From assembly GCA_021800275.1 (NCBI GenBank), contig JAJYZB010000002.1:70997-134996 (forward strand): a stretch of 64,000 bases of DNA, in the 5' to 3' direction. Numbering within the stretch: position 1 is the stretch's first letter; each line of letters opens with the position of its first letter. The translations under genes were made by a program, and so were the position numbers. This DNA is from a bacterium. Lineage in GTDB: Bacteria > Vulcanimicrobiota > JABDET01. Of this stretch, positions 1-64,000 are shown in pieces. The notes under the pieces are model-generated. The model had not been told where the DNA came from and searched no databases. It saw nothing but the letters and a program-made list of their open reading frames with translations.

Positions 1-438
1 GAAAGTTATGATGAGGCTGCTGCTCAAGAATTTTTAAAACGAGGAGCACAATTAATTCTATTAGCTGGCTTTATGCGAATCCTCTCCACAAAATTTTTGT
101 CCTATTTTCCTGGAGCCGTGATCAATATCCATCCTGCTCTCCTGCCTGACAATCCCGAAGAAAATGAAATCATTCTCCCTGATGGAACCACTTCCAAAGT
201 ATTTAGAGGGAGCAGTGCAGTCAAACAAGCCCTAGAAGCAGGAACATCCTGGTCTGGCTGCACGATTCACCTAGTTACTGAAAAAGTTGACGCTGGACCT
301 GTTCTCATAAAAAAACCGATTAAAATCTACCCGGACGATACCATTTTTTCGCTGCATTCACGAATTCAAGAACAAGAACATATCCTTTTGCCTCTTGGAA
401 TTCAAGTGTGGATGAAGAAAAGGTTAACGATCTGTTAA
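1..438 (+). CDS. purN: Phosphoribosylglycinamide formyltransferase (PurN), C-terminal part; 5' end truncated by window edge
   Basis: Frame is open from position 1; translation contains the PurN-type 'INIHPALLP' and 'GCTIHLVTEKVDAGPVL' motifs; stop at 436-438. Confidence 0.8.
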   Translation, partial: ESYDEAAAQEFLKRGAQLILLAGFMRILSTKFLSYFPGAVINIHPALLPDNPEENEIILPDGTTSKVFRGSSAVKQALEAGTSWSGCTIHLVTEKVDAGPVLIKKPIKIYPDDTIFSLHSRIQEQEHILLPLGIQVWMKKRLTIC

Positions 439-525
439 TTCTCTGTAAATTCTTTCCTTTTCCTCTAGACAAAAGCTGTATTTGGAGGTAAAATAAAAAT
501 AAGAAATTTATATGGAGGTGTGCAA

Positions 526-882
526 ATGGCAATCAATCCGAGTTCATTAACAGGGAGTTATCTCCAAAACGATCCCGCTTACGGCGTTTTACAAGCCGCT
601 AAATCAGCCCAAACAGCCCATACAATTGGAAGCATTGGTGGATCCCTGGGGGGAGGAGCAATTGGAGCTCTTGTAGGAACAGCGGTGAGCCCAGGGGTAG
701 GGACACTGATTGGAGGTATGATAGGAGGTATGGCGGGAAATGCGGTAGGAAATGGAATCGCCAGCGCTGCGACCCAGCCAAAACTAAATCAAGCTTTCCA
801 AAATCAGACCAACACTTATCTTCAGCAGGATCAAACCATGCAGTCAAACGTTTTCGCTGCTATACAGTCTGGAGCCATCTAA
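526..882 (+). CDS. Small glycine-rich hypothetical protein (glycine-zipper-like GxxxG repeats)
   Basis: ORF 520-882; GGAGG at 514-518 sits 7 nt before the ATG at 526, so 526 is preferred over the GTG at 520; central 'GGSLGGGAIGALVGTAV...GGMIGGMAGNAVGNG' segment. Confidence 0.5.
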   Translation: MAINPSSLTGSYLQNDPAYGVLQAAKSAQTAHTIGSIGGSLGGGAIGALVGTAVSPGVGTLIGGMIGGMAGNAVGNGIASAATQPKLNQAFQNQTNTYLQQDQTMQSNVFAAIQSGAI

Positions 883-1006
883 TTTACCGCTGAAGATTTT
901 TAGAAAATAATACTTAAAAAAGCTAGGTCTTTTTAGAAAAAATAGAAAGACCTGATTTTTTTATGGTAAAAGAGTAAAATCCAAAATCTTGTAGAATAAC
1001 TCTTTT

Positions 1007-2224
1007 ATGTCATTATTTGAAAGTTTTTCATTAGTTGCAGATGAAATCCGACATGGAAAAGTGGAAGACCAAACTTTTTCTAACCACCTCAACATCCTGG
1101 AATCGGACTGCCTGCAGACAGAAAAACAAATTCAAGAATGGGCAGACCCTGAATTTGAAGAAGAACTCATCAGGCTGAAATCATCTTTTTCACAACTAAA
1201 GGATGGTATTTCTGAACTAAAAAGTTACTTTCAAAACCGCCGCGAAGAGAAGATAGAGAAAGGGCTTGCTCTTCTTGAATCCGCATTTGGAGAGATCTCA
1301 AGTGGAATAAATAACTTTTTCCTCCAAAAAGCAGCCAAATCCCCCTCTAAAGATGGTCCACTCAACATTTTAATTCATGCTGCTCCTGGTCTAGAACAGG
1401 GGGTTGGAGAGGCTTTTTTCGGAAACATGCTTCCACTTTTTGAACGGCACTTTAAAGGAATCAGGCGCAATTTTCGTCATATCCTCCAAATTTGTGAAAT
1501 GAACTCCCACTTGCAAGAAGCAGAAGAATCAACTCTCCCTGATATTCAAACAGCCTCCCATGCTCTTCAACAAATCCAAGAATCTTTTAAAAGAAAGAGT
1601 TACGCAGAAATTCAAGAGAATTTAAAAATCCTTGTAAAATTCATTGAACAGTATAATGAATTTTGCAAGAAAATTTTAGATGTCATCGCAAAGAAAGAAG
1701 AAAAAATATGTCCTAGGTGTGGAACTCACAATCCAGGAGAGACTAAAACCTGTGTTTACTGCAGCTTTGTTTTCCCGTTTCAAGATGATCGACCAACTTT
1801 CGCTGCCAATCTAGATGTAAAAGAAGGGGAAGCTCCTTTGGGTGAACCGATTTTATCTAGAAACCTAGCAAAAATTTACCGAGATTTAGGAAAAATCCAC
1901 AACATGGCAGAAGATTATCAAGATGGAGAAGTCAGCAAACAAGATTTAACCGCAGCCATAGAACAAGCAAAAGAAAAAACAGTCAATATCCTGAATCGTC
2001 TTTCTTCAGAAAAAGAAAAATTAGGAACACCTTCTTCTAAGAATGAAGAAAATATTAAATTAATAGAAACTGAACAAGAGGGATTCCAATTAATTTTAGA
2101 AGGGCTGCACACAACCCAAACCTGGATAGAATCAAAAAAAACAGAAGATTATTGGAATGGCTTCAAACAAGGTTTTTCAGGAATGGTGAGGCTGCAGGAA
2201 ACAAAATCACTCCAACATTCCTAA
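1007..2224 (+). CDS. Hypothetical coiled-coil protein with a CPRC...CVYC zinc-ribbon
   Basis: 405 aa ORF, E/K/Q-rich; 'CPRCGTHNPGETKTCVYCSF' four-cysteine motif; no family recognised. Confidence 0.5.
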   Translation: MSLFESFSLVADEIRHGKVEDQTFSNHLNILESDCLQTEKQIQEWADPEFEEELIRLKSSFSQLKDGISELKSYFQNRREEKIEKGLALLESAFGEISSGINNFFLQKAAKSPSKDGPLNILIHAAPGLEQGVGEAFFGNMLPLFERHFKGIRRNFRHILQICEMNSHLQEAEESTLPDIQTASHALQQIQESFKRKSYAEIQENLKILVKFIEQYNEFCKKILDVIAKKEEKICPRCGTHNPGETKTCVYCSFVFPFQDDRPTFAANLDVKEGEAPLGEPILSRNLAKIYRDLGKIHNMAEDYQDGEVSKQDLTAAIEQAKEKTVNILNRLSSEKEKLGTPSSKNEENIKLIETEQEGFQLILEGLHTTQTWIESKKTEDYWNGFKQGFSGMVRLQETKSLQHS

Positions 2225-2399
2225 AAAAATCTTTAAAAATCTTTAAAAAAGCCCTTTTTCTAGAAGGAATCTTAATTTATCAAGGCAAATTTGCCATAAA
2301 GCAAGCATATTTTACAAAGTGAAAGGAGGGTAGAGGGTTACAACGCTAGCTTGCATCAATCCCCAAAGGGGAAGAAATTAATAAAAGGGAGAGTGACTT

Positions 2400-2705
2400 A
2401 TGGCTTCAGGAAACAACAAAACAATGACAAAAAGCAGAATCATTTCGCACTTAGCGGAAAAAGTGGAAACCACAAAAAAACAGGTAACTGAACTTTTAGA
2501 AGAACTTGTTTCTCTGGCTATCAAAGAGACCAAGAATAATGGACAATTTGTGGTCCCTGGAATCGGCAAATTGGTGAAAGCGAATCGAAAAGCCAGAACG
2601 GGAAGAAATCCACAAACTGGGGAAGCGATTAAAATTCCCGCCAAGACCGTTGTAAAATTCCGAGTTGCGAAAGCTTGCAAAGAAGCAATTGTGCCAAAGA
2701 GATAA
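2400..2705 (+). CDS. hup: HU/IHF-family nucleoid-associated DNA-binding protein
   Basis: 101 aa; HU-like 'TKKQVTELLEEL...FVVPGIGKL...ARTGRNPQTGEAIKIPAKTVVKFR' arm; AGGGAGAG upstream of the ATG. Confidence 0.85.
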   Translation: MASGNNKTMTKSRIISHLAEKVETTKKQVTELLEELVSLAIKETKNNGQFVVPGIGKLVKANRKARTGRNPQTGEAIKIPAKTVVKFRVAKACKEAIVPKR

Positions 2706-2747
2706 GATAAAGCAGATTACTGCTTCTGCGTAACTGCATCACGATTG

Positions 2748-2783
2748 AAAGAGGGTTGTATGAAACAGCCCTCTTTCTTTTAT
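2748..2783. terminator. Candidate bidirectional intrinsic terminator between convergent genes
   Basis: 8 bp stem aaagaggg (2748-2755) pairs with ccctcttt (2769-2776), 13 nt loop, followed by a T-rich tract; lies between the HU gene (+) and the 2780-4318 gene (-). Confidence 0.45.
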
Positions 2784-4318
2784 ATTGAACGATAAAGATT
2801 TTCTCCAGAGATTCCTAGCAAAGAGTACATCTGAACAAAAGCGGACTGATCCAAATAATCAGGTACAGTTCCTCCATAATGCCCAATTCCCCCCTGATCC
2901 AATAACCCTGTTTTAGGATCCCTGGCATTATTCCAAGCTGACTGCAGATAACTCTTCAGCAGAACCCTTCCAGCCATTGAATTAGACTGAGCTTGCTCCA
3001 CTAAAGGAGAAGCAGCAGGAACCTTACCTCCTCCCTGGCTTGCAGCATCTCCAAGACTGAGCAAATTCCTGAAATAAATGGCATTAAAAGCTGGAGGCTG
3101 TTTCCAGAGACGGGTTTCACCTGCAGAATTGTGTGATTCTGCCGGCTGGCTCAGCTCTTTCATAGAAGCTATAGCAGTCTGATTAGCCAGAGCAAGATAA
3201 TGATTGGCAAGAGCCAGGTCTCCTGAATTCTCTCCAGGATTCTCCTGATACATTTGATAATAAGCTTTTGCCAGCAGAGCATTGGCTCCTAAAGTAACCC
3301 CTTGATTATAACTGTAAATCGCTTTCGCTGATTGATCTGAACCTTGATGATCCTGGTAAAGCCCTTGAGGAGTCCTGAGATGCGTATTCAAATAATCCAT
3401 GTTTTTCTGGGCAAATTGAAGATACTCTTGACGCCCAGCAGCAAAATAAAGCTCCATCGCAAACTCTGATGAGGCTCCAGTAGCAATCGTATTAATCCCC
3501 TGACTTTTCGTTCCATCCAGTTCTCTCCAGTGCATTCCACCTGTTTCAGCCTGCCCAGTTCGAATAAACTGATAAAGCTGCTCAGCTTGTGTTAAATACT
3601 GCTGTTCATGAGTTTGAGAGTAAGCCTGCATTAAATCAAGCCCAATCCAGGAATTGTCATCATAATAAAAATATTCATCTTGTCTTGGAATTCCTAATAA
3701 ACCCGTTGGTCCGCTGGGACTGTAAGCAGAAACTGTATGCTCATTTCCATTTGGACCTTTGACTTGAATGCCGCTGATTTGATAAAATCTTAAAGAATCC
3801 AAAAGGGCTTTTGAGTCAATACAACTCCCATTCAATGCCGACAAATCCAAAGCTCCTGCAGTCCCTTGAGACTGAGGCCAGGCTCCCGCAAATTTAGAGC
3901 CAAATCCTAAAAATTGTTCAATACTTCCTGCAGTGGAACTGTTGGGTTGAAGGGTATTCTTAAACAATCCGCTTGAAGTCTCAGAAAATGGTTTTAAAGC
4001 ATCCCAGCTTTTCTCTGCAGCAGCGCTTGGATTCTGAACAGCCTGTTCACCTGTTATGAGCTGGGCTTTTGCCTCTTCGCTGAAACTGACTTTATCCCCA
4101 GGGATTACAGAAGAACTTGTATCAGTTAAATCATGATAGGCATGATCCACAACATGAGTTACATAACTTTCCCCATAATGCGCTCCCTCTTCTACCCAAT
4201 GAGGCAAATTTCCCGCCCCTCCTAATGCTGAAGCTGAAATGGCTGAGGCTGCAAGAGCTGCCCCAAACAAACGCTTTGTCTTATCAAATCTAGTATGAGA
4301 TCTGGAATGAATTCTCAT
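2780..4318 (-). CDS. Secreted (alpha/alpha)6 glycoside-hydrolase-like protein, possibly GH76-like
   Basis: ORF 2780-4342; ATG at 4318 gives an N-terminus 'MRIHSRSHTRFDKTKRLFGAALAASAISASA' that looks like a signal peptide; 'YFYYDDNSWIGLD' and 'GGMHW' resemble GH76 motifs; family call is from memory. Confidence 0.4.
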   Translation of the reverse strand: MRIHSRSHTRFDKTKRLFGAALAASAISASALGGAGNLPHWVEEGAHYGESYVTHVVDHAYHDLTDTSSSVIPGDKVSFSEEAKAQLITGEQAVQNPSAAAEKSWDALKPFSETSSGLFKNTLQPNSSTAGSIEQFLGFGSKFAGAWPQSQGTAGALDLSALNGSCIDSKALLDSLRFYQISGIQVKGPNGNEHTVSAYSPSGPTGLLGIPRQDEYFYYDDNSWIGLDLMQAYSQTHEQQYLTQAEQLYQFIRTGQAETGGMHWRELDGTKSQGINTIATGASSEFAMELYFAAGRQEYLQFAQKNMDYLNTHLRTPQGLYQDHQGSDQSAKAIYSYNQGVTLGANALLAKAYYQMYQENPGENSGDLALANHYLALANQTAIASMKELSQPAESHNSAGETRLWKQPPAFNAIYFRNLLSLGDAASQGGGKVPAASPLVEQAQSNSMAGRVLLKSYLQSAWNNARDPKTGLLDQGGIGHYGGTVPDYLDQSAFVQMYSLLGISGENLYRSI

Positions 4319-4420
4319 TATTTTCTCTTTATAAGATAACACAAAAGTAAAAGCATTTACATTAACAAAACGTTAAATGTAGTTCATTAAAATAACAGAA
4401 GAAACATTGCGCTCAAGGAA

Positions 4421-6379
4421 CTAAAAACTTTTTTCTATGGCTTCTAAAGCTCCCAGACTTTCAAGTCCTGACAAATCCCCTAAATCATTCAACCTCAGAT
4501 ATTTAGCACGGATGACCCGCCTCATGACTTTCCCGTTTCGAGTTTTCGGAATCTCTCTCACAAAGCGAATTAGCTGCGGAGCAACCGCTTTACCTAGAAC
4601 TTTTTCCCCTGTTTTTCGAAGTTCTTCTCTGAGCTTTTCATCAGGATCTGTATTAGGTTTTAAAACCACAAAACAAACAATAGATTCCCCTTTCAACTCA
4701 TCAGGAATTCCGATGGCTGCTGCTTCTGAAACAGCAGGATGAGCTGTAAAAGCAGATTCTACCTCAGCGGGTCCAATCCGTTTTCCCGCCACTTTAATGG
4801 TATCATCAGAACGCCCTTCAATGAACCAGAACCCCTCTTCATCTTTTTTCACCCAATCTCCATGGACCCAAACATCAGAAAAACGAGACCAGTAAGTCTC
4901 TTCATAGCGTTTCGGATCTTTCCAGAATCCTCGCGTCATTCCAACCCAGGGTTTTCGAATCACCAGCTCTCCTACTTCCCCCTCTATAGATTCCCCTTTT
5001 TCATTCACGACATCTGCAGCGATTCCAAGGGTTGGTCCCGCGAAAGAGCAGGGTTTCAAAGACTGCAAAAAACTGCAGGCTAAAATCCCGCCCGAAATTT
5101 CAGTTCCTCCTGAGTAATTGATTATGGGAATTTTTTTCTTGCCGATTTCTTCAAAATACCAATTCCAGGCTTCTAGATTCCATGGCTCACCCGTTGATCC
5201 TAAAACACGAAGAGAAGATAAATCACGTTTTCGAACTCCATCTAAAGAGTATTTCATAAAAGCCCTGATTACGGTTGGAGACAGTCCGAGCATAGTAATT
5301 CCATAAGATTCAATGAGATTCCACAAACGATCCGGTTCAGGATAATCAGGAGCTCCATCATAAATAAAAAAAGTGCTTCCCACAGTTAATGTACCAGCAA
5401 CTTCCCAGGGTCCCATCATCCATCCCATATCACTGAACCAGAAAAGGATATCCTCAGGTTTTAAATCAAAATGATAGGCTAAATCCATTGCCGCTTTAAA
5501 AGGAAAGCCGCAGTGCACATGAACTGTCCCTTTCGGTTTTCCTGTTGTTCCAGAAGTATAGATAATCATGTAAGGATCTTCAGGATCCATGATTTCTGTT
5601 TCACAGTGAAAAGAAAAACGATTTAAAAATTCTCCCCAATCCAAATCTCTTGCCTCATCCCAGGGGATTTCATCTCCAATTCGGCGGTGGACAAGACAGT
5701 GTTTAACCGTTGGAGAAAGCGCTAGAGCTTCATCCGCTGTTTCTTTCATGGAAATTTTTTTTCCACGGCGGTAAAAACCATCTGAAGTCATTAAAAGTTT
5801 AGCTTCACAGTCATTTAATCTGGAAGCAATAGCCTGAGCCCCATAGCCTGAAAAAAGAGGAACAAAAATAGCTCCAATTTTAGAAGCAGCAAGAGTAGAA
5901 ATCACACATTCAGGGGTCATCGGCATAAAAATCCCAATCCGATCCCCTTTTTTAATCCCAAGAGCCTTTAAACCATTTGCCAATTGAGAGACTGCTCTGT
6001 TGAGGTCATAATAAGAAAGTTTTTGACTTTTTCCTTCTTCCCCTTCCCAAACTACTGCCAACTGATTTCTCCGAGTACTTTGGATATGCCGATCAATAGC
6101 ATTTCGAATTAAATTCATCTTTCCCCCAGAAAACCACTTTGCCCACTTCCAGTCAGCTGCAGGGATATCTAAAACTTTCTGATAAGACTGATACCATTCC
6201 AGATTTAAATCCTTAACAAAAGCATCCCAAAACCAGGAAACATCCTGGACTGTTTTTCGATAGAGAGATTCATAAGAATCAAATCCATGTTTTCTCAAAA
6301 ACGCATACAGACGACTGGAGCAAGTTTGATCTTCAGTGGGCTTCCAAGCGATCTGATCCAAAGTGTTCCACCTCACCAT
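4421..6379 (-). CDS. AMP-forming acyl-CoA synthetase (acetyl-/acetoacetyl-CoA synthetase family)
   Basis: 652 aa; 'YTSGTTGKPKG' adenylation P-loop; N-terminal 'WFSGGKMNLIRNAIDRH' typical of Acs/AacS. Confidence 0.75.
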   Translation of the reverse strand: MVRWNTLDQIAWKPTEDQTCSSRLYAFLRKHGFDSYESLYRKTVQDVSWFWDAFVKDLNLEWYQSYQKVLDIPAADWKWAKWFSGGKMNLIRNAIDRHIQSTRRNQLAVVWEGEEGKSQKLSYYDLNRAVSQLANGLKALGIKKGDRIGIFMPMTPECVISTLAASKIGAIFVPLFSGYGAQAIASRLNDCEAKLLMTSDGFYRRGKKISMKETADEALALSPTVKHCLVHRRIGDEIPWDEARDLDWGEFLNRFSFHCETEIMDPEDPYMIIYTSGTTGKPKGTVHVHCGFPFKAAMDLAYHFDLKPEDILFWFSDMGWMMGPWEVAGTLTVGSTFFIYDGAPDYPEPDRLWNLIESYGITMLGLSPTVIRAFMKYSLDGVRKRDLSSLRVLGSTGEPWNLEAWNWYFEEIGKKKIPIINYSGGTEISGGILACSFLQSLKPCSFAGPTLGIAADVVNEKGESIEGEVGELVIRKPWVGMTRGFWKDPKRYEETYWSRFSDVWVHGDWVKKDEEGFWFIEGRSDDTIKVAGKRIGPAEVESAFTAHPAVSEAAAIGIPDELKGESIVCFVVLKPNTDPDEKLREELRKTGEKVLGKAVAPQLIRFVREIPKTRNGKVMRRVIRAKYLRLNDLGDLSGLESLGALEAIEKSF

Positions 6380-6474
6380 ACTATCTGTTGAATTGTTTTA
6401 TACTGAATTCTGCACTGCAAGGATGACTGCTGAAGATTTTCCAGACGAATCAAATTCCAAAACATTCGATCGGG

Positions 6475-7563
6475 CTAACTGCTGACAGGAGTTAATACAG
6501 GAAGTCCTGCTTTTAAAACGCTCAATCTTCCTGCCATCTTACCCGCCACTTCTCTGAATGCACGAGAAGCAGGAAGGGCTGGATCAAAAACAACAACAGG
6601 TTTACCTTCATCCCCTGATTCTCTGACTAAAGGATGAAGAGGGATTTTCCCTAAGAATGGAACCCCATTTTCTCGGGAAGCCATCTCCCCGCCTCCATTT
6701 CCAAAAATCTCTTCTTTATGATGGCAGGATGGACATTCATAATAACTCATGTTTTCAACAACTCCTATGATCGGGGCTTTTAGTTTTCCAAACATGCTGA
6801 TCGCTTTTGCGGCAATTCGAGTGGCTGCTTCTTGGGGAGTTGTAACAACCACGACTCCTGACAAAGGAATCAATTGAGCAACAGTTAAAGCCGCATCCCC
6901 TGTGCCAGGAGGGAGATCAATCAATAAATAATCTAAATCCCCCCATTCTACAGCTCCCACAAATTCATGCACCATTTTTGCAACCATGGGGCCTCTCCAA
7001 ACGACTGCTTCTCCTTTAGGAAGGATCAATCCCATGCTCATAACTTTACACCCATACTGAAGGAGAGGAGCTAATCTTCCATTATGAACCTGTGGAGTCT
7101 GTTCCGAGATATTCATCATAAAAGGAATTGTAGGTCCATAGATGTCAGCATCCAAAATGCCTACTTTTGCTCCTTCTTGCACTAAAGCCACTGCCAAATT
7201 AGAAGCAACTGTTGATTTCCCCACCCCTCCTTTACCACTGGCAACTGCAATTGAGTACTTAACCCCTGGAAGAATCTCTTCCTTTCCAGAAATTTGAAAA
7301 GGAATCTTTTTCGCCATGTTCGAAGAAAGATTCACAACAACTTCTTTTGCTCCTGTTTTTAATACTGCTTGACGAACTGCTTCCTGAAACTCCCCTTTGA
7401 TAGGACAAGCTGGAGTCGTCAGTTCAAGAGTTAAACTGACAGCCCCATCCTCATTTACTTTTAAATCTTTAATCATATTTAAACTCACAACGTCACGTCC
7501 AAGCTCAGGATCTTTGACTGACTTTAATGATTCGAGAACAACTTCAGAACTTAATTTTGACAT
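6475..7563 (-). CDS. apbC: Mrp/NBP35-family Fe-S cluster carrier ATPase (ApbC) with N-terminal MIP18/DUF59-like domain
   Basis: 'GKGGVGKST' deviant Walker A, CPxC-containing C-terminus; ATG at 7563 with AGGTG upstream preferred over the GTG at 7575. Confidence 0.85.
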   Translation of the reverse strand: MSKLSSEVVLESLKSVKDPELGRDVVSLNMIKDLKVNEDGAVSLTLELTTPACPIKGEFQEAVRQAVLKTGAKEVVVNLSSNMAKKIPFQISGKEEILPGVKYSIAVASGKGGVGKSTVASNLAVALVQEGAKVGILDADIYGPTIPFMMNISEQTPQVHNGRLAPLLQYGCKVMSMGLILPKGEAVVWRGPMVAKMVHEFVGAVEWGDLDYLLIDLPPGTGDAALTVAQLIPLSGVVVVTTPQEAATRIAAKAISMFGKLKAPIIGVVENMSYYECPSCHHKEEIFGNGGGEMASRENGVPFLGKIPLHPLVRESGDEGKPVVVFDPALPASRAFREVAGKMAGRLSVLKAGLPVLTPVSS

Positions 7564-7756
7564 TCTTATTTTCACCTGCCTCAGAAATTATTACCCAAAA
7601 GTCAGATTTATCCCTGCGTAAATTTAAACAGGCAATTGTAAAAATTTTGTAATCCATAAGTTAAATCTTGGTAAACTCCCTAGACAGTCTTTAATTTCTG
7701 CGTGATAACAACGTCATTCGAGGAGTGTAATCATTAACCATTTCCGCTACAAGGCA

Positions 7757-9019
7757 ATGGACTGGCAGGATCGGGTCATAGATGGTATTATCCAAGCCCA
7801 GACCCTTGAACAGGCTTATCGAAATTTAGACAAAAAATTCCCTACCATTATTAAAGTAATACAGATCGCTCCCGAAGATCTTCCTGAAAATCCAGCTTCC
7901 ACGCAGCTTAAAAAAGTTTATTGGAAGCTGCCTGTTATTTCTGAACTTCTGTTCTCCAAACAGCGAAATCAAATTTGGAAAGGGAAAATTTCAACTGAAA
8001 ATTCAGCTCTTGCTGCAAAGCAGCTGTGGATCTTGCTGCATGCAGGATTTCCTGTGACTAAAGGATTAACTTTAATTGAACAAACTTCTGAGCCGCACCT
8101 TGGTTCAATCATAAAAGACATTCATCAAAACATCAAAAATGGGATTTCTTTTTCACAAGCAGTGGCAAAACATCCCAATCTTTTCCCACCTGTATGTCTG
8201 GCTATTATTCGCAGTGGAGAAACTTCGGGAAAATTAGAATACTGTTTCCAAGAGATTTCTGAACTTCTGGAAAAACAATTTGTTTTAAAGAAAAAGATTT
8301 GGGCGGCTCTGAGTTACCCTTTCACACTGACAGTGGTCAGTTCATTGATTTTATTCTTTTTTTTGGGGTATCTGCTGCCATCAGGAATGGCAGTTTATCA
8401 AAATTATCATTTTCAGCTGCCTCTTGCTACCAAATGCCTGCTAATCGTCATTTCTATCTTCCATTCCCAGCTTTTTAAAATCGCCATTTCAGCAGGAGCT
8501 GCTGTTTTTATTTTCCTGTATTTTTTCTTGTTTGGAACCGACATTTTTAAGAAAAAAATAGATCTGTGGCTTTTAAAAATTCCCGGGGTCAAAGATCTGA
8601 CTCTAAAAATCTGCATTCATCGTTCTCTATTCACTCTGGCATTTTTGATTGAAAATGGAATCTCAATTACGGAATCCTGCAATCTGGCAGCCGATGTCTC
8701 CGGAAACGCAATTTTTAGTAATAAATTTAAAACTATTGGCGAGCACATGAAAAAAGGGGAAGGAGTTCATGAATCATTTCGTTCCACTGACTTATTTACA
8801 AAACTAGCGCTGGATCTCATTGGAACAGGCGAATCTTCCGGAAAACTTCCTGAACTCTTAAAAAAAGCTTCTCAAATTTATGCACAGGAAGTGGATACTA
8901 AATTAGACACCCTGGTCAAACTCCTTGAACCCTGTTTTCTAGTAGGACTGTCTGGAATCGTTTTATTGATCGCTATTTCAGCTTTTATGCCAATGCTGAC
9001 CTTATCGCAGCATCTATGA
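7757..9019 (+). CDS. Type II secretion / type IV pilus inner-membrane platform protein (GspF/PilC family)
   Basis: 420 aa, two GspF-like repeats ('SGETSGKLEYCFQEISELLE', 'GTGESSGKLPELLKKASQIY') and TM segments. Confidence 0.8.
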   Translation: MDWQDRVIDGIIQAQTLEQAYRNLDKKFPTIIKVIQIAPEDLPENPASTQLKKVYWKLPVISELLFSKQRNQIWKGKISTENSALAAKQLWILLHAGFPVTKGLTLIEQTSEPHLGSIIKDIHQNIKNGISFSQAVAKHPNLFPPVCLAIIRSGETSGKLEYCFQEISELLEKQFVLKKKIWAALSYPFTLTVVSSLILFFFLGYLLPSGMAVYQNYHFQLPLATKCLLIVISIFHSQLFKIAISAGAAVFIFLYFFLFGTDIFKKKIDLWLLKIPGVKDLTLKICIHRSLFTLAFLIENGISITESCNLAADVSGNAIFSNKFKTIGEHMKKGEGVHESFRSTDLFTKLALDLIGTGESSGKLPELLKKASQIYAQEVDTKLDTLVKLLEPCFLVGLSGIVLLIAISAFMPMLTLSQHL

Positions 9020-9072
9020 AAGGACAAAGGCGATATGCAGATACTCATTCTCAACAAAACAGAGGAATACCG

Positions 9073-9528
9073 ATGAAAAAAAAAGGATTTTCTCTTTTAG
9101 AAGTAATGACTGCTCTCCTGGTCATCACGATTGGAATTCTTGGCGTAGCTTCTGTGTATATCTGGACATTGACAGGAGCAGAACATGGAACCCAGGTAGG
9201 AGCTGCTCTCCAAACAGCACAAGCGTTAATTGGACTAATCAAATCAGAGAACCAGGTTCCTTTTGGAAGCCCCTCCCTTCAAGTTGATGACTCATATCAA
9301 GACAATTCAGGCTTGTTTGATGCCTCTGGAGTTCAAAGACCCTTAAATTATAAACCTTTTGCCAGCAATTTTCCCGCCCATTCACCTTTTACAAGAAATA
9401 TCCATATTTCTCTTTTAGGAGAGGAATCATATCAACAAAATATTGCTGTTATTCAGGTTAAAGTTTTTTGGAAAGAAAAAGGAGCGGAAAAAGATGTTTC
9501 TTTTGTCGCCTATCAAAGGCAGCCGTAA
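9073..9528 (+). CDS. Prepilin-type N-terminal cleavage/methylation-domain protein (minor pseudopilin, GspH/PilV-like)
   Basis: ATG at 9073 after AGAGGA; N-terminus 'MKKKGFSLLEVMTALLVITIGILG' is a class III signal-peptide motif. Confidence 0.75.
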   Translation: MKKKGFSLLEVMTALLVITIGILGVASVYIWTLTGAEHGTQVGAALQTAQALIGLIKSENQVPFGSPSLQVDDSYQDNSGLFDASGVQRPLNYKPFASNFPAHSPFTRNIHISLLGEESYQQNIAVIQVKVFWKEKGAEKDVSFVAYQRQP

Positions 9529-10201
9529 GAACAAGTCCTCTGTCAGGCATGCCAATGCTATCCTGCACAGGTCCGGGTTTACCCTTTTCGAACTTTTGAC
9601 TGCTGCTGTGATTTCTGCTTTTATGACAGGAATTGTTCTTTTAATTTACACTGCCTTAAGAAATGCTTACTGGCAGGGAACAAACGTGATAGGAGCTCAG
9701 GAAGGTGCAAAAATCGCGATGATGCAGATTAAAGAAGTTCTAGGAAATGCCTGTCCTCCCAGCCCTATTCAAGATGCTCTTGTATCCCCTTCCATTGGAG
9801 GAAACAGTTCAGAAGTGGAATTTTGGGAACCCTGCGGCGGGCTCAGTCACCCTTTGAATCCAAACAGCCCTCTTTATACCCAATGCAGTCGAGAACTTCA
9901 GAATGCCGGCGTCAAACTGAAAGGGGGAGGATTGTTTTTTAATCCTCAAAACCCTTTCTATACAGAGATGGTTTTATCGCTCTTAAAAAATCAAGTTGTC
10001 TTATACAACGTGCAGGAAAATTTAACGCTTTACCAGCCTGAACAAACTGCGAACTTTATTACTAATGTCAATTTTGACAGACTTGAAGAAAACGCATTAG
10101 AAGTGACCATTACAAAACAAGAGGTGAGCAAAAATGCAGCAGGACAGAATAAAATTATTACCTCTCAGGCAGAGCAAATCATCTTCTTTCCACAAAAGTA
10201 A
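9494..10201 (+). CDS. Prepilin-type pseudopilin (GspJ/PilW-like), unusually long leader
   Basis: 'GFTLFELLTAAVISAFMTGIVLL' prepilin motif; ATG at 9494 with GGAG 10 nt upstream; start uncertain (ORF track opens at 9443). Confidence 0.6.
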   Translation: MFLLSPIKGSRKNKSSVRHANAILHRSGFTLFELLTAAVISAFMTGIVLLIYTALRNAYWQGTNVIGAQEGAKIAMMQIKEVLGNACPPSPIQDALVSPSIGGNSSEVEFWEPCGGLSHPLNPNSPLYTQCSRELQNAGVKLKGGGLFFNPQNPFYTEMVLSLLKNQVVLYNVQENLTLYQPEQTANFITNVNFDRLEENALEVTITKQEVSKNAAGQNKIITSQAEQIIFFPQK

Positions 10202-11906
10202 AGAGTTTGAAGCTCCTGTTTTCAAACCAAGCTCAAATGGAAAAAGAGGGAGCATTCTCCTTTTATCCCTCTTTATGATGATCATCTTATTTTTATTGGG
10301 AACTGCTCTCTTTGTACTTCTTCCCACTAATTTTTCCGTGATCATGAAAGAACAAAATGATGCTCAAGCCCGATATGCGGCAGATGCTGGCATTCAGGTG
10401 GCTTCTGCCCTGATTTCTGATGATATTCAAAACGGAGAAGCTGACGAAATTCCTGGAGAACTAGATTCCTCTTCTGGCAGTCCACTTGCTCCTTGGAAGT
10501 ATCAAGTCCAAATAACTCCTGGAGCAGAAAACGGCTCAGGTTCTTTATTAAGTTATGCTCTTGAATCCACTGGAACCAATGGAACTTTCAGCAAAAGGAT
10601 CACCACTGTGATTGAACAGGAAAGTTTTGGAGAGTATCTTGTTTTTACTAATTCAGAAATAGCCCCGGATGGTTCGACACTCTGGTATGTTCCAGGACTA
10701 ACACTCATGGATGGACCTGTTTTTACCAATGGACAATTTAATGTTGACATCCCTGAGAATTATTATCAAGATGGGTTCTGCTGTGACAGCAGCGGAAATA
10801 ACCTCCCTCCATCCCCCTTTTTTCTCTCTACTGCAACAAGTGTCTCTCCTCCAAGCTACCAGTACCCTGACGGCGTGAATTATGGGGGTTCACCTCCTTA
10901 TGACAGCAGTGGAAACCCTATCCCAGGTGATTACGAAGATATTTATAAAGGGGGAAGATCCGATCTTATAACAGGAGCAAAACCCATCCCGTTTCCAACT
11001 GGATATCTAAATATTCAAGATGCTTCATGGGGTGGAAACAGCGGATTTCCAACGGCTTCAGGACTCTATGTGAACCAATCACTAATTGGGACCAGCGCTC
11101 CAACTCATGGAAGAGGAAATCCATCATCTCAAAATTACCCTTATGTTACAACTGGCATCTACGTTCAAGGAACTGTGAATCAAATCACTATGGGAACTGA
11201 TCCAGTTTCTGAAAATTCAACCACTACTCTATCTCAAGGAGCCTCTGTGTACAAAATTACTTATGTGAACACAAATCCAGTTACCCTTCCTGCGGAAACA
11301 ATTGTCAATGAAAAACCAATTTCAGGGCCCAGGACGATCAACACAAACTCCCTGATCATCCGAAATAATAACCAATATTTTATCTATCAAGGACTTTCCA
11401 ATGGAACTATTTTTGTTAATGGGAATATTGGCTCCAGTTCAAGAGGAGGAATTTTGGGAAAAATTAAAGGGAAATACAGTGTCGCAGCCATTGGAAATCT
11501 CTATATTGATGGGAATCTTGATTATCAAGACACTCAGGCGGGGCAGCCCCCCACAAATTCCAATGACCTGCTGGGACTAATTGGAACCAATGTGATTATT
11601 GGAAACTCTGCTCCTTCCAATCTTACTATTTATGCCGATATCTATGCAGGAAAACAGAGCGACGGATCATTAAAAGGATGGGTCTATGCCCAAAATTTTG
11701 ATACAAGACAAACTGGAACTCTGCAGTTATTCGGCGGAGTAGTTTCAGTTTACCGTATTACAACTGGAATGATTGATCTTTACACTGGTGAAATGTTGAG
11801 TGGATACGCAAAAACACTCCACTATGACCCCCGCCTAGCCCAAACTCCTCCCCCTTATTTTCCAACAACAGGAAAGTTCAGAACGATTTACTGGCATGAA
11901 GAATAA
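10134..11906 (+). CDS. Large PilX-N-like minor pilin / pseudopilin-associated protein with G/N/S/T-rich extracellular region
   Basis: GAGGTG 8 nt before the ATG; 'KRGSILLLSLFMMIILFLLGTALFVLL' resembles the PilX N-terminal domain; 590 aa. Confidence 0.45.
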   Translation: MQQDRIKLLPLRQSKSSSFHKSKEFEAPVFKPSSNGKRGSILLLSLFMMIILFLLGTALFVLLPTNFSVIMKEQNDAQARYAADAGIQVASALISDDIQNGEADEIPGELDSSSGSPLAPWKYQVQITPGAENGSGSLLSYALESTGTNGTFSKRITTVIEQESFGEYLVFTNSEIAPDGSTLWYVPGLTLMDGPVFTNGQFNVDIPENYYQDGFCCDSSGNNLPPSPFFLSTATSVSPPSYQYPDGVNYGGSPPYDSSGNPIPGDYEDIYKGGRSDLITGAKPIPFPTGYLNIQDASWGGNSGFPTASGLYVNQSLIGTSAPTHGRGNPSSQNYPYVTTGIYVQGTVNQITMGTDPVSENSTTTLSQGASVYKITYVNTNPVTLPAETIVNEKPISGPRTINTNSLIIRNNNQYFIYQGLSNGTIFVNGNIGSSSRGGILGKIKGKYSVAAIGNLYIDGNLDYQDTQAGQPPTNSNDLLGLIGTNVIIGNSAPSNLTIYADIYAGKQSDGSLKGWVYAQNFDTRQTGTLQLFGGVVSVYRITTGMIDLYTGEMLSGYAKTLHYDPRLAQTPPPYFPTTGKFRTIYWHEE

Positions 11907-12104
11907 AACACGAATCCTTTCAGTCCTTGATTTCTTGGCAACATTCACCAGTTCCACATTTCCAGGGAGCTGTCTGCTTCAATATCTCACTGCAAATCAT
12001 ATACCCACTTAAAAAAGTTTTGTACGTTCCAAGGATAGAAAAAATGAGGAAACTGGATAAGCTGAAGCAGGCTTTCTCATCATAAAATAGAACATTAACT
12101 CGGA

Positions 12105-12581
12105 ATGAAAACAGAAAAAGCAGTGCTTGCAGCAGGCTGCTTCTGGGGTGTTGAATCTGAATTAGCAAAACTTCCAGGAGTTGTCTCCACAACAGTTGGA
12201 TACACGGGGGGAACTTTCCCAAATCCGACTTATGAGGATGTCTGCACCGATAAAACTGGACATGCTGAAGCTGTTGAGGTTCTCTTTGACCCTGAAAAGA
12301 TCTCTTATGAAAAACTTTTAGAGCATTTCTGGGAGATCCATGATCCCACCACTATCAATCGCCAGGGACCAGATGTTGGAACCCAATATCGATCTGCGGT
12401 TTTCTTTTCAAATGCTGAACAGGAAAAAACAGCAAAACAGTTAAAAGAAAAGTTAAATCACTCGAAAAAGTTTAAAAAACCCATTGTGACAGAAATTGCT
12501 CCTTCCAAAGAATTTTATCCCGCTGAAGAGTATCATCAAAAATATTACTTAAAACACACCAATCTGCACTGCGGAATATAA
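12105..12581 (+). CDS. msrA: Peptide methionine sulfoxide reductase MsrA
   Basis: 'AVLAAGCFWGVE' active-site motif, 158 aa. Confidence 0.9.
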   Translation: MKTEKAVLAAGCFWGVESELAKLPGVVSTTVGYTGGTFPNPTYEDVCTDKTGHAEAVEVLFDPEKISYEKLLEHFWEIHDPTTINRQGPDVGTQYRSAVFFSNAEQEKTAKQLKEKLNHSKKFKKPIVTEIAPSKEFYPAEEYHQKYYLKHTNLHCGI

Positions 12582-12685
12582 TTATTCCAATCCTTGATTC
12601 AAATCGAATCAGATATCATCTGATCACGACAAACACTTTTAGATATGAAAAGCAGCATGGCATCACAGGGAACTGTTCCCAACCA

Positions 12686-13873
12686 TTACTTCTGAATCAG
12701 TTCCAGATTTCCCCTTGGAAGAACCCAGTGTGTTCCATCTTTCAAAATCACTTCAGCGACCCTGACCTTAGCTTCGGTTTGAATGGTCTGCGGATCTGAG
12801 GGAAGAGCAGCAATTTTTGCAGTCTGCCCAAAATAAGGATCTCGAATAATGCGAACAGAGCTTCCCTCCTGCAGCATCATGCTCTCATGAGCATCATGCT
12901 CTTTTCCAGAAATCCCTTCATCCCGACTTTTTTCAGAAATCATTCCAACAAAAGTTGTTCCTTTTTCTCCTATCCCTTCTTCAAGATATGAAATGATCAC
13001 TTCAGGACGAATCACTCCCGCCCGTATCTGAGTGGTCCCATTGATTGCAACCTGCCTCCCTTCTGATTCTTTCAATAACCGAAAAGTTTTTTCTGCCATA
13101 GAAATCCTTCCAAATCCCTCGGTTAAAATGATCGTAATTCCCTTGTTTTCCCCTCCAGTTACAGCAACCCCTAAATCATACCCTAGAAAATCTCGAAGAT
13201 CCTGATCCTCAATTCCGCCAATAATGATCCCTTTAATCCCCAATTGTACTGCTTTTTGAAGAGCTTTCAGGGTGATGAGACTCCCCCCAAAAAGAATTTT
13301 TCCTAGAAAACTTGAATCTAAAGCTTTTTCATCCAAAATCTCATCTGGTTTATCAACAGCAGATTGTAAAACTCCCCAGGTCTCCCCTCCAATGCCAAAA
13401 ATCCCGTGAATATATGTTCCATAAGTTTTAATTACAACCCCTTCACCAGGGATAACTTCTTCCACAATTCCACTCACATACGCTTTCATTTCAAGGGGGA
13501 CAGGCTCTTGTCTTAATGTTATTTTTCCAGTAGCTTCTGAAATCGTTTCCACAAAACCTGAGACAGGAGATAAAAATTCAGATTTAAATAATCCAAACAA
13601 TCCGGGATTCTTGGCAATTAACTCCCCTTTACTGACGTGCTCTCCTTCTTTTTTTAAAAGATACTTCCGAACAGCTTTTGGATCAATCCCCAAATGATTT
13701 GCCACATTGACTAATTCCACATTTCCAGGAAGATGAGTTCTGGCAGCAGCAGTATCACTTTCCACTTTTTCTCCCAGTGAAACCAGAACCTCCCCTTTTA
13801 AAGGAAGCCGACGCTCTTTCCTAACAAGGGCGCGTTTAACAACTTTTAACCCAGGTGTATAGGCATTTCCCAT
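12686..13873 (-). CDS. Conserved hypothetical protein with a lipoyl/biotinyl-like hairpin segment
   Basis: 395 aa ORF with ATG start; 'GELIAKNPGLFGLFKSEFLSPVSGFVETI' resembles a barrel-sandwich hybrid; no family recognised. Confidence 0.4.
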   Translation of the reverse strand: MGNAYTPGLKVVKRALVRKERRLPLKGEVLVSLGEKVESDTAAARTHLPGNVELVNVANHLGIDPKAVRKYLLKKEGEHVSKGELIAKNPGLFGLFKSEFLSPVSGFVETISEATGKITLRQEPVPLEMKAYVSGIVEEVIPGEGVVIKTYGTYIHGIFGIGGETWGVLQSAVDKPDEILDEKALDSSFLGKILFGGSLITLKALQKAVQLGIKGIIIGGIEDQDLRDFLGYDLGVAVTGGENKGITIILTEGFGRISMAEKTFRLLKESEGRQVAINGTTQIRAGVIRPEVIISYLEEGIGEKGTTFVGMISEKSRDEGISGKEHDAHESMMLQEGSSVRIIRDPYFGQTAKIAALPSDPQTIQTEAKVRVAEVILKDGTHWVLPRGNLELIQK

Positions 13874-14086
13874 ATCAAGGTGAACAAGCCGCCATGACTG
13901 AGCTCTTGTACTCCATTTAAACTTTCGTTAAACCACGCATCAAAAATTTTCGCAAACCTTGCCCCTCCTCTTTCTACCGTATTTCGAGATCCAAAATCTT
14001 TCTCATTCTATATTGACACAAAGGGCTTCAGTCAGTGTCATTTTATCATCCTCCAAGGGTGAGTCTGTGAAACCTTCCATGTGCTA

Positions 14087-14503
14087 TTAGCCCGTTTTAA
14101 GAGTAGGCTCAAGTTCCGGATTAATGGCTTTCATGAGTTGATTGAGCTTTTCGATAGTAGGAATACTTCTACCCTGCTCGTAGCGCGCGTATGCATTCGG
14201 AGATTTTGAATCAAGCCTGTGCGCCATCTCCAGCAAGGTCAGATTGTGCGCTTCCCTCTGCCGTTTCAACATCAGGGCGAATAGTGTCCCTTCCTGGTTG
14301 GCGCCAATTGTAAAGCTCGACCCTGCAGATGGCCGCACGTCCACCTTAAAATCTTTTCTGCCGATCAAGACTTTAATTGCATCGGCAATCATCCAGTACG
14401 CGCTCTTTTTTGATGTGGCTTGTGTCATGATGTCTAGCAGTGGAACTTCGATCAACCAATAGCCGCTTCTTCTGTCTTTCCAAACACGTCCTTCAAATCT
14501 CAT
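14087..14503 (-). CDS. hicB: HicB-family antitoxin with C-terminal XRE-type helix-turn-helix
   Basis: N-terminal 'SGYWLIEVPLLDIMTQATSKKSAYWMIADAIKVLI' HicB fold signature; C-terminal 'LTLLEMAHRLDSKSPNAYARYEQGRSIPTIEKLNQLMKAI' HTH; GGGAGA RBS. Confidence 0.75.
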   Translation of the reverse strand: MRFEGRVWKDRRSGYWLIEVPLLDIMTQATSKKSAYWMIADAIKVLIGRKDFKVDVRPSAGSSFTIGANQEGTLFALMLKRQREAHNLTLLEMAHRLDSKSPNAYARYEQGRSIPTIEKLNQLMKAINPELEPTLKTG

Positions 14504-14714
14504 ATTTTTCTCCCTTCACTCCTGGATGTGCCTGGGCTTTTCGAAGGATTTTTCGGGCCAAGGGCTCGGCAATCTCCCTGTGTCGAGGAACAGGCTCTGT
14601 TTCTTTTCCGTTCGTCCATATTTCGTGATTCCCGCCTTCTCACGACAACCACCATCCGAAGGAGCTCAAGCAGCTTTCCAGGTCACGCTTCTTCACTAAA
14701 ATAATTTTACACAT
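14493..14714 (-). pseudogene. hicA: HicA mRNA-interferase toxin gene interrupted by an in-frame TGA at codon 25
   Basis: Minus-strand translation 'MCKIILVKKRDLESCLSSFGWWLS*EGGNHEIWTNGKETEPVPRHREIAEPLARKILRKAQAHPGVKGEKYEI'; the stop is plus 14640-14642 (tca); the 3' end overlaps the hicB start by 11 nt. Confidence 0.65.
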
Positions 14715-14726
14715 AAATGTGTAAAA
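14705..14726. promoter_or_regulatory. Perfect 10 bp inverted repeat (TTTTACACAT-AA-ATGTGTAAAA) overlapping the hicA start codon; candidate HicB operator
   Basis: Read directly from sequence; the right half-site contains the hicA ATG. Confidence 0.4.
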
Positions 14727-14850
14727 AGTTAAGAGTCCGAATCGAGTCATATATAATCTTACCACGGAGAGCATTATCGCGTCATAAATTTTCCCCTTTA
14801 TGTCAATGGAAGCAGCCAGGTGTATAGGCGTTTACCATTCGTTAACCCAT

Positions 14851-15336
14851 CTAAATCTCTCTAAAAAGTTTCTTCACTCCCACTATAAGAACACCCACTT
14901 TCCTCTCCCATACCTCTACTTCATAAGATTGAAACACGTTTTTTTCTGCAGGAGCTGTCCACTTCTTATCTTTCTCAAAAGGATACTCTGTGTTTCTCTT
15001 AGTCCATTTATCAGATGGAGCAGTTTGTTCCATTTCAAACAAAAACTTTTTCATTTCCTTAGAAAATAAGCGAGAAATACTGCCGCGAAGTTTTGGTGAA
15101 GATTCTGCTGCCCTTAAAATGCCTTGTATAAAACCTTTGAGAGCATGTGATGGCTTTATTTCTCCTACTGCCTTCAAAAAAAGAGCTTTGACAGCTTTTT
15201 CGCTAGCCTGCTGACAGTGAGCAGCTCGATAGCAAAGAGGAGTCAAAGGAAGACTATTTTTAATCTCAGCGACAAACTGATAATCGAATTCAGCCTGTTT
15301 TAAGAAAGCGCTGCTTTTCTCGCTGCGGCTGTTCAT
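14851..15336 (-). CDS. HEPN-domain protein
   Basis: 'CYRAAHCQQASEKAVKALFLKAVGEIKPSHALKGF' matches the HEPN core (QQAxEKAxKA...H). Confidence 0.6.
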   Translation of the reverse strand: MNSRSEKSSAFLKQAEFDYQFVAEIKNSLPLTPLCYRAAHCQQASEKAVKALFLKAVGEIKPSHALKGFIQGILRAAESSPKLRGSISRLFSKEMKKFLFEMEQTAPSDKWTKRNTEYPFEKDKKWTAPAEKNVFQSYEVEVWERKVGVLIVGVKKLFREI

Positions 15337-15718
15337 CTTTATAAAGTCTAGAAATTAAATTTTTACACTCAGGATCTTGATATAAAATTTCAAACTGATC
15401 GCTTCTAATTTCCCTGATGATACTCCACTTTTCTTCCAGTGAACGATCAAAATCTTGCTTTGAGAGTAAAGAGAGTTTAAGCAGACCATGAAGAACTATA
15501 AAATCACTGGAGGAACCAAATGAAACATGATAAATTTCTTTTTCATTTGCGACGTTTGGAAACTGATCAAGCACTTCAAGCAAATAAACATTCTTTTTAT
15601 CATGAATTTTGTACCAGACAGCAGCAAGAAGGGGGCTGTCATCCAATCTTTTATGTCTCCTTATTAATTTCTTTAAATGCGTTTTTTGAAAATTATAAAA
15701 CGCGTTGTCATCTTGCAT
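15290..15718 (-). CDS. Hypothetical protein immediately upstream of and overlapping the HEPN gene (possible cognate partner)
   Basis: 142 aa, ATG start 21 nt after the upstream gene's stop; 47 nt overlap with the HEPN ORF; 'VSFGSSSDFIVL' only loosely resembles a nucleotidyltransferase motif. Confidence 0.35.
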   Translation of the reverse strand: MQDDNAFYNFQKTHLKKLIRRHKRLDDSPLLAAVWYKIHDKKNVYLLEVLDQFPNVANEKEIYHVSFGSSSDFIVLHGLLKLSLLSKQDFDRSLEEKWSIIREIRSDQFEILYQDPECKNLISRLYKDEQPQREKQRFLKTG

Positions 15719-15739
15719 TGACTCACCATCCTCTTTTTT

Positions 15740-17545
15740 TCAATTCGCTCCAGCATCAGGGTAAACCTTTAACACACGATTCCACTCATTCAATTTTTCA
15801 ATTCTGTCAGATTTATTTTTAGGAAGAGAAAAAGGGCGTCCTCTCCCATCTAAAATAATCCCCACAGCCCCTCCCTTTACTTCAGTTTCAAAGGCTTCCC
15901 CTTTTCCTTTTCCGCAGTCTATCCCAGAGGCTGGCTGCAGAAAAACTTTTGCAGTCTCCCCTATTCCTAAAGGAATACACTGCAGGGTTCTCCTGTTTAA
16001 TTCAAGTTCTTCAATTTTTCCATTCTTAAACTGAATTCGAATTTTAGCCAGAGGTTTCCCCTCTTTCACTTCTCCAACAGGGGAGATGCAGGTTCCAAGC
16101 CAGATCAAGCAGTCTTTCTCAAAAACCTGTTCTGCTGCTTCAGGATGAACCTGACTTAAAACTCCTAATTGAGGCATCATGAAAATACTGTCCACAGTTA
16201 AAAAAGTGACTCCTTCAGGGAGATAGGCATCTATCATCATTAAAGCTGCTTGAGAGCGCCTGGGGGCATGACTTAAAACTCCGCCGCTGCCGATCAGCAT
16301 ATCCAGTTCCATCATTTTAATCAGAGTTTCTCCAGACTCGGTTTGAGCAAATGCATCCGAAATATTTCTCTCCTGCTGCACCCCTTTTAATCCAACTGCT
16401 AATAATTTATGCTGCTCAAATGAGAGCCTTAAAGCCTCTCTACAGACTGCCTGCTCTACAATCAATTCTTCCAGCAGCTGAGGGATTGTGGTCGGACGAA
16501 TCATTTTGTTTTTAATCTTATTTCGCAGCTCTTTTTCATTTAAATCAAAAGGTACCCACTGCAGAATCTTTTCAAGACCTGACTCTTTAAACACATTGGA
16601 TATCGAATAACTCATTCCTAAATTCGCGCTGACTGTGCGATTGTAAACATGATGAAAAACCGAAAAAACATCTGTAGTTGCCCCTCCAATATCAGCTCCC
16701 AGCACATTCATTTTATGTTTTTCAGCAATTTTCTGCATCAAAAGTCCAACAGCAGCAGGAGTTGGCATAATAGGGACATCAGTCCATTCCATCAGATTTT
16801 TATAACCAGGGGCATGAGCCATCACATGATTTAAAAAAAGCGCCTGAATGCTCTGACGAGCAGGAGCTAAATTTTCTGTTTTATCTGTAGGTCTTAAATT
16901 GTCAGTAATTTGAAGAGCAGTTTTATGATCCAGAATCTGTTTTACACTTTCTCTTGCCTCTATGTTTCCTGCATAAATCACAGGCAGCTCATAGCCGGAT
17001 CCGAGTCTTGGCTTAGGATCCGCTGCAGAGATCAATTGTGCAGCTTCCACCACATGAGAAACAGTCCCTCCATCCATTCCTCCTGATAAAAGAATCATAT
17101 CCGGTCTTAGAGATCGAATTCTTTCAATTCTCTGGTGAGGAACTCTGCCATCATTGGCAGCTGTCACATCCATCACAATAGCTCCAGCCCCTAAGGCTGC
17201 TCGAGCAGCTGATTCAGCAGAAATCTCTTTCACAACTCCTGATACCAGCATCTGCAGCCCACCTCCAGCGCTGGAGGTGGATACATAGAGATCCACCCCC
17301 TCATTTCCTGTTTGAGGTTTGATGATTTTCTCGTTTTTTAAAAGAGGTCTGCCAGCTAATTCTTCTACTTCAGTGATCGCGTTAATAACTCCACGAGTCA
17401 CATCTTCCACAGGAGCTTCTACTGTTGTCGGAGCTTCTCCGCGAGCCACTAAACGGTACTCTTCCCCTTTTTTGGCGATTAAAATCGCTTTAGTGGTAGT
17501 GGAGCCGCAGTCTGTGGCAAGGATGCTGCAGATTTCTGGTTTCAA
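15740..17545 (-). CDS. ASKHA-fold ATPase-like protein of the GlmL/MutL (glutamate-mutase accessory) family, function unknown
   Basis: 601 aa; N-terminal 'ILATDCGSTTTKAILI', 'ILLSGGMDGG' and 'LGADIGGATTDVFSV' phosphate-binding-like motifs; family assignment from memory. Confidence 0.45.
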   Translation of the reverse strand: MKPEICSILATDCGSTTTKAILIAKKGEEYRLVARGEAPTTVEAPVEDVTRGVINAITEVEELAGRPLLKNEKIIKPQTGNEGVDLYVSTSSAGGGLQMLVSGVVKEISAESAARAALGAGAIVMDVTAANDGRVPHQRIERIRSLRPDMILLSGGMDGGTVSHVVEAAQLISAADPKPRLGSGYELPVIYAGNIEARESVKQILDHKTALQITDNLRPTDKTENLAPARQSIQALFLNHVMAHAPGYKNLMEWTDVPIMPTPAAVGLLMQKIAEKHKMNVLGADIGGATTDVFSVFHHVYNRTVSANLGMSYSISNVFKESGLEKILQWVPFDLNEKELRNKIKNKMIRPTTIPQLLEELIVEQAVCREALRLSFEQHKLLAVGLKGVQQERNISDAFAQTESGETLIKMMELDMLIGSGGVLSHAPRRSQAALMMIDAYLPEGVTFLTVDSIFMMPQLGVLSQVHPEAAEQVFEKDCLIWLGTCISPVGEVKEGKPLAKIRIQFKNGKIEELELNRRTLQCIPLGIGETAKVFLQPASGIDCGKGKGEAFETEVKGGAVGIILDGRGRPFSLPKNKSDRIEKLNEWNRVLKVYPDAGAN

Positions 17546-17619
17546 GATGCTTCTAAATTTCCTTATCTAATGCTTTTTTCCTGGAAAGCACCTTCATGGA
17601 ATCGGTATGACTGCGTATT

Positions 17620-18270
17620 CTAATTTTCTAAAATTAAAATTCCTTCTCGAATTGCATATTTGATCAGTTCTGTTCGATTGTGCAGATTCAATTTTTCCAT
17701 GATATGATATCTGTGGGTCTGGACAGTTTTTACAGAAACAAACAATTGATCCGCAATCTCCTGATTTGATTTTCCATCCGCTAAAAGCTTTAAAACTTCT
17801 AATTCACGAGGGCTTAACGTTCGCTGCATAGAAGCTAATGTTTCCCCTGATGCGCACCCTTTTAAAAGAGTTCGTGTTAATGAAGGAGAAAAGTAAAGAT
17901 CCCCCTCATAAGCTGTAAAAATAGCTGAAATCAGCTCCTCTCGATTCGTTCCTTTTAAAATATATCCTGAACTCCCTGCTTGAACAGCTGAAAAAAAATA
18001 GTATTCTGACTCATATTGAGTCAGAATTAAAATCTTAATCTCTGGATAAAGTTTTTTAATGGTTTGAGTGGCTTTTAATCCATTCAAAATAGGCATCCCA
18101 ATATCCATTAAAATAACATCTGGCTTCAATCTTCCCGCCAGCTCCACTGCTTCTTCTCCATGGGAAGCTTTTCCAATGACTGAAATTTCAGGTTCCCGTG
18201 ACAGCAGACTTTCAAGCCCTTCCCTTAAAATCGTATGATCATCAGCTATCAGCACTTTAATCATGGACAA
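17620..18270 (-). CDS. Two-component response regulator, NarL/LuxR family
   Basis: REC domain ('VLIADDH...DVILMDIGMP') plus LuxR HTH ('LSPRELEVLKLLADGKSNQEIADQLFVSVKTVQTH'). Confidence 0.85.
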   Translation of the reverse strand: MSMIKVLIADDHTILREGLESLLSREPEISVIGKASHGEEAVELAGRLKPDVILMDIGMPILNGLKATQTIKKLYPEIKILILTQYESEYYFFSAVQAGSSGYILKGTNREELISAIFTAYEGDLYFSPSLTRTLLKGCASGETLASMQRTLSPRELEVLKLLADGKSNQEIADQLFVSVKTVQTHRYHIMEKLNLHNRTELIKYAIREGILILEN

Positions 18271-19395
18271 TCACTTCCTTTTTTGAAAGTTGCTCTGCTG
18301 CTCTGATGAAGAAAGCCCTGAATCTCCTGCAGGGAAAACAGCAGAAGGAAGAAAAACCTTTATTGAAGCGCCTCTGTTTATGGAAGAGTGCACTTCAAAG
18401 ATTCCTGAGAGTAAAGAAGCCCTTTCTGCGATTCCTAAAAGTCCCATACCCTGACTTGTTTTTCGAGCTGTTTCGACATCAAATCCAATGCCATTATCTT
18501 CAACTTTTAACATCACTCCATCGGGCTGAAAACAGAGTCGTACTGAAACTTTTGTCGCTTTAGCGTGCTTCATAATATTATTCGCAATCTCCTGAGAAAT
18601 CCGATAAACTGCAACTTCTGCAGCATCAGACAAAAGAATCTCCTTTCCTTCTGTGGCAAAATCTGTGTGGATTCCATTTTTTCCTAATTCTTCTCGAAAA
18701 AGTGACAAGAGTGCCTGTTTCAGCCCCATGTCTTCCAGCAGCATAGGACGTAGATTAAAAACCAGGTGCCTCAGTTCTTTTAAATCTTGATCAATCACTT
18801 GTTTCACCTGTGCCAAAGTCATTTTACACGAATCCAAGACTGAAGAATCAAGAGGAGCAGAAATGAGCAGTTCCACTTCTTCAATCCGCATTCTGAGGGT
18901 GGTCAGCCCCTGCATGGTTTCATCATGAAGATCACGAGCAATCCGCCGGCGTTCTTCTTCCTGCGCAAAAATCAATCTCTCAGCTAACAGATGAGATCTC
19001 TGTCTCTCTAAATTGAGAACATCCAGCATTTGATTTAAAGATCGAACACACAAATTGACTAAAGGTCCTGATGCAGGATGAGAAGCAGCGCGAAAATTTA
19101 AATCACCTTTTGCCACCTGATCCATGGCTTGAGATAAAGAACGGAGTGGAGCAAGAACCATTTTAACAAACCAGGAGCTTAACCAAAGGGTTCCTGCAGC
19201 AGATAAAACAATCAACAAAATCCCCTGACTATGGGTTAAAGGAAGACCTCTCATTCCAATGAATACTAAAAAACACCAGAACAAAACAATAAAAAAATTG
19301 GCCCAGAAAATTTTCTTGGATGTGTCCAGTCTTTTAAACCACTGCAGAAATTCTGTCGAATCATCCAAAGAAGAAATCTTTTTAGAATCTGTCAT
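18271..19395 (-). CDS. Sensor histidine kinase (HisKA_3/NarX-type) with N-terminal TM segments
   Basis: 'ERRRIARDLHDETMQGLTTL' H-box, 'EDNGIGFD' and 'GMGLLGIAERA' HATPase motifs; directly abuts the response regulator gene. Confidence 0.8.
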   Translation of the reverse strand: MTDSKKISSLDDSTEFLQWFKRLDTSKKIFWANFFIVLFWCFLVFIGMRGLPLTHSQGILLIVLSAAGTLWLSSWFVKMVLAPLRSLSQAMDQVAKGDLNFRAASHPASGPLVNLCVRSLNQMLDVLNLERQRSHLLAERLIFAQEEERRRIARDLHDETMQGLTTLRMRIEEVELLISAPLDSSVLDSCKMTLAQVKQVIDQDLKELRHLVFNLRPMLLEDMGLKQALLSLFREELGKNGIHTDFATEGKEILLSDAAEVAVYRISQEIANNIMKHAKATKVSVRLCFQPDGVMLKVEDNGIGFDVETARKTSQGMGLLGIAERASLLSGIFEVHSSINRGASIKVFLPSAVFPAGDSGLSSSEQQSNFQKRK

Positions 19396-19591
19396 AACCT
19401 AACCTCTTGCATCATAGATCCAATAATCCTCTATGCTTTTTTTATCGTATCAGAAGTTTCCTGGTTTTTCTATCAGTCAGATACCTGATTTGTTATACTG
19501 GTCTTCTGGCCTCTTTTCTGCAGCATAAAAAATCAGGTGTTTTACTGATACTCTGCATTCATTTTTTATGCTATGATAGAATTTGTTCTTG

Positions 19592-20263
19592 ATGATTATG
19601 GACTTAAGCGTTCGAGAGACCTCTTCTCTATTAAATATTTCTGAAAATAAAATTTACCGCTGGATTCAAAACGGTTCCATTCCCGCACACAAGCTGCATG
19701 AACAGTATTACTTAAACCGTGTATATCTCCTGGAATGGGCTGCTGCACATCATTATTCTGTGTCAAACCCATCTTTTAACATTAATCCACTGCAGCAGAA
19801 GGCTCCTCTTTCCATGGCTTTAAAAAAAGGAGGAATTTTTTATAATCTTTCTGGCGTCTCTAAAAAAGAAATTTTCCAAGCAGCAGCACATCTGCCTGGA
19901 ATCCCCAGCTGCATCAATCGCAAGCTTTTAAATCAAATTTTACAAAGGGACAGCATGACTCCACTCCTTTCTTTTACTAAAGAGGGAATCTTTATTCCTC
20001 ATCCTCGATATCCATTTGTATTTTCGATTCCTGATCCAGTCCTGCTGCTGTGTTCTCTCAAGTCACCTGTTATTTTTACCCTGAACTGTCCACCTGCTCA
20101 AGCTTTTTTTCTTCTTTTTTCCCCCTCTGTTCTCTTCCACATTCAAATCACAACTCTCTTAACAGTTTTCCTATCCGATGCTGTTCTGAAGGATCTCATT
20201 CTTCTGAGCGCCCCTGGAGAAGCTATTCTAGATCGCATCAAAACTCTAGAAGCGCAAATTTGA
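19592..20263 (+). CDS. Helix-turn-helix (excisionase/MerR-like) protein fused to a PTS EIIA(Ntr)-like domain
   Basis: 'LNISENKIYRWIQNGSIPAHKL' HTH; C-terminal 'GIFIPHPRYP' resembles the EIIA-2 His region; stop TGA overlaps the ATG of the next gene (TGATG at 20261-20265); start ambiguous (TTG 19583, ATG 19592 or 19598). Confidence 0.5.
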   Translation: MIMDLSVRETSSLLNISENKIYRWIQNGSIPAHKLHEQYYLNRVYLLEWAAAHHYSVSNPSFNINPLQQKAPLSMALKKGGIFYNLSGVSKKEIFQAAAHLPGIPSCINRKLLNQILQRDSMTPLLSFTKEGIFIPHPRYPFVFSIPDPVLLLCSLKSPVIFTLNCPPAQAFFLLFSPSVLFHIQITTLLTVFLSDAVLKDLILLSAPGEAILDRIKTLEAQI

Positions 20264-22257
20264 TGCAGGTACTTATTTTAATTTCGCTGCTGATCCTTGG
20301 CACAGTCCCTCTGCTGATCCTGTTTTTCGCTGAAAACGAAAAGCTAATTCTTGCTGTTGGAACAATTGGAAATGGAGCTGCCTGCTGCATCGGTTTAACT
20401 GCAGCTCTTGGAGCTCTTATAACGGGAGAAACCTGCTCTTTAAAAGCAGTATGGTCACTTCCCTTGGGAAAAGTTGCCATTGGACTTGACCCTCTTTCCT
20501 CCTTTTTCCTGGTCTGTATTTTCCTGGTATCCGGGCTTTCAGTCCTGTATGGAAATGGATATTTTTCTTATGAGATAGGAAAAAAAAAGTTAAAGTCCCC
20601 TCTTATTTTTTCCAGCCTGTTAACAGCTTCTATGGTAGGAGTCGTCATTTCGCGAAATGGAATTTTATTCCTTATGTCATGGGAGATCATGTCTCTTTCC
20701 TCATTTTTCCTGGTCACCTTTGAAAATGAGCGCAGAGAGGTTCGCAGAGCAGGGATCTTATATCTCATGGCATCCCAGGCAGGGGCTCTTCTTCTTTTTG
20801 TCTTATTCGCTCTTTTAAACCGAAATTCAGGCAGCTTTAATTTTAATTCTTTTCACATTTCTTATGCGAAAATGCCGCGGACTGCTGATCTCTGTTTTTT
20901 ATTAGCGCTGCTTGGATTTGGGACAAAAGCAGGTTTCTGGCCTATTCATATTTGGCTGCCTGAAGCCCATCCAGCTGCTCCAAGCCCTGTTTCTGCTGTC
21001 ATGTCAGGGGTGATGATTAAAATGGGAATTTACGGAATTCTACGCACCCTTCTTTTTTTAGGAACTCCGCCGCTCTGGTGGGGAGGAGTGGTGCTTGGAA
21101 TAGGAGTAGTTTCAGGAATATTAGGAGTCCTGCATGCTTTAACAGAGCATGATCTAAAACGTCTTCTGGCCTATCACAGTGTTGAAAATATTGGAATTAT
21201 TACAATTGGGATTGGACTCGGTCTTTTAGGCAAGGCTTTAAATAACCCTGTCGTCACTTTTTTAGGATATGCTGGAGCCCTGCTGCACGTGCTGAATCAT
21301 GGAATTTTTAAAGGGCTGCTGTTCCACAGCGCTGGAAGTGTGATTCATGCAGCTGGAACAAGGAATATGGAAGAGCTTGGAGGATTGTACCGCTTTATGC
21401 CAGTAACAGGAAGCGCTTTTTTAGTTGGTTCTATCGCCATCTGCGGACTCCCCCCTTTCAATGGATTTATCAGTGAATGGCTGCTCTATATGGGAGGATT
21501 CATCGGTTCTTCTCATTTTTTTTCGACAGCAGGGGAGCTGCTCTGTCTAACTGCAGTACCAGCTTTAGCCCTGATTGGCGGGCTGGCAGTTACCTGTTTT
21601 GTAAAAGCTTTTGGGATCACTTTTCTCGGAAATCCCAGAGTCAATATCCCTGTTAAGATCCATGAATCCAATCACTCCATGCTGATCCCCATGATTCTAG
21701 GCTCTTTTCTGTGTGTTCTGATCGGCTGCTGGCCCCTTGGAATTCTCAATATCATCACTCCTGCTGCAGCAGTTTTAGGAGGGGGAGCTAGTGGCACAGC
21801 ATCTGTGCTGAAAACTCTTGCTAGAGTCCCTTACTTTGCAGCCCTGCTCTTTATTCTAATCCTTTTATTTTCCCTGCTGCGGTGGAAACTGCTTCAAAAT
21901 CGCGATGTCAGAACAGCTTCTACCTGGAGCTGTGGTTATACCACCTATCATACAAGAATGCAGTACACGGCTTCCTCTTTTGCTGAACCAATCCTCACCC
22001 CTTTTGCATCCTTAATCCATTCTCAGATACGGCATGGAAAAAAAGTGGATGGGTATTTTCCCGCTGAAGCCCGATATGAAAAACATTTAGGGGATATTGC
22101 TCATCAAAAATGGTTTCTCCCGTCTATTCGAAAAGCAGTCGGCTTTCTTTCGCAGCTTCGCATCCTGCAGCATGGGAAAGTCCAACTGTACCTTCTCTAT
22201 ATTGGTGGAGCTTTTGTCATGCTTTTAATATGGCTCTCCATCTGGGGAGGTCATTGA
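20263..22257 (+). CDS. Proton-pumping antiporter-like membrane subunit (HyfB / NuoL / MrpA family)
   Basis: 'WPIHIWLPEAHPAAPSPVSAVMSG' signature, many TM helices; ATG at 20263 overlaps the upstream stop. Confidence 0.8.
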   Translation: MQVLILISLLILGTVPLLILFFAENEKLILAVGTIGNGAACCIGLTAALGALITGETCSLKAVWSLPLGKVAIGLDPLSSFFLVCIFLVSGLSVLYGNGYFSYEIGKKKLKSPLIFSSLLTASMVGVVISRNGILFLMSWEIMSLSSFFLVTFENERREVRRAGILYLMASQAGALLLFVLFALLNRNSGSFNFNSFHISYAKMPRTADLCFLLALLGFGTKAGFWPIHIWLPEAHPAAPSPVSAVMSGVMIKMGIYGILRTLLFLGTPPLWWGGVVLGIGVVSGILGVLHALTEHDLKRLLAYHSVENIGIITIGIGLGLLGKALNNPVVTFLGYAGALLHVLNHGIFKGLLFHSAGSVIHAAGTRNMEELGGLYRFMPVTGSAFLVGSIAICGLPPFNGFISEWLLYMGGFIGSSHFFSTAGELLCLTAVPALALIGGLAVTCFVKAFGITFLGNPRVNIPVKIHESNHSMLIPMILGSFLCVLIGCWPLGILNIITPAAAVLGGGASGTASVLKTLARVPYFAALLFILILLFSLLRWKLLQNRDVRTASTWSCGYTTYHTRMQYTASSFAEPILTPFASLIHSQIRHGKKVDGYFPAEARYEKHLGDIAHQKWFLPSIRKAVGFLSQLRILQHGKVQLYLLYIGGAFVMLLIWLSIWGGH

Positions 22258-23183
22258 TGCTGGTTCTTGACATTTTTATTCACCTGATCCTCCTAATTTT
22301 ATTCCCTCCTTTTTTAATTGGATTTATCAATAAAGTAAAAGCCTGGACAGCAGGAAAACAAGGTCCTTCTTTATTTCAAGTCTATTATGACATAGAAAAG
22401 CTTTTAAAAAAAGGGGCTGTATACAGCAGCACAGCCACCTGGATCTTTAAAGCAGGACCTATCCTGACTTCTGCCAGTCTTGTCTGCGCAGGATTAATCC
22501 TTCCCATGATGAGAAATCACTCTACTTTTGGATTCACAGGAGATCTCATTTTTTTTGTCTATCTCTTTGCTCTTGGACATTTTTTTCTTTTAATTTCAGC
22601 CCTTGATGTGGGATCCAGTTTTGAAGGAATGGGAGCCAGCAGAGGAGCTGCTTTTGGAACTTTCGCAGAACTGGCTCTTTTTTCAGCCTTGGCGATTTTC
22701 TGCATCCCTGCTGGAAGCCCTACTTTTAAATCTGTTTTCACAGCTTTACCCTGGAAAACATGGGGTTTTGCTCACCCCGCATATTTAGCAGGAGCCCTCG
22801 TTCTATTGGCTGTGCTGCTGACAGAAAATTCGCGGCTTCCCATTGATGATCCCAATACCCATCTTGAACTCACCATGATCCATGAAGTCATGGTTCTGGA
22901 TCACGGAGGTCCTGATTTTGCTTTTATCCTTTACAGCAGCTCTCTGAAACTACTTCTGCAGGCAGACCTTTTGATTCACTTCCTGCTTCCTTTCCCTTCT
23001 CATCTCACAGAGGAAGGAGTTCTTCTTCTCCTCAGCGGTATTTTGGGGATAGGAATTCTGATTGGGATTTTAGAGTCTGTTACTGCGCGGCTCAGACTGC
23101 AGCGAATCCCTCAATTTTTAATCGGCGCTTTTATCCTGACAGTTTTAGGGTTAATGATCTCTTTTTATCGAGGGGCGCCGTGA
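22257..23183 (+). CDS. HyfC / HycD / NuoH-like membrane subunit
   Basis: N-terminal 'FLIGFINKVKAWTAGKQGPSLFQVYYDIEKLLKK' (NuoH-like); TGATG overlap with the upstream gene; GGGGAGG RBS. Confidence 0.75.
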   Translation: MLVLDIFIHLILLILFPPFLIGFINKVKAWTAGKQGPSLFQVYYDIEKLLKKGAVYSSTATWIFKAGPILTSASLVCAGLILPMMRNHSTFGFTGDLIFFVYLFALGHFFLLISALDVGSSFEGMGASRGAAFGTFAELALFSALAIFCIPAGSPTFKSVFTALPWKTWGFAHPAYLAGALVLLAVLLTENSRLPIDDPNTHLELTMIHEVMVLDHGGPDFAFILYSSSLKLLLQADLLIHFLLPFPSHLTEEGVLLLLSGILGIGILIGILESVTARLRLQRIPQFLIGAFILTVLGLMISFYRGAP

Positions 23184-23833
23184 TCCCTTACGTTAATTTT
23201 ATCCTGACTGCTGCTATTGCTCTAAATCTTTATATTGTCTCTTCAAGCAGACTGAGGAGCTGTGTTCAGGCAGCTGCTTTACAAGGGAGTGTTTTAGCTT
23301 TTCTTCCTATTCTGCTCTGGGGAACCCAGGCTTCTAAACTAGAAATCATCAATCTCCTTTTAATCGGGATTGGAACCCTGGGTGTGAAAGCCCTCCTGAT
23401 TCCTTTCCTTATGTTTCGTTCTATTCAAGAAGCCAATGTGCGCCGAGAAGTAGAACCTTTTATCAGCCTCCATCTTTCTCTTTCTGCTGCAGCAGTTCTG
23501 GTGATCATTTCCTTTTGGATTTCGAAGGTGACGGGTCTCCCCCATCCTCCCTCTGCCTATCTTGTTCCAGCGGCTTTTTCTGGGATTTTGATTGGGTTCT
23601 TAATCATGGTCAGCAGACAGAAAGCGATCACTCAGGTGATCGGCTACTTAATCTTTGAAAATGGAATCTTTATTTTTGGACAAATACTGTTTCAAAAGAT
23701 CCCCTTAGCTGTAGAATTAGGGGTGCTGCTGGATCTTCTTGTGGGGATTCTTGTCATGGGAATCGCCATTTATCATATCAGCCGAGAGTTTGACCATATT
23801 GATGTCAGTCGTTTGGATGGATTAAAAGGATGA
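23180..23833 (+). CDS. HyfE-like small membrane subunit
   Basis: 217 aa polytopic membrane protein; GTG start overlapping the upstream stop (GTGA); position in operon matches hyfE. Confidence 0.6.
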   Translation: MIPYVNFILTAAIALNLYIVSSSRLRSCVQAAALQGSVLAFLPILLWGTQASKLEIINLLLIGIGTLGVKALLIPFLMFRSIQEANVRREVEPFISLHLSLSAAAVLVIISFWISKVTGLPHPPSAYLVPAAFSGILIGFLIMVSRQKAITQVIGYLIFENGIFIFGQILFQKIPLAVELGVLLDLLVGILVMGIAIYHISREFDHIDVSRLDGLKG

Positions 23834-25296
23834 ACCACAGCTCCCTTCTCATCTGGATTTTCCTTCTTTTTCCTGCTGCAGCTGCAGTGGGATGTCTTAT
23901 CCTCAGAAAAGCAAGCTGGATATTTCGTTTTATTATGGTTGGGGCCGCAGTGGATGCAGGGCTTGGTTTTATCCTTATTCAATCACTTTTTCAAAAAGGC
24001 GCCCTGCGCGCAGCAGGTTCATGGCTTCGAGTTGATACTCTTTCAGCTTATTATATTCTCATCATGATTCTCGTATTTTTAATGGCTTCAATTTATGCTG
24101 CCCGATATTTCAATGAGGAGATTCAAAAAGGATCCTTAAGTGACAAAACAGCTGCTCGATTTGGATCCCTCTGGTTTGGAACTTTAAGTGTTATGACCCT
24201 GGTCCTTCTTTCTAACAATCTCGGATTAATGTGGGTTGGAATTGAAGCCACCACGTTAGCCACGACGTTTCTTATCAGTCTGCATCCTTCTCCATTATCT
24301 TTAGAAGCCGCCTGGAAATATGTGCTGATCTGTTCTGTTGGGATTGCTCTTGCCTTCCTTGGAACTCTTTTTGTGGGAGCAGCAGACAGCAGCAGTCTAA
24401 TATGGACCAAACTGGCAAGCCATGCTTCAATCTTAAATCCTCAGTTAATGAAAATGGCTTTTATTTTCCTTCTGATAGGATATGGCACAAAAGTAGGGCT
24501 GGCTCCTCTTCACACCTGGCTGCCGGATGCCCACAGCCAGGCCCCTGCGCCAGTCTCAGCAGTTTTTTCCGGATTCATGGTCAATGAAGCCATGTACTGC
24601 ATTATGCGTTATCTTCCAATTGTTAATGGAGCAGTTGGGAATTCCCATTTTTCAAGGGATCTTCTTTTATTTTTTGGCATCTTTTCAATGGCTGTCGCAG
24701 CAGTCTTTATTCTATTTCAACATGATATTAAAAGACTGCTGGCTTACAGTACAGTGGAACATCTAGGAATTACTGCAATTGGCTTAGGACTTGGAGGACT
24801 CGGGGTTTTTGCAGCGCTTTTTCATACGTTAAACCACTCCATCTGCAAAACAACTGGTTTTTTGTCTGCAGGAAAATTAGGCCAAAAATACGGCACTCAT
24901 GATTTAAGAAAAATGCCAGGAACTCTTCAGAAAGAACAGGTCTGGGGATTGGGTCTATTCTTGAGCCTTATTATCTTAGTCGGATCTGCCCCTTTTGCTG
25001 TGTTCATGAGTGAACTCCTGATCATCAAAGCAGCTGTGGATCATCACCACTTTCTGCTTTTAACATTTTTTCTAACAGCTCTGGGAATTGTTTTTATAGG
25101 AGTTCTTTCTCACGCAGTTTCAGCAGTTTGGGGAGAACCCCCAGGTGATCATGTTCTTCCTGAACCCAATCACCTGGGAGATATGCTGCTGGTTGGAGCC
25201 CCACTTCTTTTACTTTTAATATTAGGAATCTGGATGCCTCATCCACTTCGAGAGCTTTTAGAAAAATCAACTTTTATTTTAACAGGAAAACAATGA
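23830..25296 (+). CDS. HyfF / NuoN / NuoM-like antiporter-type membrane subunit
   Basis: 'LAPLHTWLPDAHSQAPAPVSAVFSG' signature; ATGA overlap with the upstream gene. Confidence 0.8.
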   Translation: MNHSSLLIWIFLLFPAAAAVGCLILRKASWIFRFIMVGAAVDAGLGFILIQSLFQKGALRAAGSWLRVDTLSAYYILIMILVFLMASIYAARYFNEEIQKGSLSDKTAARFGSLWFGTLSVMTLVLLSNNLGLMWVGIEATTLATTFLISLHPSPLSLEAAWKYVLICSVGIALAFLGTLFVGAADSSSLIWTKLASHASILNPQLMKMAFIFLLIGYGTKVGLAPLHTWLPDAHSQAPAPVSAVFSGFMVNEAMYCIMRYLPIVNGAVGNSHFSRDLLLFFGIFSMAVAAVFILFQHDIKRLLAYSTVEHLGITAIGLGLGGLGVFAALFHTLNHSICKTTGFLSAGKLGQKYGTHDLRKMPGTLQKEQVWGLGLFLSLIILVGSAPFAVFMSELLIIKAAVDHHHFLLLTFFLTALGIVFIGVLSHAVSAVWGEPPGDHVLPEPNHLGDMLLVGAPLLLLLILGIWMPHPLRELLEKSTFILTGKQ

Positions 25297-26798
25297 ACGT
25301 AAACTCTTCTTCACCCTCTGTGTTCTGGATCCGAAATGGAGACTCCATCCCATTATCCCGGGTTCCTTTCTACACTCCTGAAGATTTCCGCAGAATCTGC
25401 CTTGAACAGGTTTATTCAGGGGGAAGGCTTGCTCTGCTTTCATCAGTTCCCGCTCTCTACGGCAGAAAAGGAGGGAAGACCCTCCTGGCTCTTGCAGCTG
25501 ATGATGAGAATGGAAAAATTGGAGTTCTGTGCGCTGATTTAGAAGAGAAAAACTCTTATTTAAGCCTTTCTTCAGAAATTCCGCAGGCTCAGGGATTTGA
25601 GAGAGAAATCTTTGAAGAACAAGGGATTCTTCCAAAAAATCACCCCTGGCTTAAGCCCTTAAGAAAACAAGAAACTCCTTATCCGTTTTTTAAAGTAAAA
25701 GGGGAGGGAATACATGAAGTGGCTGTTGGTCCTGTTCATGCAGGAATTATTGAACCAGGGCATTTTCGATTTCAATGTTCAGGAGAAACTGTTCACCATT
25801 TAGAAATCCAGTTAGGGTATCAGCACAGAGGAGCTGAAGAGCTTTTTCTTCGATCCTCACCTGAACGAAGATTGGTCATCTCAGAATCTTTTGCTGGTGA
25901 TACGGTTATTGGACATGCTCTGGCTTACTGCATGGAAATTGAAGCCCTTTCTAAGTCAGAACCCCCACTTTATGCCCATATTCTTCGAGGGGCAGCCCTT
26001 GAATTAGAACGAATTTCGAATCATATAGGGGATCTAGGGGCTCTGTGCGGTGATATTGGGTATCTTCCTGGAGCTGCCTGGTTCGGGAGAATCAGAGGGG
26101 AATTTTTAAACTGGCTAATGGAACTATCCGGGAACCGATTTGGAAGAGGACTTCTGAAGCCAGGAGGGGTGAGGTTTAATTTGAGCGCTCAACAAACAGA
26201 AAATTTCTTAATCCGCTTAGATAAAGCAGAAAGAGATCTAAAAGAAACAGCTGAACTGACCTTCAATCATCCTGCAGTTTGTTCAAGATTTGAAGAAACA
26301 GGGATCGTTTCGCGCGCTGCTGCAGAGGCTTTAGGAATGGTAGGACCAGCAGCCCGCTCCAGCGGCTGTGAAAGAGATGTCAGAAGGGATCACCCCTTTG
26401 GGATTTTTCGATTTTATCATATTCCAACAGCTGCAGCAGATACAGGAGACGTCATGGCTCGCGCTGTGCTGAGGTGGCTCGAAACAGAACGTTCTATTCA
26501 ATTTATCCGGGAGCAGCTGACAGGACTCCTTGAACAATCGCTGGAAGTTGAACTGCAGACAGAAATTCAAAAAATGTCTCCAGAACACCTTGCTGTTTCA
26601 ATGGTAGAAAGCTGGAGAGGAGAAATTCTGCATTTGGCTGTCACCACTTCAAAAGGGGAAATAACAGGATATAAAATTGTGGATCCTTCTTTCCACAATT
26701 GGTTTGGACTGGCTCTTGCTTTACGCGGAGGCCAGATCTCTGATTTTCCTTTGTGCAATAAAAGTTTTAACCTTTCGTACTCTGGACATGATTTATAA
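25293..26798 (+). CDS. Fused NuoC-NuoD-like 'large subunit' (HycE/HyfG-like) lacking both NiFe-binding cysteine motifs
   Basis: NuoC-like 'FEREIFEEQGILPKNHPWLKPLR'; NuoD-like 'GPVHAGIIEPGHFRF...LGYQHRGAEE'; L1 position reads 'ERRLVISESFAGDTVIGH' (no CxxC); C-terminus reads 'DPSFHNW' instead of DPCxxC. Confidence 0.75.
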   Translation: MNVNSSSPSVFWIRNGDSIPLSRVPFYTPEDFRRICLEQVYSGGRLALLSSVPALYGRKGGKTLLALAADDENGKIGVLCADLEEKNSYLSLSSEIPQAQGFEREIFEEQGILPKNHPWLKPLRKQETPYPFFKVKGEGIHEVAVGPVHAGIIEPGHFRFQCSGETVHHLEIQLGYQHRGAEELFLRSSPERRLVISESFAGDTVIGHALAYCMEIEALSKSEPPLYAHILRGAALELERISNHIGDLGALCGDIGYLPGAAWFGRIRGEFLNWLMELSGNRFGRGLLKPGGVRFNLSAQQTENFLIRLDKAERDLKETAELTFNHPAVCSRFEETGIVSRAAAEALGMVGPAARSSGCERDVRRDHPFGIFRFYHIPTAAADTGDVMARAVLRWLETERSIQFIREQLTGLLEQSLEVELQTEIQKMSPEHLAVSMVESWRGEILHLAVTTSKGEITGYKIVDPSFHNWFGLALALRGGQISDFPLCNKSFNLSYSGHDL

Positions 26799-26821
26799 AT
26801 ATTGATCATGGAGAAAAACCA

Positions 26822-27607
26822 ATGTTTAAACTTTTAAAAGCAAGACTGCACCAGGGATATCAAACTTCCCGATTTCCTGAAGCAGAGATAAAACTCCCTG
26901 AGCGATTTAGGGGAAAACCTGTCCTTGATCCTGCCCCTTGTCAAGAGAACTGCTCAGCCTGTGCAGCAGTTTGTCCTACACAGGCGATAACTCTTGATCC
27001 TTTTCAAATCGATCTCGGAGCCTGTTTGTTCTGCCCTCTCTGCCAGGAAGTATGTCCCGAGAAAAAAATTCATTATACCCCTGATTATCATTTAGCCGTC
27101 AATTCCAAAAAGGACTTAAAAATTTCAGAAAAAGAAGCAAAATTAGCAGAGGCGCTGAAGACTGAAATGCTGAAAGTGTTGGGACGATCCTTAAAACTCC
27201 GTCAGGTTTCTGCAGGGGGATGCAGTGGATGTGAAGCAGAGCTGACAGCCTTAGGAAATGTCGTGTTTGATTTGAGCCGCTTCGGCATACAATTTACAGC
27301 ATCCCCTCGTCATGCTGATGGAATTGCTGTAACAGGGCCTGTTTCAAAAAATATGGAAGCAGCGCTGCGAGAAACCTATGCAGCAGTCCCCTCTCCTAAA
27401 ATAGTGATTGCTGTAGGAGCCTGCGCCATCAGCGGCGGCCCTTTTGCAGGAGCCAAAGCAGCTCTCCTAGGAATTCCTGAAGATATCCCTGTGGATCTGT
27501 ATATCCCAGGCTGCCCTCCACATCCCTTAACCATTCTGGATGGCCTGCTGCGATTATTGAACCGAATCAAAGGATCTCCTTCCCCATTCCAAAAATCAGG
27601 TGTTTAA
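26822..27607 (+). CDS. Fusion of a 2x[4Fe-4S] ferredoxin domain (HyfH/NuoI-like) with a NuoB/HycG-like small subunit
   Basis: 'CQENCSACAAVCP' and 'CLFCPLCQEVCP' clusters; then 'GGCSGCEAE', 'GACAISGGPF', 'PGCPPHP' small-subunit cysteines; GGAGA RBS. Confidence 0.75.
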   Translation: MFKLLKARLHQGYQTSRFPEAEIKLPERFRGKPVLDPAPCQENCSACAAVCPTQAITLDPFQIDLGACLFCPLCQEVCPEKKIHYTPDYHLAVNSKKDLKISEKEAKLAEALKTEMLKVLGRSLKLRQVSAGGCSGCEAELTALGNVVFDLSRFGIQFTASPRHADGIAVTGPVSKNMEAALRETYAAVPSPKIVIAVGACAISGGPFAGAKAALLGIPEDIPVDLYIPGCPPHPLTILDGLLRLLNRIKGSPSPFQKSGV

Positions 27608-27708
27608 CCGATACCCTTTTTTTCCTTTTTCTGATAGTCTAAGGAAAGAGACTGTATTAAATCTTCCGTTTTCGAGGAAAACAAGGGAGACAGCAGTAGA
27701 GGAAAACA

Positions 27709-28131
27709 GTGAAAATGCAACCAAAGAAAAAAGTAAAAAAGGGTCCTCTTTTGTTAAAAGCCGTCAAAAAGAGACCAGGGCAAAAGTCAGATCCTGAGAG
27801 TTCTGCCTCAAATTTTACAAAGAACGATTTATTTGGGATAAAAGACTGCCTCGGAATCTCTGATAAAGAACTAGCTCAAATCCTTTTAATTGAGCCTGAA
27901 GTCTTAACAGAACCTGATTTTAAAAACATTCCTATTTCCAGAATCGCTGATCTGCAGAAGGTCGTCAGCAGGGCTGTCGAAATCTTTACTTTAAAAGGAA
28001 TGAGTGAGTGGTTTCATCAACCCCATCCTGAACTCGAGGATCAGTCCCCTCTGGAAGTTTTGAGAGCGCCAGAAGGGGATCAAAAAATTCTGCAGCTTCT
28101 TGCAGCAATTGAATGGGGGGTACCTGTATGA
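27709..28131 (+). CDS. Xre-like antitoxin with DUF2384 (MbcA/ParS-type) toxin-binding domain
   Basis: C-terminal 'WFHQPHPELEDQSPLEVLRAPEGDQKILQLLAAIEWGV' matches the DUF2384 signature; stop overlaps the downstream RES gene start. Confidence 0.65.
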   Translation: MKMQPKKKVKKGPLLLKAVKKRPGQKSDPESSASNFTKNDLFGIKDCLGISDKELAQILLIEPEVLTEPDFKNIPISRIADLQKVVSRAVEIFTLKGMSEWFHQPHPELEDQSPLEVLRAPEGDQKILQLLAAIEWGVPV

Positions 28132-28703
28132 ATATTTTAATGCAGGAAGGAACATTTTACCGAATTGTCATAGGCTGCCGCAGAAAAGAGATTCATAAGC
28201 CTGCCGAGAACTTAATTTTCGGAGGACGATTTACCCCCCCAGAACTTTCCAATACTCTTTATTTAAGCTCTTCTGTTCAAGGATGTCTGGAAGAAATTCG
28301 ATTTAGAATCGGAGGGGATCTAAGAAAAGTTAAACCTCTTGTTTTAGGAACTTTTCAGACGCGATTTTCAAAAATATTAGATTTAACAGATGAAGCTGTT
28401 GTTAAAGTTTTTTTAGGAGATAATCACAGTAAAATTTTTTCCTCAAACTCTGCAAATTACGAGACAACACACCGTCTTGCAGCAGCAGCTGTAAAACGCG
28501 GTTTTGAAGGAATTTTGTATCATTCTGCTGTTTCTCCAGAACATAAAAATCTGGCTGTTTTTTTAGACAATCTGGGTCCAAATTCGTTTATTAAGAAGAT
28601 TTCTATAGATAAAGTGAATATCGGGTGTCAGCCTTTGTCTGGCCGCAGCGCCTGCAGCAGATCTTCAGAATCGGTCTGGCAGAAGGTTTATCAGGTTATT
28701 TAA
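28128..28703 (+). CDS. RES-domain toxin (MbcT/ParT-like NAD+-targeting family)
   Basis: 'GGRFTPPELSNTLYLSSSVQGCLEEI' and 'GILYHSAVSP' carry the R, E and S positions; ATG at 28128 overlaps the antitoxin stop (ATGA). Confidence 0.7.
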   Translation: MNILMQEGTFYRIVIGCRRKEIHKPAENLIFGGRFTPPELSNTLYLSSSVQGCLEEIRFRIGGDLRKVKPLVLGTFQTRFSKILDLTDEAVVKVFLGDNHSKIFSSNSANYETTHRLAAAAVKRGFEGILYHSAVSPEHKNLAVFLDNLGPNSFIKKISIDKVNIGCQPLSGRSACSRSSESVWQKVYQVI

Positions 28704-28807
28704 AAAATAATATCCTATAAAAGATAAAAACTCAAAATCCTGTCAAAAATTTGCCAAAACTTTAAAACAGGAAATAGGCTCGCAAATCGTAATGGAGGGT
28801 AATAACT

Positions 28808-29488
28808 ATGCTGAAAGTAGGAGTGGTTTTAAGTGGATGTGGAGTCATGGATGGTTCAGAAATTCATGAAGCCGTTTTGACCCTGTATTTCCTTGACAAA
28901 CAAGGTGCAGAGGTGGTTTTTATGGCTCCTGACCTATCCTTTAAAGCGGTGGACCATTTATCAGGGAGAGAAACAGGGGAAATGCGGAATGTTCTCGTGG
29001 AATCCGCCAGGATTGCCCGCGGAAAAATTCGAGATATAAAAGAGGTGAAAGCTGCTGAATTAGATGCTTTGATCTTACCAGGAGGATTTGGAGCCGCTAA
29101 AAACCTCTGCGATTTTGCTTCTAAAGGAGCTGGTGCTGCCCCTCATCCAGAAGTTGCAAGACTGGTGAAAGAGATGCATCAGTTTAAAAAACCGATCGGA
29201 GCAGTCTGCATTTCTCCTGCTTTAATCGCCAGTATTTTTAAAGGCACATCCATAACACCCCTTCTAACCATTGGAACAGACTCCTCAACAGCAGAAGCTC
29301 TAGAAAAAATGAATGCCAGACATGAACCCCATTCTGTTCATGAAATTTCAGTTGATCGAGAGAATAAAATTGTCAGCACTCCTGCTTATATGCTGGGACA
29401 GCGAATCTCAGAAGTTGGTTCAGGAATTGAAAAATTAGTCAGTGAAGTTTTGTCGCTGGCTCGAGAAAAAGCAGGAGCGGTCCGGTAA
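28808..29488 (+). CDS. elbB: DJ-1/PfpI-family glyoxalase ElbB
   Basis: 'KVGVVLSGCGVMDGSEIHEAVLTL' N-terminus and 'AVCISPALIA' nucleophile elbow. Confidence 0.8.
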   Translation: MLKVGVVLSGCGVMDGSEIHEAVLTLYFLDKQGAEVVFMAPDLSFKAVDHLSGRETGEMRNVLVESARIARGKIRDIKEVKAAELDALILPGGFGAAKNLCDFASKGAGAAPHPEVARLVKEMHQFKKPIGAVCISPALIASIFKGTSITPLLTIGTDSSTAEALEKMNARHEPHSVHEISVDRENKIVSTPAYMLGQRISEVGSGIEKLVSEVLSLAREKAGAVR

Positions 29489-29644
29489 GATAATTCAAAA
29501 AATCCACCTTTTCTGATTTTTCAGCGCCCTACTTTTCTCAATCAATTTCCAGAATAAATAGAAAGCAACATGGGAATTGAAATTTTAGATGCCTCAAAAC
29601 ATTTAGAACTTAACCGATCCGCTCCAAAGGTGAAACTGGAAAAT

Positions 29645-29995
29645 TTAAAATCGGCTTGAAGTTGTAATTTTTTTTATAATTTCAAACCTATTTTTGACAG
29701 GGGTATGCTGCGATAAAAAGGAGATGAAATCTGATGGCGATTCTGCATCAAAAACGGAAATAAACTTATGAGGATTATCGCAAACTCCCTTTCTGAACGC
29801 AAAAGCTGATACTTCACTTCTGCTTTCGTCGTTTTCTAATCTCTGACATAATCTCTTTTGCTGTGCCAGAACTGAGACGGCCTGCTTTAATATCTCCACT
29901 GGCTTTTCGTTCTCCTTCCTGCCAGGCTGGAGACCCGACAGGATCATTTCTAGAGCCATTGGTGGAATTTCTATCCACGGCAGAAATATGCCCAC
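29645..29995 (-). CDS. Hypothetical ORF of doubtful validity
   Basis: 116 aa ORF with no recognisable domain; an overlapping alternative frame also encodes a long open stretch. Confidence 0.2.
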   Translation of the reverse strand: MGIFLPWIEIPPMALEMILSGLQPGRKENEKPVEILKQAVSVLAQQKRLCQRLENDESRSEVSAFAFRKGVCDNPHKFISVFDAESPSDFISFLSQHTPVKNRFEIIKKITTSSRF

Positions 29996-30046
29996 CTTTT
30001 AGGTGCTTAACTTTGCCGCCAAAATCTCGTGGAACTGATAATATTT

Positions 30047-30445
30047 TTAAGTTTGCTCAAATCGCCAGAAGTCGCTCGGTTTAATCACAGGAATTCCATC
30101 AAAATTCTTAAGAGCCAGTAAATCGCTGTCGCCACTGATAAGACAGTCAGAGCCTCCATTCCGCCCTGCAGCTAGAATCCCATTATCATCCGGATCTCGG
30201 CAAATAGAAGGGATAGGTAATTTAACATCCACTAGGCAGGCATTTTCTCTAATAAATTCCAAAAACAGACCTACATTATCTTTTGAAAAGTGAAGTTTAT
30301 TCATTAATTTGTCTAAAATCTCATGCAGAATCTGCTGGGATGTCAAAAGAGAATGATTTAACAGGCAGTGGTCCAGAAGTTCGCTGCACGCGCCTGGAGA
30401 AACAAATGCAGCAATCCAGATATTAGTGTCAAAGAAAACTTTCAC
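30047..30445 (-). CDS. PIN-domain ribonuclease toxin (VapC-like)
   Basis: 'KVFFDTNIWIAAF', 'RDPDDNGILAAG', 'DCLISGDSDLL' PIN acidic motifs; GTG start overlapping the upstream reading frame. Confidence 0.75.
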   Translation of the reverse strand: MKVFFDTNIWIAAFVSPGACSELLDHCLLNHSLLTSQQILHEILDKLMNKLHFSKDNVGLFLEFIRENACLVDVKLPIPSICRDPDDNGILAAGRNGGSDCLISGDSDLLALKNFDGIPVIKPSDFWRFEQT

Positions 30446-30513
30446 GAAATAATACGAAAAACATCTTCTTCTGAAAAGATACCTTTACTTCTAGCCTCCA
30501 GCATCAGACGCTG

Positions 30514-30659
30514 CTAAATTTCTTTAAATTCACGACGGGCTAAATAAATGCGCACAGCTTCCCGAACAATGTCGCTGCGATTGACTTTTTCTTGTTTTGA
30601 CACTTGATCCAGCTTTTTTTGATCTCTTTAGGAAGAGAAATAGTAACCGAATCTCTCAT
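30514..30659 (-). pseudogene. Ribbon-helix-helix (CopG-like) antitoxin gene disrupted by a frameshift in an A7 homopolymer
   Basis: GGAGGA RBS then ATG at 30659; 'MRDSVTISLPKEIKK' continues as 'KLDQVSKQEKVNRSDIVREAVRIYLARREFKEI' only if one A is added to the run (plus-strand T7 at 30614-30620); the span is 146 nt, not a multiple of 3. Confidence 0.55.
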
Positions 30660-30752
30660 TCATGTCCTCCTGTATTAAATTGTAACACATCTCTGTGGTT
30701 CAGTCAATGGAAACTTCTCTATGAAGATAAGGGGTTTGCAAGAAGTACCTTT

Positions 30753-32075
30753 TTACTTCCTCAAATCAAGAATTCTCCTGAGCTTCCCTGTTCTGGGATT
30801 GACCCCCATTTTATCCAAAGTGGTCCATTCGACCTCCATCGGATGAATTAAATTTCGTTCCACAGCAATTAAATACGCAGAACGTTCCTGATTGAAACAA
30901 TTCAAAATTTTCTCCCAGGCATTTTTCAACTTTTCCAATCTCTTTTCCTGAACTTGCAGTGATCTGTCCTCCTCAGGCTGAATCGCAATTCTCACCACAA
31001 GACCATCTTTCCTGTCCTTATGGTAAATCATGAATTGAAACCCTGAAATTTGAACCCCTGGATCGGCTTGTTCCATCACAGATCTCATATCTTCATAATA
31101 AACAGAAAGAGGACCAACTCTAGCGGCATCTTCAGCTCTCCCTAAAAGTCGAAATTTTCGGTCCTGATTCTCCCCATGATAAACTTCTTTCCACTCTGCT
31201 CTATCTCCAACAGGATAGCGAATAATTGGCATCAGGCGCCTCATTAAGCTCGTAGCCACCAGTTTTCCGGGCTGGTTTATCTCGTGAATCGGCTCACCTG
31301 TATCTTCATCCAGAATTTCAAGAATAACCACTTTTGAAAAACTTTTGTGCTCATCCAGTTCACAGTCTGCATCCGCATACCCCAGCAGCCCTGCATCCAC
31401 ACTGGCGTATCCAACAGAAGAAATTTTCACCCCAGGAAAAACAGACTGGAGCTGTTCCCTTTGATCCTGGTAAACAGACTCTCCTCCATACAGCAGCTTC
31501 TGGATCCGAATCTCTGGATACACAGAACGATTTTCAGAATAATAAGCTGCTGCACTGAGAAGAGTGGTTGGAGGACCCACCAGAACATTGAGTTTAAAAT
31601 CCTGAATCGTTTTTAAAATAACCTCGATTGGAGTTCCCCCTCCAATCGGAAACTGCAGCACAGGAACAGGTCCTTCTTCTAAAGATCTCATGATAAAAAT
31701 AAATGAACCATACAAATCTCCAACATAAAAAAGATTTCCTACTCTATCCCCTTCTAAAATTCCAGTCCTGCTCATCCCTTCTCCAAAAAGCCGAACCATA
31801 CATGACCATTCTTCACGACTGAAAACAGAAAACTTCGGGTTCCCTGTGGTTCCTCCGCTTTTAAACACAATCCCATCAGGTGCTGCGGAAGTCAGAACAC
31901 GATTATCATGAATCGTGTTAGCTTTCCAAAAATCATCTTGATTGATGATTGGGAGATTCGAAAGTTTTTCAAATGAAAAAATCCCTTGATAAAGCTTCTT
32001 ATAATACGAAGAATGTTTCAGCGCCCACTCCACTATCTCTTGCCAGGTATATTTTTTTATTCCATCCTGTCTCAT
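30753..32075 (-). CDS. Adenylate-forming enzyme of the PaaK/F390-synthetase/CapK family
   Basis: 'FKSGGTTGNPKF' phosphate-binding loop; N-terminal 'YKKLYQGIFSFEKLSNLPIINQDDF' PaaK-like; 440 aa. Confidence 0.65.
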   Translation of the reverse strand: MRQDGIKKYTWQEIVEWALKHSSYYKKLYQGIFSFEKLSNLPIINQDDFWKANTIHDNRVLTSAAPDGIVFKSGGTTGNPKFSVFSREEWSCMVRLFGEGMSRTGILEGDRVGNLFYVGDLYGSFIFIMRSLEEGPVPVLQFPIGGGTPIEVILKTIQDFKLNVLVGPPTTLLSAAAYYSENRSVYPEIRIQKLLYGGESVYQDQREQLQSVFPGVKISSVGYASVDAGLLGYADADCELDEHKSFSKVVILEILDEDTGEPIHEINQPGKLVATSLMRRLMPIIRYPVGDRAEWKEVYHGENQDRKFRLLGRAEDAARVGPLSVYYEDMRSVMEQADPGVQISGFQFMIYHKDRKDGLVVRIAIQPEEDRSLQVQEKRLEKLKNAWEKILNCFNQERSAYLIAVERNLIHPMEVEWTTLDKMGVNPRTGKLRRILDLRK

Positions 32076-32396
32076 TTCACTCTCGCTTCATTTTCCCCAT
32101 TAATCTCGAACACAGATCTGGATAAACAGCATCTAGTCGTTTTTTGATCGTCTCTTTCATGTTCATCTTTGTTATGTTCTGCCCTTAAAAAAGAAATCTT
32201 GCTCTGCAAAGCTTTTTCTTGAGTGGAATTAGAAGCTGGCATTTCTCAAACTCTGGCAAAAATTTGGCCCTAAAATCCTGCATTCCTAGCAGCGAGGATT
32301 AGACAGGGAGTAGATAATATTCAAATCATTTCCCACAGCGATATATTTTCAATTAACAGGAAAAATAACAGGTGCAAGAAAAATGTAAATGAAATT

Positions 32397-33350
32397 ATGA
32401 AAACCGATAAAAAGCTGTTTGGATTGATTTCAGATCCGGCTGATCCTCATACTCTTTCCATTGCAGAAGAGCTGAGAAAACTAGGGCATGAGTCCCAAAT
32501 CATCGTCTCTTCTGGCGGAGGAAAGTTCTCTTTTTACGAAGGAGAATGGAAATATGAGGGACAGAATCTGGATAAAATAAAAGTTTTCTATTTCCGAAAT
32601 ATGCTGAGTCAAACCCCTGCCGCTAAACAAGAAGGGGGAGAACACAGACTTTACAGGGATTGGTACTACCAGTCCATGCATGCTCGGGAAATTTATGGAG
32701 TCCAGCTTTCCTGGATTCAAGGGCTCCAATCTGCCGGCAAAATTCTCGTGAATCCTCCAACCCCAATGATTGTTGGAGTGCTGAAGCCTCATCAACTTTA
32801 CCTTTTAAAAAAAGCTGGATTTCCTGTCCCGCCCACAATCATTACCCGTGATCCTGAGGAAGCCAGAACCTTTATCCAAGCTCATGGAAAAGTCATTTAT
32901 AAACCGGTGATGGGAGGGGCTTTTGCAGAGTTAATAGATGAAAAAGCGATGCAGCGCCTGGATGCCATCCGGAGTCATTATGTGATTTTTCAGGAATATA
33001 TTGAAGGAACCGATATTCGAGTAACCGTGACAGAAGATGAAATTCTGGCTGCTGCTGAACTGGAGAGTCAGGCTGTAGATTTCCGCGCCACACCCGGGTA
33101 TTTGGAAAACAAAGCCGAAGTCAATTCCTGTGAAATTCCGGAGAAAATCTCAAAAATATGTTTTGACGGATTAAAACTTTTAAACCTTCATTACTCTGGA
33201 ATTGATTTAAAAAGAACTCCTGATGGAAAATATGTTTTTTTAGAATTTAATCTTCATCCCGCCTTTCTGTGGATTGAGCAGAAACTCAATAAACCGATTT
33301 CTCACGGGATAGCCGATCTCCTAATAAAAATAGCGCGTGAGGCAGACTGA
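32397..33350 (+). CDS. ATP-grasp-fold ligase (RimK-like)
   Basis: 'VIYKPVMGGAF', 'VIFQEYIEGTDIRVTV', 'VFLEFNLHPAF' ATP-grasp motifs; 317 aa. Confidence 0.65.
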   Translation: MKTDKKLFGLISDPADPHTLSIAEELRKLGHESQIIVSSGGGKFSFYEGEWKYEGQNLDKIKVFYFRNMLSQTPAAKQEGGEHRLYRDWYYQSMHAREIYGVQLSWIQGLQSAGKILVNPPTPMIVGVLKPHQLYLLKKAGFPVPPTIITRDPEEARTFIQAHGKVIYKPVMGGAFAELIDEKAMQRLDAIRSHYVIFQEYIEGTDIRVTVTEDEILAAAELESQAVDFRATPGYLENKAEVNSCEIPEKISKICFDGLKLLNLHYSGIDLKRTPDGKYVFLEFNLHPAFLWIEQKLNKPISHGIADLLIKIAREAD

Positions 33351-33418
33351 CTTTAAGGAGCCAATCTAACTCACACGCAAGGGGTGTGTTATGGGTGAGT
33401 TTCAATTATAAGTGATGA

Positions 33419-34054
33419 TTAGCCATCATCTGTGCCGCCGCCAGGCAGACCAGCGCTCATCATCATCGTGTGCAGACCTCCTGGCTGTGATTGACCAGGC
33501 AGTGGATAATTGATAAAACCAGGGGGCTGCGGGTTTTCCCAGAAAGGGGGATTCGAGTAACTGAATTCATTGACCTGATCATAAGGATTCTGACCCCATG
33601 GATCTCCATATCCGCCATATCCGCCGCATCCGCCAGGAGCCTCTCTCTGAAAATCAGTTGTTGTTTCGTTCTGGCGTCCGCCAAATCCGATATTATCCTG
33701 CTGAACCTGCATATTGCCATTCTGATCAAGAGTATAAGAAGTTGTGCTGGGGCCAGTTCCAAAATCGTTCGGAGGGGCAGGAGTCGTTATCTGAACACAT
33801 TGATCCCCATTTTGATTAATCCAAACATTATAATTATTCCCATTCGCAGAATAGGTCGTATGCTGTATTCCATTTTGATCCGTATAAGTATTGGTATCGT
33901 ACTGACCATTAAACGCATTTTGTGTTGCCTGATCAATGATCCCTAAATTCTGGTTGTACTGCTGATCCTGTGAATTAAACGGCATGACCGGCGATACCCA
34001 GGAAGTTGGACTCATCTCCTGCAGCAAATTATTCAAGCCTCCGATTCCACCCAT
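33419..34054 (-). CDS. Q/N/G/T-rich low-complexity protein beginning 'MGGIGG'
   Basis: AAGGAGG 8 nt before the ATG; 211 aa dominated by Q, N, G, T, with a 'GGCGGYGGYGDPWG' segment. Confidence 0.5.
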   Translation of the reverse strand: MGGIGGLNNLLQEMSPTSWVSPVMPFNSQDQQYNQNLGIIDQATQNAFNGQYDTNTYTDQNGIQHTTYSANGNNYNVWINQNGDQCVQITTPAPPNDFGTGPSTTSYTLDQNGNMQVQQDNIGFGGRQNETTTDFQREAPGGCGGYGGYGDPWGQNPYDQVNEFSYSNPPFWENPQPPGFINYPLPGQSQPGGLHTMMMSAGLPGGGTDDG

Positions 34055-34356
34055 TTTTTTACCTCCTTAAAAGAGCTTTGCTGTTTTTTATATCAATTCA
34101 CTAACTCTTTTTTTTGATTTTCTTTAATTATAATCCATTTCAGCCCTTATTTCTTGCATTCTTGTGTAGAAAATGTTAAAATTTTGTTAAAATGAACCTT
34201 GGACTCAATCATCTGTGTTTAGCGCTATTCCCAGCAGAGGTGAAATGAACAGGAGAACGGAGCTGCAAATCCATTTTTGTAAATTTACCATACTTGTTCT
34301 ATAAATTTGCCGTCCTTTAGTAAGGAAAACGAGAAAATAGATAGAAAAATCTCTCT

Positions 34357-36627
34357 ATGGCAAAAATTCTGCTGGTTGAAGATGATGTCCATATTTTGAA
34401 AACTCTAGAGAAGATCCTAAAAGAGCGAGGATTTGAAGTTGTCACTGCTGCCAATGGCTTGGAAGCTATCGAATTAGCGCAGAAAGAAGAACTCTCAATG
34501 GTCATTACCGATGTAAGAATGCCTGGAATGGATGGGATTGAAGCCCTTGGAAAAATAAAAACTTATCAACCTGATGCCAGAAAATTAATTATCACAGGTT
34601 ATGCGGGAGATGATGCTCCAATTAGAGCTATTCATCTTTCTGTGGACGACTATTTAATGAAACCATTTTCCCCCGAAAAGTTTTTGCAAAGTGTTGAAAC
34701 AGCGATTCTGAAATATCAATCTGAAGCGCAAAAAACTGAGGCTGCAATTTTCTCTTCCAGCCTACAGCAAAGTCTTAGAACTCTTGTGCAGGAGATTGAA
34801 ACAAGAATTCCAAATGGAACTGAGCGTTCCCGAAGGATCTCTGAATTGGGAACAAAGCTTGGTCAAATAGCAAAACTTGAAAAAAATCAAACTGAAATCC
34901 TGCTTTTTCTTTTATCTTTCCATGATCTCGGCTATTTATCTTATTCAGATCAAGAACTGGAAAATTTACTTTCCATCAAACATGCCGAATGTCTGGGAAA
35001 AATTTTCAAAGGGATGCCCGGTGGTGAACAAATCGCGCTCCTTTACTTGAATCACCATATGCCTTTTGAAGAATCAGATGAAAATTTTTCTATCCTGCCT
35101 CATCTCCTTTTCCTCAGCGAGTCTTTCGAAAACTTAATCTCTACAGGGCTCAGCTCAAAAGAAGCTCTGCAGACCCTGTTAAAAGATGCGGGAAAACTTT
35201 GGGAGCCTTCTCTCCTCGAGATGCTTGAGGATGCTTTGTTCAATCCTCTGCAGAGATTTTCTGAAAAACCCTCCTCAAAAATTTATGAAATACTCCTGCA
35301 TCTCGGAAAAACTTATACTTCTATCGGAGAAATTGAAACAGGAAAAGCGGCCATCCAAAAACTTTTAGAAAAAGAACACGAGATAGATGATCCAGATTTT
35401 AAGTTCAGGCTTCATCTCGCCTTGGCGCAGAACTTAATTCGAGATCAGAAATTCTTGGAAGGGGAGGAAGAAGCCTGCAGAACCCTTGAAACCGCTCTGA
35501 CTTTAAATCTCAGCCCACTCATGATCTCATCGGTTCTTCTGGAAATTGTTCTAGCAAGACTGTTTCTGGAAAAGACCGATAAACTGGAAGAATTCCTTGA
35601 AAAGGGAAAAAGCCATTTTGAAAAATTCAGCGATAAACGGAATTTAGCTCGAACCGAGCTCTATTTTTCCATTCTTGCCGGGATCCTCAAAAAAAGTGAT
35701 CACGCCAAAAGTCATTTCGAAGTCTGCAGAAAGATTGTGGAAGAAGAAAAACTTGAAGACTTCTGGGAATCCGAATTCTCAGCCTTGAAACTTATGAAAA
35801 CACGCTCGGATTCTGATCAGGTCTTCAATTCGAACATTCCTGAAGAAAAAGGACTTAAAATTTACTCTCTTGGACCCGTTCGGATTTATCGAGATGGAAC
35901 TATGATTTCAGAAGAGGCATGGAAAAGCAAAAAAGGAAAAATTCTCTTAAATTATCTTCTGCTGAACATGGAACGGCCTGTTTCAGAAGATAAATTATGC
36001 GATCTATTCTGGCCTCAAGGGGATCCAGAAAGATCCAGAAAAAATCTCCATCATGTCATCTATCTTTTAAGAAGAATTCTTGAACCAGACTTAAAAGATG
36101 GGGCTGATTCGCAGTATATTCTTTCACAACACAATGCCTATCAATTTAATAAATCATCAACCTACTGGTGGGACGTCCATGAGTTTAAAGAAAATATCCA
36201 GAAAGCCCAGTCTTTCTGCAGTTCGAAACAGCACGAAAAAGGGATTGAAACCATACGAAAATTAGAGAATCTTTATGGAGGGGATCTTCTAGAAGATTAT
36301 CTGGAAGAAACCTGGTGCAATTTTGAGCGAGATAGATTAAAGGAACCATTCTTAAATTTGCTTTTAGCCGCTTCATCCTATTATGAACAAAAACAAGACG
36401 ACGTGATGGCTTTAGAATTTGCCCAAAAAACCCTATCCCTGGAGCCATTCCGTGAAAAAACGGCTCAACTGGTCATCCATCTCTTATATAAAAGCGGGAA
36501 AAGAACAGAAGCAGTCAGAAAATATCAAATTTGGTGTTCCCAATTAGAAAAAGAGTTAAATTTAAAGCCCTCACCTGAATTCGCTGCGCTTTATGAAAAA
36601 ATGGTGATTGGCAGCACCTCTTATTGA
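34357..36627 (+). CDS. Multidomain regulator: REC receiver, degenerate HD-GYP-like domain, OmpR-type winged helix and BTAD (SARP-like) domain
   Basis: REC 'ILLVEDD...MVITDVRMPGMDG'; middle 'LSFHDLGY...NHHMPFEE' (HD-GYP-like without the GYP signature); 'IYSLGPVRIYRDGTMISEEAWKSKKGKILLNYLL' wHTH followed by a helical BTAD-like tail. Confidence 0.6.
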   Translation: MAKILLVEDDVHILKTLEKILKERGFEVVTAANGLEAIELAQKEELSMVITDVRMPGMDGIEALGKIKTYQPDARKLIITGYAGDDAPIRAIHLSVDDYLMKPFSPEKFLQSVETAILKYQSEAQKTEAAIFSSSLQQSLRTLVQEIETRIPNGTERSRRISELGTKLGQIAKLEKNQTEILLFLLSFHDLGYLSYSDQELENLLSIKHAECLGKIFKGMPGGEQIALLYLNHHMPFEESDENFSILPHLLFLSESFENLISTGLSSKEALQTLLKDAGKLWEPSLLEMLEDALFNPLQRFSEKPSSKIYEILLHLGKTYTSIGEIETGKAAIQKLLEKEHEIDDPDFKFRLHLALAQNLIRDQKFLEGEEEACRTLETALTLNLSPLMISSVLLEIVLARLFLEKTDKLEEFLEKGKSHFEKFSDKRNLARTELYFSILAGILKKSDHAKSHFEVCRKIVEEEKLEDFWESEFSALKLMKTRSDSDQVFNSNIPEEKGLKIYSLGPVRIYRDGTMISEEAWKSKKGKILLNYLLLNMERPVSEDKLCDLFWPQGDPERSRKNLHHVIYLLRRILEPDLKDGADSQYILSQHNAYQFNKSSTYWWDVHEFKENIQKAQSFCSSKQHEKGIETIRKLENLYGGDLLEDYLEETWCNFERDRLKEPFLNLLLAASSYYEQKQDDVMALEFAQKTLSLEPFREKTAQLVIHLLYKSGKRTEAVRKYQIWCSQLEKELNLKPSPEFAALYEKMVIGSTSY

Positions 36628-36637
36628 TTGGCATAAA

Positions 36638-38533
36638 TTAAAGCTGATCTAAAGCTCTATCAATCACAGACGCTTTTTCGAGAGAAGGCTTTATATTTTC
36701 TACTGCTGGGATTTTTAAAACAAACTGACTCCCCTCCCCCTTCTTGCTTTTCACCTGAATTTCCCCACCCATTGATTTGATAATTCCAAAACTGACTGAC
36801 AATCCTAACCCTGTCCCTTTTCCGATCTCTTTTGTCGTGAAAAACGGATCAAAAATTTTAGAAAGATTCTCTTCTGAGATTCCGCAGCCATTATCCGAAA
36901 TGCGCAAAATACTTTCTCGAGAATCTCCAAAAATATTGATCTCAATCACACCTGGGTTTTCTTTTTTTTCAAAAATCGCGTCTCTGGCATTTGATATTAA
37001 ATTCGCAAGAACCTGTATTAAATTATCAGGAACTCCATACACAGGCAGGCAGTCTTGAAAATCCGCTTTAACTTGAATATTATCCAGAGTTAACTGCTTA
37101 TCCCATAAATTCAAAGCCGCTGCAGCAGCCTCCTCAAGCTTGAAATTCTTTTTTTCATCAGCAGATTTTCTGGAAAAATTTAAAAGTTTTTGAACGATTC
37201 CCTGACATCTCTGAGAAGCTTGAAGAATGGTTTCAACAGCATCTTTATCCTCAGGTTTCTGCTGCAGCTGCCAGGCATTCAACACAATGGCTCCAAGGGG
37301 ATTATTAATTTCGTGCGCAACTCCTGCGGCCAGCTGCCCAACAGCAGCCAGTTTACTAGTTTCAATCAGCTGCGCCTGCATTTTTTTTAAATGATCGTTC
37401 GCCTGCAGGACTTCCTGATACAAAAAACTATTATTGACAGATGAAGAAATCTGACCCGCTAAAATCGTCAGAAATTTCTCCTGCTCTTCTCCAATGAAAG
37501 GGCGGCTGAGAAGCAGATATCCCAGGATTTCTCTTTCTGTTCTGAGAGGAATGACAGCTAGGGGAAGAAGGGCTTTAGGAAAAAGATGAGTGGGATGTTT
37601 GATGACACTCGTCAATTCGCCTTTTTCATTTAGAAAATCATTCTCCATCAAAGTCTCGGGCAGAGGGCTTCTCTCAAACTCCCCACAAGAATTTTTTTTA
37701 CAAAAAGAATCTTTCTCTTTTAAATAGATACTCACTCCAGAGGCTTTCAGTTTTTCCATAAGACCCATTAAAATCTCAGGAGCCATCTTCTGAAAATCCA
37801 AAGCCGCGGACAATTTTTTAGAAAGTTCGTAAATAATTTGCAGCTTTTCTTTTTCAACGTAAGATTTAAATCCAAATTTAAAAACAAAAAAAGCCACAAA
37901 AAATGAAACTGGGATAAAAAGAAAAAGGGGAGTTGAAAGGGAATGCTTTGCAATCGGAACAAAAGGCGCTAAAAGATAAAAAGGCAGTTCGAAAGCATAT
38001 CCGGCGCCAATCTCTTTTAATGAGAACTTCTCTTGAAATCTTCCAGCTTGAAAGACAAATGTCGTAAAATCGGTAAGAAGATGAAAAATAACAGCTGCTG
38101 CCAAAGGAAAAAATAAAGCATCTGAAAAGTTAAAAAAGTTTATTTTGCCCCCAATCTGTCCATAAAATAGAGAGGTCAGTCCTGTTGTGAAAGTATATCT
38201 GCTCACATTTGAAAAAATGGTATCAAAATTTATGCGGCCTTTTCTAACGAAGAAAAAAATAAGGAAGCCAAAGAAAACGGGTAGAACAGTTTGATTTCCC
38301 CATAATAAAATATAACAAAAAATCAGCGGATTTTCAAATCCAAAAGTAATGCTTGACCAGGGAAGTCGAACATACGTAAAAAGGGCGAGAACCAGAAATA
38401 CAGCTCCTAAAACAGTCTCTGTCCAATGGCTGAAAGGATGGCGCAAAAAAGCGCGCGCTAAAAATAAAATTGACACAATAGAGATAAGAATCTCAACAGC
38501 TAAGAATTTAAATCTCTTCTTATTAATGCTCAA
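36638..38533 (-). CDS. Membrane sensor histidine kinase (multi-TM N-terminus, HisKA plus HATPase_c)
   Basis: 'AAGVAHEINNPLGAI' H-box; 'ISDNGCGISEENLSKIFDPFFTTK' and 'GTGLGLSVS' ATPase motifs. Confidence 0.8.
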   Translation of the reverse strand: MSINKKRFKFLAVEILISIVSILFLARAFLRHPFSHWTETVLGAVFLVLALFTYVRLPWSSITFGFENPLIFCYILLWGNQTVLPVFFGFLIFFFVRKGRINFDTIFSNVSRYTFTTGLTSLFYGQIGGKINFFNFSDALFFPLAAAVIFHLLTDFTTFVFQAGRFQEKFSLKEIGAGYAFELPFYLLAPFVPIAKHSLSTPLFLFIPVSFFVAFFVFKFGFKSYVEKEKLQIIYELSKKLSAALDFQKMAPEILMGLMEKLKASGVSIYLKEKDSFCKKNSCGEFERSPLPETLMENDFLNEKGELTSVIKHPTHLFPKALLPLAVIPLRTEREILGYLLLSRPFIGEEQEKFLTILAGQISSSVNNSFLYQEVLQANDHLKKMQAQLIETSKLAAVGQLAAGVAHEINNPLGAIVLNAWQLQQKPEDKDAVETILQASQRCQGIVQKLLNFSRKSADEKKNFKLEEAAAAALNLWDKQLTLDNIQVKADFQDCLPVYGVPDNLIQVLANLISNARDAIFEKKENPGVIEINIFGDSRESILRISDNGCGISEENLSKIFDPFFTTKEIGKGTGLGLSVSFGIIKSMGGEIQVKSKKGEGSQFVLKIPAVENIKPSLEKASVIDRALDQL

Positions 38534-38539
38534 TGTGGA

Positions 38540-39082
38540 TTAATGATCCACCCGCGGACCTAAAATTGGACCCACTGCACTACACATATTATCCATTAAA
38601 TTTTCCGGATTTTCCCAATTGAAATCTTCTTCAACTTTTTTTCTTCCCAGATCGTAGCTCCTAATTGTATTGTAAATGGAAGGCTGTGAAGAAAAATTCT
38701 GAGGATCGATCCATGGACCCTGAATTGGACCCTGGCTGTCAAATCCTGATGAAATTCCACCTGTCCCGAAGAAAGAACTCCATGGAGAACCAAGCCCTGA
38801 AAGAAATCCAGGAGAGTATAAAGGCGAAGAATACGGACTGCCGTAAAATGAATTCAACCAGTTTCCTGACCACGGGCTTTCACAAAACTGTTCACAAGGA
38901 GGGCAGCTGCAGAACCCGGAATCAGACCCCAAAGCATTCTCCCAGGAAGACTTAAATTGAAGTTGGGGATACGAGGATGAACAAGGATTAAAAGAAGGAC
39001 TTGCCGGACAGCTGCATGCTACTTCCGATGGAGCAGAAAAATCAAAAAACTGATTTCCCGAAAAAATCTCTCCTATGCTCAT
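38540..39082 (-). CDS. S/P/G/C-rich low-complexity hypothetical protein
   Basis: 180 aa ORF; TTTACA-N16-TATAAT promoter-like sequence and a GGGGG RBS upstream. Confidence 0.4.
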   Translation of the reverse strand: MSIGEIFSGNQFFDFSAPSEVACSCPASPSFNPCSSSYPQLQFKSSWENALGSDSGFCSCPPCEQFCESPWSGNWLNSFYGSPYSSPLYSPGFLSGLGSPWSSFFGTGGISSGFDSQGPIQGPWIDPQNFSSQPSIYNTIRSYDLGRKKVEEDFNWENPENLMDNMCSAVGPILGPRVDH

Positions 39083-39149
39083 CTGAAAACCCCCTTTGTT
39101 TGTATTATACCTTCAAAACTCTATTTGTAAAGTTCTGACAAAAAAAATT

Positions 39150-40172
39150 TCACGCCTCCTGGTGATTTTTTAGTGATTTTGTGAATCCATCGGGATGTTT
39201 TTTATGCCATTGATAGGCTGAAGAAAGAATTTTATCAAGAGATTGGCATTGGGGAACCCAGGACAGCTCCTGGCGAATTTTTTTAGAACTGGCGACAAGA
39301 ACAGCAGGATCCCCGGGTCTTCTTCCCGCAGTCTGAACAGGAACTTTTCTGCCCGAAATTTTCTCCAGATTTTCAATAACCTCTCTCACACTGTACCCTT
39401 TTTCACTCCCGATGTTATAGACTGTTGAAGCTAAACCCTTATCAAGGGCTTCTGCGGCTAAAAAATGCGCCTGAGCCAGATCCCAAACATGAACATAATC
39501 TCGGATACAGGTTCCATCTGGAGTGGGATAGTCCATTCCATACATAGAAAGAAAAGGGATCAAGTTAAGGGACGCTTGACAGGCTAAAGGAATCAGATGG
39601 GATTCAGGAAGATGTGCCTCTCCTAAATTACCGGAAGGATGGGCTCCAGAGGCATTAAAATAACGGAGACAGACTGAACGAATCCCAAAACTTCTCTCAT
39701 ACACCTGGAGCATCTCTTCCATCATCAATTTTGTCAATCCATAAGGACTTGTCGGCCTCAAAGGAAAGCTTTCTGATATTGGATTCTCAACCGGTTCTCC
39801 ATAAACAGCTGCTGAAGAAGAAAACAGAACCCAGGGAATCCGACATTTCCTGACAACTTCTAAAAAGGGAATCGCTTTTGAGACATTATTCTCAAAATAC
39901 TTTCCTGGATTTTTCACGGATTCTCCAACCTCAATGAACCCTGCAAAATGCAGCACCCCAGCCACAGGATAAGTATTGAATATTTGGTTTAGAATTTCTA
40001 CATCTGAAATATCAGACTGAAAAAAAGGAATGTCAGCAGGAACCGCTTCTCTGTACCCTTTTGACAAATTATCCAGAATAATGCACTTTTTTTCCCTCTC
40101 AAGAAAAAAACTTAAAACATGACTGCCTACGTATCCAGCAGCACCTGTGAAAAGATAATACTTTTGGGACAT
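39150..40172 (-). CDS. galE: NAD-dependent epimerase, UDP-glucose 4-epimerase-like
   Basis: 'FTGAAGYVGSH' Rossmann motif; 340 aa with GalE-like overall layout. Confidence 0.8.
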   Translation of the reverse strand: MSQKYYLFTGAAGYVGSHVLSFFLEREKKCIILDNLSKGYREAVPADIPFFQSDISDVEILNQIFNTYPVAGVLHFAGFIEVGESVKNPGKYFENNVSKAIPFLEVVRKCRIPWVLFSSSAAVYGEPVENPISESFPLRPTSPYGLTKLMMEEMLQVYERSFGIRSVCLRYFNASGAHPSGNLGEAHLPESHLIPLACQASLNLIPFLSMYGMDYPTPDGTCIRDYVHVWDLAQAHFLAAEALDKGLASTVYNIGSEKGYSVREVIENLEKISGRKVPVQTAGRRPGDPAVLVASSKKIRQELSWVPQCQSLDKILSSAYQWHKKHPDGFTKSLKNHQEA

Positions 40173-40354
40173 GTCAGGGATCGTTCTTGTCCTCTATTGT
40201 TTCTCCTTTTCTTCTTTTTTCTTCATTTTCCACAGATTTTTGACATCGCATTATATTTATGTCAGATTATTGTCTTGAACTTAAAATTTTAAAAAAAATG
40301 AAGATTGACTATTTCACAATTGTCGTGATATTAAAAACAAGAACCTCAACAAGA

Positions 40355-40384
40355 TTTACAAAATGTTAAACTTCTTGTCATAAC
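40355..40384 (+). promoter_or_regulatory. Sigma70-like promoter (TTTACA-N18-CATAAC) with a conserved AAAATGTTAAACTT spacer motif
   Basis: About 50 nt upstream of the 40436 gene; 24 of 31 positions are shared with the 43123-43153 element. Confidence 0.4.
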
Positions 40385-40435
40385 TTAGCAGCAAGAAAGT
40401 GTTATGATAAGGGGAACAGCAGGAGGGTGAGAATT

Positions 40436-41716
40436 ATGGGCGGCATTAGCGTAGCATTAGGAAACATAGAAAAATCTGCAGTTAATTCAGTTGATAATAT
40501 TGGAAATACGCTTGGACATGATCTCGGCATAAACAAACCAGCGACTCCACCACCCCAGACACAAACTCCTGATGTTCAAACACAGACACAAGCTCAGGGT
40601 GGAACTCAGCCCCAAACTCAGGATAAAACCTCAATCTTATCCCAAGCAAAATCCACTCTCACAAACTTTGGTCATTCTGTGGCAGGGGCTTTAGGAGTCG
40701 GTAAAACCAGCGCAGGCGCTGTGGCGACTGCTGCAGTCACAGGAGGTGCAGTGGCAGGACCCCTTGGAGCTGCTGCAGCAGGTGGAGTAACGGCAGCAGT
40801 TGTGGGTGGAGCAAGTCTTGCAGCTAATCAGGAAAACAAACAAGGGGCAGATGCTAGCGCAGGCTCAATTCTTAAAGATAATCTTGTCAGTGGAGTAACA
40901 GGAATTGGCCAGGATCTAGGACTGCTTCAAAATTCTCCTCTCACAAAGACAGGTTATCCTCCAATTTATGGAGGAACTCAAGCACAGGCGAATCAAATCT
41001 GGGGATACATGGACGGAAAACCTCCTATGCCTCTTGCTGACAGGCAAGCCGTTCATTCCATCCATGTGGGATCCAATTACACAACAGGAGCTTTTCAAAC
41101 TGTGGCTAAAGGAGCGAATGGACAAGACCAGAATTTCGGAGATATTTATCTCAATACAAATGATTTAAAAAATCAAGGGCAGTATGTTGTTCTTCATGAA
41201 TCAGGACATGCGGTAGAAATACACAATGGAACCTTACAGGGTCCGACAGCGAGTGTCTGGAATGGACCAGATATCTACGGCACAGCTGCAGCTGATTCTC
41301 AAGCAGGGGAAGCGAATAATCCAGCAGCAGAAACTTTTGCTGATGCTTATGCAGCATATTACAGTGGAAATGGAGCTGCTCTGCAGAAAGTTGCTCCCCA
41401 GGAATATAATGCCATTGCATCAGGAGCTTACAAAGCCCAGGGACCTTCAACTGTTACTACAGGAGATCAAGTGATGAGTGGACTCACTAATTTTGGAGAG
41501 GCAGTCTCCTCTGGAATTGGGTGGTTAGGAAACACAATTGGAGGAGCTGTTGGAGCAGGGTTAGCCGCTGCGGGGAATGGCTTTCTAGCGAATACCGGAT
41601 TTGGAGCCAATGCTTTTGCAGGATCAGCTGCTCCTGTTTTGCAAGGAATAGGAGCTGGCAATCTGGCGGATAATTCTGCTGGCGGCGGACCGAGGGTTCC
41701 AGTCTGGGGTGGGTAA
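40436..41716 (+). CDS. HExxH zinc-metallopeptidase-like protein with anthrax-lethal-factor-like (ATLF / M34-like) catalytic core and Gly/Ala-rich flanks
   Basis: 'VVLHESGHAVE' followed ~40 aa later by 'AAETFADAYAAYY' (HExxH plus E-x-F-A-E/D-A-F/Y); AGGAGG 9 nt before the ATG at 40436 (ORF track opens at the GTG at 40427). Confidence 0.5.
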   Translation: MGGISVALGNIEKSAVNSVDNIGNTLGHDLGINKPATPPPQTQTPDVQTQTQAQGGTQPQTQDKTSILSQAKSTLTNFGHSVAGALGVGKTSAGAVATAAVTGGAVAGPLGAAAAGGVTAAVVGGASLAANQENKQGADASAGSILKDNLVSGVTGIGQDLGLLQNSPLTKTGYPPIYGGTQAQANQIWGYMDGKPPMPLADRQAVHSIHVGSNYTTGAFQTVAKGANGQDQNFGDIYLNTNDLKNQGQYVVLHESGHAVEIHNGTLQGPTASVWNGPDIYGTAAADSQAGEANNPAAETFADAYAAYYSGNGAALQKVAPQEYNAIASGAYKAQGPSTVTTGDQVMSGLTNFGEAVSSGIGWLGNTIGGAVGAGLAAAGNGFLANTGFGANAFAGSAAPVLQGIGAGNLADNSAGGGPRVPVWGG

Positions 41717-41727
41717 GAATATGCAGA

Positions 41728-43089
41728 ATGTTTGTGTCTAAAAATAAAAATTATTCTTTACAGGTTTATCTAGGATTTTTAAATTTAACAGCATTTTTTT
41801 GTTTATTTTTCTCATTGCACAAAAACTCTTTTGATATCAGCGAAGTCTTACTAGGATTCTGGGTTCTCCTTTTCTTTTTTGCGAATATGCTTTCAACAAA
41901 AGTTTTTATAAAAAATTTCGAAATGTACTTAAATGTTTCTTCTGCCATCAGCACAGCGAGTTATTTTCTATTCGGTTTAACCCCTTGCCTTTTAGTCATT
42001 ATCTTCGGATTTTCAAGTTTTTTTCTATGGAAGCGATGGCATTTTTATAAGTGGGCAGGAACAGTCTCATTTTGGGTGATCAGTTATTCGATTGATAGTT
42101 TTTTTATTTCTCTAATTCAAACCCCTTTTTCTTATCCATGGATTATCGTAAAGGTGATTGTTTTTCAAGCGATTTTTATTCTACTTGGAACCCTTCTTGC
42201 TGATCTTCTCATCAGTTTTGGGCAAAAAATTTCATTAAAAACACTTTTACTTTCAGAAACAAAAGAAGTTTTGTCAGGAAATCTCATGGAAACTTTCATT
42301 TATTCCATGCTTGCCTGCATCCTGATGTCTCTCTGGCTCCACACCCCCTGGGCAGTCTCCCTTCTTTTCATTCCATTTTACGGATTAAAACTCGTGATGG
42401 AAAGCGGACAGAAAATTCAAGCTGAACTGGCAAAAGCCATGAATGCCTTAAATGACATTTTAGAGGCAAAAGATGAATACACTGAACGGCATACAGATCG
42501 AGTGGCTAAATATGCAGTGATCATTGCTAAACATTATGGAGGGTTCTCTGATGAACAATTAGACCTGATCGCCAAAGTGGGGAAGATTCATGATGTCGGA
42601 AAAGTGATGGTCAGAGATGATGTATTGAAAAAACCAGGAAAATTAACTCCTGAAGAATATGAACACATCAAACTTCATGTCCAGAAAGATTTTGTCACAA
42701 ATACAATCCCTCCTGAATATCCGCTTGCCAAATGGCTGCAGCTTGCCAGACTGCATCATGAACGATATGATGGCAAAGGATATCCGTTTGGATTAAAAGG
42801 AGAAGAAATTCCGATAGAACTCAGAATTATCTCTGTGGCTGATGCCTGGGATGCCATGACCACCCGCAGGGTTTATCGGGCAAGTCTCGCAAATGACACC
42901 GCTCTGCAAACTCTTAAAGAGGGGGCTGGAACTCAATGGGATCCAACCGTTATCAACGCTTTCTTCAAAGCTTATGATTCAGGACAAATTCAAGCGCTTC
43001 AAGCTGAACACAAAGCAAAGCTGCAAAAGCAGAAATGGGATGCCCTTCAAAAACTAGACCAGTATCTGTCTCTTGAAAGCAGTCTTTAA
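41728..43089 (+). CDS. Membrane-anchored HD-GYP phosphohydrolase, paralogue 1
   Basis: Multi-TM N-terminus; 'KIHDVGKV' and 'HHERYDGKGYP' HD-GYP motifs; starts 11 nt after the metallopeptidase-like gene. Confidence 0.8.
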   Translation: MFVSKNKNYSLQVYLGFLNLTAFFCLFFSLHKNSFDISEVLLGFWVLLFFFANMLSTKVFIKNFEMYLNVSSAISTASYFLFGLTPCLLVIIFGFSSFFLWKRWHFYKWAGTVSFWVISYSIDSFFISLIQTPFSYPWIIVKVIVFQAIFILLGTLLADLLISFGQKISLKTLLLSETKEVLSGNLMETFIYSMLACILMSLWLHTPWAVSLLFIPFYGLKLVMESGQKIQAELAKAMNALNDILEAKDEYTERHTDRVAKYAVIIAKHYGGFSDEQLDLIAKVGKIHDVGKVMVRDDVLKKPGKLTPEEYEHIKLHVQKDFVTNTIPPEYPLAKWLQLARLHHERYDGKGYPFGLKGEEIPIELRIISVADAWDAMTTRRVYRASLANDTALQTLKEGAGTQWDPTVINAFFKAYDSGQIQALQAEHKAKLQKQKWDALQKLDQYLSLESSL

Positions 43090-43098
43090 CCCAGAGCC
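42331..43098 (+). repeat. Direct repeat copy 1 (3' part of HD-GYP paralogue 1)
   Basis: Aligns base for base with 44108-44875 at a constant 1777 bp offset; the 3' portion is nearly identical by eye. Confidence 0.8.
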
Positions 43099-43123
43099 AT
43101 AGGCTTAAGACCGGAGACCAAAA

Positions 43124-43153
43124 TTTACAAAACGTTAATCTTTCCATCATAAT
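43124..43153 (+). promoter_or_regulatory. Sigma70-like promoter (TTTACA-N18-CATAAT) with a conserved AAAACGTTAATCTT spacer motif
   Basis: About 50 nt upstream of the 43204 gene; near-duplicate of the 40355-40384 element. Confidence 0.4.
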
Positions 43154-43203
43154 GCTGCAATACTTGTATGTTATACTAAAACCAGGAAGAGGAGGCATTA
43201 ATA

Positions 43204-43488
43204 ATGAATGTAGCCTTGATTCGTTCTCACAACACAGGAAGCATTGTTTCAGGCAGCACAGGAACAGCCGCAGCAAAAGCTCTTAATACTGCTCCCCCAC
43301 ATGTCAACTCTCAAGTCCGAGACACAGCTTCAATTTCGTCCCCAACAGTGGATGCTTTTGCAAAATTCCACAATTCCATAAAAGGAGCATTAGACGGCAC
43401 CAGTGGAAGTAAAGAGAAGAATTCTCCAAAATTTCATCATAAAAACCACGGCAAAATCACAATAGGGATTGGAAACCCACATCCTTAA
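43204..43488 (+). CDS. Small S/T/G-rich hypothetical protein
   Basis: 94 aa ORF with AGGAGG 8 nt upstream of the ATG; its stop lies inside the apparent start region of HD-GYP paralogue 2. Confidence 0.45.
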   Translation: MNVALIRSHNTGSIVSGSTGTAAAKALNTAPPHVNSQVRDTASISSPTVDAFAKFHNSIKGALDGTSGSKEKNSPKFHHKNHGKITIGIGNPHP

Positions 43489-44866
43489 GGAGTCACAAGA
43501 AAACCTCTTGTCAGAACCTAAGAATCTCTCCTTAAGAATTTTCCGCTGTGCTTCAATTATAATTGGAATTACAGCTTTTCTTTATGGAACTTTTCACTCC
43601 AACGCAGCAGTAAATCTTTTTTCTCTTTTTGTTTGGAGCTTATTTCTTTTTTGCGCCAGTATGCTGGAATGTAAAATCTCAATTAAAAATCTCACTTTCT
43701 ACTTGGATATTTCTAATGCCATTGGAATTGGAGCTTATTTTCTTTTTGGATTAAAATTCTTTCTGCTGGTTCTAGGGTTAGGAAAACTGATGTTTTATCT
43801 ATTGAAAAAATACCCTCTTTATCCCTGGTGGGCTCAAGCCATTACTTTCTGGTGTATTTCTTATGTAATCCCAAGCTTATTTATCCCATACAATTTAGTT
43901 CATCTCACTTTCCCAGAAAAAATACTTCATATTATCCTTTTCTCGGTAATCTCAGGTCTAATTTTAATTCTGCTTATGGATCTTTTAAACGGTTTTCAGG
44001 AGAATATCTCTCTAAAAGAAATGCTCATGATCGAAATAAAAGAAGGGCTATTTATAGATTTTATCCAGATCTTCATTTTTGCCATGCTTTCCTTTGACTT
44101 AATCTTCCTCTGGCTCCACACCCCCTGGGCAGTCCCCCTTCTTTTCATCCCATTTTACGGGTTAAAACTCGTGATGGAGAATGGCCAGAAGATCCAGGCT
44201 GAACTGGCAAAAACCATGAATGCCTTGAATGACATTTTAGAAGCCAAAGATGAAGACACAGAAAAACATACTGAAAGGGTTTCTAAATATGCCGTGATCA
44301 CTGCTAAACATTATGGAGGATTTTCTGATGAGCAATTAGACCTGATCGAAAAAGTGGGAAAACTCCATGATGTCGGAAAAATTTTGGTCAGAGATGACGT
44401 ATTGAAAAAACCAGGCAAATTAACTCCTGAAGAATATGAACACATCAAACTTCATGTCCAGAAAGATTTTGTCACAGATACAATCCCTCCTGAATATCCG
44501 CTTGCCAAATGGCTGCAGCTTGCCCGACTGCATCATGAACGATATGATGGCAAAGGATATCCGTTTGGATTAAAAGGAGAAGAAATTCTGATAGAACTCA
44601 GAATTATTTCAGTGGCTGATGCCTGGGATGCCATGACCACCCGCAGGGTTTATCGGGCAAGCCTCTCAAACGAAACCGCGCTGCAGACTCTAAAGGAAGG
44701 GGCTGGAACTCAATGGGATCCAACCGTTATCAACGCTTTTTTCAAAGCTTATGATTCCGGAGAAATTCAAGCGCTTCAAGCTGAACACAAAGCAAAGCTG
44801 CAAAAGCAGAAATGGGATGCCCTTCAAAAACTAGACCAGTATCTCTCCCTTGAAAGCAGTCTTTAA
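43469..44866 (+). CDS. Membrane-anchored HD-GYP phosphohydrolase, paralogue 2
   Basis: Same motifs as paralogue 1; the N-terminal TM region also aligns; the start at 43469 is a TTG and is uncertain. Confidence 0.8.
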   Translation: METHILKESQENLLSEPKNLSLRIFRCASIIIGITAFLYGTFHSNAAVNLFSLFVWSLFLFCASMLECKISIKNLTFYLDISNAIGIGAYFLFGLKFFLLVLGLGKLMFYLLKKYPLYPWWAQAITFWCISYVIPSLFIPYNLVHLTFPEKILHIILFSVISGLILILLMDLLNGFQENISLKEMLMIEIKEGLFIDFIQIFIFAMLSFDLIFLWLHTPWAVPLLFIPFYGLKLVMENGQKIQAELAKTMNALNDILEAKDEDTEKHTERVSKYAVITAKHYGGFSDEQLDLIEKVGKLHDVGKILVRDDVLKKPGKLTPEEYEHIKLHVQKDFVTDTIPPEYPLAKWLQLARLHHERYDGKGYPFGLKGEEILIELRIISVADAWDAMTTRRVYRASLSNETALQTLKEGAGTQWDPTVINAFFKAYDSGEIQALQAEHKAKLQKQKWDALQKLDQYLSLESSL

Positions 44867-44875
44867 CCCAGAGCC
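44108..44875 (+). repeat. Direct repeat copy 2 (3' part of HD-GYP paralogue 2)
   Basis: See copy 1; both copies end with the same stop context 'TAACCCAGAGCC'. Confidence 0.8.
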
Positions 44876-45037
44876 GCCTCAAAAATATTCTGAGCGCTTT
44901 TTAAACAAAAAGTAAACTTAAAAACGCGAAGTTAATTTTCGGTGAACATTTGCTGACTGCCGTTGACTCTTAAAATTTTGTCGTGTAAAATATAATTAGT
45001 GAAGAGCAGTAAAAAATAAATGGAGAGGAGAAGTGCT

Positions 45038-46429
45038 ATGACATTTACGTTTGATGATGTGTTTGAGAGTCATTTAGATTTCCCCGAAAAATCTCTTTAT
45101 TTTTTCGATCTTTTTTTAGCGGCAACTCTTATTTGCCTTGCTGCCGTTACTCTGCTTTTCCCTTTTCACTTCAACCTGCAAACTTTTCTTTTATGGGGAA
45201 TTTTAGCGTGGGTAGGGCACAGACGCAAATTTTTTCTAAAAATCAAACAAACTTCTTACACCCTGGATCTCGCGCATCCAATTTATCTGGCTGCATTCTT
45301 CCTCCATGGACTTCCTTTTGCTCTCTGGGTTTTCACTGCTTCAGGAGCGATTCAAGTTATTCTCGCAAACAAAGGTATCAGGCGCTTTGGTCTGGAAGTA
45401 GGAACCACTGTTTTAATCTCAACCCTCATCTATTCAATCCCATTTTTCCGTTCACCCATCAATAAAACTAATTTGCCCCAAGCTCTGCTCTTCATCCTGT
45501 TATTTCAGGCTCTTTATGTTCCATTTCATGCCATGATGCTCAGACTTTTTCAAGGAAGACGAACCAATCTCAAATCTTTCGAAAAAAATTCAAAAGAAAC
45601 ATTCGACTTGCTAAATATTAAAGAAATAATAGAGGAATTGGGTTTTCAACCCTTTCTATCCAGTCTGGTCATTCTAATTTCTTTATGGCACGAACTTTTA
45701 ATCCTCTTCTTTTTCTTGTTCGTGTCAGACATAATTTTTTCCCTGGAAGAACAATCCCGCCTTGGGAGAGGACTCGAGCAGACCACCCAAATTTTAAATC
45801 AAGCCCTCTTGACAAAAGATGGAACCACAGAACGCCATACCGAAAGAGTCAGGAGATATGCGGAACTCATTGCCAAAGAAATGAGACTCTCTCCTAAAGA
45901 AATTGAAAAAATTGGCTGGGCTGCTAAACTCCATGACATTGGAAAACTCTTTATTAAAGACGAAGTGTTAAAAAAAGCGTCTAATTTAACACAGAACGAA
46001 TACGAACACATCAAGCTTCACGTAAAACTGGATAACCTTCTGGATCCTTTGTTTAAAATACACAATCCCCTTGCTGAATTCATACACGTGGGGAGACTGC
46101 ACCATGAACGATACGATGGACAAGGATACCCTTTCGGATTAAAAGCGTCAGAAATCCCGCTTGCAGCTCGCATTATTTCTGTTGCTGATGCCTGGGATGC
46201 CATGACTTCCAACCGCCCCTATCGAAAACCCTTTGAGGAAAAACTAGCTCTGAAAATCTTAAAACAGGGGGCAGGGACTCAATGGGATCCTGAAGTTGTT
46301 TTCATCTTTAATCACCTGTATGATTCTCCAGAAATGATGGGCATCAGAAATGAATATCAGGATTGGAAAAAAACCGAAACAAAAAGAACACTGCAGAGAT
46401 TCGCAAGGCTCCTGGCATTTGAGACGTAA
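45038..46429 (+). CDS. Membrane-anchored HD-GYP phosphohydrolase, paralogue 3 (more divergent)
   Basis: 'KLHDIGKL' and 'HHERYDGQGYP'; GAGAGGAG 8 nt before the ATG at 45038 (ORF track opens at 45020). Confidence 0.75.
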   Translation: MTFTFDDVFESHLDFPEKSLYFFDLFLAATLICLAAVTLLFPFHFNLQTFLLWGILAWVGHRRKFFLKIKQTSYTLDLAHPIYLAAFFLHGLPFALWVFTASGAIQVILANKGIRRFGLEVGTTVLISTLIYSIPFFRSPINKTNLPQALLFILLFQALYVPFHAMMLRLFQGRRTNLKSFEKNSKETFDLLNIKEIIEELGFQPFLSSLVILISLWHELLILFFFLFVSDIIFSLEEQSRLGRGLEQTTQILNQALLTKDGTTERHTERVRRYAELIAKEMRLSPKEIEKIGWAAKLHDIGKLFIKDEVLKKASNLTQNEYEHIKLHVKLDNLLDPLFKIHNPLAEFIHVGRLHHERYDGQGYPFGLKASEIPLAARIISVADAWDAMTSNRPYRKPFEEKLALKILKQGAGTQWDPEVVFIFNHLYDSPEMMGIRNEYQDWKKTETKRTLQRFARLLAFET

Positions 46430-46545
46430 GCCTGTTTTTCACACGATTGCAGAAATTCACGCAGCAGGACATGATCGCGTGGAATAACAATTATCACGCT
46501 GCAAGAGGATTTTTAAAAACCGTCTCGAACAAGCAATCAAGGTTT

Positions 46546-47460
46546 ATGAACGTGCGAAAAATAATTCTGCTGCTGAACATCTATCTGTTTTTATCGCTCA
46601 CCGCTTTTGCCTCTACATACTGGCATTATGCGGGATATGACATTTCCCCAGATGGTCTGATGCTCTCAAACTGGACAATCTCTGGACCTGCCGGTGGACC
46701 TAATCCAAGGTTATCCCATCCTCTTGGGAAAGCCATTTACGCGACTTTTACCCTGACCAATGTCAGCGATCAACCCATTCTTCTAACGAAAATTTATGTG
46801 GCATGTCATTATACGGGAAAGGCTCAAAAAATTCAAGCAGAACAAAAAGAAGATTTCGGCTTTCTTCAAAATGTAAGATTGAACCCTGGAGAATCTAAAA
46901 CTTTAACAGCGAGCTTTCCTTTAAACAAAACAGGAAATTGGAGACTCTGGCCTGCCTACAGGATTGGAAAAATTAAAAGCCACATCAGGTGGCATGATGT
47001 GATTTTAAGAGTCAGCAGAAGAGCTCTAGGTTTATTAGGCGGGATTCAATATTACAGAGGACCTGAAATAGTAAAAAGAGATGGACTCGAAGTGACAAAC
47101 TTCAAGTTGCATACCGTCAAAAATCCAAAAGTTGGAGATTATGCTGTTGTTGATTTTGACATTACCAATACAACCCAATATCGAATTTCTCTCAGCCCAA
47201 ATGGACTTTTTGTGTCTGCCAGAGACAATTATCCAACCGTGATTAAAAATTTTGGATTTAAATCCATTGTTCTTTCTCCCGGGCAAAGCGCCCATGTTCA
47301 TGCTGCCAGAGTGATGGATGGGAAAGGATTGTGGATGTTCTGGGCAGGCTACCAGATTAAGAAAGGCAAAAACACCTATTTTGGCAGAACAGTGACAACG
47401 ACTGGAGATATTTCACCTTTTAAATGGCATGATTTAGATGTGATTGTTCACGGCCACTAA
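46546..47460 (+). CDS. Secreted hypothetical protein built from two homologous domains
   Basis: ATG at 46546 gives a signal-peptide-like '[23 protein letters not shown]'; the two halves end in similar 'W..WPAYRIGK...WHDVIL' and '[11 protein letters not shown]...WHDLDVIV' segments. Confidence 0.5.
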
Positions 47461-47471
47461 GGGCTTGCTCA

Positions 47472-49268
47472 ATGCCCTCACGACAATCTCTAATCCGCAA
47501 TTTTTCTATTATTGCTCATATTGATCACGGAAAAAGCACGCTGGCTGACCGCCTTCTTGAAATCACTGGTTCCATCTCAAAGCGAGAAATGCAGGATCAA
47601 ATTTTAGACAGCCATCCTCTTGAAAAAGAAAGAGGAATTACAATCAAAGCTCACCCTGTTCAGCTGCATTACAAAGCTAAAAATGGATCTATTTATACCC
47701 TCCACCTTATTGATACTCCTGGCCATGTAGATTTCAATTATGAAGTTTCTCGATCTCTAGCAGCCTGCGAAGGAGCTCTTCTGGTGGTGGATGGAACTCA
47801 AGGAGTAGAAGCCCAGACTCTTGCCAATTATCTCCTGGCTGTTGAAAACATGCTGACCATTATCCCTGTCATCAATAAAATTGACCTGCCAACCGCTGAA
47901 CCCGATCGAGTTGAAAAAGAACTAAACGAACATCTTCTTCTAGAACCCTCAAAAATTTTAAAAGTAAGTGCAAAACAGGGAACTGGAATTGACGAAATCC
48001 TGGAGATGATTGTTGAAAAAATCAAACCCCCGGCAGGGAGCCCTGAATCCCCTCTCCGCGCTCTAATTTTTGACTCACATTATAACGCTTATCGTGGAGT
48101 CGTTGTGTCAGTCCGTGTGGTAGATGGAATTCTTAAAGCGCAGCAGAGGATCAAGATGATCTCAACTGAAAAAGAATATATTGTTGAAGAAGTAGGCGTT
48201 TTTACTCCTGAAATGAAACCCGTTGAACAAATTGAAGCTGGGGAAGTCGGTTATGTGATCGCCGGCATAAAAACAATCAGTGACACGCAGGTAGGAGACA
48301 CATTGACACATGCTGAACGCCCTGCCCTTCAGCCTCTTCCAGGGTATCGCAAAGTCACCCCAATGGTTTACTGCGGGTTTTATCCAATCGAAAATTCAGA
48401 TTATCTCTCTTTAAAAGATGCGCTCGAAAAACTAAAACTAAATGACTCCTCTTTATTTTATGAACCAGAAACATCGGCCGCTTTAGGATTTGGATTTAGA
48501 TGCGGATTTTTAGGGCTTCTCCACATGGAAATCATTCAAGAACGGCTGGAAAGAGAATACACCTTAACCCTTTTATCCACTGCTCCTAATGTGGTCTATC
48601 ACATTAAAACAGGCGACGGGAAAAACCATGTTATTCATAATCCGGCTGACTGGCCTGATGGAAAAATTGAAATAGTTGAAGAGCCATTTGTAAAAGCCAT
48701 CCTTTTTACTCCTGAAGAATATGTTGGATCTCTGATGGACATCTGTCAAATGAAGAGAGGAATTTACCAGCATCTGGAATATCTATCTCCTGGAAAAGTG
48801 GAGCTCCAGTATGAGCTTCCTCTTGCAGAAGTGATTACTGATTTCTATGATCAACTAAAAAGCAGAAGCCATGGTTACGCCTCTATTGATTATGAATTCT
48901 CAGGATACAAAGCTTCTGATCTGGTTAAACTTGAAATTTTGATCGCTGAAGAGGTTGTGGATGCTTTAAGTTATATTATCCATAGAGATAATGCCCAGCA
49001 GTTAGGGCGTTCTCTGGCAAATAAATTAAGAGAAGTGATTCCCAGGCAGTGGTTCGATGTCCCTATTCAAGCTGCGATTGGCGGCAAAATCATCGCTAGA
49101 GAAAATATAAAAGCGATGAGGAAAAATGTGCTTGCCAAATGTTATGGAGGAGACATAACCCGGAAAAGAAAGCTTCTAGAAAAACAAAAAGAGGGAAAGA
49201 AAAGAATGAAACAGTTAGGTAAAGTTGAAATTCCTCAAGAAGCCTTCTGGGCAATCCTAAAATTATGA
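47472..49268 (+). CDS. lepA: Translation elongation factor 4 (LepA)
   Basis: '[20 protein letters not shown]' G1 motif, 'DTPGHVDF', full-length 598 aa. Confidence 0.95.
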
Positions 49269-50674
49269 TCGAAAAAATCCTTGTCGTAGATGACGACCCC
49301 CATATCCTTTATCTTTTGAGAATCACTTTAAAAACAGAAGGATTTGTGGTTGTCACATGCCAGGATGACCACGGTCTTTTAGAAGTCATTAAAAAAGAAA
49401 AACCCAATCTTTTGATTCTAGATATCCTGCTGCCTGAGACAAACGGCTGGGATATCTGCAAACAGTTGCGAAAAGAACCTGAAACCAGCCAACTTCCTAT
49501 CATCTTTTTGTCTGCCCTGCCTTTGAAGGAAAAAGAAAGACTTCTTTTATCAGAATTAAACATCTTCGACTATATCACAAAACCGTTCGAACCTACTTCT
49601 CTTCTTGCAAAAGTAAAGAACCTTTTTGGAGTGCCCCAATCCCTGCGTCATCTCCTTCTTAAAACTTCTGATAAACCAGAAATAAAAAGAGGAATCTCCA
49701 CAAAAAAAGAAGAGGTTGTGATCATGGGAGCTGGACTTGCAGCTGTGGCAGCTGCAGAATCCTGCGCCAAGATGGGAATAGAACCATTAGTCATCAGCCC
49801 CTGGCCCTTTCTAGGAGGAGAAGTTTTAGCTTTGTATTCTCTTCTTCTACCAGCAGATGCACTGGAATGGAAAAACGAGAAAATTTTTCGCCTCCTGGAG
49901 AAACGAGAAAATATCAGATTTATAAAAGCTTTAAATAATTTTGTCCTTGATCCCGAAGGGGTCCGCCTGTCTGTCTATCAGATTCTGAAAGACTGCAGCG
50001 CTCCTTTTTATCTAAACAACCATCTTCTGGATATTATTCGAGAAGGAACAACTGTAAAGGGGGTCGTTGTAGAAGGAGAAAATGGCCCTGAAAGAATTGA
50101 AAGTAAAATCGTGATTGACGCAACTCTCGATAATAAAGCCAGTGAGATCGCTGGCATCCCCATTATTCATGAAAAAATAGAAGCAGAGGGAAATTTTATT
50201 TGGGGAGGAGTGGATGGAAATGCTTTCGAGAAAAGCCAGGAATCTGGAAAATTCACCTGGGGATGGAAACTCGAACTTCTGCCTTCCCTCAAAGAAGCTG
50301 TTCTGCTGAATGTAAAAATGGGTGAAGACTGGGAATCTTTCTTTTATGAAGGGATTGAAAAGCTGACCCTGTCTCTGAGAGAAAAGATCCCGGGATTTGA
50401 AAAAACATACTTATTGAGAAGGCCCCTCCATATTATGCTTGAAAAAAGAAAAATTTCCATGAGTTCATTCCCAGGTTATGGAAACATTATCCCTAAAACT
50501 TATGATCACATTCTAGTTGTTCAATCCTCTCCACTTGACCTCGGGAACTTTTACAAATCGGGAAAAATCGCCGGAATATTGGCAGGAATTTCAGTTTCGT
50601 TAAATCAAAATCCAAAAGAAATTGAATCCGGAATCATTCGAGAGCATCTTGAAAAAGAAGGAATCCATATCTGA
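49265..50674 (+). CDS. Receiver (REC) domain fused to an FAD/NAD(P)-binding oxidoreductase-like domain
   Basis: '[14 protein letters not shown]...[15 protein letters not shown]' REC; '[21 protein letters not shown]' dinucleotide-binding motif; start overlaps the lepA stop (ATGA). Confidence 0.6.
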
Positions 50675-50682
50675 GTAAAAAT

Positions 50683-51927
50683 TTAAGGGATATCTTTCAT
50701 CAAAAGATCGGCTTTTGCCCATGCCCTCAACCCTGAAATCTCAACAGGATAAATGCTTTTCTTTTTTCGCATCGTTTTGCTGCCAACAGACAATTGTATC
50801 CGCTTTCCACTTTTCTCCCATAATTTTATCACTGCCGCAGGCTTAAAAATTCCAGGAGGGCTGCCAGAATAGAGAGGGCTTTCCAATCCTTTTAAATCAT
50901 TAATGATCAAATTGGCTTTCCAGCCTCTTACTTTTGTTTTCAAAGGTTTCTCAATCTTCCATCCTTTGCTTGTTTTCTTAAAAAGATAATCCTGAGTTCC
51001 ACGCTCAACTTCCAATTTTTCCACAGAACTTTCTTTAAAACCAAGCAGATGCAGATCCACAAAATGGCGAGGAGACTTCTCCAAGTCTTTTACAAGGGAT
51101 CCCGTTACAAAATAAGGATAATTCCGAGTGCTACTGAAAGCAGGGAATCCAATGCTAATTTTCTTAAAAATCTCTACATATTCAGGTTTTGCTTTGCCGA
51201 CTGTCCAGAGAGACAAAACAATCTGCGGCAGCTTTTCTTTCAAAGTTTCCTTTGTGCCTGAGGAAAACTTTTTCATTCGGAAACCAGAAATCTCACTCAA
51301 TAAATTCTGCACTTTCGCTGTTTCTGCTTTTGCCTTCAGAGGAGATATTAAAATCCATCCCATTTTTTTTCTTTTTAAAACAAGGGGCATCCCCTTAGAC
51401 TGAATCTCAATCTGAGATACATCGGCTGGTTTCAGATGAAAAAGCTTTTTAGATCTCCAGCGATTCAAAGGCTGCTCCACCAGTTTGCCTAGAAAAAGAG
51501 AAACGATGCACAATTTTTTTTGAGCGGGAATATAGGCATAATAGCCCTGATTAGTCGGAGTTAAATCACCAAGCAGCAAAGTCAAAATAGCGCCTGAACT
51601 CTGCCGGATTGAAACTGCATAAGAAAGCTTTGAAAGGCCATAATCCCTCATCTTTTCCTTTTGGAGTACACTGCCTTCACTGCTCAAACGAGAAAGAGAC
51701 TCTGTCAAATTTTCTGCCTGCACAGAAGATGCCCAATCAAAAATTGGCTTTCCCAGCAGCCAGCTTCTCTTTCCCTTTCGCTTCAACTCAATCACTTCTG
51801 TCCCATGTTTAATTTGTACCATTTGAATTTCACCCGCTTTAAGATCCTTGAAAATCCTATTTTTACTCCGCGCAGCAGGATGTTTTTGAAGATAAAAAAA
51901 ATACCCTAAAAGTCCAAGAAAAAGCAA
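50683..51927 (-). CDS. DUF4340-like protein, terminal gene of a GldG-type ABC transporter operon
   Basis: 414 aa, N-terminal TM helix; position downstream of the GldG-like gene matches the usual operon layout; domain call from memory. Confidence 0.55.
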   Translation of the reverse strand: MLFLGLLGYFFYLQKHPAARSKNRIFKDLKAGEIQMVQIKHGTEVIELKRKGKRSWLLGKPIFDWASSVQAENLTESLSRLSSEGSVLQKEKMRDYGLSKLSYAVSIRQSSGAILTLLLGDLTPTNQGYYAYIPAQKKLCIVSLFLGKLVEQPLNRWRSKKLFHLKPADVSQIEIQSKGMPLVLKRKKMGWILISPLKAKAETAKVQNLLSEISGFRMKKFSSGTKETLKEKLPQIVLSLWTVGKAKPEYVEIFKKISIGFPAFSSTRNYPYFVTGSLVKDLEKSPRHFVDLHLLGFKESSVEKLEVERGTQDYLFKKTSKGWKIEKPLKTKVRGWKANLIINDLKGLESPLYSGSPPGIFKPAAVIKLWEKSGKRIQLSVGSKTMRKKKSIYPVEISGLRAWAKADLLMKDIP

Positions 51928-51956
51928 AAAATAAACGAGAGTAGAAATACTTCTTT

Positions 51957-53348
51957 TCAGAGGCTTCTCCTGCGAATCCAGTTGGAAAATCCAAAGGCAA
52001 TCCCAAATCCTGGGAGAATAATAAAAACCAATAAAAGCAGCTGAGCAGCAGAAACTCTGTCCAAAATTAAAGGCTGCCCCTGATTATTTTTGGGAGGAAT
52101 CGCAAGGGTGTTAGGACTCTGGGAAAGCCAGGAGACAATATTCAAAACAAAATCCTGATTGGCGTAATCTTGTATCCACTGATTATCCGCAAATGAACCG
52201 CTCCCGATCACAACAACTCTTCCAGGAAGTTTTTTGTTTTTTAAATTTGGAAGCTGCACTGTCATGGCAACTGGAATCTTTCCACTTAAAATTGGTTTTT
52301 TAAATGTGACTTGCACCTTTTTGCCCTGAAAATGCAGCGGGAATGCCTGACCAAACGTAGAAGTGCTGACCAGAGGAGAAACCTTCATGGCAGAAGGAAG
52401 GGACATAGATGGCAAGAGGTTCCTGGCTAAAGGCAGCACCAGAAAAGAGGGAGTATTGGTTTTTTCAAAAGGGCGCGTAATCGGGCTTTGCCCATAATGA
52501 TTCGCAACTAAAATCCCAGGACCAGCTCCTAAAAGTCTCACGTTTGGATCCGCATCAATCACCAGATTCTTTCCTGCTTCAATCCCAAAAGACTTCAAAA
52601 AATTCACGTTCTTAGGGGAAGTTCTAAATCCGATAAAAAACAAAATTCTTCCACCTTTGTGAAAATAACTTAAAAGCTCCTTTTTTTCAATAGAAAAAAA
52701 AGGATAATGAGGGTCTGCCTCAATGACACAGGAAGCATTCTTAGGAATGGCTTTTTCTTTATATAAAACAAGATTTCTAACCACGAAATTCTCATGTGTC
52801 ATGGCTTGAATCACTTGAGAATAGCCGGTTGAACCACTCGAATTTGGATTAGGGGCTCCGGGCTCATCCAAAAAATAAACAACCCGTTTTTTCCCTGTGA
52901 TGAGCAAATTAATGGCATTCGTGATTCGGCTCTCATCAGGCTGGGTAATAAGGGTAGGAGGATTGTTCTGATACTTTACAGCAACCACAGGAGGAGGAGA
53001 TGTAATTCCAAATTTTCTAGCTGTCAAAGGTTCTGAATTCGGATTCACAAAATGCACCCTGATCTCCGAAGAAGCAGCTCTGTATTCATGAATCAACTCT
53101 TCCAAAGATTGGTCATGAGGAGAGATAAACGCCCAGAGATTTAATCTGTGATGCAGAGAGGAGAGCACTTTTTTCGATAGTCCTGAAAGAGAAAAAATTT
53201 TATTTTTCGTTAAATCCCACTGCTTTGGATGGAGAGAGATGAAATACTGAATGAGAATGCAAATTCCTAAAACAAGAACAATATTGAACCATGAACCTGC
53301 GCCTTCTTTAAAGGAACGAGAAAATCTCATTCTTTTGCTCCCTGCCAA
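51957..53348 (-). CDS. GldG-like ABC-transporter auxiliary component
   Basis: 463 aa with N- and C-terminal TM helices; overlaps the upstream ABC-2 permease gene. Confidence 0.6.
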   Translation of the reverse strand: MAGSKRMRFSRSFKEGAGSWFNIVLVLGICILIQYFISLHPKQWDLTKNKIFSLSGLSKKVLSSLHHRLNLWAFISPHDQSLEELIHEYRAASSEIRVHFVNPNSEPLTARKFGITSPPPVVAVKYQNNPPTLITQPDESRITNAINLLITGKKRVVYFLDEPGAPNPNSSGSTGYSQVIQAMTHENFVVRNLVLYKEKAIPKNASCVIEADPHYPFFSIEKKELLSYFHKGGRILFFIGFRTSPKNVNFLKSFGIEAGKNLVIDADPNVRLLGAGPGILVANHYGQSPITRPFEKTNTPSFLVLPLARNLLPSMSLPSAMKVSPLVSTSTFGQAFPLHFQGKKVQVTFKKPILSGKIPVAMTVQLPNLKNKKLPGRVVVIGSGSFADNQWIQDYANQDFVLNIVSWLSQSPNTLAIPPKNNQGQPLILDRVSAAQLLLLVFIILPGFGIAFGFSNWIRRRSL

Positions 53349-54109
53349 ACTCGACTCTGCAAAACTTGATACGTTAAAAACTGGAAGAAAAAAATAAAAA
53401 GCAAATAAAAACTCAAATCAGGGATGCTTAAAACTCCTTTGGAAAAATTGACAAAATGAATCAAAATAGAGAACTGATGCAAGATTTTAGCGATTTTAAT
53501 AGTAGAAAAGCGATTTATTCCCCATGAGAGCATCCACAACATGAGCAGAACTCCAAGAGTGATGACAAAAGATGTTCCTGTATTTTCATTTAGAGATGAA
53601 ATCCAGGTTCCCACAGAAATATAAAGCCCGCCCATCAAAAACATCCCTAAATACTGCACAAAAATAACGGGCCACTGAATTTGCGCCAAATGTTTCAACT
53701 GAAGAAACAAAGGATACAACAGGGTTGGGAGAACGATAAAAGCCATCAGGGTTATAGCACCGAAAAACTTGCCTAACATCAAGTCTAAATCACTGATTGG
53801 ATAGCTGAATAAAAGTTCAATGGTTCTAGTTCTCTTTTCCTCAGAGAAAAGTCTCATGGTAAAAAGAGGTGTCAAAAATAAAAGAATCAAGGTCAAATTT
53901 TGAACAAGGGAACGAAAAACAAACTGCATCACATCAACATCTGACATCCCGAATGGGTTTGAGCTGTTCATGGCTAGAGAATAAACAATAGCCCAGAACA
54001 GGTAGCCAGAGACAAAAAGAAAACAGGTGAATGCTGCATAAGCTGCAAACGAAGCAAACGCAATTTTAGTCTCTTTCGCCCAGATAATCCAGACGTTTCT
54101 TAATTTCAT
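53327..54109 (-). CDS. ABC-2 type transporter permease
   Basis: 260 aa, six predicted TM helices; start overlaps the ATPase gene stop. Confidence 0.65.
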   Translation of the reverse strand: MKLRNVWIIWAKETKIAFASFAAYAAFTCFLFVSGYLFWAIVYSLAMNSSNPFGMSDVDVMQFVFRSLVQNLTLILLFLTPLFTMRLFSEEKRTRTIELLFSYPISDLDLMLGKFFGAITLMAFIVLPTLLYPLFLQLKHLAQIQWPVIFVQYLGMFLMGGLYISVGTWISSLNENTGTSFVITLGVLLMLWMLSWGINRFSTIKIAKILHQFSILIHFVNFSKGVLSIPDLSFYLLFIFFFQFLTYQVLQSRVWQGAKE

Positions 54110-55035
54110 GCGGATTCTTCCTTAGTAAGGATTTTCAGATAAACATCTTCAAAGCTCATCTCGCGCGTTTTCAGAGTCAATAAACTCCAATGATTATTAA
54201 TCACTGTGCTGGCAATCTCGTTACGCACATCTGTTTCTTGTGTTTCAAGGATAAAGGTCTGGGTTTCATCTGAAGGCTGACTTAAAACATTGACTTTTAA
54301 AATACCCTGAAGTCCTGATAACACCTTAACAATAGACTCCTGGGGACCTTTTATTTCGACTTCAACCTGGGGGGCATTTTGAATGCTTTTTCCAAGTGAT
54401 TCTGGGGAGCCTTCTGCCGCGATTTCGCCCTTGTGAATAATCACGACTTTTTGGCATGTCATGCTGACCTCTGGCAAAATATGGGTGCTCAGGATAACGG
54501 TCTTTTTTCTGGAAAAGCTCTTAATTAAATCCCGAATCTCTCGAATCTGTTTAGGATCAAGACCCACTGTAGGTTCATCTAAAATCAACACATCAGGGTT
54601 ATGAATAAGCGCTTGAGCCAGTCCAACTCTCTGCCTGTATCCTCTTGAAAGACGAGTAATAAGGGCATTAGACACTGATTCTAAGCCGCATTGTTCAATC
54701 ACCAGATCCCTATCTTTCTTTCCGCATTTCCAGATAGAAGCCACAAAATCCAAATATTCCATAACAGTTAACTCTGGATAAAGCGGGACTTGTTCAGGCA
54801 GATAACCAATCTTTCTTTTTACTTCCATTGGCTCTTTAATCACATCCATTCCTGCCACAATCGCTCTGCCTGAAGTAGGAGGAATAATTCCTGCCAGAAT
54901 GCGCATGGTTGTGGTCTTCCCCGCCCCATTAGGACCTAAAAAACCTAAAATCTCCCCGTCCTTTATTGTAAACGAAAGCTTTGATACAGCCTGTACTGCT
55001 CCAAAACTCTTCGTTAATTCTCTAACTTCGATCAT
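54106..55035 (-). CDS. ABC transporter ATP-binding protein
   Basis: Walker A 'GPNGAGKTT', signature 'LSRGYRQRVGLAQAL', Walker B 'LILDEPTVGLD'. Confidence 0.9.
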   Translation of the reverse strand: MIEVRELTKSFGAVQAVSKLSFTIKDGEILGFLGPNGAGKTTTMRILAGIIPPTSGRAIVAGMDVIKEPMEVKRKIGYLPEQVPLYPELTVMEYLDFVASIWKCGKKDRDLVIEQCGLESVSNALITRLSRGYRQRVGLAQALIHNPDVLILDEPTVGLDPKQIREIRDLIKSFSRKKTVILSTHILPEVSMTCQKVVIIHKGEIAAEGSPESLGKSIQNAPQVEVEIKGPQESIVKVLSGLQGILKVNVLSQPSDETQTFILETQETDVRNEIASTVINNHWSLLTLKTREMSFEDVYLKILTKEESA

Positions 55036-55146
55036 GCTCTTATCACAGCTGACAGCAAAATCTTATTTTCCAAACATGATTGTTTTCCTGCTTCAATTCC
55101 TGCCCAAAGGATAAAAATTCTAAATAGTTTAATAGGATTTCTAGAA

Positions 55147-56085
55147 TTAATGGCTTCCAATTCTATACTTAACACCCGTGTCAATAATCGTGGGAACCGG
55201 CGGGTCAGCCACATAATCGTAAAACCCTTTTTTTACTTTTCTTCCTAAATATCCCATTCTAACCATAAAGCGATTTAAAGGACAGGGTCTAAACTTGGGA
55301 TCCCCAAACTCTCGGTAAAGAGTTTCACAGGCATGAAGCTGGACATCCAAACCCACTAAATCTAAAAGCTGGAGTGGGCCAATCGGCATATTCCCCCCCA
55401 GCTTCATGGCTTTATCAATATCTTCCACTTTCCCAATCCCCTCATAAACAGCCCAGAAAGCCTCGTTTAAATAAGGAATGATCAAACGGTTAAAAATAAA
55501 CCCAGGTGTATCTTGAGCTTCAATGGGTTCTTTTCCCATTTTTTTTGCCAGATCCCAGGTTGTTTGAAACGTTTCCTGAGAAGTCAGTCCTGTTCTCACT
55601 ACTTCTACCAACTTCATCACTGGAACAGGATTAAAAAAGTGCATTCCTACAACCTTTCCCCCTCTTTTTGTGCAAAGGGCAAGTTCTGTTACAGAAAGAC
55701 TGGAAGTATTGGTGGCAATTACAGCTTCTGGTTTCGCGAGAGAATCCAGCTGCCGAAATACTTCTTTTTTTATTTCAAGATCTTCGGTAACAGCCTCAAT
55801 GATAAAATCTCCATTTTTAACCTTCTCAAACTCTGTTGTCAACTTCAAACGGGACAAAATTCCATCTTTATCAGAAAGAGAAATAGTCCCCTTTTTAACC
55901 AGTCGAGAAAGACTGTCTTCAATCCCTTCTTTTCCTTTCTTTAAAAATCGCTCTTCTGTATCCCGAACAATCACGGAGTATCCTGATTGAGCAAGAACCT
56001 GAGCGATTCCAGCTCCCATGGCTCCTGAACCTAAAACAACCACGGTTTTTATTCCTGCTACTGTATCTGCTAAAGATGCTGCCAT
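55147..56085 (-). CDS. hbd: 3-hydroxyacyl-CoA / 3-hydroxybutyryl-CoA dehydrogenase
   Basis: 'VVVLGSGAMGAGIAQV' NAD-binding motif and Hbd-like C-terminal domain. Confidence 0.85.
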   Translation of the reverse strand: MAASLADTVAGIKTVVVLGSGAMGAGIAQVLAQSGYSVIVRDTEERFLKKGKEGIEDSLSRLVKKGTISLSDKDGILSRLKLTTEFEKVKNGDFIIEAVTEDLEIKKEVFRQLDSLAKPEAVIATNTSSLSVTELALCTKRGGKVVGMHFFNPVPVMKLVEVVRTGLTSQETFQTTWDLAKKMGKEPIEAQDTPGFIFNRLIIPYLNEAFWAVYEGIGKVEDIDKAMKLGGNMPIGPLQLLDLVGLDVQLHACETLYREFGDPKFRPCPLNRFMVRMGYLGRKVKKGFYDYVADPPVPTIIDTGVKYRIGSH

Positions 56086-56090
56086 GTTGA

Positions 56091-59000
56091 TTACCCCCTC
56101 TCTGCCAGAATCACTTTGATCTGTTTAGCAACAGTACTTTGATTCCCGGCTCCATTGAATGCGCGAACTTGAATTTGCTTGATGTTTGAAACAGGGATAC
56201 CTAAGAAATTAAAATAAAACTTTTCTTTTTTTGAATCAAAAAGCCCATTTTCAGGGACCGCTTGAAACCAGGCTCCACCTTTCATTCGAATTTCAACGTT
56301 CCTAACATAACTTCCCAAATCCTCTGCTTTTCCCTCTACATGAAGAAATCCATTCTGCACATCTACTTTCGTCACAGAAATCTGAGGGATGGTGGAATCA
56401 AACGTTAAATTTTTAATCACTTTCTTCTCTATTATGACCTGTGTAGGAAGATTAGAAGGGGCATTAGAAATAGCAAGTTTCAAATTTAACGTCCCATTTT
56501 GGTGTATAAAATTCAATGGGATTATAAAAGGAACTGCTCCTTTTATAGGAGTCGAAAAAAGATTGGAATAAACTTTTTTCTCCTTTCCATTTCTCTGAGT
56601 CCAGATTTGAAGAAGGAGAGTATTCCCATCAGAATCCTGCAGAGTTCCACGCAGCATTGATTTAAAGTCAATCACATCTCCTGATTTGGGCAGCAAGAGG
56701 TTAACAACAGGGGGAACACTTTCAGGTTTCCAAAAAATCTGTACTCCACTTAGAAGAGGACTCTTTCCTCCAGAGGCTTTAGCAAGAGATATCCTGAACT
56801 GCAGATATCTTCCATTTCCTACAATCTTTCCTCCTGAAGAAGGATAGGGGGGTGACCATGAACTCCAAGAAGAATTAACGATAGGAGTGCTGCCAGTCCT
56901 TGTTCTGACCACAATATCAGAACCTTTGGGTGTTTTCCCATACCATATGAGTCTTCCCCACAGCGAATTAATCCCAGAGTTCAGGACCTGAGACAAAAAT
57001 ACTCCATGATTAAACTCTTCATCCGAAAAATGGAAGAGTCGAGAAGAGATTCCCGAAACAACAAAATCATCCCCCTTCCCGCTCCCTTTCAATCCAATTT
57101 TTAAAGAACTGTCCAGTGAAAGCGCTCCATTCCATAAAAGAGAAACAGCTCCGTTATGGCGGATAGAATAAAGCGCCGCTGGAATTCCAGTTCCCGCCAA
57201 CAAAGTTCCGCGCTTTATCCCTAGCCAGGTAACATCCTGTGAAGGCAGAGTGGCTAAAAGACGCAGAACACCATCAGGTTTAAGCTTATAAACCATTCCA
57301 TTTCCTGAAACACCAATGAATAAATCCCCTGCTGAATTTTCGACCAAAGAAAGAACTGCCTGGGCATTTAAATCAGCTGCAGTTTGAACTTTCCCTTTTC
57401 GGCTAATCCGTAGCAAAAGCCCGTTGTTTGCTGTGCCTGCGTAAACGCCATGAGCATCCGGACAAATGACAGTGATGTGTGACTCCGCTGTTCTAGCAAA
57501 AAGAATGGGAGGATGCTCAGGATCCAGGCGATTTATCGTATAAAGGGCGCCTTCAGGATTCCCTGCGGAAAAATAAACGGTATTACCATAAGGAATAATA
57601 TCCCAAATATATTTTTGAGGAATCTGATAATCATGAATGATTTTCCCATGAGGACTAAGCCAGTAAAGACGTCCATCCATAGTTCCAGCTAACAGATCTC
57701 CGTTTGGTAAAGAAGCCAGACTTAAAATTGCAATACTTCTAGAGTCAAAAAATAAAACTTTCTTTTTTTTAGTAATTTTATAAATTTTTCCAGGGTTCGC
57801 AGTTCCAACATAGGCAGCTTCATTAAACCAGGCAAGTGAAAAAAGATTGTTTTGTTTAAAATACGCTAAAGTCCTTAAATCAGGAGAAATTAAAAGATTC
57901 CCATCTGGTGAGACGGCAAGATGTTTCAGTATTCCATTCTGCCAGCTCTGCATCCGATCAAAAGAAAGTGTCATCACATTGCTCGGCTGCTGCAAGTTCA
58001 CCATGGGAAGAGAAGGTAATGGGTTAGCAATTCCTTTCTTCTCTCCCTGGGTTGAAATTCCAGATAATTTCTTCTTGACCGTTTGCTCAGATCCAGTTTT
58101 ATTAGATAAATCAGCCTCTGCAGGCAAATCACTTGACAGAAATCGAAATCCATTCTGAGATGTCCCAGATAAAATGGGATGGGGCTGAACAGGAAGAATA
58201 TGAATCTGAGGCTGCTTCAGCTTGGGCTGAAAGCTTCCCTCAACCATTACGTGTTTAATTATATTCCCCAAGATGACATATGGCATTCGATAGACTTCTT
58301 TCAAAGTATCGGGATGTATAACTAAATTTTCAGAACCTGCTGTTTTTAAAAGAGCGGCAAAAGGGGAGGGAAAATTCGAATACGATTTTCCTTCCCAATT
58401 AATGGCCCCTCTAGGCAGCCCAAGGCGAACTATCAAAGAATTAAAAGGAGGCGATTTTTGAATCTGATGAATAATCTCTCTAATATTTAAAGGAGATGCC
58501 TCTGGAATATTCATGTTCCTTTTCAGCAGATCATTGGCTGTTCCCCCAGCCACTCCAACCTGAATCATTCCTTGAACATCAGACGGAATTTTAATTCTCA
58601 ATTTTTTTTCTACCACTTTCTGGTCATACGGTTTCAGCCAAACTCTAACTCCTAAAAATCTGCCTGGTCTAACTTCTTCTCTATCTAAAACCACTTTCTG
58701 CAGAGTTGCTTCCCTGATCCCTGACTTAACATTGACTCGAACATTCACTTTCAATAAATGAACTTTTTTAAAATTATTTTCCAGTACTTTTTCAATTGGG
58801 GCTAGAACGTCTAAGGTCGTAATGGCTGAAATGCTCGCTTGAGAAAAAAGAAGATTTTTCTTTCGAATTGGAGGATATCCTTGAAATTGCACCGTGTAAG
58901 CAAGTGATGCTGTTGCTCCTCCTAATAATTTTGTAACAGCAGGAATCGCCTGACTCACTGCCAGAGTCGCAAGTCTTGGGGTCAAAACAGAAGATCGGAT

Positions 59001-60056
59001 AATTCGAACATGAAACTCTTTTTTTATCCTTCTCCGCTTGTCGAAAACAGTGATGTTAATCGGTATAAGAGAAGCTGGTTTGCCCAAAAATCCCCCAATT
59101 CCATAAAGCCTATCCTGGGCTATTTGCCCCACGGGTCGAATAGGAGAAGCAAACTTAAAAGGAAGCTCCAAACTTGGAAGGATATAATGGACATAGGTTT
59201 GGACCATTGGAAAATCCACATTCCCAAGGAAAAGGAATGGATGGCCGAAAGCCAAAACCTGAGATCCACTGCGGTAAGTCAGTGTCCCGGTAGCCACCAA
59301 ATTCATGTCGCCTTCCATTAAAGCAACTCCAACAGATTGTCCGGGCTCAACAGGAGGAGGATCTTTCACTGTCATTTTTCCTCCCCCAGGAACGATCGCA
59401 TCCATTGGGAAGATCCTCCCAAGAGTTTCTAATCCTTCGGCATTAAATCCTGAAGCTGATAAGACTCCTCCCAATGGGACTAAAGACAATGAATTGGGGG
59501 AAGCATTGAAATCTTCTCGACTCTCAGCATTCTGCCCTCCGGGAATGTCAGCAGTTATCGTGCTGACCATTTTCCCGCCAATCCTCAAGGCTTTTCTTAA
59601 GTGATAAGCGCCATTATAAGCGAGAGGAAGATTCTTTTCAGGGAGATTCGTTGTCAACATGGCATGAATAGGGACGACTCCAGCAACAGCGGCTTTCGTA
59701 AAGGGCCATCCATAGGCAATGGCTCCAGCTAATTTTCCGTCAAAATAAACAGGAGAACCACTCATCCCAGCGACCAGGCCAATTCCTCTCTTAGCGAGGA
59801 AAGGGCTCTCAACTTTTACGAGAATCAAATCAGCCCCTGAAATAAACTTTGGAATAACTCCTAAAACAACCACCTTAAACGTCGAAATTTTAGTTCCCTC
59901 AAAAACTGTTTTGCCATACCCAACCATTCCGCGATGCAAATTCCGAGCAGAGATAAAATGTCCTGAAGCAAAAGCAGGAAAAATTAAAAGGATGGCAGCA
60001 AAGGCAAAAAAGAAAAAGCGTCTCATCTTTCTGATTTCAATTTTTCTCCGTTTCAT
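56091..60056 (-). CDS. Very large secreted protein: N-terminal SpoIVB-like (S55) serine peptidase domain plus long beta-rich C-terminal region
   Basis: 'GLVAGMSGSPVYFDGKLAGAIAYGW' serine-protease motif; ATG at 60056 gives 'MKRRKIEIRKMRRFFFFAFAAILLIFPAFASG', which looks like a signal peptide (ORF track opens at 60155, overlapping tsaD). Confidence 0.6.
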   Translation of the reverse strand: MKRRKIEIRKMRRFFFFAFAAILLIFPAFASGHFISARNLHRGMVGYGKTVFEGTKISTFKVVVLGVIPKFISGADLILVKVESPFLAKRGIGLVAGMSGSPVYFDGKLAGAIAYGWPFTKAAVAGVVPIHAMLTTNLPEKNLPLAYNGAYHLRKALRIGGKMVSTITADIPGGQNAESREDFNASPNSLSLVPLGGVLSASGFNAEGLETLGRIFPMDAIVPGGGKMTVKDPPPVEPGQSVGVALMEGDMNLVATGTLTYRSGSQVLAFGHPFLFLGNVDFPMVQTYVHYILPSLELPFKFASPIRPVGQIAQDRLYGIGGFLGKPASLIPINITVFDKRRRIKKEFHVRIIRSSVLTPRLATLAVSQAIPAVTKLLGGATASLAYTVQFQGYPPIRKKNLLFSQASISAITTLDVLAPIEKVLENNFKKVHLLKVNVRVNVKSGIREATLQKVVLDREEVRPGRFLGVRVWLKPYDQKVVEKKLRIKIPSDVQGMIQVGVAGGTANDLLKRNMNIPEASPLNIREIIHQIQKSPPFNSLIVRLGLPRGAINWEGKSYSNFPSPFAALLKTAGSENLVIHPDTLKEVYRMPYVILGNIIKHVMVEGSFQPKLKQPQIHILPVQPHPILSGTSQNGFRFLSSDLPAEADLSNKTGSEQTVKKKLSGISTQGEKKGIANPLPSLPMVNLQQPSNVMTLSFDRMQSWQNGILKHLAVSPDGNLLISPDLRTLAYFKQNNLFSLAWFNEAAYVGTANPGKIYKITKKKKVLFFDSRSIAILSLASLPNGDLLAGTMDGRLYWLSPHGKIIHDYQIPQKYIWDIIPYGNTVYFSAGNPEGALYTINRLDPEHPPILFARTAESHITVICPDAHGVYAGTANNGLLLRISRKGKVQTAADLNAQAVLSLVENSAGDLFIGVSGNGMVYKLKPDGVLRLLATLPSQDVTWLGIKRGTLLAGTGIPAALYSIRHNGAVSLLWNGALSLDSSLKIGLKGSGKGDDFVVSGISSRLFHFSDEEFNHGVFLSQVLNSGINSLWGRLIWYGKTPKGSDIVVRTRTGSTPIVNSSWSSWSPPYPSSGGKIVGNGRYLQFRISLAKASGGKSPLLSGVQIFWKPESVPPVVNLLLPKSGDVIDFKSMLRGTLQDSDGNTLLLQIWTQRNGKEKKVYSNLFSTPIKGAVPFIIPLNFIHQNGTLNLKLAISNAPSNLPTQVIIEKKVIKNLTFDSTIPQISVTKVDVQNGFLHVEGKAEDLGSYVRNVEIRMKGGAWFQAVPENGLFDSKKEKFYFNFLGIPVSNIKQIQVRAFNGAGNQSTVAKQIKVILAERG

Positions 60057-60069
60057 CTGGTTCTCTGCA

Positions 60070-61074
60070 TCAACTAAGAAACCCTTCCAATTGAGGAATA
60101 ACATCCATGGTAAGTTCTTCTTGAACTCCTTTTTGATATAAAAAACTAGCGGCACAAGCGATCATTGCGGCGTTGTCAGTGCAAAATTTGGGGGAGGGGT
60201 AATACAGAGAAAAATTAAGTTCTTGAGAGGCCTGTTTTAGTTTCTCCCTTAAACGGGTGTTGCAGGCAACTCCACCTGCAAGCAAAACCTGCTTAATGCC
60301 GGTGTTGGAAATCGCTCGCTTAGTTTTTTCCACCAGAGGATCTACCACTGCCTCCTGAAAAGAGGCAGCAGTATCTTCTATGGAAAAATTTTTAAACTCC
60401 CCTCTTTTCTGCGCATTCATCACAGCGGTTTTCAATCCGCTGAAACTGAAATCCAGAGAATTAGATTCTAAATAGCTCCGAGGAAATCGAATTTTCTTTG
60501 GATCTCCTTTTGCAGCCAGCTTATCAATGATAGGCCCGCCAGGATATCCTAAACTCAAAATCCGCGCCACTTTATCAAAAGCTTCTCCTGCGGCGTCATC
60601 ACGGGTTGTCCCAAGAGTTTCCCAAGAAAAATGCTCTCTCATTTTAACGAGGCAGGTATGCCCTCCTGACACAACAAGAGCGATAAAAGGAAACTCTAGT
60701 TCGGAGTGCTCTAAAAAGTTAGCATAAACATGAGCAACCAGGTGGTTGACACCCACCAGAGGGAGATTCAAAGCAGCAGCCAGGCTTTTCGCTGCTGCTG
60801 CACCTACCAACAAAGCTCCTACCAGACCTGGACCTTTTGTGACAGAAATTAAATTCACCTGATTCCAAGAAATGGCGCTCTGCTGAAGCGCCTGATCTAT
60901 TAAAATATTAATATTCTCAAGATGTTTGCGTGAAGCAATTTCAGGGACTACTCCTCCATACTCGCTGTGGATCTCAACTTGAGAAGATATCAAGTTTGCT
61001 TTTATTTTAACGGCATCTTCCACAAATGCGACTGAAGTTTCATCACAACTGGTCTCAATTCCTAAACAAATCAT
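60070..61074 (-). CDS. tsaD: tRNA N6-adenosine threonylcarbamoyltransferase TsaD
   Basis: 'MICLGIETSCDETSVA' N-terminus, 'GVNHLVAH' motif. Confidence 0.9.
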   Translation of the reverse strand: MICLGIETSCDETSVAFVEDAVKIKANLISSQVEIHSEYGGVVPEIASRKHLENINILIDQALQQSAISWNQVNLISVTKGPGLVGALLVGAAAAKSLAAALNLPLVGVNHLVAHVYANFLEHSELEFPFIALVVSGGHTCLVKMREHFSWETLGTTRDDAAGEAFDKVARILSLGYPGGPIIDKLAAKGDPKKIRFPRSYLESNSLDFSFSGLKTAVMNAQKRGEFKNFSIEDTAASFQEAVVDPLVEKTKRAISNTGIKQVLLAGGVACNTRLREKLKQASQELNFSLYYPSPKFCTDNAAMIACAASFLYQKGVQEELTMDVIPQLEGFLS

Positions 61075-61616
61075 GATGGTTGGATTTCCTGGAAATCCGA
61101 TTCTCCTTTATCAAAAGGTTCTTTTAATTTTTGCAGTTTGAGTTTGAAATTTTCTCCTCTTAAATTTCCCGCCCACATAATAACAGCATTTTCATTTTCT
61201 TCCATATAATAGTTCTTTCTAATCCCGACAGATAAAAATCCAAATTTTTTATATAAATTCTGGGCAGCCTGGTTGGATTCTCTGACTTCGAGAGTAGCCC
61301 ATCTAGAACCTTTCGAGGAGGCAAACGCCAGTAAATGGAAAAGGAGCTGTTCTCCAATTTTTTTTCCTCTATATTCAGGATGAACAGCAATAGTCGTAAT
61401 ATGAGCTTCATCCAGCACAATCCAAATGCCTGTGTAACCCACTAAAATTTTTTCATATCGAGCAGCGAAATAAAAAGCTAAACGATTGTTGGTTATTTCA
61501 TTTATAAAAGCGACCGCTGGCCAATATGACTTGAAAGTCTGTCTCTCGATGGACATCACTTCATCAATATCGCTTTCAACCAGTGGCTGGATGGAAACTC
61601 TCAAAACATCGCTCAT
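61071..61616 (-). CDS. rimI: GNAT N-acetyltransferase, RimI-like
   Basis: 'HITTIAVHPEYRGKKIGEQLL' acetyl-CoA-binding motif; sits between tsaB and tsaD. Confidence 0.75.
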   Translation of the reverse strand: MSDVLRVSIQPLVESDIDEVMSIERQTFKSYWPAVAFINEITNNRLAFYFAARYEKILVGYTGIWIVLDEAHITTIAVHPEYRGKKIGEQLLFHLLAFASSKGSRWATLEVRESNQAAQNLYKKFGFLSVGIRKNYYMEENENAVIMWAGNLRGENFKLKLQKLKEPFDKGESDFQEIQPS

Positions 61617-61619
61617 GTC

Positions 61620-62306
61620 CTAGCTTCTCTTTCTTTCTATTTCGGCGTTAGATCCTCTTAAATACAGCGGATCAACAGCAAATAAATCGCCACTCAATAT
61701 ATTCTTCTTCTGATAAGCCAGAATCCCTATCGTAGAAGCTTTTATGATACCCGAAGAATCAGCGAATAAAGCTTCAGGAAGCCCTGCTGCAAGCGCATCG
61801 CGAAAAGGATTATTTTCACCCACCACAATCCAGGATCCCTTGTATCTCTGCGCCTTGATCACAATTTTGTCAGGAGAAAGACACCCAAGCTCTTCTTTTA
61901 AACTCAAAGAAGAGCCGCGGCCTTCGAAAAAGCCATAAAAAAGCTCTCCCCTTCTTGCGTCAATACAAGATAAAATCATCCCATTCCAGGGGAGAACTTG
62001 GAAGGCTAAAGTCTCAAGTCCTGATATTCCGTATAAAGGAATTCCACGAGCTTGAGCAAAAGCGCGTGCTGTTGCCAACTGAAGCCTCACCCCGGTAAAT
62101 GAGCCTGGACCAATTCCAACAGCAAGAGCATGCACTTGCTCCACTGGCAGATTCGTTTCTTTTAATATTTTTTGAATGGTTGGAGAAAGCCAGATTAGCA
62201 GGTTCATTGGGGAACGAATCAGTTCTTCTGCATGAAGAACACCATTTTTAAAAATAGCCACGCTCCCAACATCAGTTGAAGTGTCAAATGCTAAAAGGTG
62301 AGCCAT
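61620..62306 (-). CDS. tsaB: tRNA threonylcarbamoyladenosine biosynthesis protein TsaB
   Basis: 'LLAFDTSTDVGSVAI' N-terminus. Confidence 0.8.
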   Translation of the reverse strand: MAHLLAFDTSTDVGSVAIFKNGVLHAEELIRSPMNLLIWLSPTIQKILKETNLPVEQVHALAVGIGPGSFTGVRLQLATARAFAQARGIPLYGISGLETLAFQVLPWNGMILSCIDARRGELFYGFFEGRGSSLSLKEELGCLSPDKIVIKAQRYKGSWIVVGENNPFRDALAAGLPEALFADSSGIIKASTIGILAYQKKNILSGDLFAVDPLYLRGSNAEIERKRS

Positions 62307-62746
62307 TCAGCCGAAATTCCTTTAGGTATGAAAGAAAATATTCTAGAATCTGAAGTCTCTCCATAAGATATCGAAATCTCCAAATGCGGAAAAGAAAAAC
62401 TGCCTTCAGCTCTGTCAATCCACTCCAGGAGTGAAATTCCATTTCCGCCCAGATACTCTTCCAGCCCAAGATCCAAAAAATCTTTAGAAGTAAGTCTGTA
62501 TAAATCAAAATGATAGACAGGGACTTTTTGACCTCGAATTTCTCCTGAGTACACATTCATTAAAACAAAAGTTGGACTGACCACTAATTCAGAAACCTTC
62601 AATCCTCTGCAGATCCCCTGAATAAAAGTAGTTTTTCCTGTTCCCAGCTCCCCCTTGAAACCCAAAACAAAACCTCGATCTAAATAACTCGATAATTTTT
62701 CTCCTAATTCCTGAGTTTGTTCAAATGAGCTTGTTTCAATCACCAT
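62291..62746 (-). CDS. tsaE: tRNA threonylcarbamoyladenosine biosynthesis ATPase TsaE
   Basis: 'GELGTGKTTFIQG' P-loop. Confidence 0.85.
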   Translation of the reverse strand: MVIETSSFEQTQELGEKLSSYLDRGFVLGFKGELGTGKTTFIQGICRGLKVSELVVSPTFVLMNVYSGEIRGQKVPVYHFDLYRLTSKDFLDLGLEEYLGGNGISLLEWIDRAEGSFSFPHLEISISYGETSDSRIFSFIPKGISAEWLTF

Positions 62747-62879
62747 TTAAATTATTTCCTGTTCAAGTGGCATTCCAAACCTTATCTTTAATCTCGCAGC
62801 ATAACATAATTCGAGTCAAAATGCAAATACCTCCCAGGAATCCTGAAAAATCGGCGGAATTTTAATCATTGGGCAAACA

Positions 62880-63827
62880 ATGGAAGGTCTAGCTAAAATC
62901 TTATTTCTGATGTTCATGGGGGGAGGAATTGCCCTTGTCGGGGATCGAATTGGGAAATATTTCGGGAAAAAAAAATTGACTATTTTCAATATCAGACCGC
63001 GCTATACCTCCATGATCTTTACTTTTCTTTATGGAATGGCAATCAGCCTTGTAACCATTGGATTTTTAGTTCTTGTATCAGGAAATGTCCGAATTTCTTT
63101 ATGGGGTGTCCATTCCCTGGAAACAGCCAAAAATAAACTGGAAAATGAAGTTCAGCAGCTGACCCATGTAACAGCAGAAACCCAGCTTGTTTTTCATTTA
63201 AATCAGCCTCTTGTTATGGGAGTTGTGAAAGGCGGCGAACCTGCTCAAATAATCGCCCGGCAGCTGCATTCCCTTTTAAAAAAAGCGAATGCGCAGTCTA
63301 TCAAAGATTACAATCGGATTGAAGCCATTCAAGGGAAAAATCAGGTTCCACTCAATACCCGTTTAATTTCTATTAAAAACACCAATTACAGCCAGGTTGT
63401 CCATTTTCTATCTGCAGCTTCAAAAAGTTACGTCGTCATCATTTCCACTACTCGCAATACTTATCTTATGGAACCCGTTTCTGTAAAATTCGGCTTAACG
63501 GCTAACAGAAAAGTGTTTGCGGCTGGCCAGATTATCACCAGCATTGAAATTGACGGGACCCAGCCTGGGAATCAAATTTTAGTCAGTCTTTTTAAACTTC
63601 TAAGCCTCCTCCAAAAATCTGCTTTAAAGGCAGGAATGATTCCCAATCCAGTGACAAATGATTTTGGCGGGAAAATTCTGGTGGCAACTCTTTTAGATAA
63701 GAAAGCTGAAATTAAAGCGATTGACGGACCTGCTGTAATTCGAGTTATAGCCCAAAAAAACATCTACATCACAGGGCCATTGGACGTCACCTTCCAAGTT
63801 AGCCCTGCTGGCATTAGTTCAGAATGA
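62880..63827 (+). CDS. Hypothetical membrane protein (N-terminal TM helices plus coiled-coil)
   Basis: 315 aa ORF with ATG start; no catalytic motif recognised. Confidence 0.45.
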   Translation: MEGLAKILFLMFMGGGIALVGDRIGKYFGKKKLTIFNIRPRYTSMIFTFLYGMAISLVTIGFLVLVSGNVRISLWGVHSLETAKNKLENEVQQLTHVTAETQLVFHLNQPLVMGVVKGGEPAQIIARQLHSLLKKANAQSIKDYNRIEAIQGKNQVPLNTRLISIKNTNYSQVVHFLSAASKSYVVIISTTRNTYLMEPVSVKFGLTANRKVFAAGQIITSIEIDGTQPGNQILVSLFKLLSLLQKSALKAGMIPNPVTNDFGGKILVATLLDKKAEIKAIDGPAVIRVIAQKNIYITGPLDVTFQVSPAGISSE

Positions 63828-64000
63828 TTTTGCTCTCTATCGATCCGGGTAGAGAAAAATGTGGATTAGCCGTCCTGGAAGATAAAGGAGAAATATTGGA
63901 TCAGGCAGTCATTCCTACTTCACAATTTGAGATAGAATTTGAAAAAAAACTTAAACAGTGGAATCCAGAAATTATCCTGGTTGGGGATGGAACATTTTCA
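63824..64000 (+). CDS. ruvX: RuvX/YqgF-like putative pre-16S rRNA nuclease, 3' end truncated by window edge
   Basis: 'MILLSIDPGREKCGLAVLED...IILVGDG' matches the YqgF N-terminus; ATGA overlap with the upstream gene. Confidence 0.6.
   Translation, partial: MILLSIDPGREKCGLAVLEDKGEILDQAVIPTSQFEIEFEKKLKQWNPEIILVGDGTFS

What the first reader, a model, noticed from the sequence alone, without database searches (positions are those of the whole stretch)
34357..36627. Receiver domain fused to a degenerate HD-GYP-like domain and a SARP-type DNA-binding/BTAD module
The middle region keeps an 'FHDLGY' HD motif but lacks the GYP signature ('NHHMPFEE' in place of HHExxDGxGYP), suggesting a non-catalytic c-di-GMP-sensing or protein-interaction domain. 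The C-terminal wHTH plus BTAD resembles Streptomyces antibiotic regulatory proteins. This would combine phosphorylation and possibly c-di-GMP input in one transcription factor, encoded next to a membrane histidine kinase and near the three active HD-GYP paralogues.
Basis: partly seen in the sequence, partly recalled or inferred. Interest (0 to 1): 0.5.

Follow-up and report, generated by a model that had tools for sequence, protein, structure and literature searches.

The report
Response regulator with relic HD-GYP domain
This is a real and very rare two-component transcription factor from an uncultured bacterium: a phosphorylation receiver and a SARP-type DNA-binding activator are separated by a remodelled HD-GYP domain, which keeps its metal-binding residues but has lost every loop that normally holds c-di-GMP, and by a TPR domain.

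Summary
The ORF at 34357..36627 (+, 756 aa) and both quoted motifs are exactly as described.

The degeneracy is specific. Three deletions remove the KPG loop, ExxDGxGY and RxYR, and the Lys of HDxGK is replaced. These are the c-di-GMP contact elements. Yet HD, His, HisHis and Asp->Glu are invariant in five relatives whose HD-like domains share only 23-58% identity. This is the opposite of the known HD-GYP-type c-di-GMP receptor DvhD, so canonical c-di-GMP sensing is unlikely.

The best reading is a phospho-activated SARP-type activator, partnered with the adjacent membrane GAF histidine kinase. The HD*-TPR block would act as a regulatory relay and may bind metal.

Only about 5 clusters in 5.8 billion proteins share the module. 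It is a new variant of the known SAPR (COG3947) response regulators. Interest is moderate.

The parts
34357..36627 (+). Whole gene: 756-aa response regulator, REC - stalk/HD-GYP-derived domain - TPR-like - wHTH - BTAD
   Evidence: ORF list and translation. An identical protein and full-length relatives are on record. The AF2 model has mean pLDDT 82.3.
34357..34716 (+). Receiver (REC) domain, aa 1-120, with D9, D10, D52 (phospho-acceptor), T80 and K102
   Evidence: Pfam PF00072 E 2.8e-27. All five signature residues are invariant in the alignments of 8 and 11 relatives. Many solved receiver domains match.
34717..35271 (+). Long stalk helix (aa ~106-150) plus the degenerate HD-GYP-derived domain (aa ~150-305). 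It keeps H189, D190, H209, H233, H234 and E255. It lacks the first His (S158), the Lys of HDxGK (Y193), the KPG loop, ExxDGxGY and RxYR.
35272..35826 (+). TPR-like helical repeat domain, aa 306-490 (about eight paired helices)
35854..36156 (+). Winged helix-turn-helix DNA-binding domain (OmpR/PhoB type), aa 500-600
   Evidence: Pfam Trans_reg_C scores 25.0 bits against a cut-off of 26.2; the paralogue scores 27.5 bits and passes. It is the best-conserved part after REC, with 40% invariant columns. It is part of the Foldseek match to the AfsR SARP domain.
36157..36624 (+). Bacterial transcriptional activator domain (BTAD), aa 601-756
   Evidence: Pfam PF03704 E 3.6e-17. wHTH+BTAD superposes on the AfsR SARP in RNAP complexes 8k60 and 8hvr (TM 0.77-0.79 over ~257 columns) and on EmbR 2fez.
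36638..38533 (-). Putative cognate sensor histidine kinase: about 5-6 TM segments (aa 1-225), a GAF-like region, HisKA and HATPase_c. It is convergent with the regulator gene, with 10 bp between the stop codons.
   Evidence: Pfam and hydropathy. A kinase of the same type lies close to each of the three paralogue groups of the regulator: adjacent to it, one small ORF away, or in the same co-directional cluster. The paralogous kinase is 33% identical over its full length.
34154..34195 (+). Conserved upstream block with three 8-mers at exact 11-bp spacing (TGTGTAGA 34163, TGTTAAAA 34174, TGTTAAAA 34185). It overlaps a sigma-70-like TTGCAT-N17-TGtTAAAAT. It is either a candidate auto-regulatory SARP site or just the core promoter. 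This is a lead only.
   Evidence: Sequence. Conservation with the orthologous locus L004. Pattern search gives 8 matches against 2.2 expected. The motif occurs only upstream of the orthologous genes in L001-L004.
41728..46429 (+). Context: three tandem genes for complete HD-GYP proteins (41728..43089, 43469..44866, 45020..46429), used here as the canonical reference for the motif map
   Evidence: Pfam HD_5 and HD. Alignment with intact HDxGK, KKPG, HHERYDGxGYP and RxYR.

Best explanation
The gene encodes a two-component response regulator that most likely works as a phosphorylation-switched, SARP-type transcription activator. The adjacent membrane GAF histidine kinase would phosphorylate Asp52 (inferred). 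The signal would travel down a ~45-residue stalk helix into an HD-GYP-derived domain and a TPR domain. These two would gate the C-terminal wHTH+BTAD module by autoinhibition or by controlling oligomerisation. The wHTH+BTAD would then bind direct repeats at target promoters and recruit RNA polymerase, as the AfsR SARP does (inferred by analogy). The middle domain descends from a REC-HD-GYP (RpfG-type) ancestor (shown). It is no longer a c-di-GMP phosphodiesterase or a canonical c-di-GMP binder, because three deletions and one substitution remove all known nucleotide-contact elements (shown at sequence level). It has selectively kept six of the seven metal-ligand positions, so it probably still binds metal. 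That would serve either a structural role or act as a second, metal- or redox-type input (inferred).
For: Domain parse. REC signature residues D9, D10, D52, T80 and K102 are invariant. The AF2 model shows a continuous helix 106-150 linking REC to the HD-like domain; the DvhD paper describes such stalk helices as the dimerisation and relay element of HD-GYP domains. Motif map against the window's own complete HD-GYP genes: His->Ser158, HD kept, Lys->Tyr193, 11-aa gap at KPG, His209 kept, HH kept, 7-aa gap removing ExxDGxGY, Asp->Glu255, 5-aa gap removing RxYR. The literature names KPG Lys235/Gly237, Tyr285 and Arg314/Lys317 as the c-di-GMP contacts, and K582, Y621, R650 and Y652 in the receptor DvhD. 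The HD-like domain evolves fastest, with only 10% invariant columns among five relatives. Six of its 19 invariant columns are metal-ligand positions (hypergeometric P = 3.5e-6). Kinase pairing: all three paralogue groups have a ~600-650-aa HisKA/HATPase kinase adjacent or within the same short gene cluster, and kinase and regulator appear co-duplicated. SARP mechanism, including inhibition of the SARP domain by accessory TPR/NOD domains: PMC10936776. wHTH+BTAD matches the AfsR SARP at TM 0.77-0.79.
Against: Nothing here is biochemical. No DNA target is identified. The only candidate operator (34163-34195) can equally be read as the core promoter. Metal binding is inferred from conservation alone, because model coordinates could not be inspected. 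The first His ligand is lost, so one metal site lacks a ligand. More distant REC-X-SARP proteins lack HD and HH altogether, and their middle region is not significantly HD-like. So the metal site is not needed for the general architecture. c-di-GMP enzymes sit near two of the three paralogue groups: three HD-GYP genes here and a PAS-GGDEF gene inside the paralogous cluster. This keeps some c-di-GMP link alive. pTM is 0.39, so the arrangement of the domains relative to each other is not predicted.
Confidence: 0.6

Rival explanations
1. One reading: the degenerate HD-GYP domain is a non-catalytic c-di-GMP (or other cyclic dinucleotide) receptor, so one transcription factor integrates phosphorylation and c-di-GMP level.
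Against: DvhD keeps its nucleotide contacts (K582, Y621, R650, Y652) and has lost the metal ligands (HD->SQ, HH->MN). This protein shows the reverse pattern. The KPG loop, the GYP Tyr with its whole loop, and RxYR are deleted, and the Lys after HDxG is Tyr or Phe, in all five family members. The third paralogue group has no c-di-GMP gene within 7 kb.
Confidence: 0.12
2. The HD-like domain is still an enzyme: a metal-dependent phosphohydrolase, or another HD-superfamily activity, on a different and smaller substrate, whose turnover or occupancy controls the SARP output.
For: HD, His, HisHis and an acidic residue at the Asp position are invariant while the rest of the domain has diverged to 23-30% identity between the paralogue groups. 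The census paper notes that one RpfG lacking a 'key His' is still active and that the HD superfamily includes non-phosphodiesterase chemistries.
Against: The first His of the H...HD...D core is lost and replaced by different residues (S, Y, C/F) in different members. No substrate-binding residues can be proposed. An enzyme in the middle of a transcription factor has no support from context.
Confidence: 0.1
3. The HD-like domain is simply a decaying relic that serves as a rigid spacer or dimerisation scaffold with no ligand of any kind. Conservation of the His and Asp residues reflects fold stability only.
For: It is the least conserved domain of the protein. In more distant REC-X-TPR-SARP proteins (P0006, P0008, P0010, P0011) the HD and HH motifs are gone. 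HD-GYP domains dimerise through stalk helices.
Against: Six of seven metal-ligand positions are invariant against a 10% background (P = 3.5e-6). That is hard to explain without a bound metal, although a purely structural metal would fit this rival too.
Confidence: 0.18

Closest known systems
SAPR family response regulators (COG3947: REC + wHTH + BTAD)
   Same: An N-terminal receiver and a C-terminal SARP-type wHTH+BTAD output. JGI's annotation already calls this protein and its relatives 'two-component SAPR family response regulator'. The family is a recognised but uncommon response-regulator class, present in 8.4% of 628 species.
   Different: About 380 residues (HD-GYP-derived domain plus TPR domain) sit between REC and SARP. 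An exhaustive search of 1.84 billion cluster representatives finds only three with E < 1e-10 for this insert.
RpfG family (REC-HD-GYP) response regulators, including inactive members such as HnoD
   Same: REC followed by a stalk helix and an HD-GYP-fold domain. The best NCBIfam model is a REC-HD-GYP family, NF053512. Inactive members that act without catalysis are known.
   Different: In RpfG proteins HD-GYP is the C-terminal output; here it is internal and followed by a DNA-binding module. HnoD and ECA3548 have lost the metal ligands (HD->SE or HT; HHE->QLE or ANE). This protein keeps them and has lost the nucleotide-binding loops instead.
DvhD of Desulfovibrio vulgaris (degenerate HD-GYP c-di-GMP receptor, PDB 9rbz/9rc0)
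   Different: DvhD binds c-di-GMP without metal, keeps the Lys/Tyr/Arg contacts and lacks HD and HH. The window protein shows the opposite pattern of loss.
AfsR and other SARPs of actinomycetes (also EmbR)
   Same: The wHTH+BTAD fold (TM 0.77-0.79 to AfsR SARP chains in RNAP complexes). An accessory TPR domain is present, which in AfsR restrains the SARP domain.
   Different: In SARPs the DNA-binding module is N-terminal and the accessory NOD/TPR domains are C-terminal. AfsR is controlled by ATP and Ser/Thr phosphorylation. Here the order is reversed, there is no NOD ATPase, and control is through a receiver domain. The host is a deep-branching uncultured lineage, not an actinomycete.

Membership tests
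Response regulator receiver (REC, PF00072) | Profile match above the curated threshold | tested here: met
   95.5 bits against a cut-off of 30.2, E 2.8e-27, aa 4-113.
Response regulator receiver (REC, PF00072) | Acidic pair, phospho-acceptor Asp, Thr/Ser and Lys of the active site | tested here: met
   D9, D10, D52, T80 and K102 are present and invariant in 8 and 11 aligned relatives.
Response regulator receiver (REC, PF00072) | Phosphotransfer from a cognate histidine kinase | not testable with these tools
   Only context is available. A HisKA/HATPase kinase lies adjacent to, or in the same short gene cluster as, all three paralogue groups, and kinase and regulator are co-duplicated.
HD-GYP domain (c-di-GMP phosphodiesterase; RpfG family when fused to REC) | Homology and fold of the HD-GYP domain | tested here: met
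HD-GYP domain (c-di-GMP phosphodiesterase; RpfG family when fused to REC) | Complete metal-ligand set (His, HD, His, HisHis, Asp) | tested here: inconclusive
   Five of seven are identical and one is conservative (Asp->Glu255). The first His is Ser158. Actual metal binding was not tested.
HD-GYP domain (c-di-GMP phosphodiesterase; RpfG family when fused to REC) | HHExxDGxGYP signature (GYP motif) | tested here: not met
   'NHH-------MPF': a 7-residue deletion removes ExxDGxGY in all five family members.
HD-GYP domain (c-di-GMP phosphodiesterase; RpfG family when fused to REC) | c-di-GMP contact residues (Lys of HDxGK, KPG motif, RxxK motif) | tested here: not met
   Lys->Tyr193. There is an 11-aa gap at KPG and a 5-aa gap at RxYR relative to the window's complete HD-GYP genes. 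The residues are as defined.
SARP (wHTH + BTAD transcription activator) | BTAD profile match | tested here: met
   PF03704, 63.5 bits against a cut-off of 22.1, aa 606-748.
SARP (wHTH + BTAD transcription activator) | OmpR/PhoB-type wHTH immediately before the BTAD | tested here: met
   Trans_reg_C scores 25.0 bits, just under the cut-off of 26.2; the paralogue scores 27.5 and passes. The combined module superposes on the AfsR SARP (TM 0.77-0.79) and on EmbR.
SARP (wHTH + BTAD transcription activator) | Binding to direct repeats spaced 11 or 22 bp apart, overlapping the -35 region, with RNAP recruitment | tested here: inconclusive
   Three 8-mers at 11-bp spacing are conserved upstream of the gene itself, but they coincide with a promoter-like element. 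A scan for triple heptamer repeats in five intergenic regions found nothing.
SAPR family response regulator (COG3947) | REC + wHTH + BTAD in one polypeptide | tested here: met
   The source annotation carries the same name. The family is defined.
TPR domain | Profile match to TPR repeat families | tested here: not met
   Only sub-threshold hits: TPR_12 16.2, TPR_6 15.5, TPR_8 11.4 and RPN7 21.3 bits, all below their cut-offs.
TPR domain | TPR-like helical-repeat fold | tested here: met
DvhD-type degenerate HD-GYP c-di-GMP receptor | Metal ligands lost and nucleotide-contact Lys/Tyr/Arg residues retained | tested here: not met
   The pattern is the opposite.

The most novel reading that the evidence does not exclude
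The internal HD-GYP-derived domain is a new kind of sensory module: a metal-centre domain (for example di-iron or Mn) stripped of its nucleotide pocket. It would report metal availability, redox state, O2 or NO, or bind a new small ligand, directly to a SARP-type DNA-binding output. The protein would then be a two-input (phosphorylation AND metal/redox) transcription factor, and an example of an HD-GYP domain repurposed as something other than a c-di-GMP enzyme or receptor.
Probability: 0.2. Interest if true: 0.65.

Novelty: new variant of a known kind. Interest (0 to 1): 0.45.

Why it matters
The HD-GYP census consulted here describes these domains as typically C-terminal, acting as c-di-GMP/cGAMP hydrolases or through protein-protein interactions, and DvhD shows one acting as a c-di-GMP receptor. 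This protein places an HD-GYP-derived domain inside a transcription factor. Its pattern of loss (nucleotide loops excised, metal ligands kept) is the mirror image of the known degenerate forms. If the metal site works, that would extend what HD-GYP-fold domains are used for. It would also give a compact REC-sensor-TPR-SARP switch from an uncultured lineage. If the site does not work, the protein still documents how an RpfG-type regulator was converted into a DNA-binding one. It also warns against annotating 'degenerate HD-GYP' automatically as 'c-di-GMP sensor'.

Tried and rejected
(1) Pfam HD and HD_5 on the target protein: no hit even at E <= 10. Homology had to be shown by other routes.
(2) tblastn of the non-REC part against the window: only marginal hits (E 0.05) to two HD-GYP genes and no paralogue of the regulator in the window.
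(3) Rfam scan of the window at gathering thresholds: nothing.
(4) Scan for three or more heptamer direct repeats at 10-12 or 21-23 bp spacing in five intergenic regions: none. The 11-bp repeats upstream of the gene were found only through promoter alignment.
(5) Test of whether the middle region of more distant REC-X-SARP proteins (P0006, P0008, P0011) is a further-decayed HD-GYP: hhalign probability 5.7% over 35 columns. It aligns at the right place but is not significant.
(6) Homology between the 180-aa ORF next to the kinase and the 180-aa ORF in the paralogous cluster: none.
(7) Organism identity: the genome collection gives only 'MAG: bacterium isolate YP4.bin17' for the closest relative.
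(8) Literature: no paper in the searchable library combines HD-GYP with BTAD in one protein. The HD-GYP census does not mention BTAD, HTH or DNA-binding partners.
(9) Profile search of the insert in the 5.8-billion-protein set: apart from P0001 and P0002 it returned only ordinary HD-GYP signalling proteins and no further BTAD fusions.
Full report

Yes. The ORF 34357..36627 (+) is a 756-codon frame with an ATG start. Its translation contains 'FHDLGY' (aa 188-193) and 'NHHMPFEE' (aa 232-239) exactly as quoted. An identical protein is on record in several assemblies. Full-length relatives of 756-759 aa exist at 70, 44, 43 and 37% identity, so this is a conserved gene and not a chance frame.

The stated neighbours are also there:
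- a HisKA/HATPase_c kinase at 36638..38533 (-);
- three HD_5/HD proteins at 41728, 43469 and 45020 (+), each with complete HDxGK, KKPG, HHERYDGxGYP and RxYR motifs.

**2. Domain anatomy**

Pfam gives the following:
- Response_reg at aa 4-113 (E 2.8e-27);
- BTAD at 606-748 (E 3.6e-17);
- Trans_reg_C at 525-589, 25.0 bits, just under the 26.2 cut-off;
- only sub-threshold TPR/RPN7 hits between 311 and 454;
- no HD or HD_5 hit.

A full-length AlphaFold2 model built on 11 relatives has mean pLDDT 82.3 but pTM 0.39. The domains are confident; their mutual arrangement is not. Its best Foldseek matches in PDB are the SARP domain of AfsR in RNA-polymerase complexes (8k60 and 8hvr, TM 0.77-0.79 over ~257 columns), EmbR, and receiver domains.

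A separate model of aa 121-500 (pLDDT 82.4) splits into two folds.

The architecture is therefore REC (1-120), a stalk helix plus an HD-GYP-derived domain (121-305), a TPR-like domain (306-490), a wHTH (500-600) and a BTAD (601-756).

**3. Is the middle domain really HD-GYP-derived?**

Four independent lines say yes.
- The middle region of this protein alone (aa 121-318) hits NCBIfam NF053512, a REC-HD-GYP family, at E 2.3e-7. The whole protein scores 123 bits on that model against 95 bits for REC alone.
- A profile built only from the five full-length relatives (alignment A3) hits five PDB sequences at E < 10. All are HD-GYP proteins: 5z7c at 8.7e-8, 9rbz, 4r8z, 9rc0 and 4mcw.
- hhalign of that profile against the window's three HD-GYP genes gives 95.8% probability, E 7.8e-9, over 161 columns.
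- The fold searches above agree.

A 39%-identical paralogue (L005) passes Pfam's own cut-offs for HD (28.2 vs 22) and HD_5 (27.3 vs 27.2). A profile search of the insert in 5.8 billion proteins returns, besides the family, only bona fide HD/HD_5 signalling proteins.

**4. What kind of degeneracy?**

The family was aligned with the window's complete HD-GYP genes and read against the residues named in the HD-GYP census and the DvhD structure paper. PmGH numbers for metal ligands other than E185 come from my own recollection. They are consistent with the spacing of the cited residues K235, Y285, R314 and K317.

| Canonical element | In this protein |
|---|---|
| N-terminal His ligand | Ser158 (variable in the family) |
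| HD | H189, D190 kept |
| Lys of HDxGK | Tyr193 (Phe in the paralogues) |
| KPG loop | deleted (11-aa gap) |
| Third His | H209 kept |
| HH | H233, H234 kept |
| ExxDGxGY | deleted (7-aa gap; 'PF' remains) |
| Asp ligand | Glu255 (invariant) |
| RxYR/K | deleted (5-aa gap) |

All five family members share the three deletions. The HD-like domain is the fastest-evolving part of the protein: 10% invariant columns, against 49% in REC and 40% in the wHTH. Six of its 19 invariant columns are the metal-ligand positions H189, D190, H209, H233, H234 and E255. The hypergeometric probability of at least 6 of 7 is 3.5e-6.

Selection has therefore kept the metal site and discarded the nucleotide pocket. 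The characterised degenerate HD-GYPs do the reverse.
- DvhD binds c-di-GMP without metal, through Lys/Tyr/Arg contacts, and has HD->SQ and HH->MN.
- HnoD and ECA3548 have also lost HD and HHE.

**5. Context and distribution**

The gene sits tail-to-tail with the kinase gene, with 10 bp between the stop codons. The kinase has about 5-6 TM segments and no large periplasmic loop, then a GAF-like region, HisKA and HATPase. It appears to be the last gene of a minus-strand unit: epimerase (39150..40172), a 180-aa low-complexity ORF, then the kinase.

The same layout is found in identical and orthologous contigs. Two further paralogue groups of the regulator exist, and each has a kinase of the same type nearby.
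- One group has the order kinase, small ORF, PAS-GGDEF, small ORF, regulator, seen in L005 and L007/L008.
- The other has the order regulator, 208-aa ORF, kinase.

The paralogous kinase is 33% identical over its whole length, so kinase and regulator were duplicated together. Ortholog and paralogue lie on one contig of 'MAG: bacterium isolate YP4.bin17'.

LepA from the window is at most 65-67% identical to any named organism (Bacillota, Eremiobacterota), so the host is a deep, unnamed, uncultured lineage. An exhaustive phmmer search of aa 121-500 against 1.84 billion cluster representatives finds only three with E < 1e-10. The module is very rare.

More distant REC-X-TPR-SARP proteins exist.
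- P0007 still has a DGSGHP motif, and P0009 has DGQGVP.
- P0006, P0008 (labelled Vulcanimicrobiota), P0010 and P0011 lack HD and HH.
- For three of these (P0006, P0008, P0011) the middle region was compared with the HD-GYP profile and HD-GYP ancestry is not statistically demonstrable.

**6. Mechanism**

Shown:
- an intact receiver;
- a continuous ~45-residue helix from REC into the HD-like domain;
- an HD-GYP-fold domain without nucleotide-contact elements;
- a TPR domain;
- a SARP-fold wHTH+BTAD;
- a co-inherited kinase.

Inferred:
- The kinase phosphorylates D52.
- The change is relayed through the stalk, as described for HD-GYP dimers, to the HD*-TPR block.
- That block releases or assembles the SARP module.
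- The SARP module binds direct repeats overlapping the -35 region and recruits RNAP, as the AfsR SARP does. In AfsR the accessory NOD/TPR domains inhibit the SARP domain until a signal arrives.
- The retained metal site may be structural, or it may provide a second input.

Canonical c-di-GMP sensing is unlikely, for the reasons in section 4. The proximity of c-di-GMP enzymes in two of three paralogue groups is more simply read as possible regulatory targets or a shared pathway, but that is speculation.

**7. A lead on DNA targets**

The 300-bp region upstream of the gene contains a ~70-bp block conserved with the ortholog. It holds three 8-mers at exact 11-bp periodicity: TGTGTAGA at 34163, TGTTAAAA at 34174 and TGTTAAAA at 34185. 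This is the geometry expected of SARP sites.

The block also reads as TTGCAT-N17-TGtTAAAAT, a sigma-70-like promoter. The two-repeat pattern with up to 3 mismatches occurs 8 times in the window against 2.2 +/- 1.8 expected, and 1 of 100 shuffles reaches 8. The exact core occurs only upstream of the orthologous genes. This remains unresolved.

**8. Comparison and novelty**

By domain composition the protein belongs to the recognised but uncommon SAPR (COG3947) class of response regulators. The source annotation already says so. It is homologous to RpfG-type REC-HD-GYP proteins, but it fails their defining GYP and c-di-GMP-contact features.

Three things are new:
- an HD-GYP-derived domain in an internal position, followed by a DNA-binding output. 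The census describes HD-GYP as typically C-terminal and lists no DNA-binding partner, and no paper combining HD-GYP and BTAD was found;
- the inverted pattern of degeneracy;
- the reversed order of TPR and SARP relative to large SARPs.

**Verdict:** a new variant of a known kind, in a rare uncultured lineage. Interest is moderate (0.45), rising to about 0.65 if the metal site proves to be a sensory input.

Noticed in passing
window 34125-34195: A ~70-bp promoter-region block is conserved with the orthologous MAG locus. It contains a self-complementary ATTATAAT (34128-34135) and three 8-mers at exact 11-bp spacing (34163, 34174, 34185) that overlap a sigma-70-like -35/-10 pair. The window also has about 85 extra bases in the leader (roughly 34235-34320) that the ortholog lacks.
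   Followed up: partly
window 33419..34054 (-), 38540..39082 (-), 40427..41716 (+): Three low-complexity ORFs without Pfam hits flank the two-component genes. One is a Q/N/G-rich 211-aa protein divergent from the regulator. One is an S/P/G/F/C-rich 180-aa protein just upstream of the kinase. One is a G/A/Q/T-rich 429-aa protein with an HESGH (HExxH-type) motif directly upstream of the first HD-GYP gene. The paralogous loci also carry small no-Pfam ORFs next to kinase and regulator, but these are not detectably homologous.
   Followed up: partly
window 41728..43089, 43469..44866, 45020..46429 (+): Three tandem HD-GYP genes. Two are 93% identical in the catalytic domain, which points to a recent duplication. 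All carry an N-terminal region of about 240 aa with no Pfam match. At the position 4 residues before the first His ligand (the Glu that decides trinuclear vs binuclear centres) they have Tyr, Asp and Thr respectively.
   Followed up: partly
window 49265..50674 (+): Another unusual response regulator: a REC domain fused to an FAD-dependent oxidoreductase domain (PF12831). Its gene starts 4 bp before the end of lepA.
   Followed up: no
window 36627-36638: The regulator and kinase genes converge with only 10 bp between their stop codons. That leaves no room for separate intrinsic terminators outside coding sequence.
   Followed up: no
L005 3847-4776; L007 5377-6330; L008 5533-6486: In the paralogous two-component cluster a PAS-GGDEF diguanylate cyclase gene sits between the kinase and the REC-HD*-TPR-SARP regulator, on the same strand. 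This is seen in L005 and in L007/L008.
   Followed up: partly
window 47472..49268 (+) (lepA) and the whole window: The host is a deep-branching uncultured lineage. The nearest named LepA matches are only 65-67% identical (Bacillota, Eremiobacterota), and the closest genome record is an unclassified 'MAG: bacterium'. The window has about 40% G+C and no Rfam match at gathering thresholds.
   Followed up: partly
window 56091..60155 (-): A 1354-aa ORF whose only Pfam match is a short, weak hit to the SpoIVB peptidase S55 family (aa 83-148). It is otherwise unannotated.
   Followed up: no

Follow-up and report, generated by a model that had tools for sequence, protein, structure and literature searches.

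Regulators of the OmpR/PhoB/SARP type bind direct repeats with a periodicity of about 11 nt, and the regulon of BldD includes diguanylate cyclase genes. BldD is a c-di-GMP-dependent repressor of Streptomyces whose operator, the BldD box, reads 5'-TNAC(N)5GTNA-3' (PMC4151990). We analysed a 64,000-nt stretch of DNA (hereafter the window) from a bacterium of the JABDET01 lineage, in which an inverted repeat with a 5-nt spacer, TTTAC-N5-GTTAA, lies at the core of a control region found in front of two neighbouring modules that each end in a membrane HD-GYP gene. Our preferred reading, to which we assign a probability of roughly 55%, is that this region is a duplicated cis-regulatory cassette of ~60-85 nt, which combines a sigma-70-type promoter with the operator of a putative dimeric regulator and is under selection in both copies.

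Two similar cassettes precede paralogous operons

In both modules, a cassette is followed by a small gene and then by an HD-GYP gene, all on the same strand (Table 1). The 31-mers that define cassette 1 (C1, ATTTACAAAATGTTAAACTTCTTGTCATAAC, positions 40354-40384 of the plus strand) and cassette 2 (C2, ATTTACAAAACGTTAATCTTTCCATCATAAT, positions 43123-43153 of the plus strand) start 82 and 81 nt before the respective ATG codons and end 51 nt before the ATG at 40436 and 50 nt before the ATG at 43204. A sequence-only reading of this DNA had reported 24 identities over these 31 positions, a distance of about 50 nt to the next gene and an HD-GYP gene beyond it; the alignment and gene layout bear this out, and the identity extends in the same register and without gaps to 31/45, 39/60 and 46/75. 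Downstream of the 31-mers, the cassettes share a second block (TGTTATGAT in C1 and TGTTATACT in C2), which is followed in both by an AGGAGG ribosome-binding site.

The C1/C2 pair ranks first in ~800 pairwise comparisons of the 29 intergenic regions of the window on both strands; one other intergenic pair ties with it at 31 nt, and over longer spans C1/C2 stands alone at the top. None of 1000 dinucleotide shuffles of both cassette regions attained 24/31 or 39/60, in agreement with the earlier description of the cassette, which is kept ahead of two paralogous operons, as non-random and promoter-like. The similarity forms an island, as modules 1 and 2 share no DNA similarity between the cassette and the HD-GYP genes.

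The 426-residue product of the first gene yielded only sub-threshold zincin hints in Pfam (ATLF, Peptidase_M78 and Peptidase_M91, E 0.03-0.06), and its predicted structure has a mean pLDDT of 29. HD-GYP1 and HD-GYP2 each carry the HHERYDGKGYP signature and about 5-6 hydrophobic segments within their first ~215 residues. Together with HD-GYP3, they match Pfam HD_5 (E 4e-28, 1e-26 and 9e-31) and contain HHERYDGKGYP or HHERYDGQGYP, which places the three proteins in the HD-GYP c-di-GMP phosphodiesterase family, with the corresponding activity predicted.

Table 1. Positions of cassette elements, dyad sites and genes in the window.
Feature	Position	Strand	Remarks
Two overlapping dyads, TTAAC-GATCT-GTTAA and TTAAT-TCTCT-GTAAA	424-449		Upstream of glycine-zipper gene (526-882); kept in species B
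Perfect dyad TTAAC-AAAAC-GTTAA	4362-4376		44 nt before the start of GH76-like gene (2780-4318, minus strand)
Dyad TTTAC-CATTC-GTTAA	14831-14845	+	347-nt intergenic region; no obvious target gene
One-mismatch dyad TTAAA-ATTTT-GTTAA	34176-34190		Overlaps extended -10 TGTTAAAAT (34174-34182) of response-regulator gene
Promoter-like Pa, TTGACT-16-GATATT	40305-40332	+	Ahead of module 1 only
C1 dyad TTTAC-AAAAT-GTTAA	40355-40369	+	Candidate operator; invariant half-sites, motif enrichment
-35-like TTTACA	40355-40360	+	C1; left half of dyad plus next base
14-bp hairpin	40371-40414	+	Module 1 only; arms 40371-40384 and 40401-40414, 16-nt loop; folding energy, covariation
-10-like Pb, CATAAC	40379-40384	+	18 nt after TTTACA; kept in species B; CATAAT in C2
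Extended -10-like Pc, TGTTATGAT (TGn + TATGAT)	40400-40408	+	C1; ahead of ribosome-binding site
426-aa G/A/S-rich protein gene	40436-41716	+	HESGH motif; no Pfam family
HD-GYP1, membrane HD-GYP protein, 453 aa	41728-43089	+	Pfam HD_5/HD
Gene-conversion tract	42583-43098	+	Shared with 44360-44875; ~89-97% nt identity; runs 9 nt past stop codon
C2 dyad TTTAC-AAAAC-GTTAA	43124-43138	+	Motif enrichment
C2 extended -10-like TGTTATACT	43169-43177	+	Counterpart of TGTTATGAT in C1
94-aa ORF	43204-43488	+	Probable truncated relic of 426-aa gene copy; weak profile match
HD-GYP2, 465 aa, HD-GYP1 paralog	43469-44866	+	Pfam HD_5/HD; 69% aa identity overall
One-mismatch dyad TAAAC-AAAAA-GTAAA	44902-44916		Upstream of HD-GYP3 (45020-46429)

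The cassette core is an over-represented dyad

The core of the cassette is a 15-bp dyad, TTTAC-N5-GTTAA, whose half-sites are invariant and whose spacer varies among C1, C2 and the orthologous site of the sister species B. With W allowed at the third position, TTWAC-N5-GTTAA occurs at five sites in the window, each of which is either non-coding or coincides with a gene end; 0.14-0.20 would be expected in the window as a whole and 0.03 in its non-coding DNA, and none of 3000 shuffles attained as many as three. The W was introduced after the sites at 424 and 4362 had been seen; the a-priori motif TTTAC-N5-GTTAA is still enriched, with 17 matches at up to one mismatch compared with 3.7 ± 1.9 expected. 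When the half-site letters were permuted into 30 palindromes, TTWAC-N5-GTTAA alone occurred and the other 29 gave zero matches, and of the spacer lengths tried (0-12 nt), only 5 nt returned any. The dyad counts are based on 64-83 kb of this genome. One match turned up in about 800 kb of unrelated loci, and the ~45 kb of species B contained one exact dyad.

Across five sites with orthologs in both the window species and species B, 48 of 50 half-site positions are kept as against 20 of 25 spacer positions, as counted by eye in this small sample. A profile search with the cassette (nhmmer) over 135 kb of related sequence returned one marginal extra match, on the minus strand at 412-440 (E 0.04), and it was this match that led to the dyad. 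The four matches to TTTACAAANNGTTAANNTTNNNNNCATAA in a metagenome-wide scan are unrelated, and the scan is silent on a regulon as the collection does not contain this organism.

The sequence-only reading had proposed a small regulon with the common operator AAAAYGTTAA. A shared motif is indeed enriched in the non-coding DNA of the window, but AAAAYGTTAA covers only half of the dyad and does not hold up as the recurring element: its A-run is the variable spacer, and the missing left half is what had been labelled a -35, TTTACA.

Promoter-like elements overlap the dyad

Putative sigma-70-type elements are arranged around the dyad in both cassettes. In C1 and species B, CATAAC is devoid of the final T of a -10 hexamer, and TTTACA-18-CATAAC was not listed by the promoter scan; TTTACA-18-CATAAT in C2 agrees with the sigma-70 consensus at 10 of 12 positions and passes the scan. 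The Pc element reads TGTTATGAT in species B, as in C1, and TGCTAAATT in the distant species C, and each version, including TGTTATACT of C2, lies directly 5' of the ribosome-binding site. The pattern TGn + TAnnnT is retained in all four versions, that of species C included; TGTTAT..T is found upstream of 5 of the 29 genes checked. Species B has an identical copy of the Pa block, TTGTCGTGATATTAAAAA, which can still be recognised in species C. Alternative sigma factors (sigma-28, sigma-54, ECF and sporulation) were discarded on the basis of unfit spacing or key bases, by eye and against consensus sequences, and a 12-nt-spaced direct repeat, TGTYAW, proved inconsistent between C1 and C2.

The 10/12 match in C2 and the extended -10 conserved in all versions would also suit a duplicated but otherwise ordinary sigma-70 promoter that lacks an operator, in which the shared bases are the -35, the -10, the extended -10 and a geometry-constrained spacer, and the other dyads are unrelated. 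The response-regulator gene is a case in point: its textbook promoter, TTGCAT (34154-34159)-17-TGnTAAAAT, is conserved in the sister species, and TGTTAAAAT could simply be its extended -10. The related words previously noted at 34171-34194 are present, but on the plus strand and facing the response-regulator gene rather than the Q/N-rich gene to which they had been ascribed, and they are mainly this extended -10. When the cassettes were compared directly, by best match, with the DNA upstream of HD-GYP3 or of the response-regulator gene, most results were not significant, which suits a promoter without an operator. Such a promoter leaves unexplained, however, the invariance of GTTAA in three versions, although a sigma-70 spacer is not constrained in sequence, as well as the excess of dyads with one spacer length and one half-site, which includes two perfect palindromes, at 424 and 4362, without a matching -10. 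We consider it unlikely, although it deserves to be kept in view.

A hairpin in module 1 points to transcription from Pa

The C1 region can fold into a hairpin of -15.7 kcal/mol (z -3.3), and the corresponding hairpin in species B has a folding energy of -15.4 kcal/mol (z -4.5). The two differ by two compensatory and three wobble-compatible changes, and no pair is broken. On the minus strand the C1 hairpin is weaker, and C2 lacks it (z +0.86). The compensatory changes in the C1 hairpin imply that C1 is also transcribed from Pa, so that TTTACA-18-CATAAC would not be the sole promoter of module 1.

Strand specificity and covariation of this hairpin, the occurrence of Pa in three species and the lack of a detectable terminator between HD-GYP1 and C2 would fit an element acting at the RNA level, that is, a 5'-UTR or intercistronic leader for stability, processing or translation, with transcription starting at Pa in module 1 and resulting from read-through in module 2. 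C2, however, retains the dyad together with both -10-like boxes although its hairpin is gone, and the palindrome also lies upstream of -35 elements, at 4362, where the nearest downstream gene is on the minus strand, and at 14831, with no evident target gene, which fits a DNA site. Rfam returned no family at gathering score in the window and, around the cassettes, only chance-level eukaryotic miRNA and snoRNA matches up to E 10; by this search, the cassettes do not correspond to a known cis-regulatory RNA, be it a riboswitch (c-di-GMP riboswitches included) or another leader. An RNA-level role for the cassette appears improbable.

Dyad sites elsewhere in the window

Relative to the putative promoters, the dyad sits at positions that differ from site to site (about -53 to -89 and, in one case, on top of a -10); no single mode of action fits all dyad sites. 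At 4362, the sequence could alternatively be an AT-rich, terminator-like hairpin after acs; a purely terminator role is possible but leaves the motif statistics unexplained. Half-site arrays with an 11-nt spacing are found at 424-449 and at positions 12486-12522 of locus L103.

The AT-richness of the sites, the 11-nt arrays at some of them and their variable position relative to promoters are what a nucleoid-associated or architectural protein might produce, or a mark unconnected to transcription control, for instance a target of recombination or methylation. Against this speak the sharp half-site and spacer specificity and the promoter-proximal concentration of the dyads, and neither flanking repeats nor a mobile-element signature was found. 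We give little credence to an architectural or non-transcriptional role.

Operon duplication, gene conversion and selection

Module 2 is present in the window species and absent from species B and C. Among 5.8 billion proteins, no ortholog of HD-GYP2 was found in another species, and the relatives carry orthologs of HD-GYP1 and HD-GYP3 only. These comparisons indicate that the whole ancestral operon underwent an old tandem duplication and that the cassettes are alike by descent. The 94-aa ORF appears to be a shrunken second copy of the 426-aa gene: positions 48-92 of the 426-aa family profile, in its N-terminal part, align to residues 21-65 of the ORF in the frame of the latter (5.5 bits; pattern F.H.S[VI].GAL), a weak score that 12 of 2000 shuffles attain (p about 0.006), and comparison of this region with the 426-aa gene gave neither DNA-level similarity nor a BLASTP match.

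The C-terminal halves of HD-GYP1 and HD-GYP2 differ by a dS of only 0.13-0.18, which points to gene conversion between the two genes, and their N-terminal halves are saturated (dS at least 1.9). The species-B HD-GYP1 locus was the one close relative that the genome collection provided, and dS values for species B relative to the window species range from 1.0 to 2.1. C1 matches the orthologous species-B site at 26 of 31 positions and C2 does so at 25. Since the adjacent coding DNA is synonymous-saturated and yet the sister species keeps 26/31, both copies of the cassette are, as judged from this comparison, under purifying selection. C2 matches species B (25/31) no less well than it matches C1 (24/31), which argues against a recent conversion of the cassette. 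That the likeness of the cassettes is a functionless relic, left by duplication or refreshed by the gene conversion that acts between the modules and reaches beyond the stop codon, is very improbable, given that the cassette is an island next to saturated HD-GYP 5' halves, that C2 is no nearer to C1 than to species B and that the same positions are kept across species at a dS above 1.

Discussion

In the duplicated-cassette reading, an ancestral operon made of a control region, the 426-aa gene and a membrane HD-GYP gene would have been duplicated in tandem, and the cassette copied along with it. TTTAC-N5-GTTAA would serve a dimeric DNA-binding regulator as its operator and overlap a core promoter, TTTACA-18-CATAAY, to which the left half of the dyad contributes the -35; the extended -10 TGnTAT(G/A)(A/C)T would follow 16 nt on, before the ribosome-binding site. 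Both HD-GYP operons would then be under the same putative regulator, as may be further genes that have a copy of the dyad close by, namely the glycine-zipper protein gene and the GH76-like gene and, more tentatively, the response-regulator gene, HD-GYP3, the PilZ-like gene and the Q/N/S-rich protein gene. The analysis shows the similarity of the cassettes, how they were duplicated, the selection on them, and the excess and spacing-specificity of the dyad; that a protein binds the dyad is inferred, and so are the -10 element in use, the direction in which regulation would act and the identity of the regulator. Among the DNA-binding proteins that the window encodes are a SARP-like regulator, one of the LuxR type, and HTH_17 and HTH_3 proteins.

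If this reading is correct, it provides a testable 15-bp motif, with at least five sites, for genes of c-di-GMP turnover in a lineage known from metagenomes only. It would also be a small, clean case in which the control region survives the duplication of an operon while the sensors diverge, the catalytic halves are homogenised and the co-duplicated gene decays. Promoters copied by duplication and palindromic operators are both ordinary, and no general principle is altered.

The locus shares features with several known systems. As in other tandem operon duplications with gene conversion, adjacent paralogs have homogenised 3' halves, diverged 5' sensor halves and a retained control region; it departs from that class in that the upstream gene of the second copy is cut to a 94-aa ORF and in that Pa and the hairpin are missing there. 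The Pc element resembles extended -10 (TGn) sigma-70 promoters, since TGnTATGAT, TGnTATACT and TGnTAAATT likewise keep the TG and the A2 and T6 of the hexamer, and the -35 is weak at these promoters, as is typical of the class. Unlike in a plain extended -10 promoter, TTTACA-18-CATAAY overlaps it, and module 1 has a third promoter-like site upstream.

Features in common with OmpR/PhoB/SARP-type activator sites are a two-component system 4-6 kb away, at a position kept in related species, whose SARP-like DNA-binding regulator (34357-36627) has REC, winged-helix and BTAD domains, and the poor -35 of some dyad-bearing promoters; the element described here is an inverted repeat, unlike the direct repeats bound by these regulators.

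The BldD box has the same geometry as the dyad, with a pseudo-palindrome, AC...GT cores and a 5-nt spacer, and TWAC-N5-GTTA, a subset of the BldD pattern, is found in all exact dyads. The pattern fixes six bases only, so the formal fit of the dyad carries little information. BldD is known from sporulating actinomycetes, whereas the present sequence belongs to a metagenome-assembled genome with 41% G+C, and in 82.8 kb of this genome, none of the ORFs with 80 aa or more contains the c-di-GMP-binding motif RxD-X8-RxxD. We therefore regard a kinship of the dyad with the BldD box as a literature lead only, not as membership. It is a speculative and rather doubtful extension that TTWAC-N5-GTWAA is the operator of a c-di-GMP-responsive factor, with a BldD-like logic outside actinomycetes, which would exert feedback control over three membrane HD-GYP phosphodiesterases, a PilZ-like protein and secreted low-complexity (G/A/S- or Q/N-rich) proteins, with the neighbouring REC/degenerate HD-GYP/winged-helix/BTAD regulator as part of the circuit. 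BldD and the dyad also share a theme, since three HD-GYP genes and one PilZ-like gene are among the candidate dyad targets.

A duplicated control region precedes two HD-GYP modules

The sequence-only reading had described two modules, each a G/A/S-rich gene followed by a membrane HD-GYP gene, and this description proved correct. The N-terminal halves of all three HD-GYP proteins of the region are hydrophobic, the third being encoded by a more divergent gene without a cassette (HD-GYP3, at 45020). The 426-aa protein of module 1 occurs in just four sequence clusters in a search of 5.8 billion proteins. Its conserved core is ESGH (HESGH in the window, CESGH in the most distant homolog), its hydrophobic stretches are rich in glycine/alanine, and it matches the zincin effector families Peptidase_M91 and ATLF only below threshold; its structure prediction was unusable (pLDDT 29). 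Pfam offers nothing beyond a glycine-zipper match for three small low-complexity proteins. Two of them share an MGGI start with the 426-aa protein, and the group may form a lineage-specific exported set.

The cassette is a real, functional duplicated control region with a palindromic operator-like core that precedes paralogous operons for predicted c-di-GMP phosphodiesterases in an uncultured bacterium. The 31-mers previously called near-identical lie at the coordinates then reported and agree at 24 of 31 positions, and extension in the same register gives 31/45, 39/60 and 46/75. This pair scored highest at every length among ~800 comparisons of 29 intergenic regions on both strands, with one tie at 31 nt, and none of 1000 dinucleotide shuffles of both cassette regions attained 24/31 or 39/60. 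The distance from the cassette start to the start codon (40436 and 43204) is 81-82 nt in both copies, and each cassette is followed in register by a second common block (TGTTATGAT and TGTTATACT, respectively) and an AGGAGG ribosome-binding site. A duplicated control region with an operator-like palindrome is ordinary in kind; its value lies in a tidy evolutionary story and a motif open to testing. Another intergenic pair, TTCAAATCGAATCAGATATCATCTGATCACG (12598-12628) and TCCGAATCGAGTCATATATAATCTTACCACG (14736-14766), also agrees at 24/31 positions and may be another shared regulatory site.

Positions of the features discussed (window coordinates; blank where no position applies)
Feature	Position	Description
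Cassette 1; cassette 2	40354-40384; 43123-43153	31-mers, + strand
Module 1 genes		G/A/S-rich 426-aa protein, no Pfam family; 11 nt on, 453-aa HD-GYP protein (HD-GYP1)
Module 2 genes		94-aa ORF (43204-43488); 20-nt overlap with start of 465-aa HD-GYP protein (HD-GYP2)
Pa	40305-40332	TTGACT-16-GATATT; module 1 only; conserved in all three species
Pb		TTTACA-18-CATAAY; 10/12 in cassette 2 (promoter scan)
Pc		Extended -10: TGnTATGAT (cassette 1, species B), TGnTATACT (cassette 2), TGnTAAATT (species C)
Leader hairpin, module 1	40371-40384, 40401-40414 (arms)	14 bp (14-15 bp over both species); species-B ortholog at ~9937-9982 of locus L088
Two dyads	424-449	Common half-site, 11 nt apart; ~60-70 nt upstream of TAGACA-17-TAAAAT, promoter of glycine-zipper protein gene (526-882)
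Dyad	4362	Perfect palindrome; GH76-like gene (minus strand) 44 nt on
Dyad	14831	Exact; toxin-antitoxin-like genes on both sides of the 347-nt spacer; no evident target gene
Dyad	34176	One mismatch; overlies -10 of response-regulator gene promoter
Dyad	44902	One mismatch; upstream of HD-GYP3
Dyads	7608, 7661	One mismatch; divergent region ParA / T2SS-F
Dyad	13917	One mismatch; precedes 395-aa gene
Alignable non-coding place 1	34115-34193	Response-regulator gene promoter; own separate match
Alignable non-coding place 2	from 40285	Upstream of 426-aa gene; head of match spanning 426-aa gene and HD-GYP1
Alignable non-coding place 3		By our reading, upstream of HD-GYP3; within longer match into HD-GYP3
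Gene-conversion tract	42583-43098, 44360-44875	3' halves of HD-GYP1 and HD-GYP2
Small low-complexity proteins	33419-34054; 38540-39082; 520-882	Q/N-rich, 211 aa; S/P-rich, 180 aa; G/A-rich, 118-120 aa

Two related species were present in the protein and genome collections, which we term species B (loci L005, L085, L088, L089 and L095-L101) and species C (loci L086, L087 and L094). The species-B loci represent one species, as two assemblies are 99.5% identical across 15 kb, and the region upstream of cassette 1 is identical in all of them that contain it. Identity between species B and the window is ~73% in coding DNA, and species C is more distant.

The core of the cassette is an inverted repeat

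The conserved bases of the Pb 'spacer' can be read as the right-hand arm of the inverted repeat TTTAC-N5-GTTAA, the ten half-site bases of which are invariant in cassette 1, cassette 2 and species B (N5 being AAAAT, AAAAC and AAATT). Species C has no such dyad. A search with a cassette profile returned a single marginal extra match (412-440), which contains the perfect palindrome TTAAC-AGATC-GTTAA, and position 4362 holds another, TTAAC-AAAAC-GTTAA. The combined pattern TTWAC-N5-GTTAA occurs five times in the window (41% G+C), at 424, 4362, 14831, 40355 and 43124, always in non-coding DNA or on a stop codon. The expectation is 0.14-0.20 for the whole window and 0.03 for its 4.9 kb of non-coding DNA under region-by-region shuffling, where none of 3000 shuffles attained three sites. 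Among the 30 palindromes generated by permuting the half-site letters, just this one is present, and a scan of spacers from 0 to 12 nt yielded five matches at 5 nt and 0-1 at each other length. Because the W was introduced after two of the sites had already been seen, we separately tested TTTAC-N5-GTTAA as fixed from the three cassette versions: allowing at most one mismatch, it matched 17 times versus 3.7 ± 1.9 expected (0/100 shuffles attained 17), and nine of 15 distinct positions were non-coding by our classification against ORF coordinates, a class that covers ~8% of the window. A single match turned up in ~800 kb of unrelated loci from bacteria. At the orthologous dyad sites of species B, 48/50 half-site bases are kept versus 20/25 spacer bases, as counted by eye.

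We estimate at about 0.55 the probability that a dimeric regulator binds this dyad. The dyad overlaps the Pb -35 in both cassettes and precedes the predicted Pc start by ~53 nt, so that a bound regulator would either repress Pb or activate Pc. Joint control of the two HD-GYP operons would follow, with an additional upstream promoter and a leader hairpin predicted for module 1. The direction of control, the -10 used and the regulator itself are all features that we infer. A cassette that is a promoter only, with no operator, is the best placed of the alternatives and nonetheless unlikely.

Pa, Pb and Pc are three overlapping promoter-like readings of the conserved bases. Pc lies directly upstream of the ribosome-binding site and retains its critical bases in 4/4 versions, that of species C having a good -35 (TTGCAA); TGTTAT..T stands upstream of 5/29 genes checked. 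The Pb -10 of cassette 1 and species B is CATAAC, without the final T, a base that ranks among the two most important in sigma-70 promoters. Starting within Pa and extending beyond it, the block TTGTCGTGATATTAAAAA (40312-40340) shows no difference in species B and can still be recognised in species C, as TCGTGATAAAAAT; no other perfectly conserved non-coding stretch of the region is as long, and the block exceeds any run within the 31-mer.

The leader hairpin of module 1 raises the prospect of a cassette that acts at the RNA level. It directly precedes the ribosome-binding site that serves the 426-aa gene, with an energy of -15.7 kcal/mol (z -3.3) in the window and, in species B, of -15.4 kcal/mol (z -4.5), and it is specific to the + strand, being weaker on the opposite one; between the two species we counted two compensatory changes, three wobble-compatible ones and no broken pairs. 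This evidence indicates that some module-1 transcripts begin upstream, probably at Pa, so that module 1 probably carries a longer leader transcribed from that promoter. A search of Rfam matched no family. Cassette 2 retains the boxes without the hairpin (z +0.86), which is thus not what both cassettes have in common, and we consider an RNA-level leader improbable. We assign an equally small chance to the dyad being an architectural or other DNA site.

The cassette is maintained by selection

Synonymous sites are close to saturation between the window and species B (dS 1.0-2.1), and for this reason intergenic DNA is mostly unalignable between them. In a blastn comparison of window positions 31001-52000 with L088, non-coding DNA could be aligned at three places only, one of which includes cassette 1. 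The species-B ortholog agrees with cassette 1 at 26/31 positions and with cassette 2 at 25/31, compared with 24/31 between the two cassettes. The positions kept in all three are ATTTACAAA, GTTAA, TT, TCATAA and TGTTAT. Recent conversion of cassette 2 from cassette 1 would make these two the closest pair, which they are not. Judged by this divergence, the cassette is kept by selection; neutral retention is excluded by the saturation of the neighbouring sequence, and a neutral relic is the least credible reading.

Dyads adjoin further genes

Species B retains the two dyads at 424-449 with a change in one half-site, at a point inside the end of the coding region upstream. No exact dyad occurs in the 18.8 kb flanking the window, where two one-mismatch sites 30 nt apart precede a PilZ-like gene (flank locus L102, 4909-4953) and three with 11-nt spacing precede the gene of a 280-aa Q/N/S-rich protein (flank locus L103, 12486-12522). 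The dyad-adjacent set, with three HD-GYP genes, the PilZ-like gene and several genes for low-complexity proteins that are probably exported, is suggestive of a regulon, not proof of one. When the cassettes were compared directly, by best match, with the DNA upstream of HD-GYP3 and of the response-regulator gene, most results lay within chance. The window has toxin-antitoxin-like pairs: a RES-domain toxin with an antitoxin of the Xre/MbcA type (27709-28703), and a HicB-like HTH protein with a HEPN-domain protein close by (14087-15718).

Related words had also been reported upstream of the Q/N-rich gene. They are present at 34171-34194, but on the + strand toward the response-regulator gene (34357), and are not promoter-oriented for the Q/N-rich gene; together they make up TTGCAT-17-TGnTAAAAT, close to an ideal extended -10 promoter, and no block of that intergenic region is better conserved in species B. 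The common operator proposed at the same time, AAAAYGTTAA, occurs as an exact word 4 times in non-coding DNA versus 0.09 expected, an enrichment explained by the dyad and the response-regulator -10.

History of the duplication

Species B and C both have a 426-aa homolog and orthologs of HD-GYP1 and HD-GYP3, and the second module is absent from both. No ortholog of HD-GYP2 was found among 5.8 billion proteins, its nearest relative being HD-GYP1 of the same genome. The two proteins are 69% identical in a mosaic along their length: synonymous sites are saturated in the N-terminal membrane half (dS at least 1.9), whereas dS is 0.13-0.18 from about codon 300 to 9 nt beyond both stop codons, a part that, on this contrast, is a gene-conversion tract. 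The N-terminal half of HD-GYP1 shares 57% of its amino acids with the species-B ortholog versus 38% with HD-GYP2, species C being the outgroup at 27-31%. These values imply either an old duplication, at or before the split of the window species from species B, or a fast-evolving HD-GYP2 sensor half.

Neither DNA comparison nor BLASTP detected similarity between the 94-aa ORF and the 426-aa gene. A profile built from the four known 426-aa homologs does align weakly with the ORF in its own frame: profile positions 48-92 pair with ORF residues 21-65 (5.5 bits, equalled by 12/2000 shuffles), and the common pattern is T.PP...S..D..SI.S......F..F.H.S..GAL. The ORF is probably a truncated relic of a duplicated 426-aa gene copy. 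Together with the 992-nt difference in length between the modules, the alignment suggests that the whole unit (control region, 426-aa gene and HD-GYP gene) was duplicated and the second 426-aa gene then mostly lost, a history that we hold with moderate confidence.

Candidate regulators and known systems

By position, the neighbouring response regulator (34357-36627) is a natural suspect for the dyad. Its domain order is unusual: REC, an HD_5 (HD-GYP-like) stretch that is weak and degenerate (E 0.16 in the window, 0.007 in the sister species), TPR, a winged helix and BTAD. The gene of its histidine kinase (36638-38533, minus strand) adjoins it, and this neighbourhood is kept in species B. The REC/winged-helix/BTAD family is known to bind direct, not inverted, repeats.

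The Streptomyces repressor BldD, a dimer held by tetrameric c-di-GMP, recognizes the 13-bp box 5'-TNAC(N)5GTNA-3' (PMC4151990). BldD is an actinomycete protein, and no ORF in 82.8 kb of this genome carries the RxD-X8-RxxD motif; we do not class the element as a BldD box. The dyad fits that pattern formally, the pattern fixing six bases only, and the geometry and the c-di-GMP theme are alike, and we keep the BldD box as a lead.

Follow-up and report, generated by a model that had tools for sequence, protein, structure and literature searches.

The closest known systems to the protein described here include PPEP-1/Zmp1 of C. difficile, PPEP-2 and PPEP-3 (MEROPS family M34, PF07737). In C. difficile, ZmpI/PPEP-1 is a low-c-di-GMP factor for which the cleavage of adhesins has been proposed (PMC9286219), and a degenerate ATLF-like domain has been described in a PilZ-like protein of Leptospira (PMC12943098). 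Lethal factor (LF), the type peptidase of the family, is a toxin of 776 aa and four domains that depends on PA and carries a signal peptide; domain IV is its catalytic domain.

A c-di-GMP-gated protease module is reportedly formed by LapG and LapD in Pseudomonas. LapG is a periplasmic cysteine protease with a signal peptide, and its receptor partner LapD combines a degenerate GGDEF-EAL part with a periplasmic domain.

Here we describe a putative module that resembles LapD/LapG and the c-di-GMP-controlled PPEP-1 in its logic, with different parts. It lies in a stretch of 64,000 nucleotides (hereafter the window), on which an earlier note, made from the letters alone, had pointed out a lethal-factor-like HExxH metallopeptidase, with a fold that it called typical of secreted toxins and polymorphic toxin domains and a possible link to c-di-GMP turnover through a neighbouring HD-GYP gene. 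As in LapG/LapD, a protease gene and a gene for membrane c-di-GMP signalling share one operon, and in our working model the c-di-GMP status would control proteolysis. Unlike LapG/LapD, the protease is a predicted zincin without a signal peptide, and its HD-GYP partner has intact HD and HHExxDGxGYP motifs. The window protein also differs from LF: it consists of a single small domain, lacks the one that binds PA, and does not lie in a toxin context. Our best reading overall, to which we give a probability of roughly 0.55, is that of a membrane-associated zinc peptidase working with an HD-GYP protein.

Results

A peptidase gene with a conserved core and variable flanks

An open reading frame is present on the plus strand at 40427/40436..41716 and its product has 426 aa and no Cys. 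Translation probably begins with the ATG at 40436, because AGGAGG lies 9 nt upstream and close homologues begin with MGGIS. A protein identical to the window peptidase is called on 12 contigs (ENA, Logan, NCBI, JGI). The features of the gene are the following:

40421..40426, plus strand: Shine-Dalgarno sequence AGGAGG, separated by 9 nt from the ATG, seen in the sequence itself
40436..41716, plus strand: peptidase gene, 426 aa, N-terminus not signal-peptide-like
40670..40825, plus strand: Gly/Ala/Val-rich hydrophobic segment, residues 79-130, with small-xxx-small repeats, from hydropathy
40946..41440, plus strand: predicted catalytic core, residues 171-335, with a very probable M34-like zincin fold, conserved, ~170 aa
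41195..41209, plus strand: HESGH (H254, E255, H258), two predicted zinc ligands and the predicted general base, on the predicted active-site helix
41330..41350, plus strand: ETFADAY, E299 to Y305, predicted third zinc ligand on the next helix, aligned to LF E735 in EFFAEAF
41456..41713, plus strand: Gly-rich C-terminal tail, 27 % Gly, with the end GGGPRVPVWGG, from composition

Low-complexity sequence makes up about 55 % of the protein. Gly and Ala account for 16 % each of residues 1-165, and for 27 % and 17 %, respectively, of residues 341-426, which bears out the Gly/Ala-rich surroundings that the earlier note had described. In an alignment of 12 sequences these flanks are not conserved, and a 'GP' near the C-terminus is common to the closer relatives. 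The Kyte-Doolittle maximum of the N-terminal segment is 1.64 (residues 104-124); the hydrophobic segment is present only in the closest relatives and absent from the more divergent P0004 and P0005. Judged from hydropathy only, the Gly/Ala/Val-rich segment 79-130 is a possible membrane-associating region.

Predicted zinc-binding motifs in a very rare family

The sequence HESGHAVE begins at residue 254 and AAETFADAYAAYY at residue 297, which places E299 41 residues past the second His. The HExxH and downstream ExFAEAF-like pattern on which the original comparison with LF had been based (HESGH 254-258, ETFADAY 299-305) is conserved across the 12 sequences of the core alignment, whose core identities range from 24 to 87 %. 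The Glu and the second His of HExxH are invariant in this alignment, and the E, F and A of E-x-F-A nearly so. The first zinc-binding His (H254) is replaced by Cys in two of the 12 members, P0004 and P0005, which come from independent samples and encode it by TGT and TGC codons.

LF Y728 and PPEP-1 Y178 stand 7 residues before the Glu ligand. The distant relatives keep this Tyr at the same spacing (e.g. GYARTNPKEDF in P0008), and the Tyr of the family profile aligns to that of LF. In the window clade, an insertion of ~10 residues shifts it, and the nearest Tyr, Y281, stands 18 residues upstream of E299, within a low-confidence loop of the model. We also weighed a metzincin interpretation of HESGHAVEIH, in which H263 would be the third ligand; it has the wrong spacing for HExxHxxGxxH and was rejected, because H263 is not conserved in the distant relatives and E299 is.

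The family is very rare: a set of 1.84 billion representative proteins contains about 11 of its clusters, and neither Pfam nor NCBIfam includes it. A word-indexed search of 5.8 billion proteins returned four clusters besides the query. An exhaustive HMMER search of the 1.84 billion representatives gave 10 proteins at E<=1e-3: three close relatives, six distant ones (24-34 % core identity) and one spurious match, P0009, a fungal-type NACHT/DUF7104 repeat protein. One further distant relative, P0013, came from a third search. Two scans of metagenome contigs gave no match, and one of genome contigs gave a single locus. According to their source labels, which are approximate, the window lineage is found in MAGs called Candidatus Eremiobacterota, and P0006 is from Armatimonadota.

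Kinship with M34 peptidases at the level of profile and fold

Taken as a single sequence, the window peptidase has no match in PDB or NCBIfam and only sub-threshold ones in Pfam. Against Pfam ATLF (PF07737), which has a gathering threshold of 27.4 bits, the full protein scores 12.5 bits (E=0.12) and the core 14.2 bits, and the match is confined to residues 297-327, corresponding to the C-terminal helix; formal ATLF membership, for which the earlier note had suggested this check, does not hold. M90 (MtfA, PF06167, threshold 26.2 bits) gave no Pfam match with the window protein, and the distant relatives, taken singly, score just under threshold for ATLF, M90 (MtfA) and Peptidase_Mx.

A profile of the four closest relatives retrieved only a spurious nanobody match from PDB. 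With the 12-sequence family profile, all matches at E<=0.01 (16/16) are M34 enzymes, with E-values of 3.7e-6 to 1e-4 for LF and 4.5e-4 for PPEP-1/Zmp1; the MtfA structures reach only about 0.6, and the partner and pathway of MtfA differ. The best match is the catalytic domain IV of LF (E=3.7e-6), through an alignment that runs from HExxH (HEFGHAVD in LF) over the S-Y-G-R-T-N loop to EFFAEAF (within SYGRTNEAEFFAEAF) and the AP..F helix. Significant kinship to LF holds at this profile level only.

AlphaFold2 (AF2) modelling reached a pLDDT of 38 with five sequences, and of 80 (pTM 0.79) with 12, the five models of the latter run ranging from 58 to 80. The model is made of a beta-sheet, a long HExxH helix (core residues 77-99), a low-confidence loop and the helix carrying E299; the loop, where the catalytic Tyr would be expected, has a pLDDT of 53-60. 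A Foldseek search of the model against PDB returned nothing significant (best E=0.54), its best matches being the zincins BlaR1 and selecase with E above 0.5. In fold, the modelled core is nearest to solved M34 peptidases, and the PPEPs gave the best structural matches. The features of a gluzincin (clan MA(E)), that is HExxH, a downstream Glu, and the succession of beta-sheet, active-site helix and Glu helix, are all present.

Altogether, the core very probably has an M34-like zincin fold, and the protein is a gluzincin whose nearest known kin is M34, yet which forms a separate and very divergent family. Its likeness to lethal factor, as originally claimed, stands in fold and profile (LF 3.7e-6) and does not extend to the Pfam ATLF threshold.

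A conserved HD-GYP gene follows the peptidase gene

Between the end of the peptidase stop codon (41716) and the following ATG (41728) there are 11 nt, in agreement with the earlier count, and no terminator-like site lies on the plus strand between the two genes. The genes that follow are:

41728..43089, plus strand: HD-GYP1, 453 aa, with a multi-pass membrane N-terminal domain and an HD-GYP domain
43204..43488, plus strand: 94-aa ORF that overlaps the HD-GYP2 start, no homology found
43469..44866, plus strand: HD-GYP2, tandem paralogue of HD-GYP1
45020..46429, plus strand: HD-GYP3, with its start at 45038 according to public gene callers

HD-GYP1 matches HD_5/HD at E=4e-28, has intact HDVGK and HHERYDGKGYP motifs, and its membrane domain shows no large hydrophilic stretch between the hydrophobic segments. 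The arrangement at the loci of the window peptidase and its relatives is as follows:

Window, P0001: core identity 100 %, gap to HD-GYP 11 nt
L017, P0002: core identity to window 87 %, gap 17 nt
L019, P0003: 74 %, gap 17 nt, the next gene truncated at the end of the contig and untyped
L005 (YP4.bin17), close relative: identity to window 73 % (tblastn), gap 17 nt
L006, P0004: core identity to window 61 %, gap 0 nt
L008, P0005: core identity to window 52 %, gap 5 nt
L009, P0006: core identity to window 32 %, gap 140 nt
L011, P0007: core identity to window 32 %, 4-nt overlap

A polytopic HD_5 gene is found directly downstream in six of the seven lineages nearest the window peptidase, down to 32 % core identity, and this lends weight to the link between protease and c-di-GMP turnover drawn in the earlier note. 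The loci compared for synteny are few and in part linked by phylogeny, because only a handful of genomes carry the peptidase family. Orthologues of HD-GYP1 occupy this position in L005, L006, L008, L009, L011 and L017. Full-length identity to the window HD-GYP1 is 71 % in L005, 48 % in L006 and 46 % in L008; the L009 protein is 32 % identical across most of its length. In L011, the HD-GYP half alone can be compared (57 % identity), similarity in the membrane domain being undetectable; in the closer loci that domain is detectably related.

Among close relatives, the surrounding chromosomal block is syntenic (BTAD response regulator, histidine kinase, epimerase, peptidase, HD-GYP genes, LepA). 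Elsewhere the upstream neighbours vary, with ArgRS in L006, CopD in L008 and a HU-like gene in L011. The more distant relatives P0008, P0010 and P0012 have no HD-GYP neighbour, and the gene of P0011 faces one for a response regulator with HD_5 and BTAD domains.

The Armatimonadota locus L009 shows the order M34-like peptidase, HD-GYP1, Peptidase_C11 (clostripain-like, E=3e-25) and HD-GYP2. The C11 gene before HD-GYP2 is therefore a second, unrelated protease in the same position, and the case for coupling is stronger because a different protease class fills it in one genome. The C11 protease has no signal peptide; at its N-terminus, a short hydrophobic peptide precedes a polar linker. Full-text literature searches retrieved no paper joining HD-GYP and clostripain, and for HD-GYP with lethal factor only the Leptospira paper (PMC12943098).

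We also asked if a duplicated peptidase gene could have left a remnant in the 94-aa ORF or in the spacer that precedes HD-GYP2; neither protein nor coding-DNA similarity was found, and what is shared is an upstream 20-nt block only.

In view of this gene order, the peptidase is probably coupled in function to the HD-GYP protein.

Promoter-like motifs shared by peptidase and HD-GYP genes

Three elements were found upstream of the genes described above:

40305..40331, plus strand: TTGACT-N12-TGTCGTG, promoter-like, 105 nt upstream of the peptidase start codon
40354..40373, plus strand: 20-nt block ATTTACAAAATGTTAAACTT (TTTACA-N18-CATAAC), repeated at 43123-43142, upstream of the 94-aa ORF and HD-GYP2
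44963..44989, plus strand: second TTGAC-N12-TGTCGTG copy, upstream of HD-GYP3

We scanned the window and loci L005, L006, L008, L009 and L017-19 for T[TA]GAC-N11-14-TGTCG[TA]. The motif occurs only upstream of peptidase, HD-GYP and C11 genes and of one SLT gene, in each case within intergenic DNA and on the same strand as the gene, and shuffled sequence gives 0.46 matches per 64 kb. In L009, the C11 and HD-GYP2 pair stands behind the same promoter-like motif as the peptidase pair. The element at 40305 also scored as sigma-70-like (TTGACT-16-GATATT). With respect to sigma-28-like and ECF-like readings, the spacing fits sigma-28 and the -10 matches neither consensus well. The 20-nt block has two exact matches and one with three mismatches in the window, against 0.01 expected. 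An Rfam scan of the window returned no c-di-GMP riboswitch and no other family at threshold.

Discussion

How the protease and the HD-GYP protein may work together

In the mechanism that we propose, zinc would be bound through H254, H258 and E299, with E255 acting as general base. The low-complexity flanks (an N-terminal peptide, a Q/T/P linker, the Gly/Ala-rich hydrophobic stretch and the Gly-rich tail) would hold the peptidase at the cytoplasmic membrane, and there would be no Sec export. Peptidase and HD-GYP1 would be transcribed together from their own conserved promoter and act as one module. In this module, the HD-GYP protein may gate or position the protease; alternatively, the protease may process the HD-GYP protein, or a membrane or surface target, as c-di-GMP is lowered. 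Any such specific gating or processing mechanism is put forward tentatively.

An extension to other bacteria is likewise speculative. Polytopic HD-GYP proteins of Eremiobacterota-/Armatimonadota-like bacteria might form a two-gene module with an interchangeable upstream protease, M34-like or, in one genome, C11, behind a shared promoter/operator T[TA]GAC-N12/13-TGTCGTGA, an idea that comes from the sequences of a handful of MAG loci. If true, this would add a new proteolytic input or output branch to c-di-GMP signalling around HD-GYP enzymes.

Alternative readings of the locus

The reading as a secreted toxin or polymorphic-toxin effector, next to which the HD-GYP gene would lie incidentally or for purely regulatory reasons, now appears very unlikely. 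Such a role would be in line with the closest solved relatives, which include the toxin LF and the secreted PPEPs, with weak sub-threshold matches to Peptidase_M91 'effector protein', and with the Gly-rich small-xxx-small stretches of the window peptidase, of a kind that occurs in some membrane-inserting toxins. However, the N-terminus MGGISVALGNIEKSAVNSVDN lacks, on inspection, both a basic n-region and a hydrophobic core of at least 10 residues; no signal peptide was recognised, and there is no Cys for a lipobox. Pfam and NCBIfam identified no LXG, RHS, PAAR, CDI or other trafficking, toxin-delivery or defence domain in the window peptidase, PADLOC gave no match, and neither plasmid nor phage relatives were found. 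The locus is chromosomal and syntenic, with an ordinary GC content and no compositional anomaly; its neighbours (HD-GYP, epimerase, LepA) are not those of a polymorphic toxin or secreted effector, and the conserved downstream gene encodes a signalling enzyme, with no sign of an immunity protein. The gene context suggests a protease of a signalling module rather than a toxin. Absence of a recognised signal peptide also weighs against a PPEP-1-like dispersal protease that would leave the cell by an unrecognised route, cut the adhesins of its own cell, and be co-expressed with phosphodiesterases without physical coupling to HD-GYP. This alternative draws on the PPEPs as best structural matches, on the adhesin cleavage proposed for PPEP-1/ZmpI at low c-di-GMP (PMC9286219), and on predicted co-transcription and promoter motifs common with three HD-GYP genes. 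We nevertheless hold it to be unlikely: no c-di-GMP riboswitch lies in the window, Pfam finds no LPXTG or adhesin-like domain in the adjacent genes, and genes packed as closely as in L006 and L011, with a 0-nt gap and a 4-nt overlap, more typically encode partners that interact.

The protein could instead be a catalytically dead pseudo-peptidase, a zincin scaffold that binds and regulates the HD-GYP protein. The Cys that replaces the first zinc-binding His in two members and the displaced Tyr of the window clade keep this reading alive, and we rate it as improbable. Cys is, as a matter of general chemistry, a competent zinc ligand, and conservation is complete or almost so for the general-base Glu, the second His and the third-ligand Glu, even in members of 24-34 % identity. 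Parallels for such a scaffold are the LF N-terminal domain, the ATLF-like domains of Certhrax and edema factor, the ATLF-like D2 domain of Leptospira LIC_20136 and, in part, the binding of MtfA to Mlc; degenerate ATLF domains, however, lack HExxH altogether (PMC12943098). Because the general base and two ligands are so well kept, we favour an active metallopeptidase, and judge from its sequence that the window protein fairly probably binds zinc and is catalytic. That HExxH arose by chance in a low-complexity protein, or that the ORF is not a real gene, can practically be dismissed: low complexity over about 55 % of the length and the lack of any Pfam or NCBIfam family at threshold speak for it, but the core is conserved in 12 proteins and has significant profile matches to M34 structures, its zincin-like model is confident, the ribosome-binding site is good, and the protein is called in several independent assemblies.

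Significance for c-di-GMP signalling

HD-GYP phosphodiesterases are the least understood c-di-GMP enzymes, with few partners or outputs known. A protease partner that is conserved and translationally coupled to them would offer a concrete, testable way in which c-di-GMP turnover could lead to proteolysis. Were the coupling incidental, the protein would simply be one more divergent gluzincin. If our preferred reading of a membrane-associated peptidase working with an HD-GYP protein holds, the lethal-factor/PPEP fold would gain a role outside toxins, probably a cell-associated one, in uncultured phyla that have been little studied.

Promoter-like elements upstream of the peptidase and HD-GYP genes

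A promoter-like element, T[TA]GAC-N12/13-TGTCGTG(A), recurs in the window and in the loci of relatives of the M34-like peptidase:

40305-40331 and 44963-44989, copies in the window
L005 9367; L006 12457; L008 3875; L017/L018 4871; L019 4898, copies in relatives
L009 5927, 8306 and 11986, three copies in one Armatimonadota-labelled MAG locus

Throughout the window and these loci, it is located only 5' of peptidase, HD-GYP, C11-protease and SLT genes, lies on the gene strand in every copy, and is kept across loci carrying different phylum-level labels. It may represent a promoter read by an alternative sigma factor, or else an operator. A distinct block of 20 nt, ATTTACAAAAYGTTAAWCTT, which forms a promoter-like site (TTTACA-N18-CATAAY), is common to the upstream regions of the peptidase gene (window 40354-40373) and of the unit formed by a 94-aa ORF and HD-GYP2 (43123-43142), and a third copy with three mismatches is found at 4361-4380. 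Over the whole 64 kb (1-64000), no Rfam family reached the gathering threshold, and there is thus no match to a riboswitch, tRNA or other RNA family.

Tandem HD-GYP genes and a second protease pair

HD-GYP1 (41728-43089) and HD-GYP2 (43469-44866) are paralogues in tandem, whose 3' 804 nt, covering the HD-GYP domain, share 91% DNA identity, whereas their N-terminal membrane domains share only about 44% protein identity. This contrast suggests either that the catalytic half has undergone gene conversion or that the sensor half diverges fast. Between them lies the small ORF:

43204-43488, +, 94-aa ORF overlapping the HD-GYP2 start by 20 nt

Public gene callers annotate it in several assemblies; no homologues were detected, and it bears no resemblance to the peptidase.

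In L009, the M34-like peptidase and HD-GYP pair adjoins a parallel arrangement, where a protease gene immediately precedes the second HD-GYP gene:

8370-9911, +, clostripain-like Peptidase_C11 gene, 513 aa
10046-11269, +, second HD-GYP gene

The Peptidase_C11 protein has RPYGYY repeats at its C-terminus and no signal peptide.

Active-site variants

CESGH replaces HESGH in two peptidase family members from independent samples, P0004 (L006) and P0005 (L008), with the codons TGT and TGC. Neither of these two has the Tyr of the D-I/V-Y-G loop, and this co-occurrence indicates that the active-site changes may be correlated.

Wider neighbourhood

Upstream of the peptidase, the window carries:

34357-36627, +, response regulator with a BTAD domain, 756 aa
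36638-38533, -, HisKA/HATPase_c kinase
38540-39082, -, 180-aa ORF rich in Ser/Pro/Cys/Phe/Trp, between the histidine kinase and an epimerase

The 180-aa ORF has no family match; in close relatives its positional counterpart is an unannotated gene of 152-180 aa. Elsewhere in the window, a 1353-aa protein (56091-60155, -) has a short SpoIVB-type Peptidase_S55 segment (E=1e-6) as its sole Pfam match. The distant relative P0011 lies in an Armatimonadota locus where the neighbouring protein that corresponds to the window's response regulator with a BTAD domain (L014 7190-9577) has an HD_5 domain. The entire neighbourhood looks like an island of c-di-GMP and two-component signalling.
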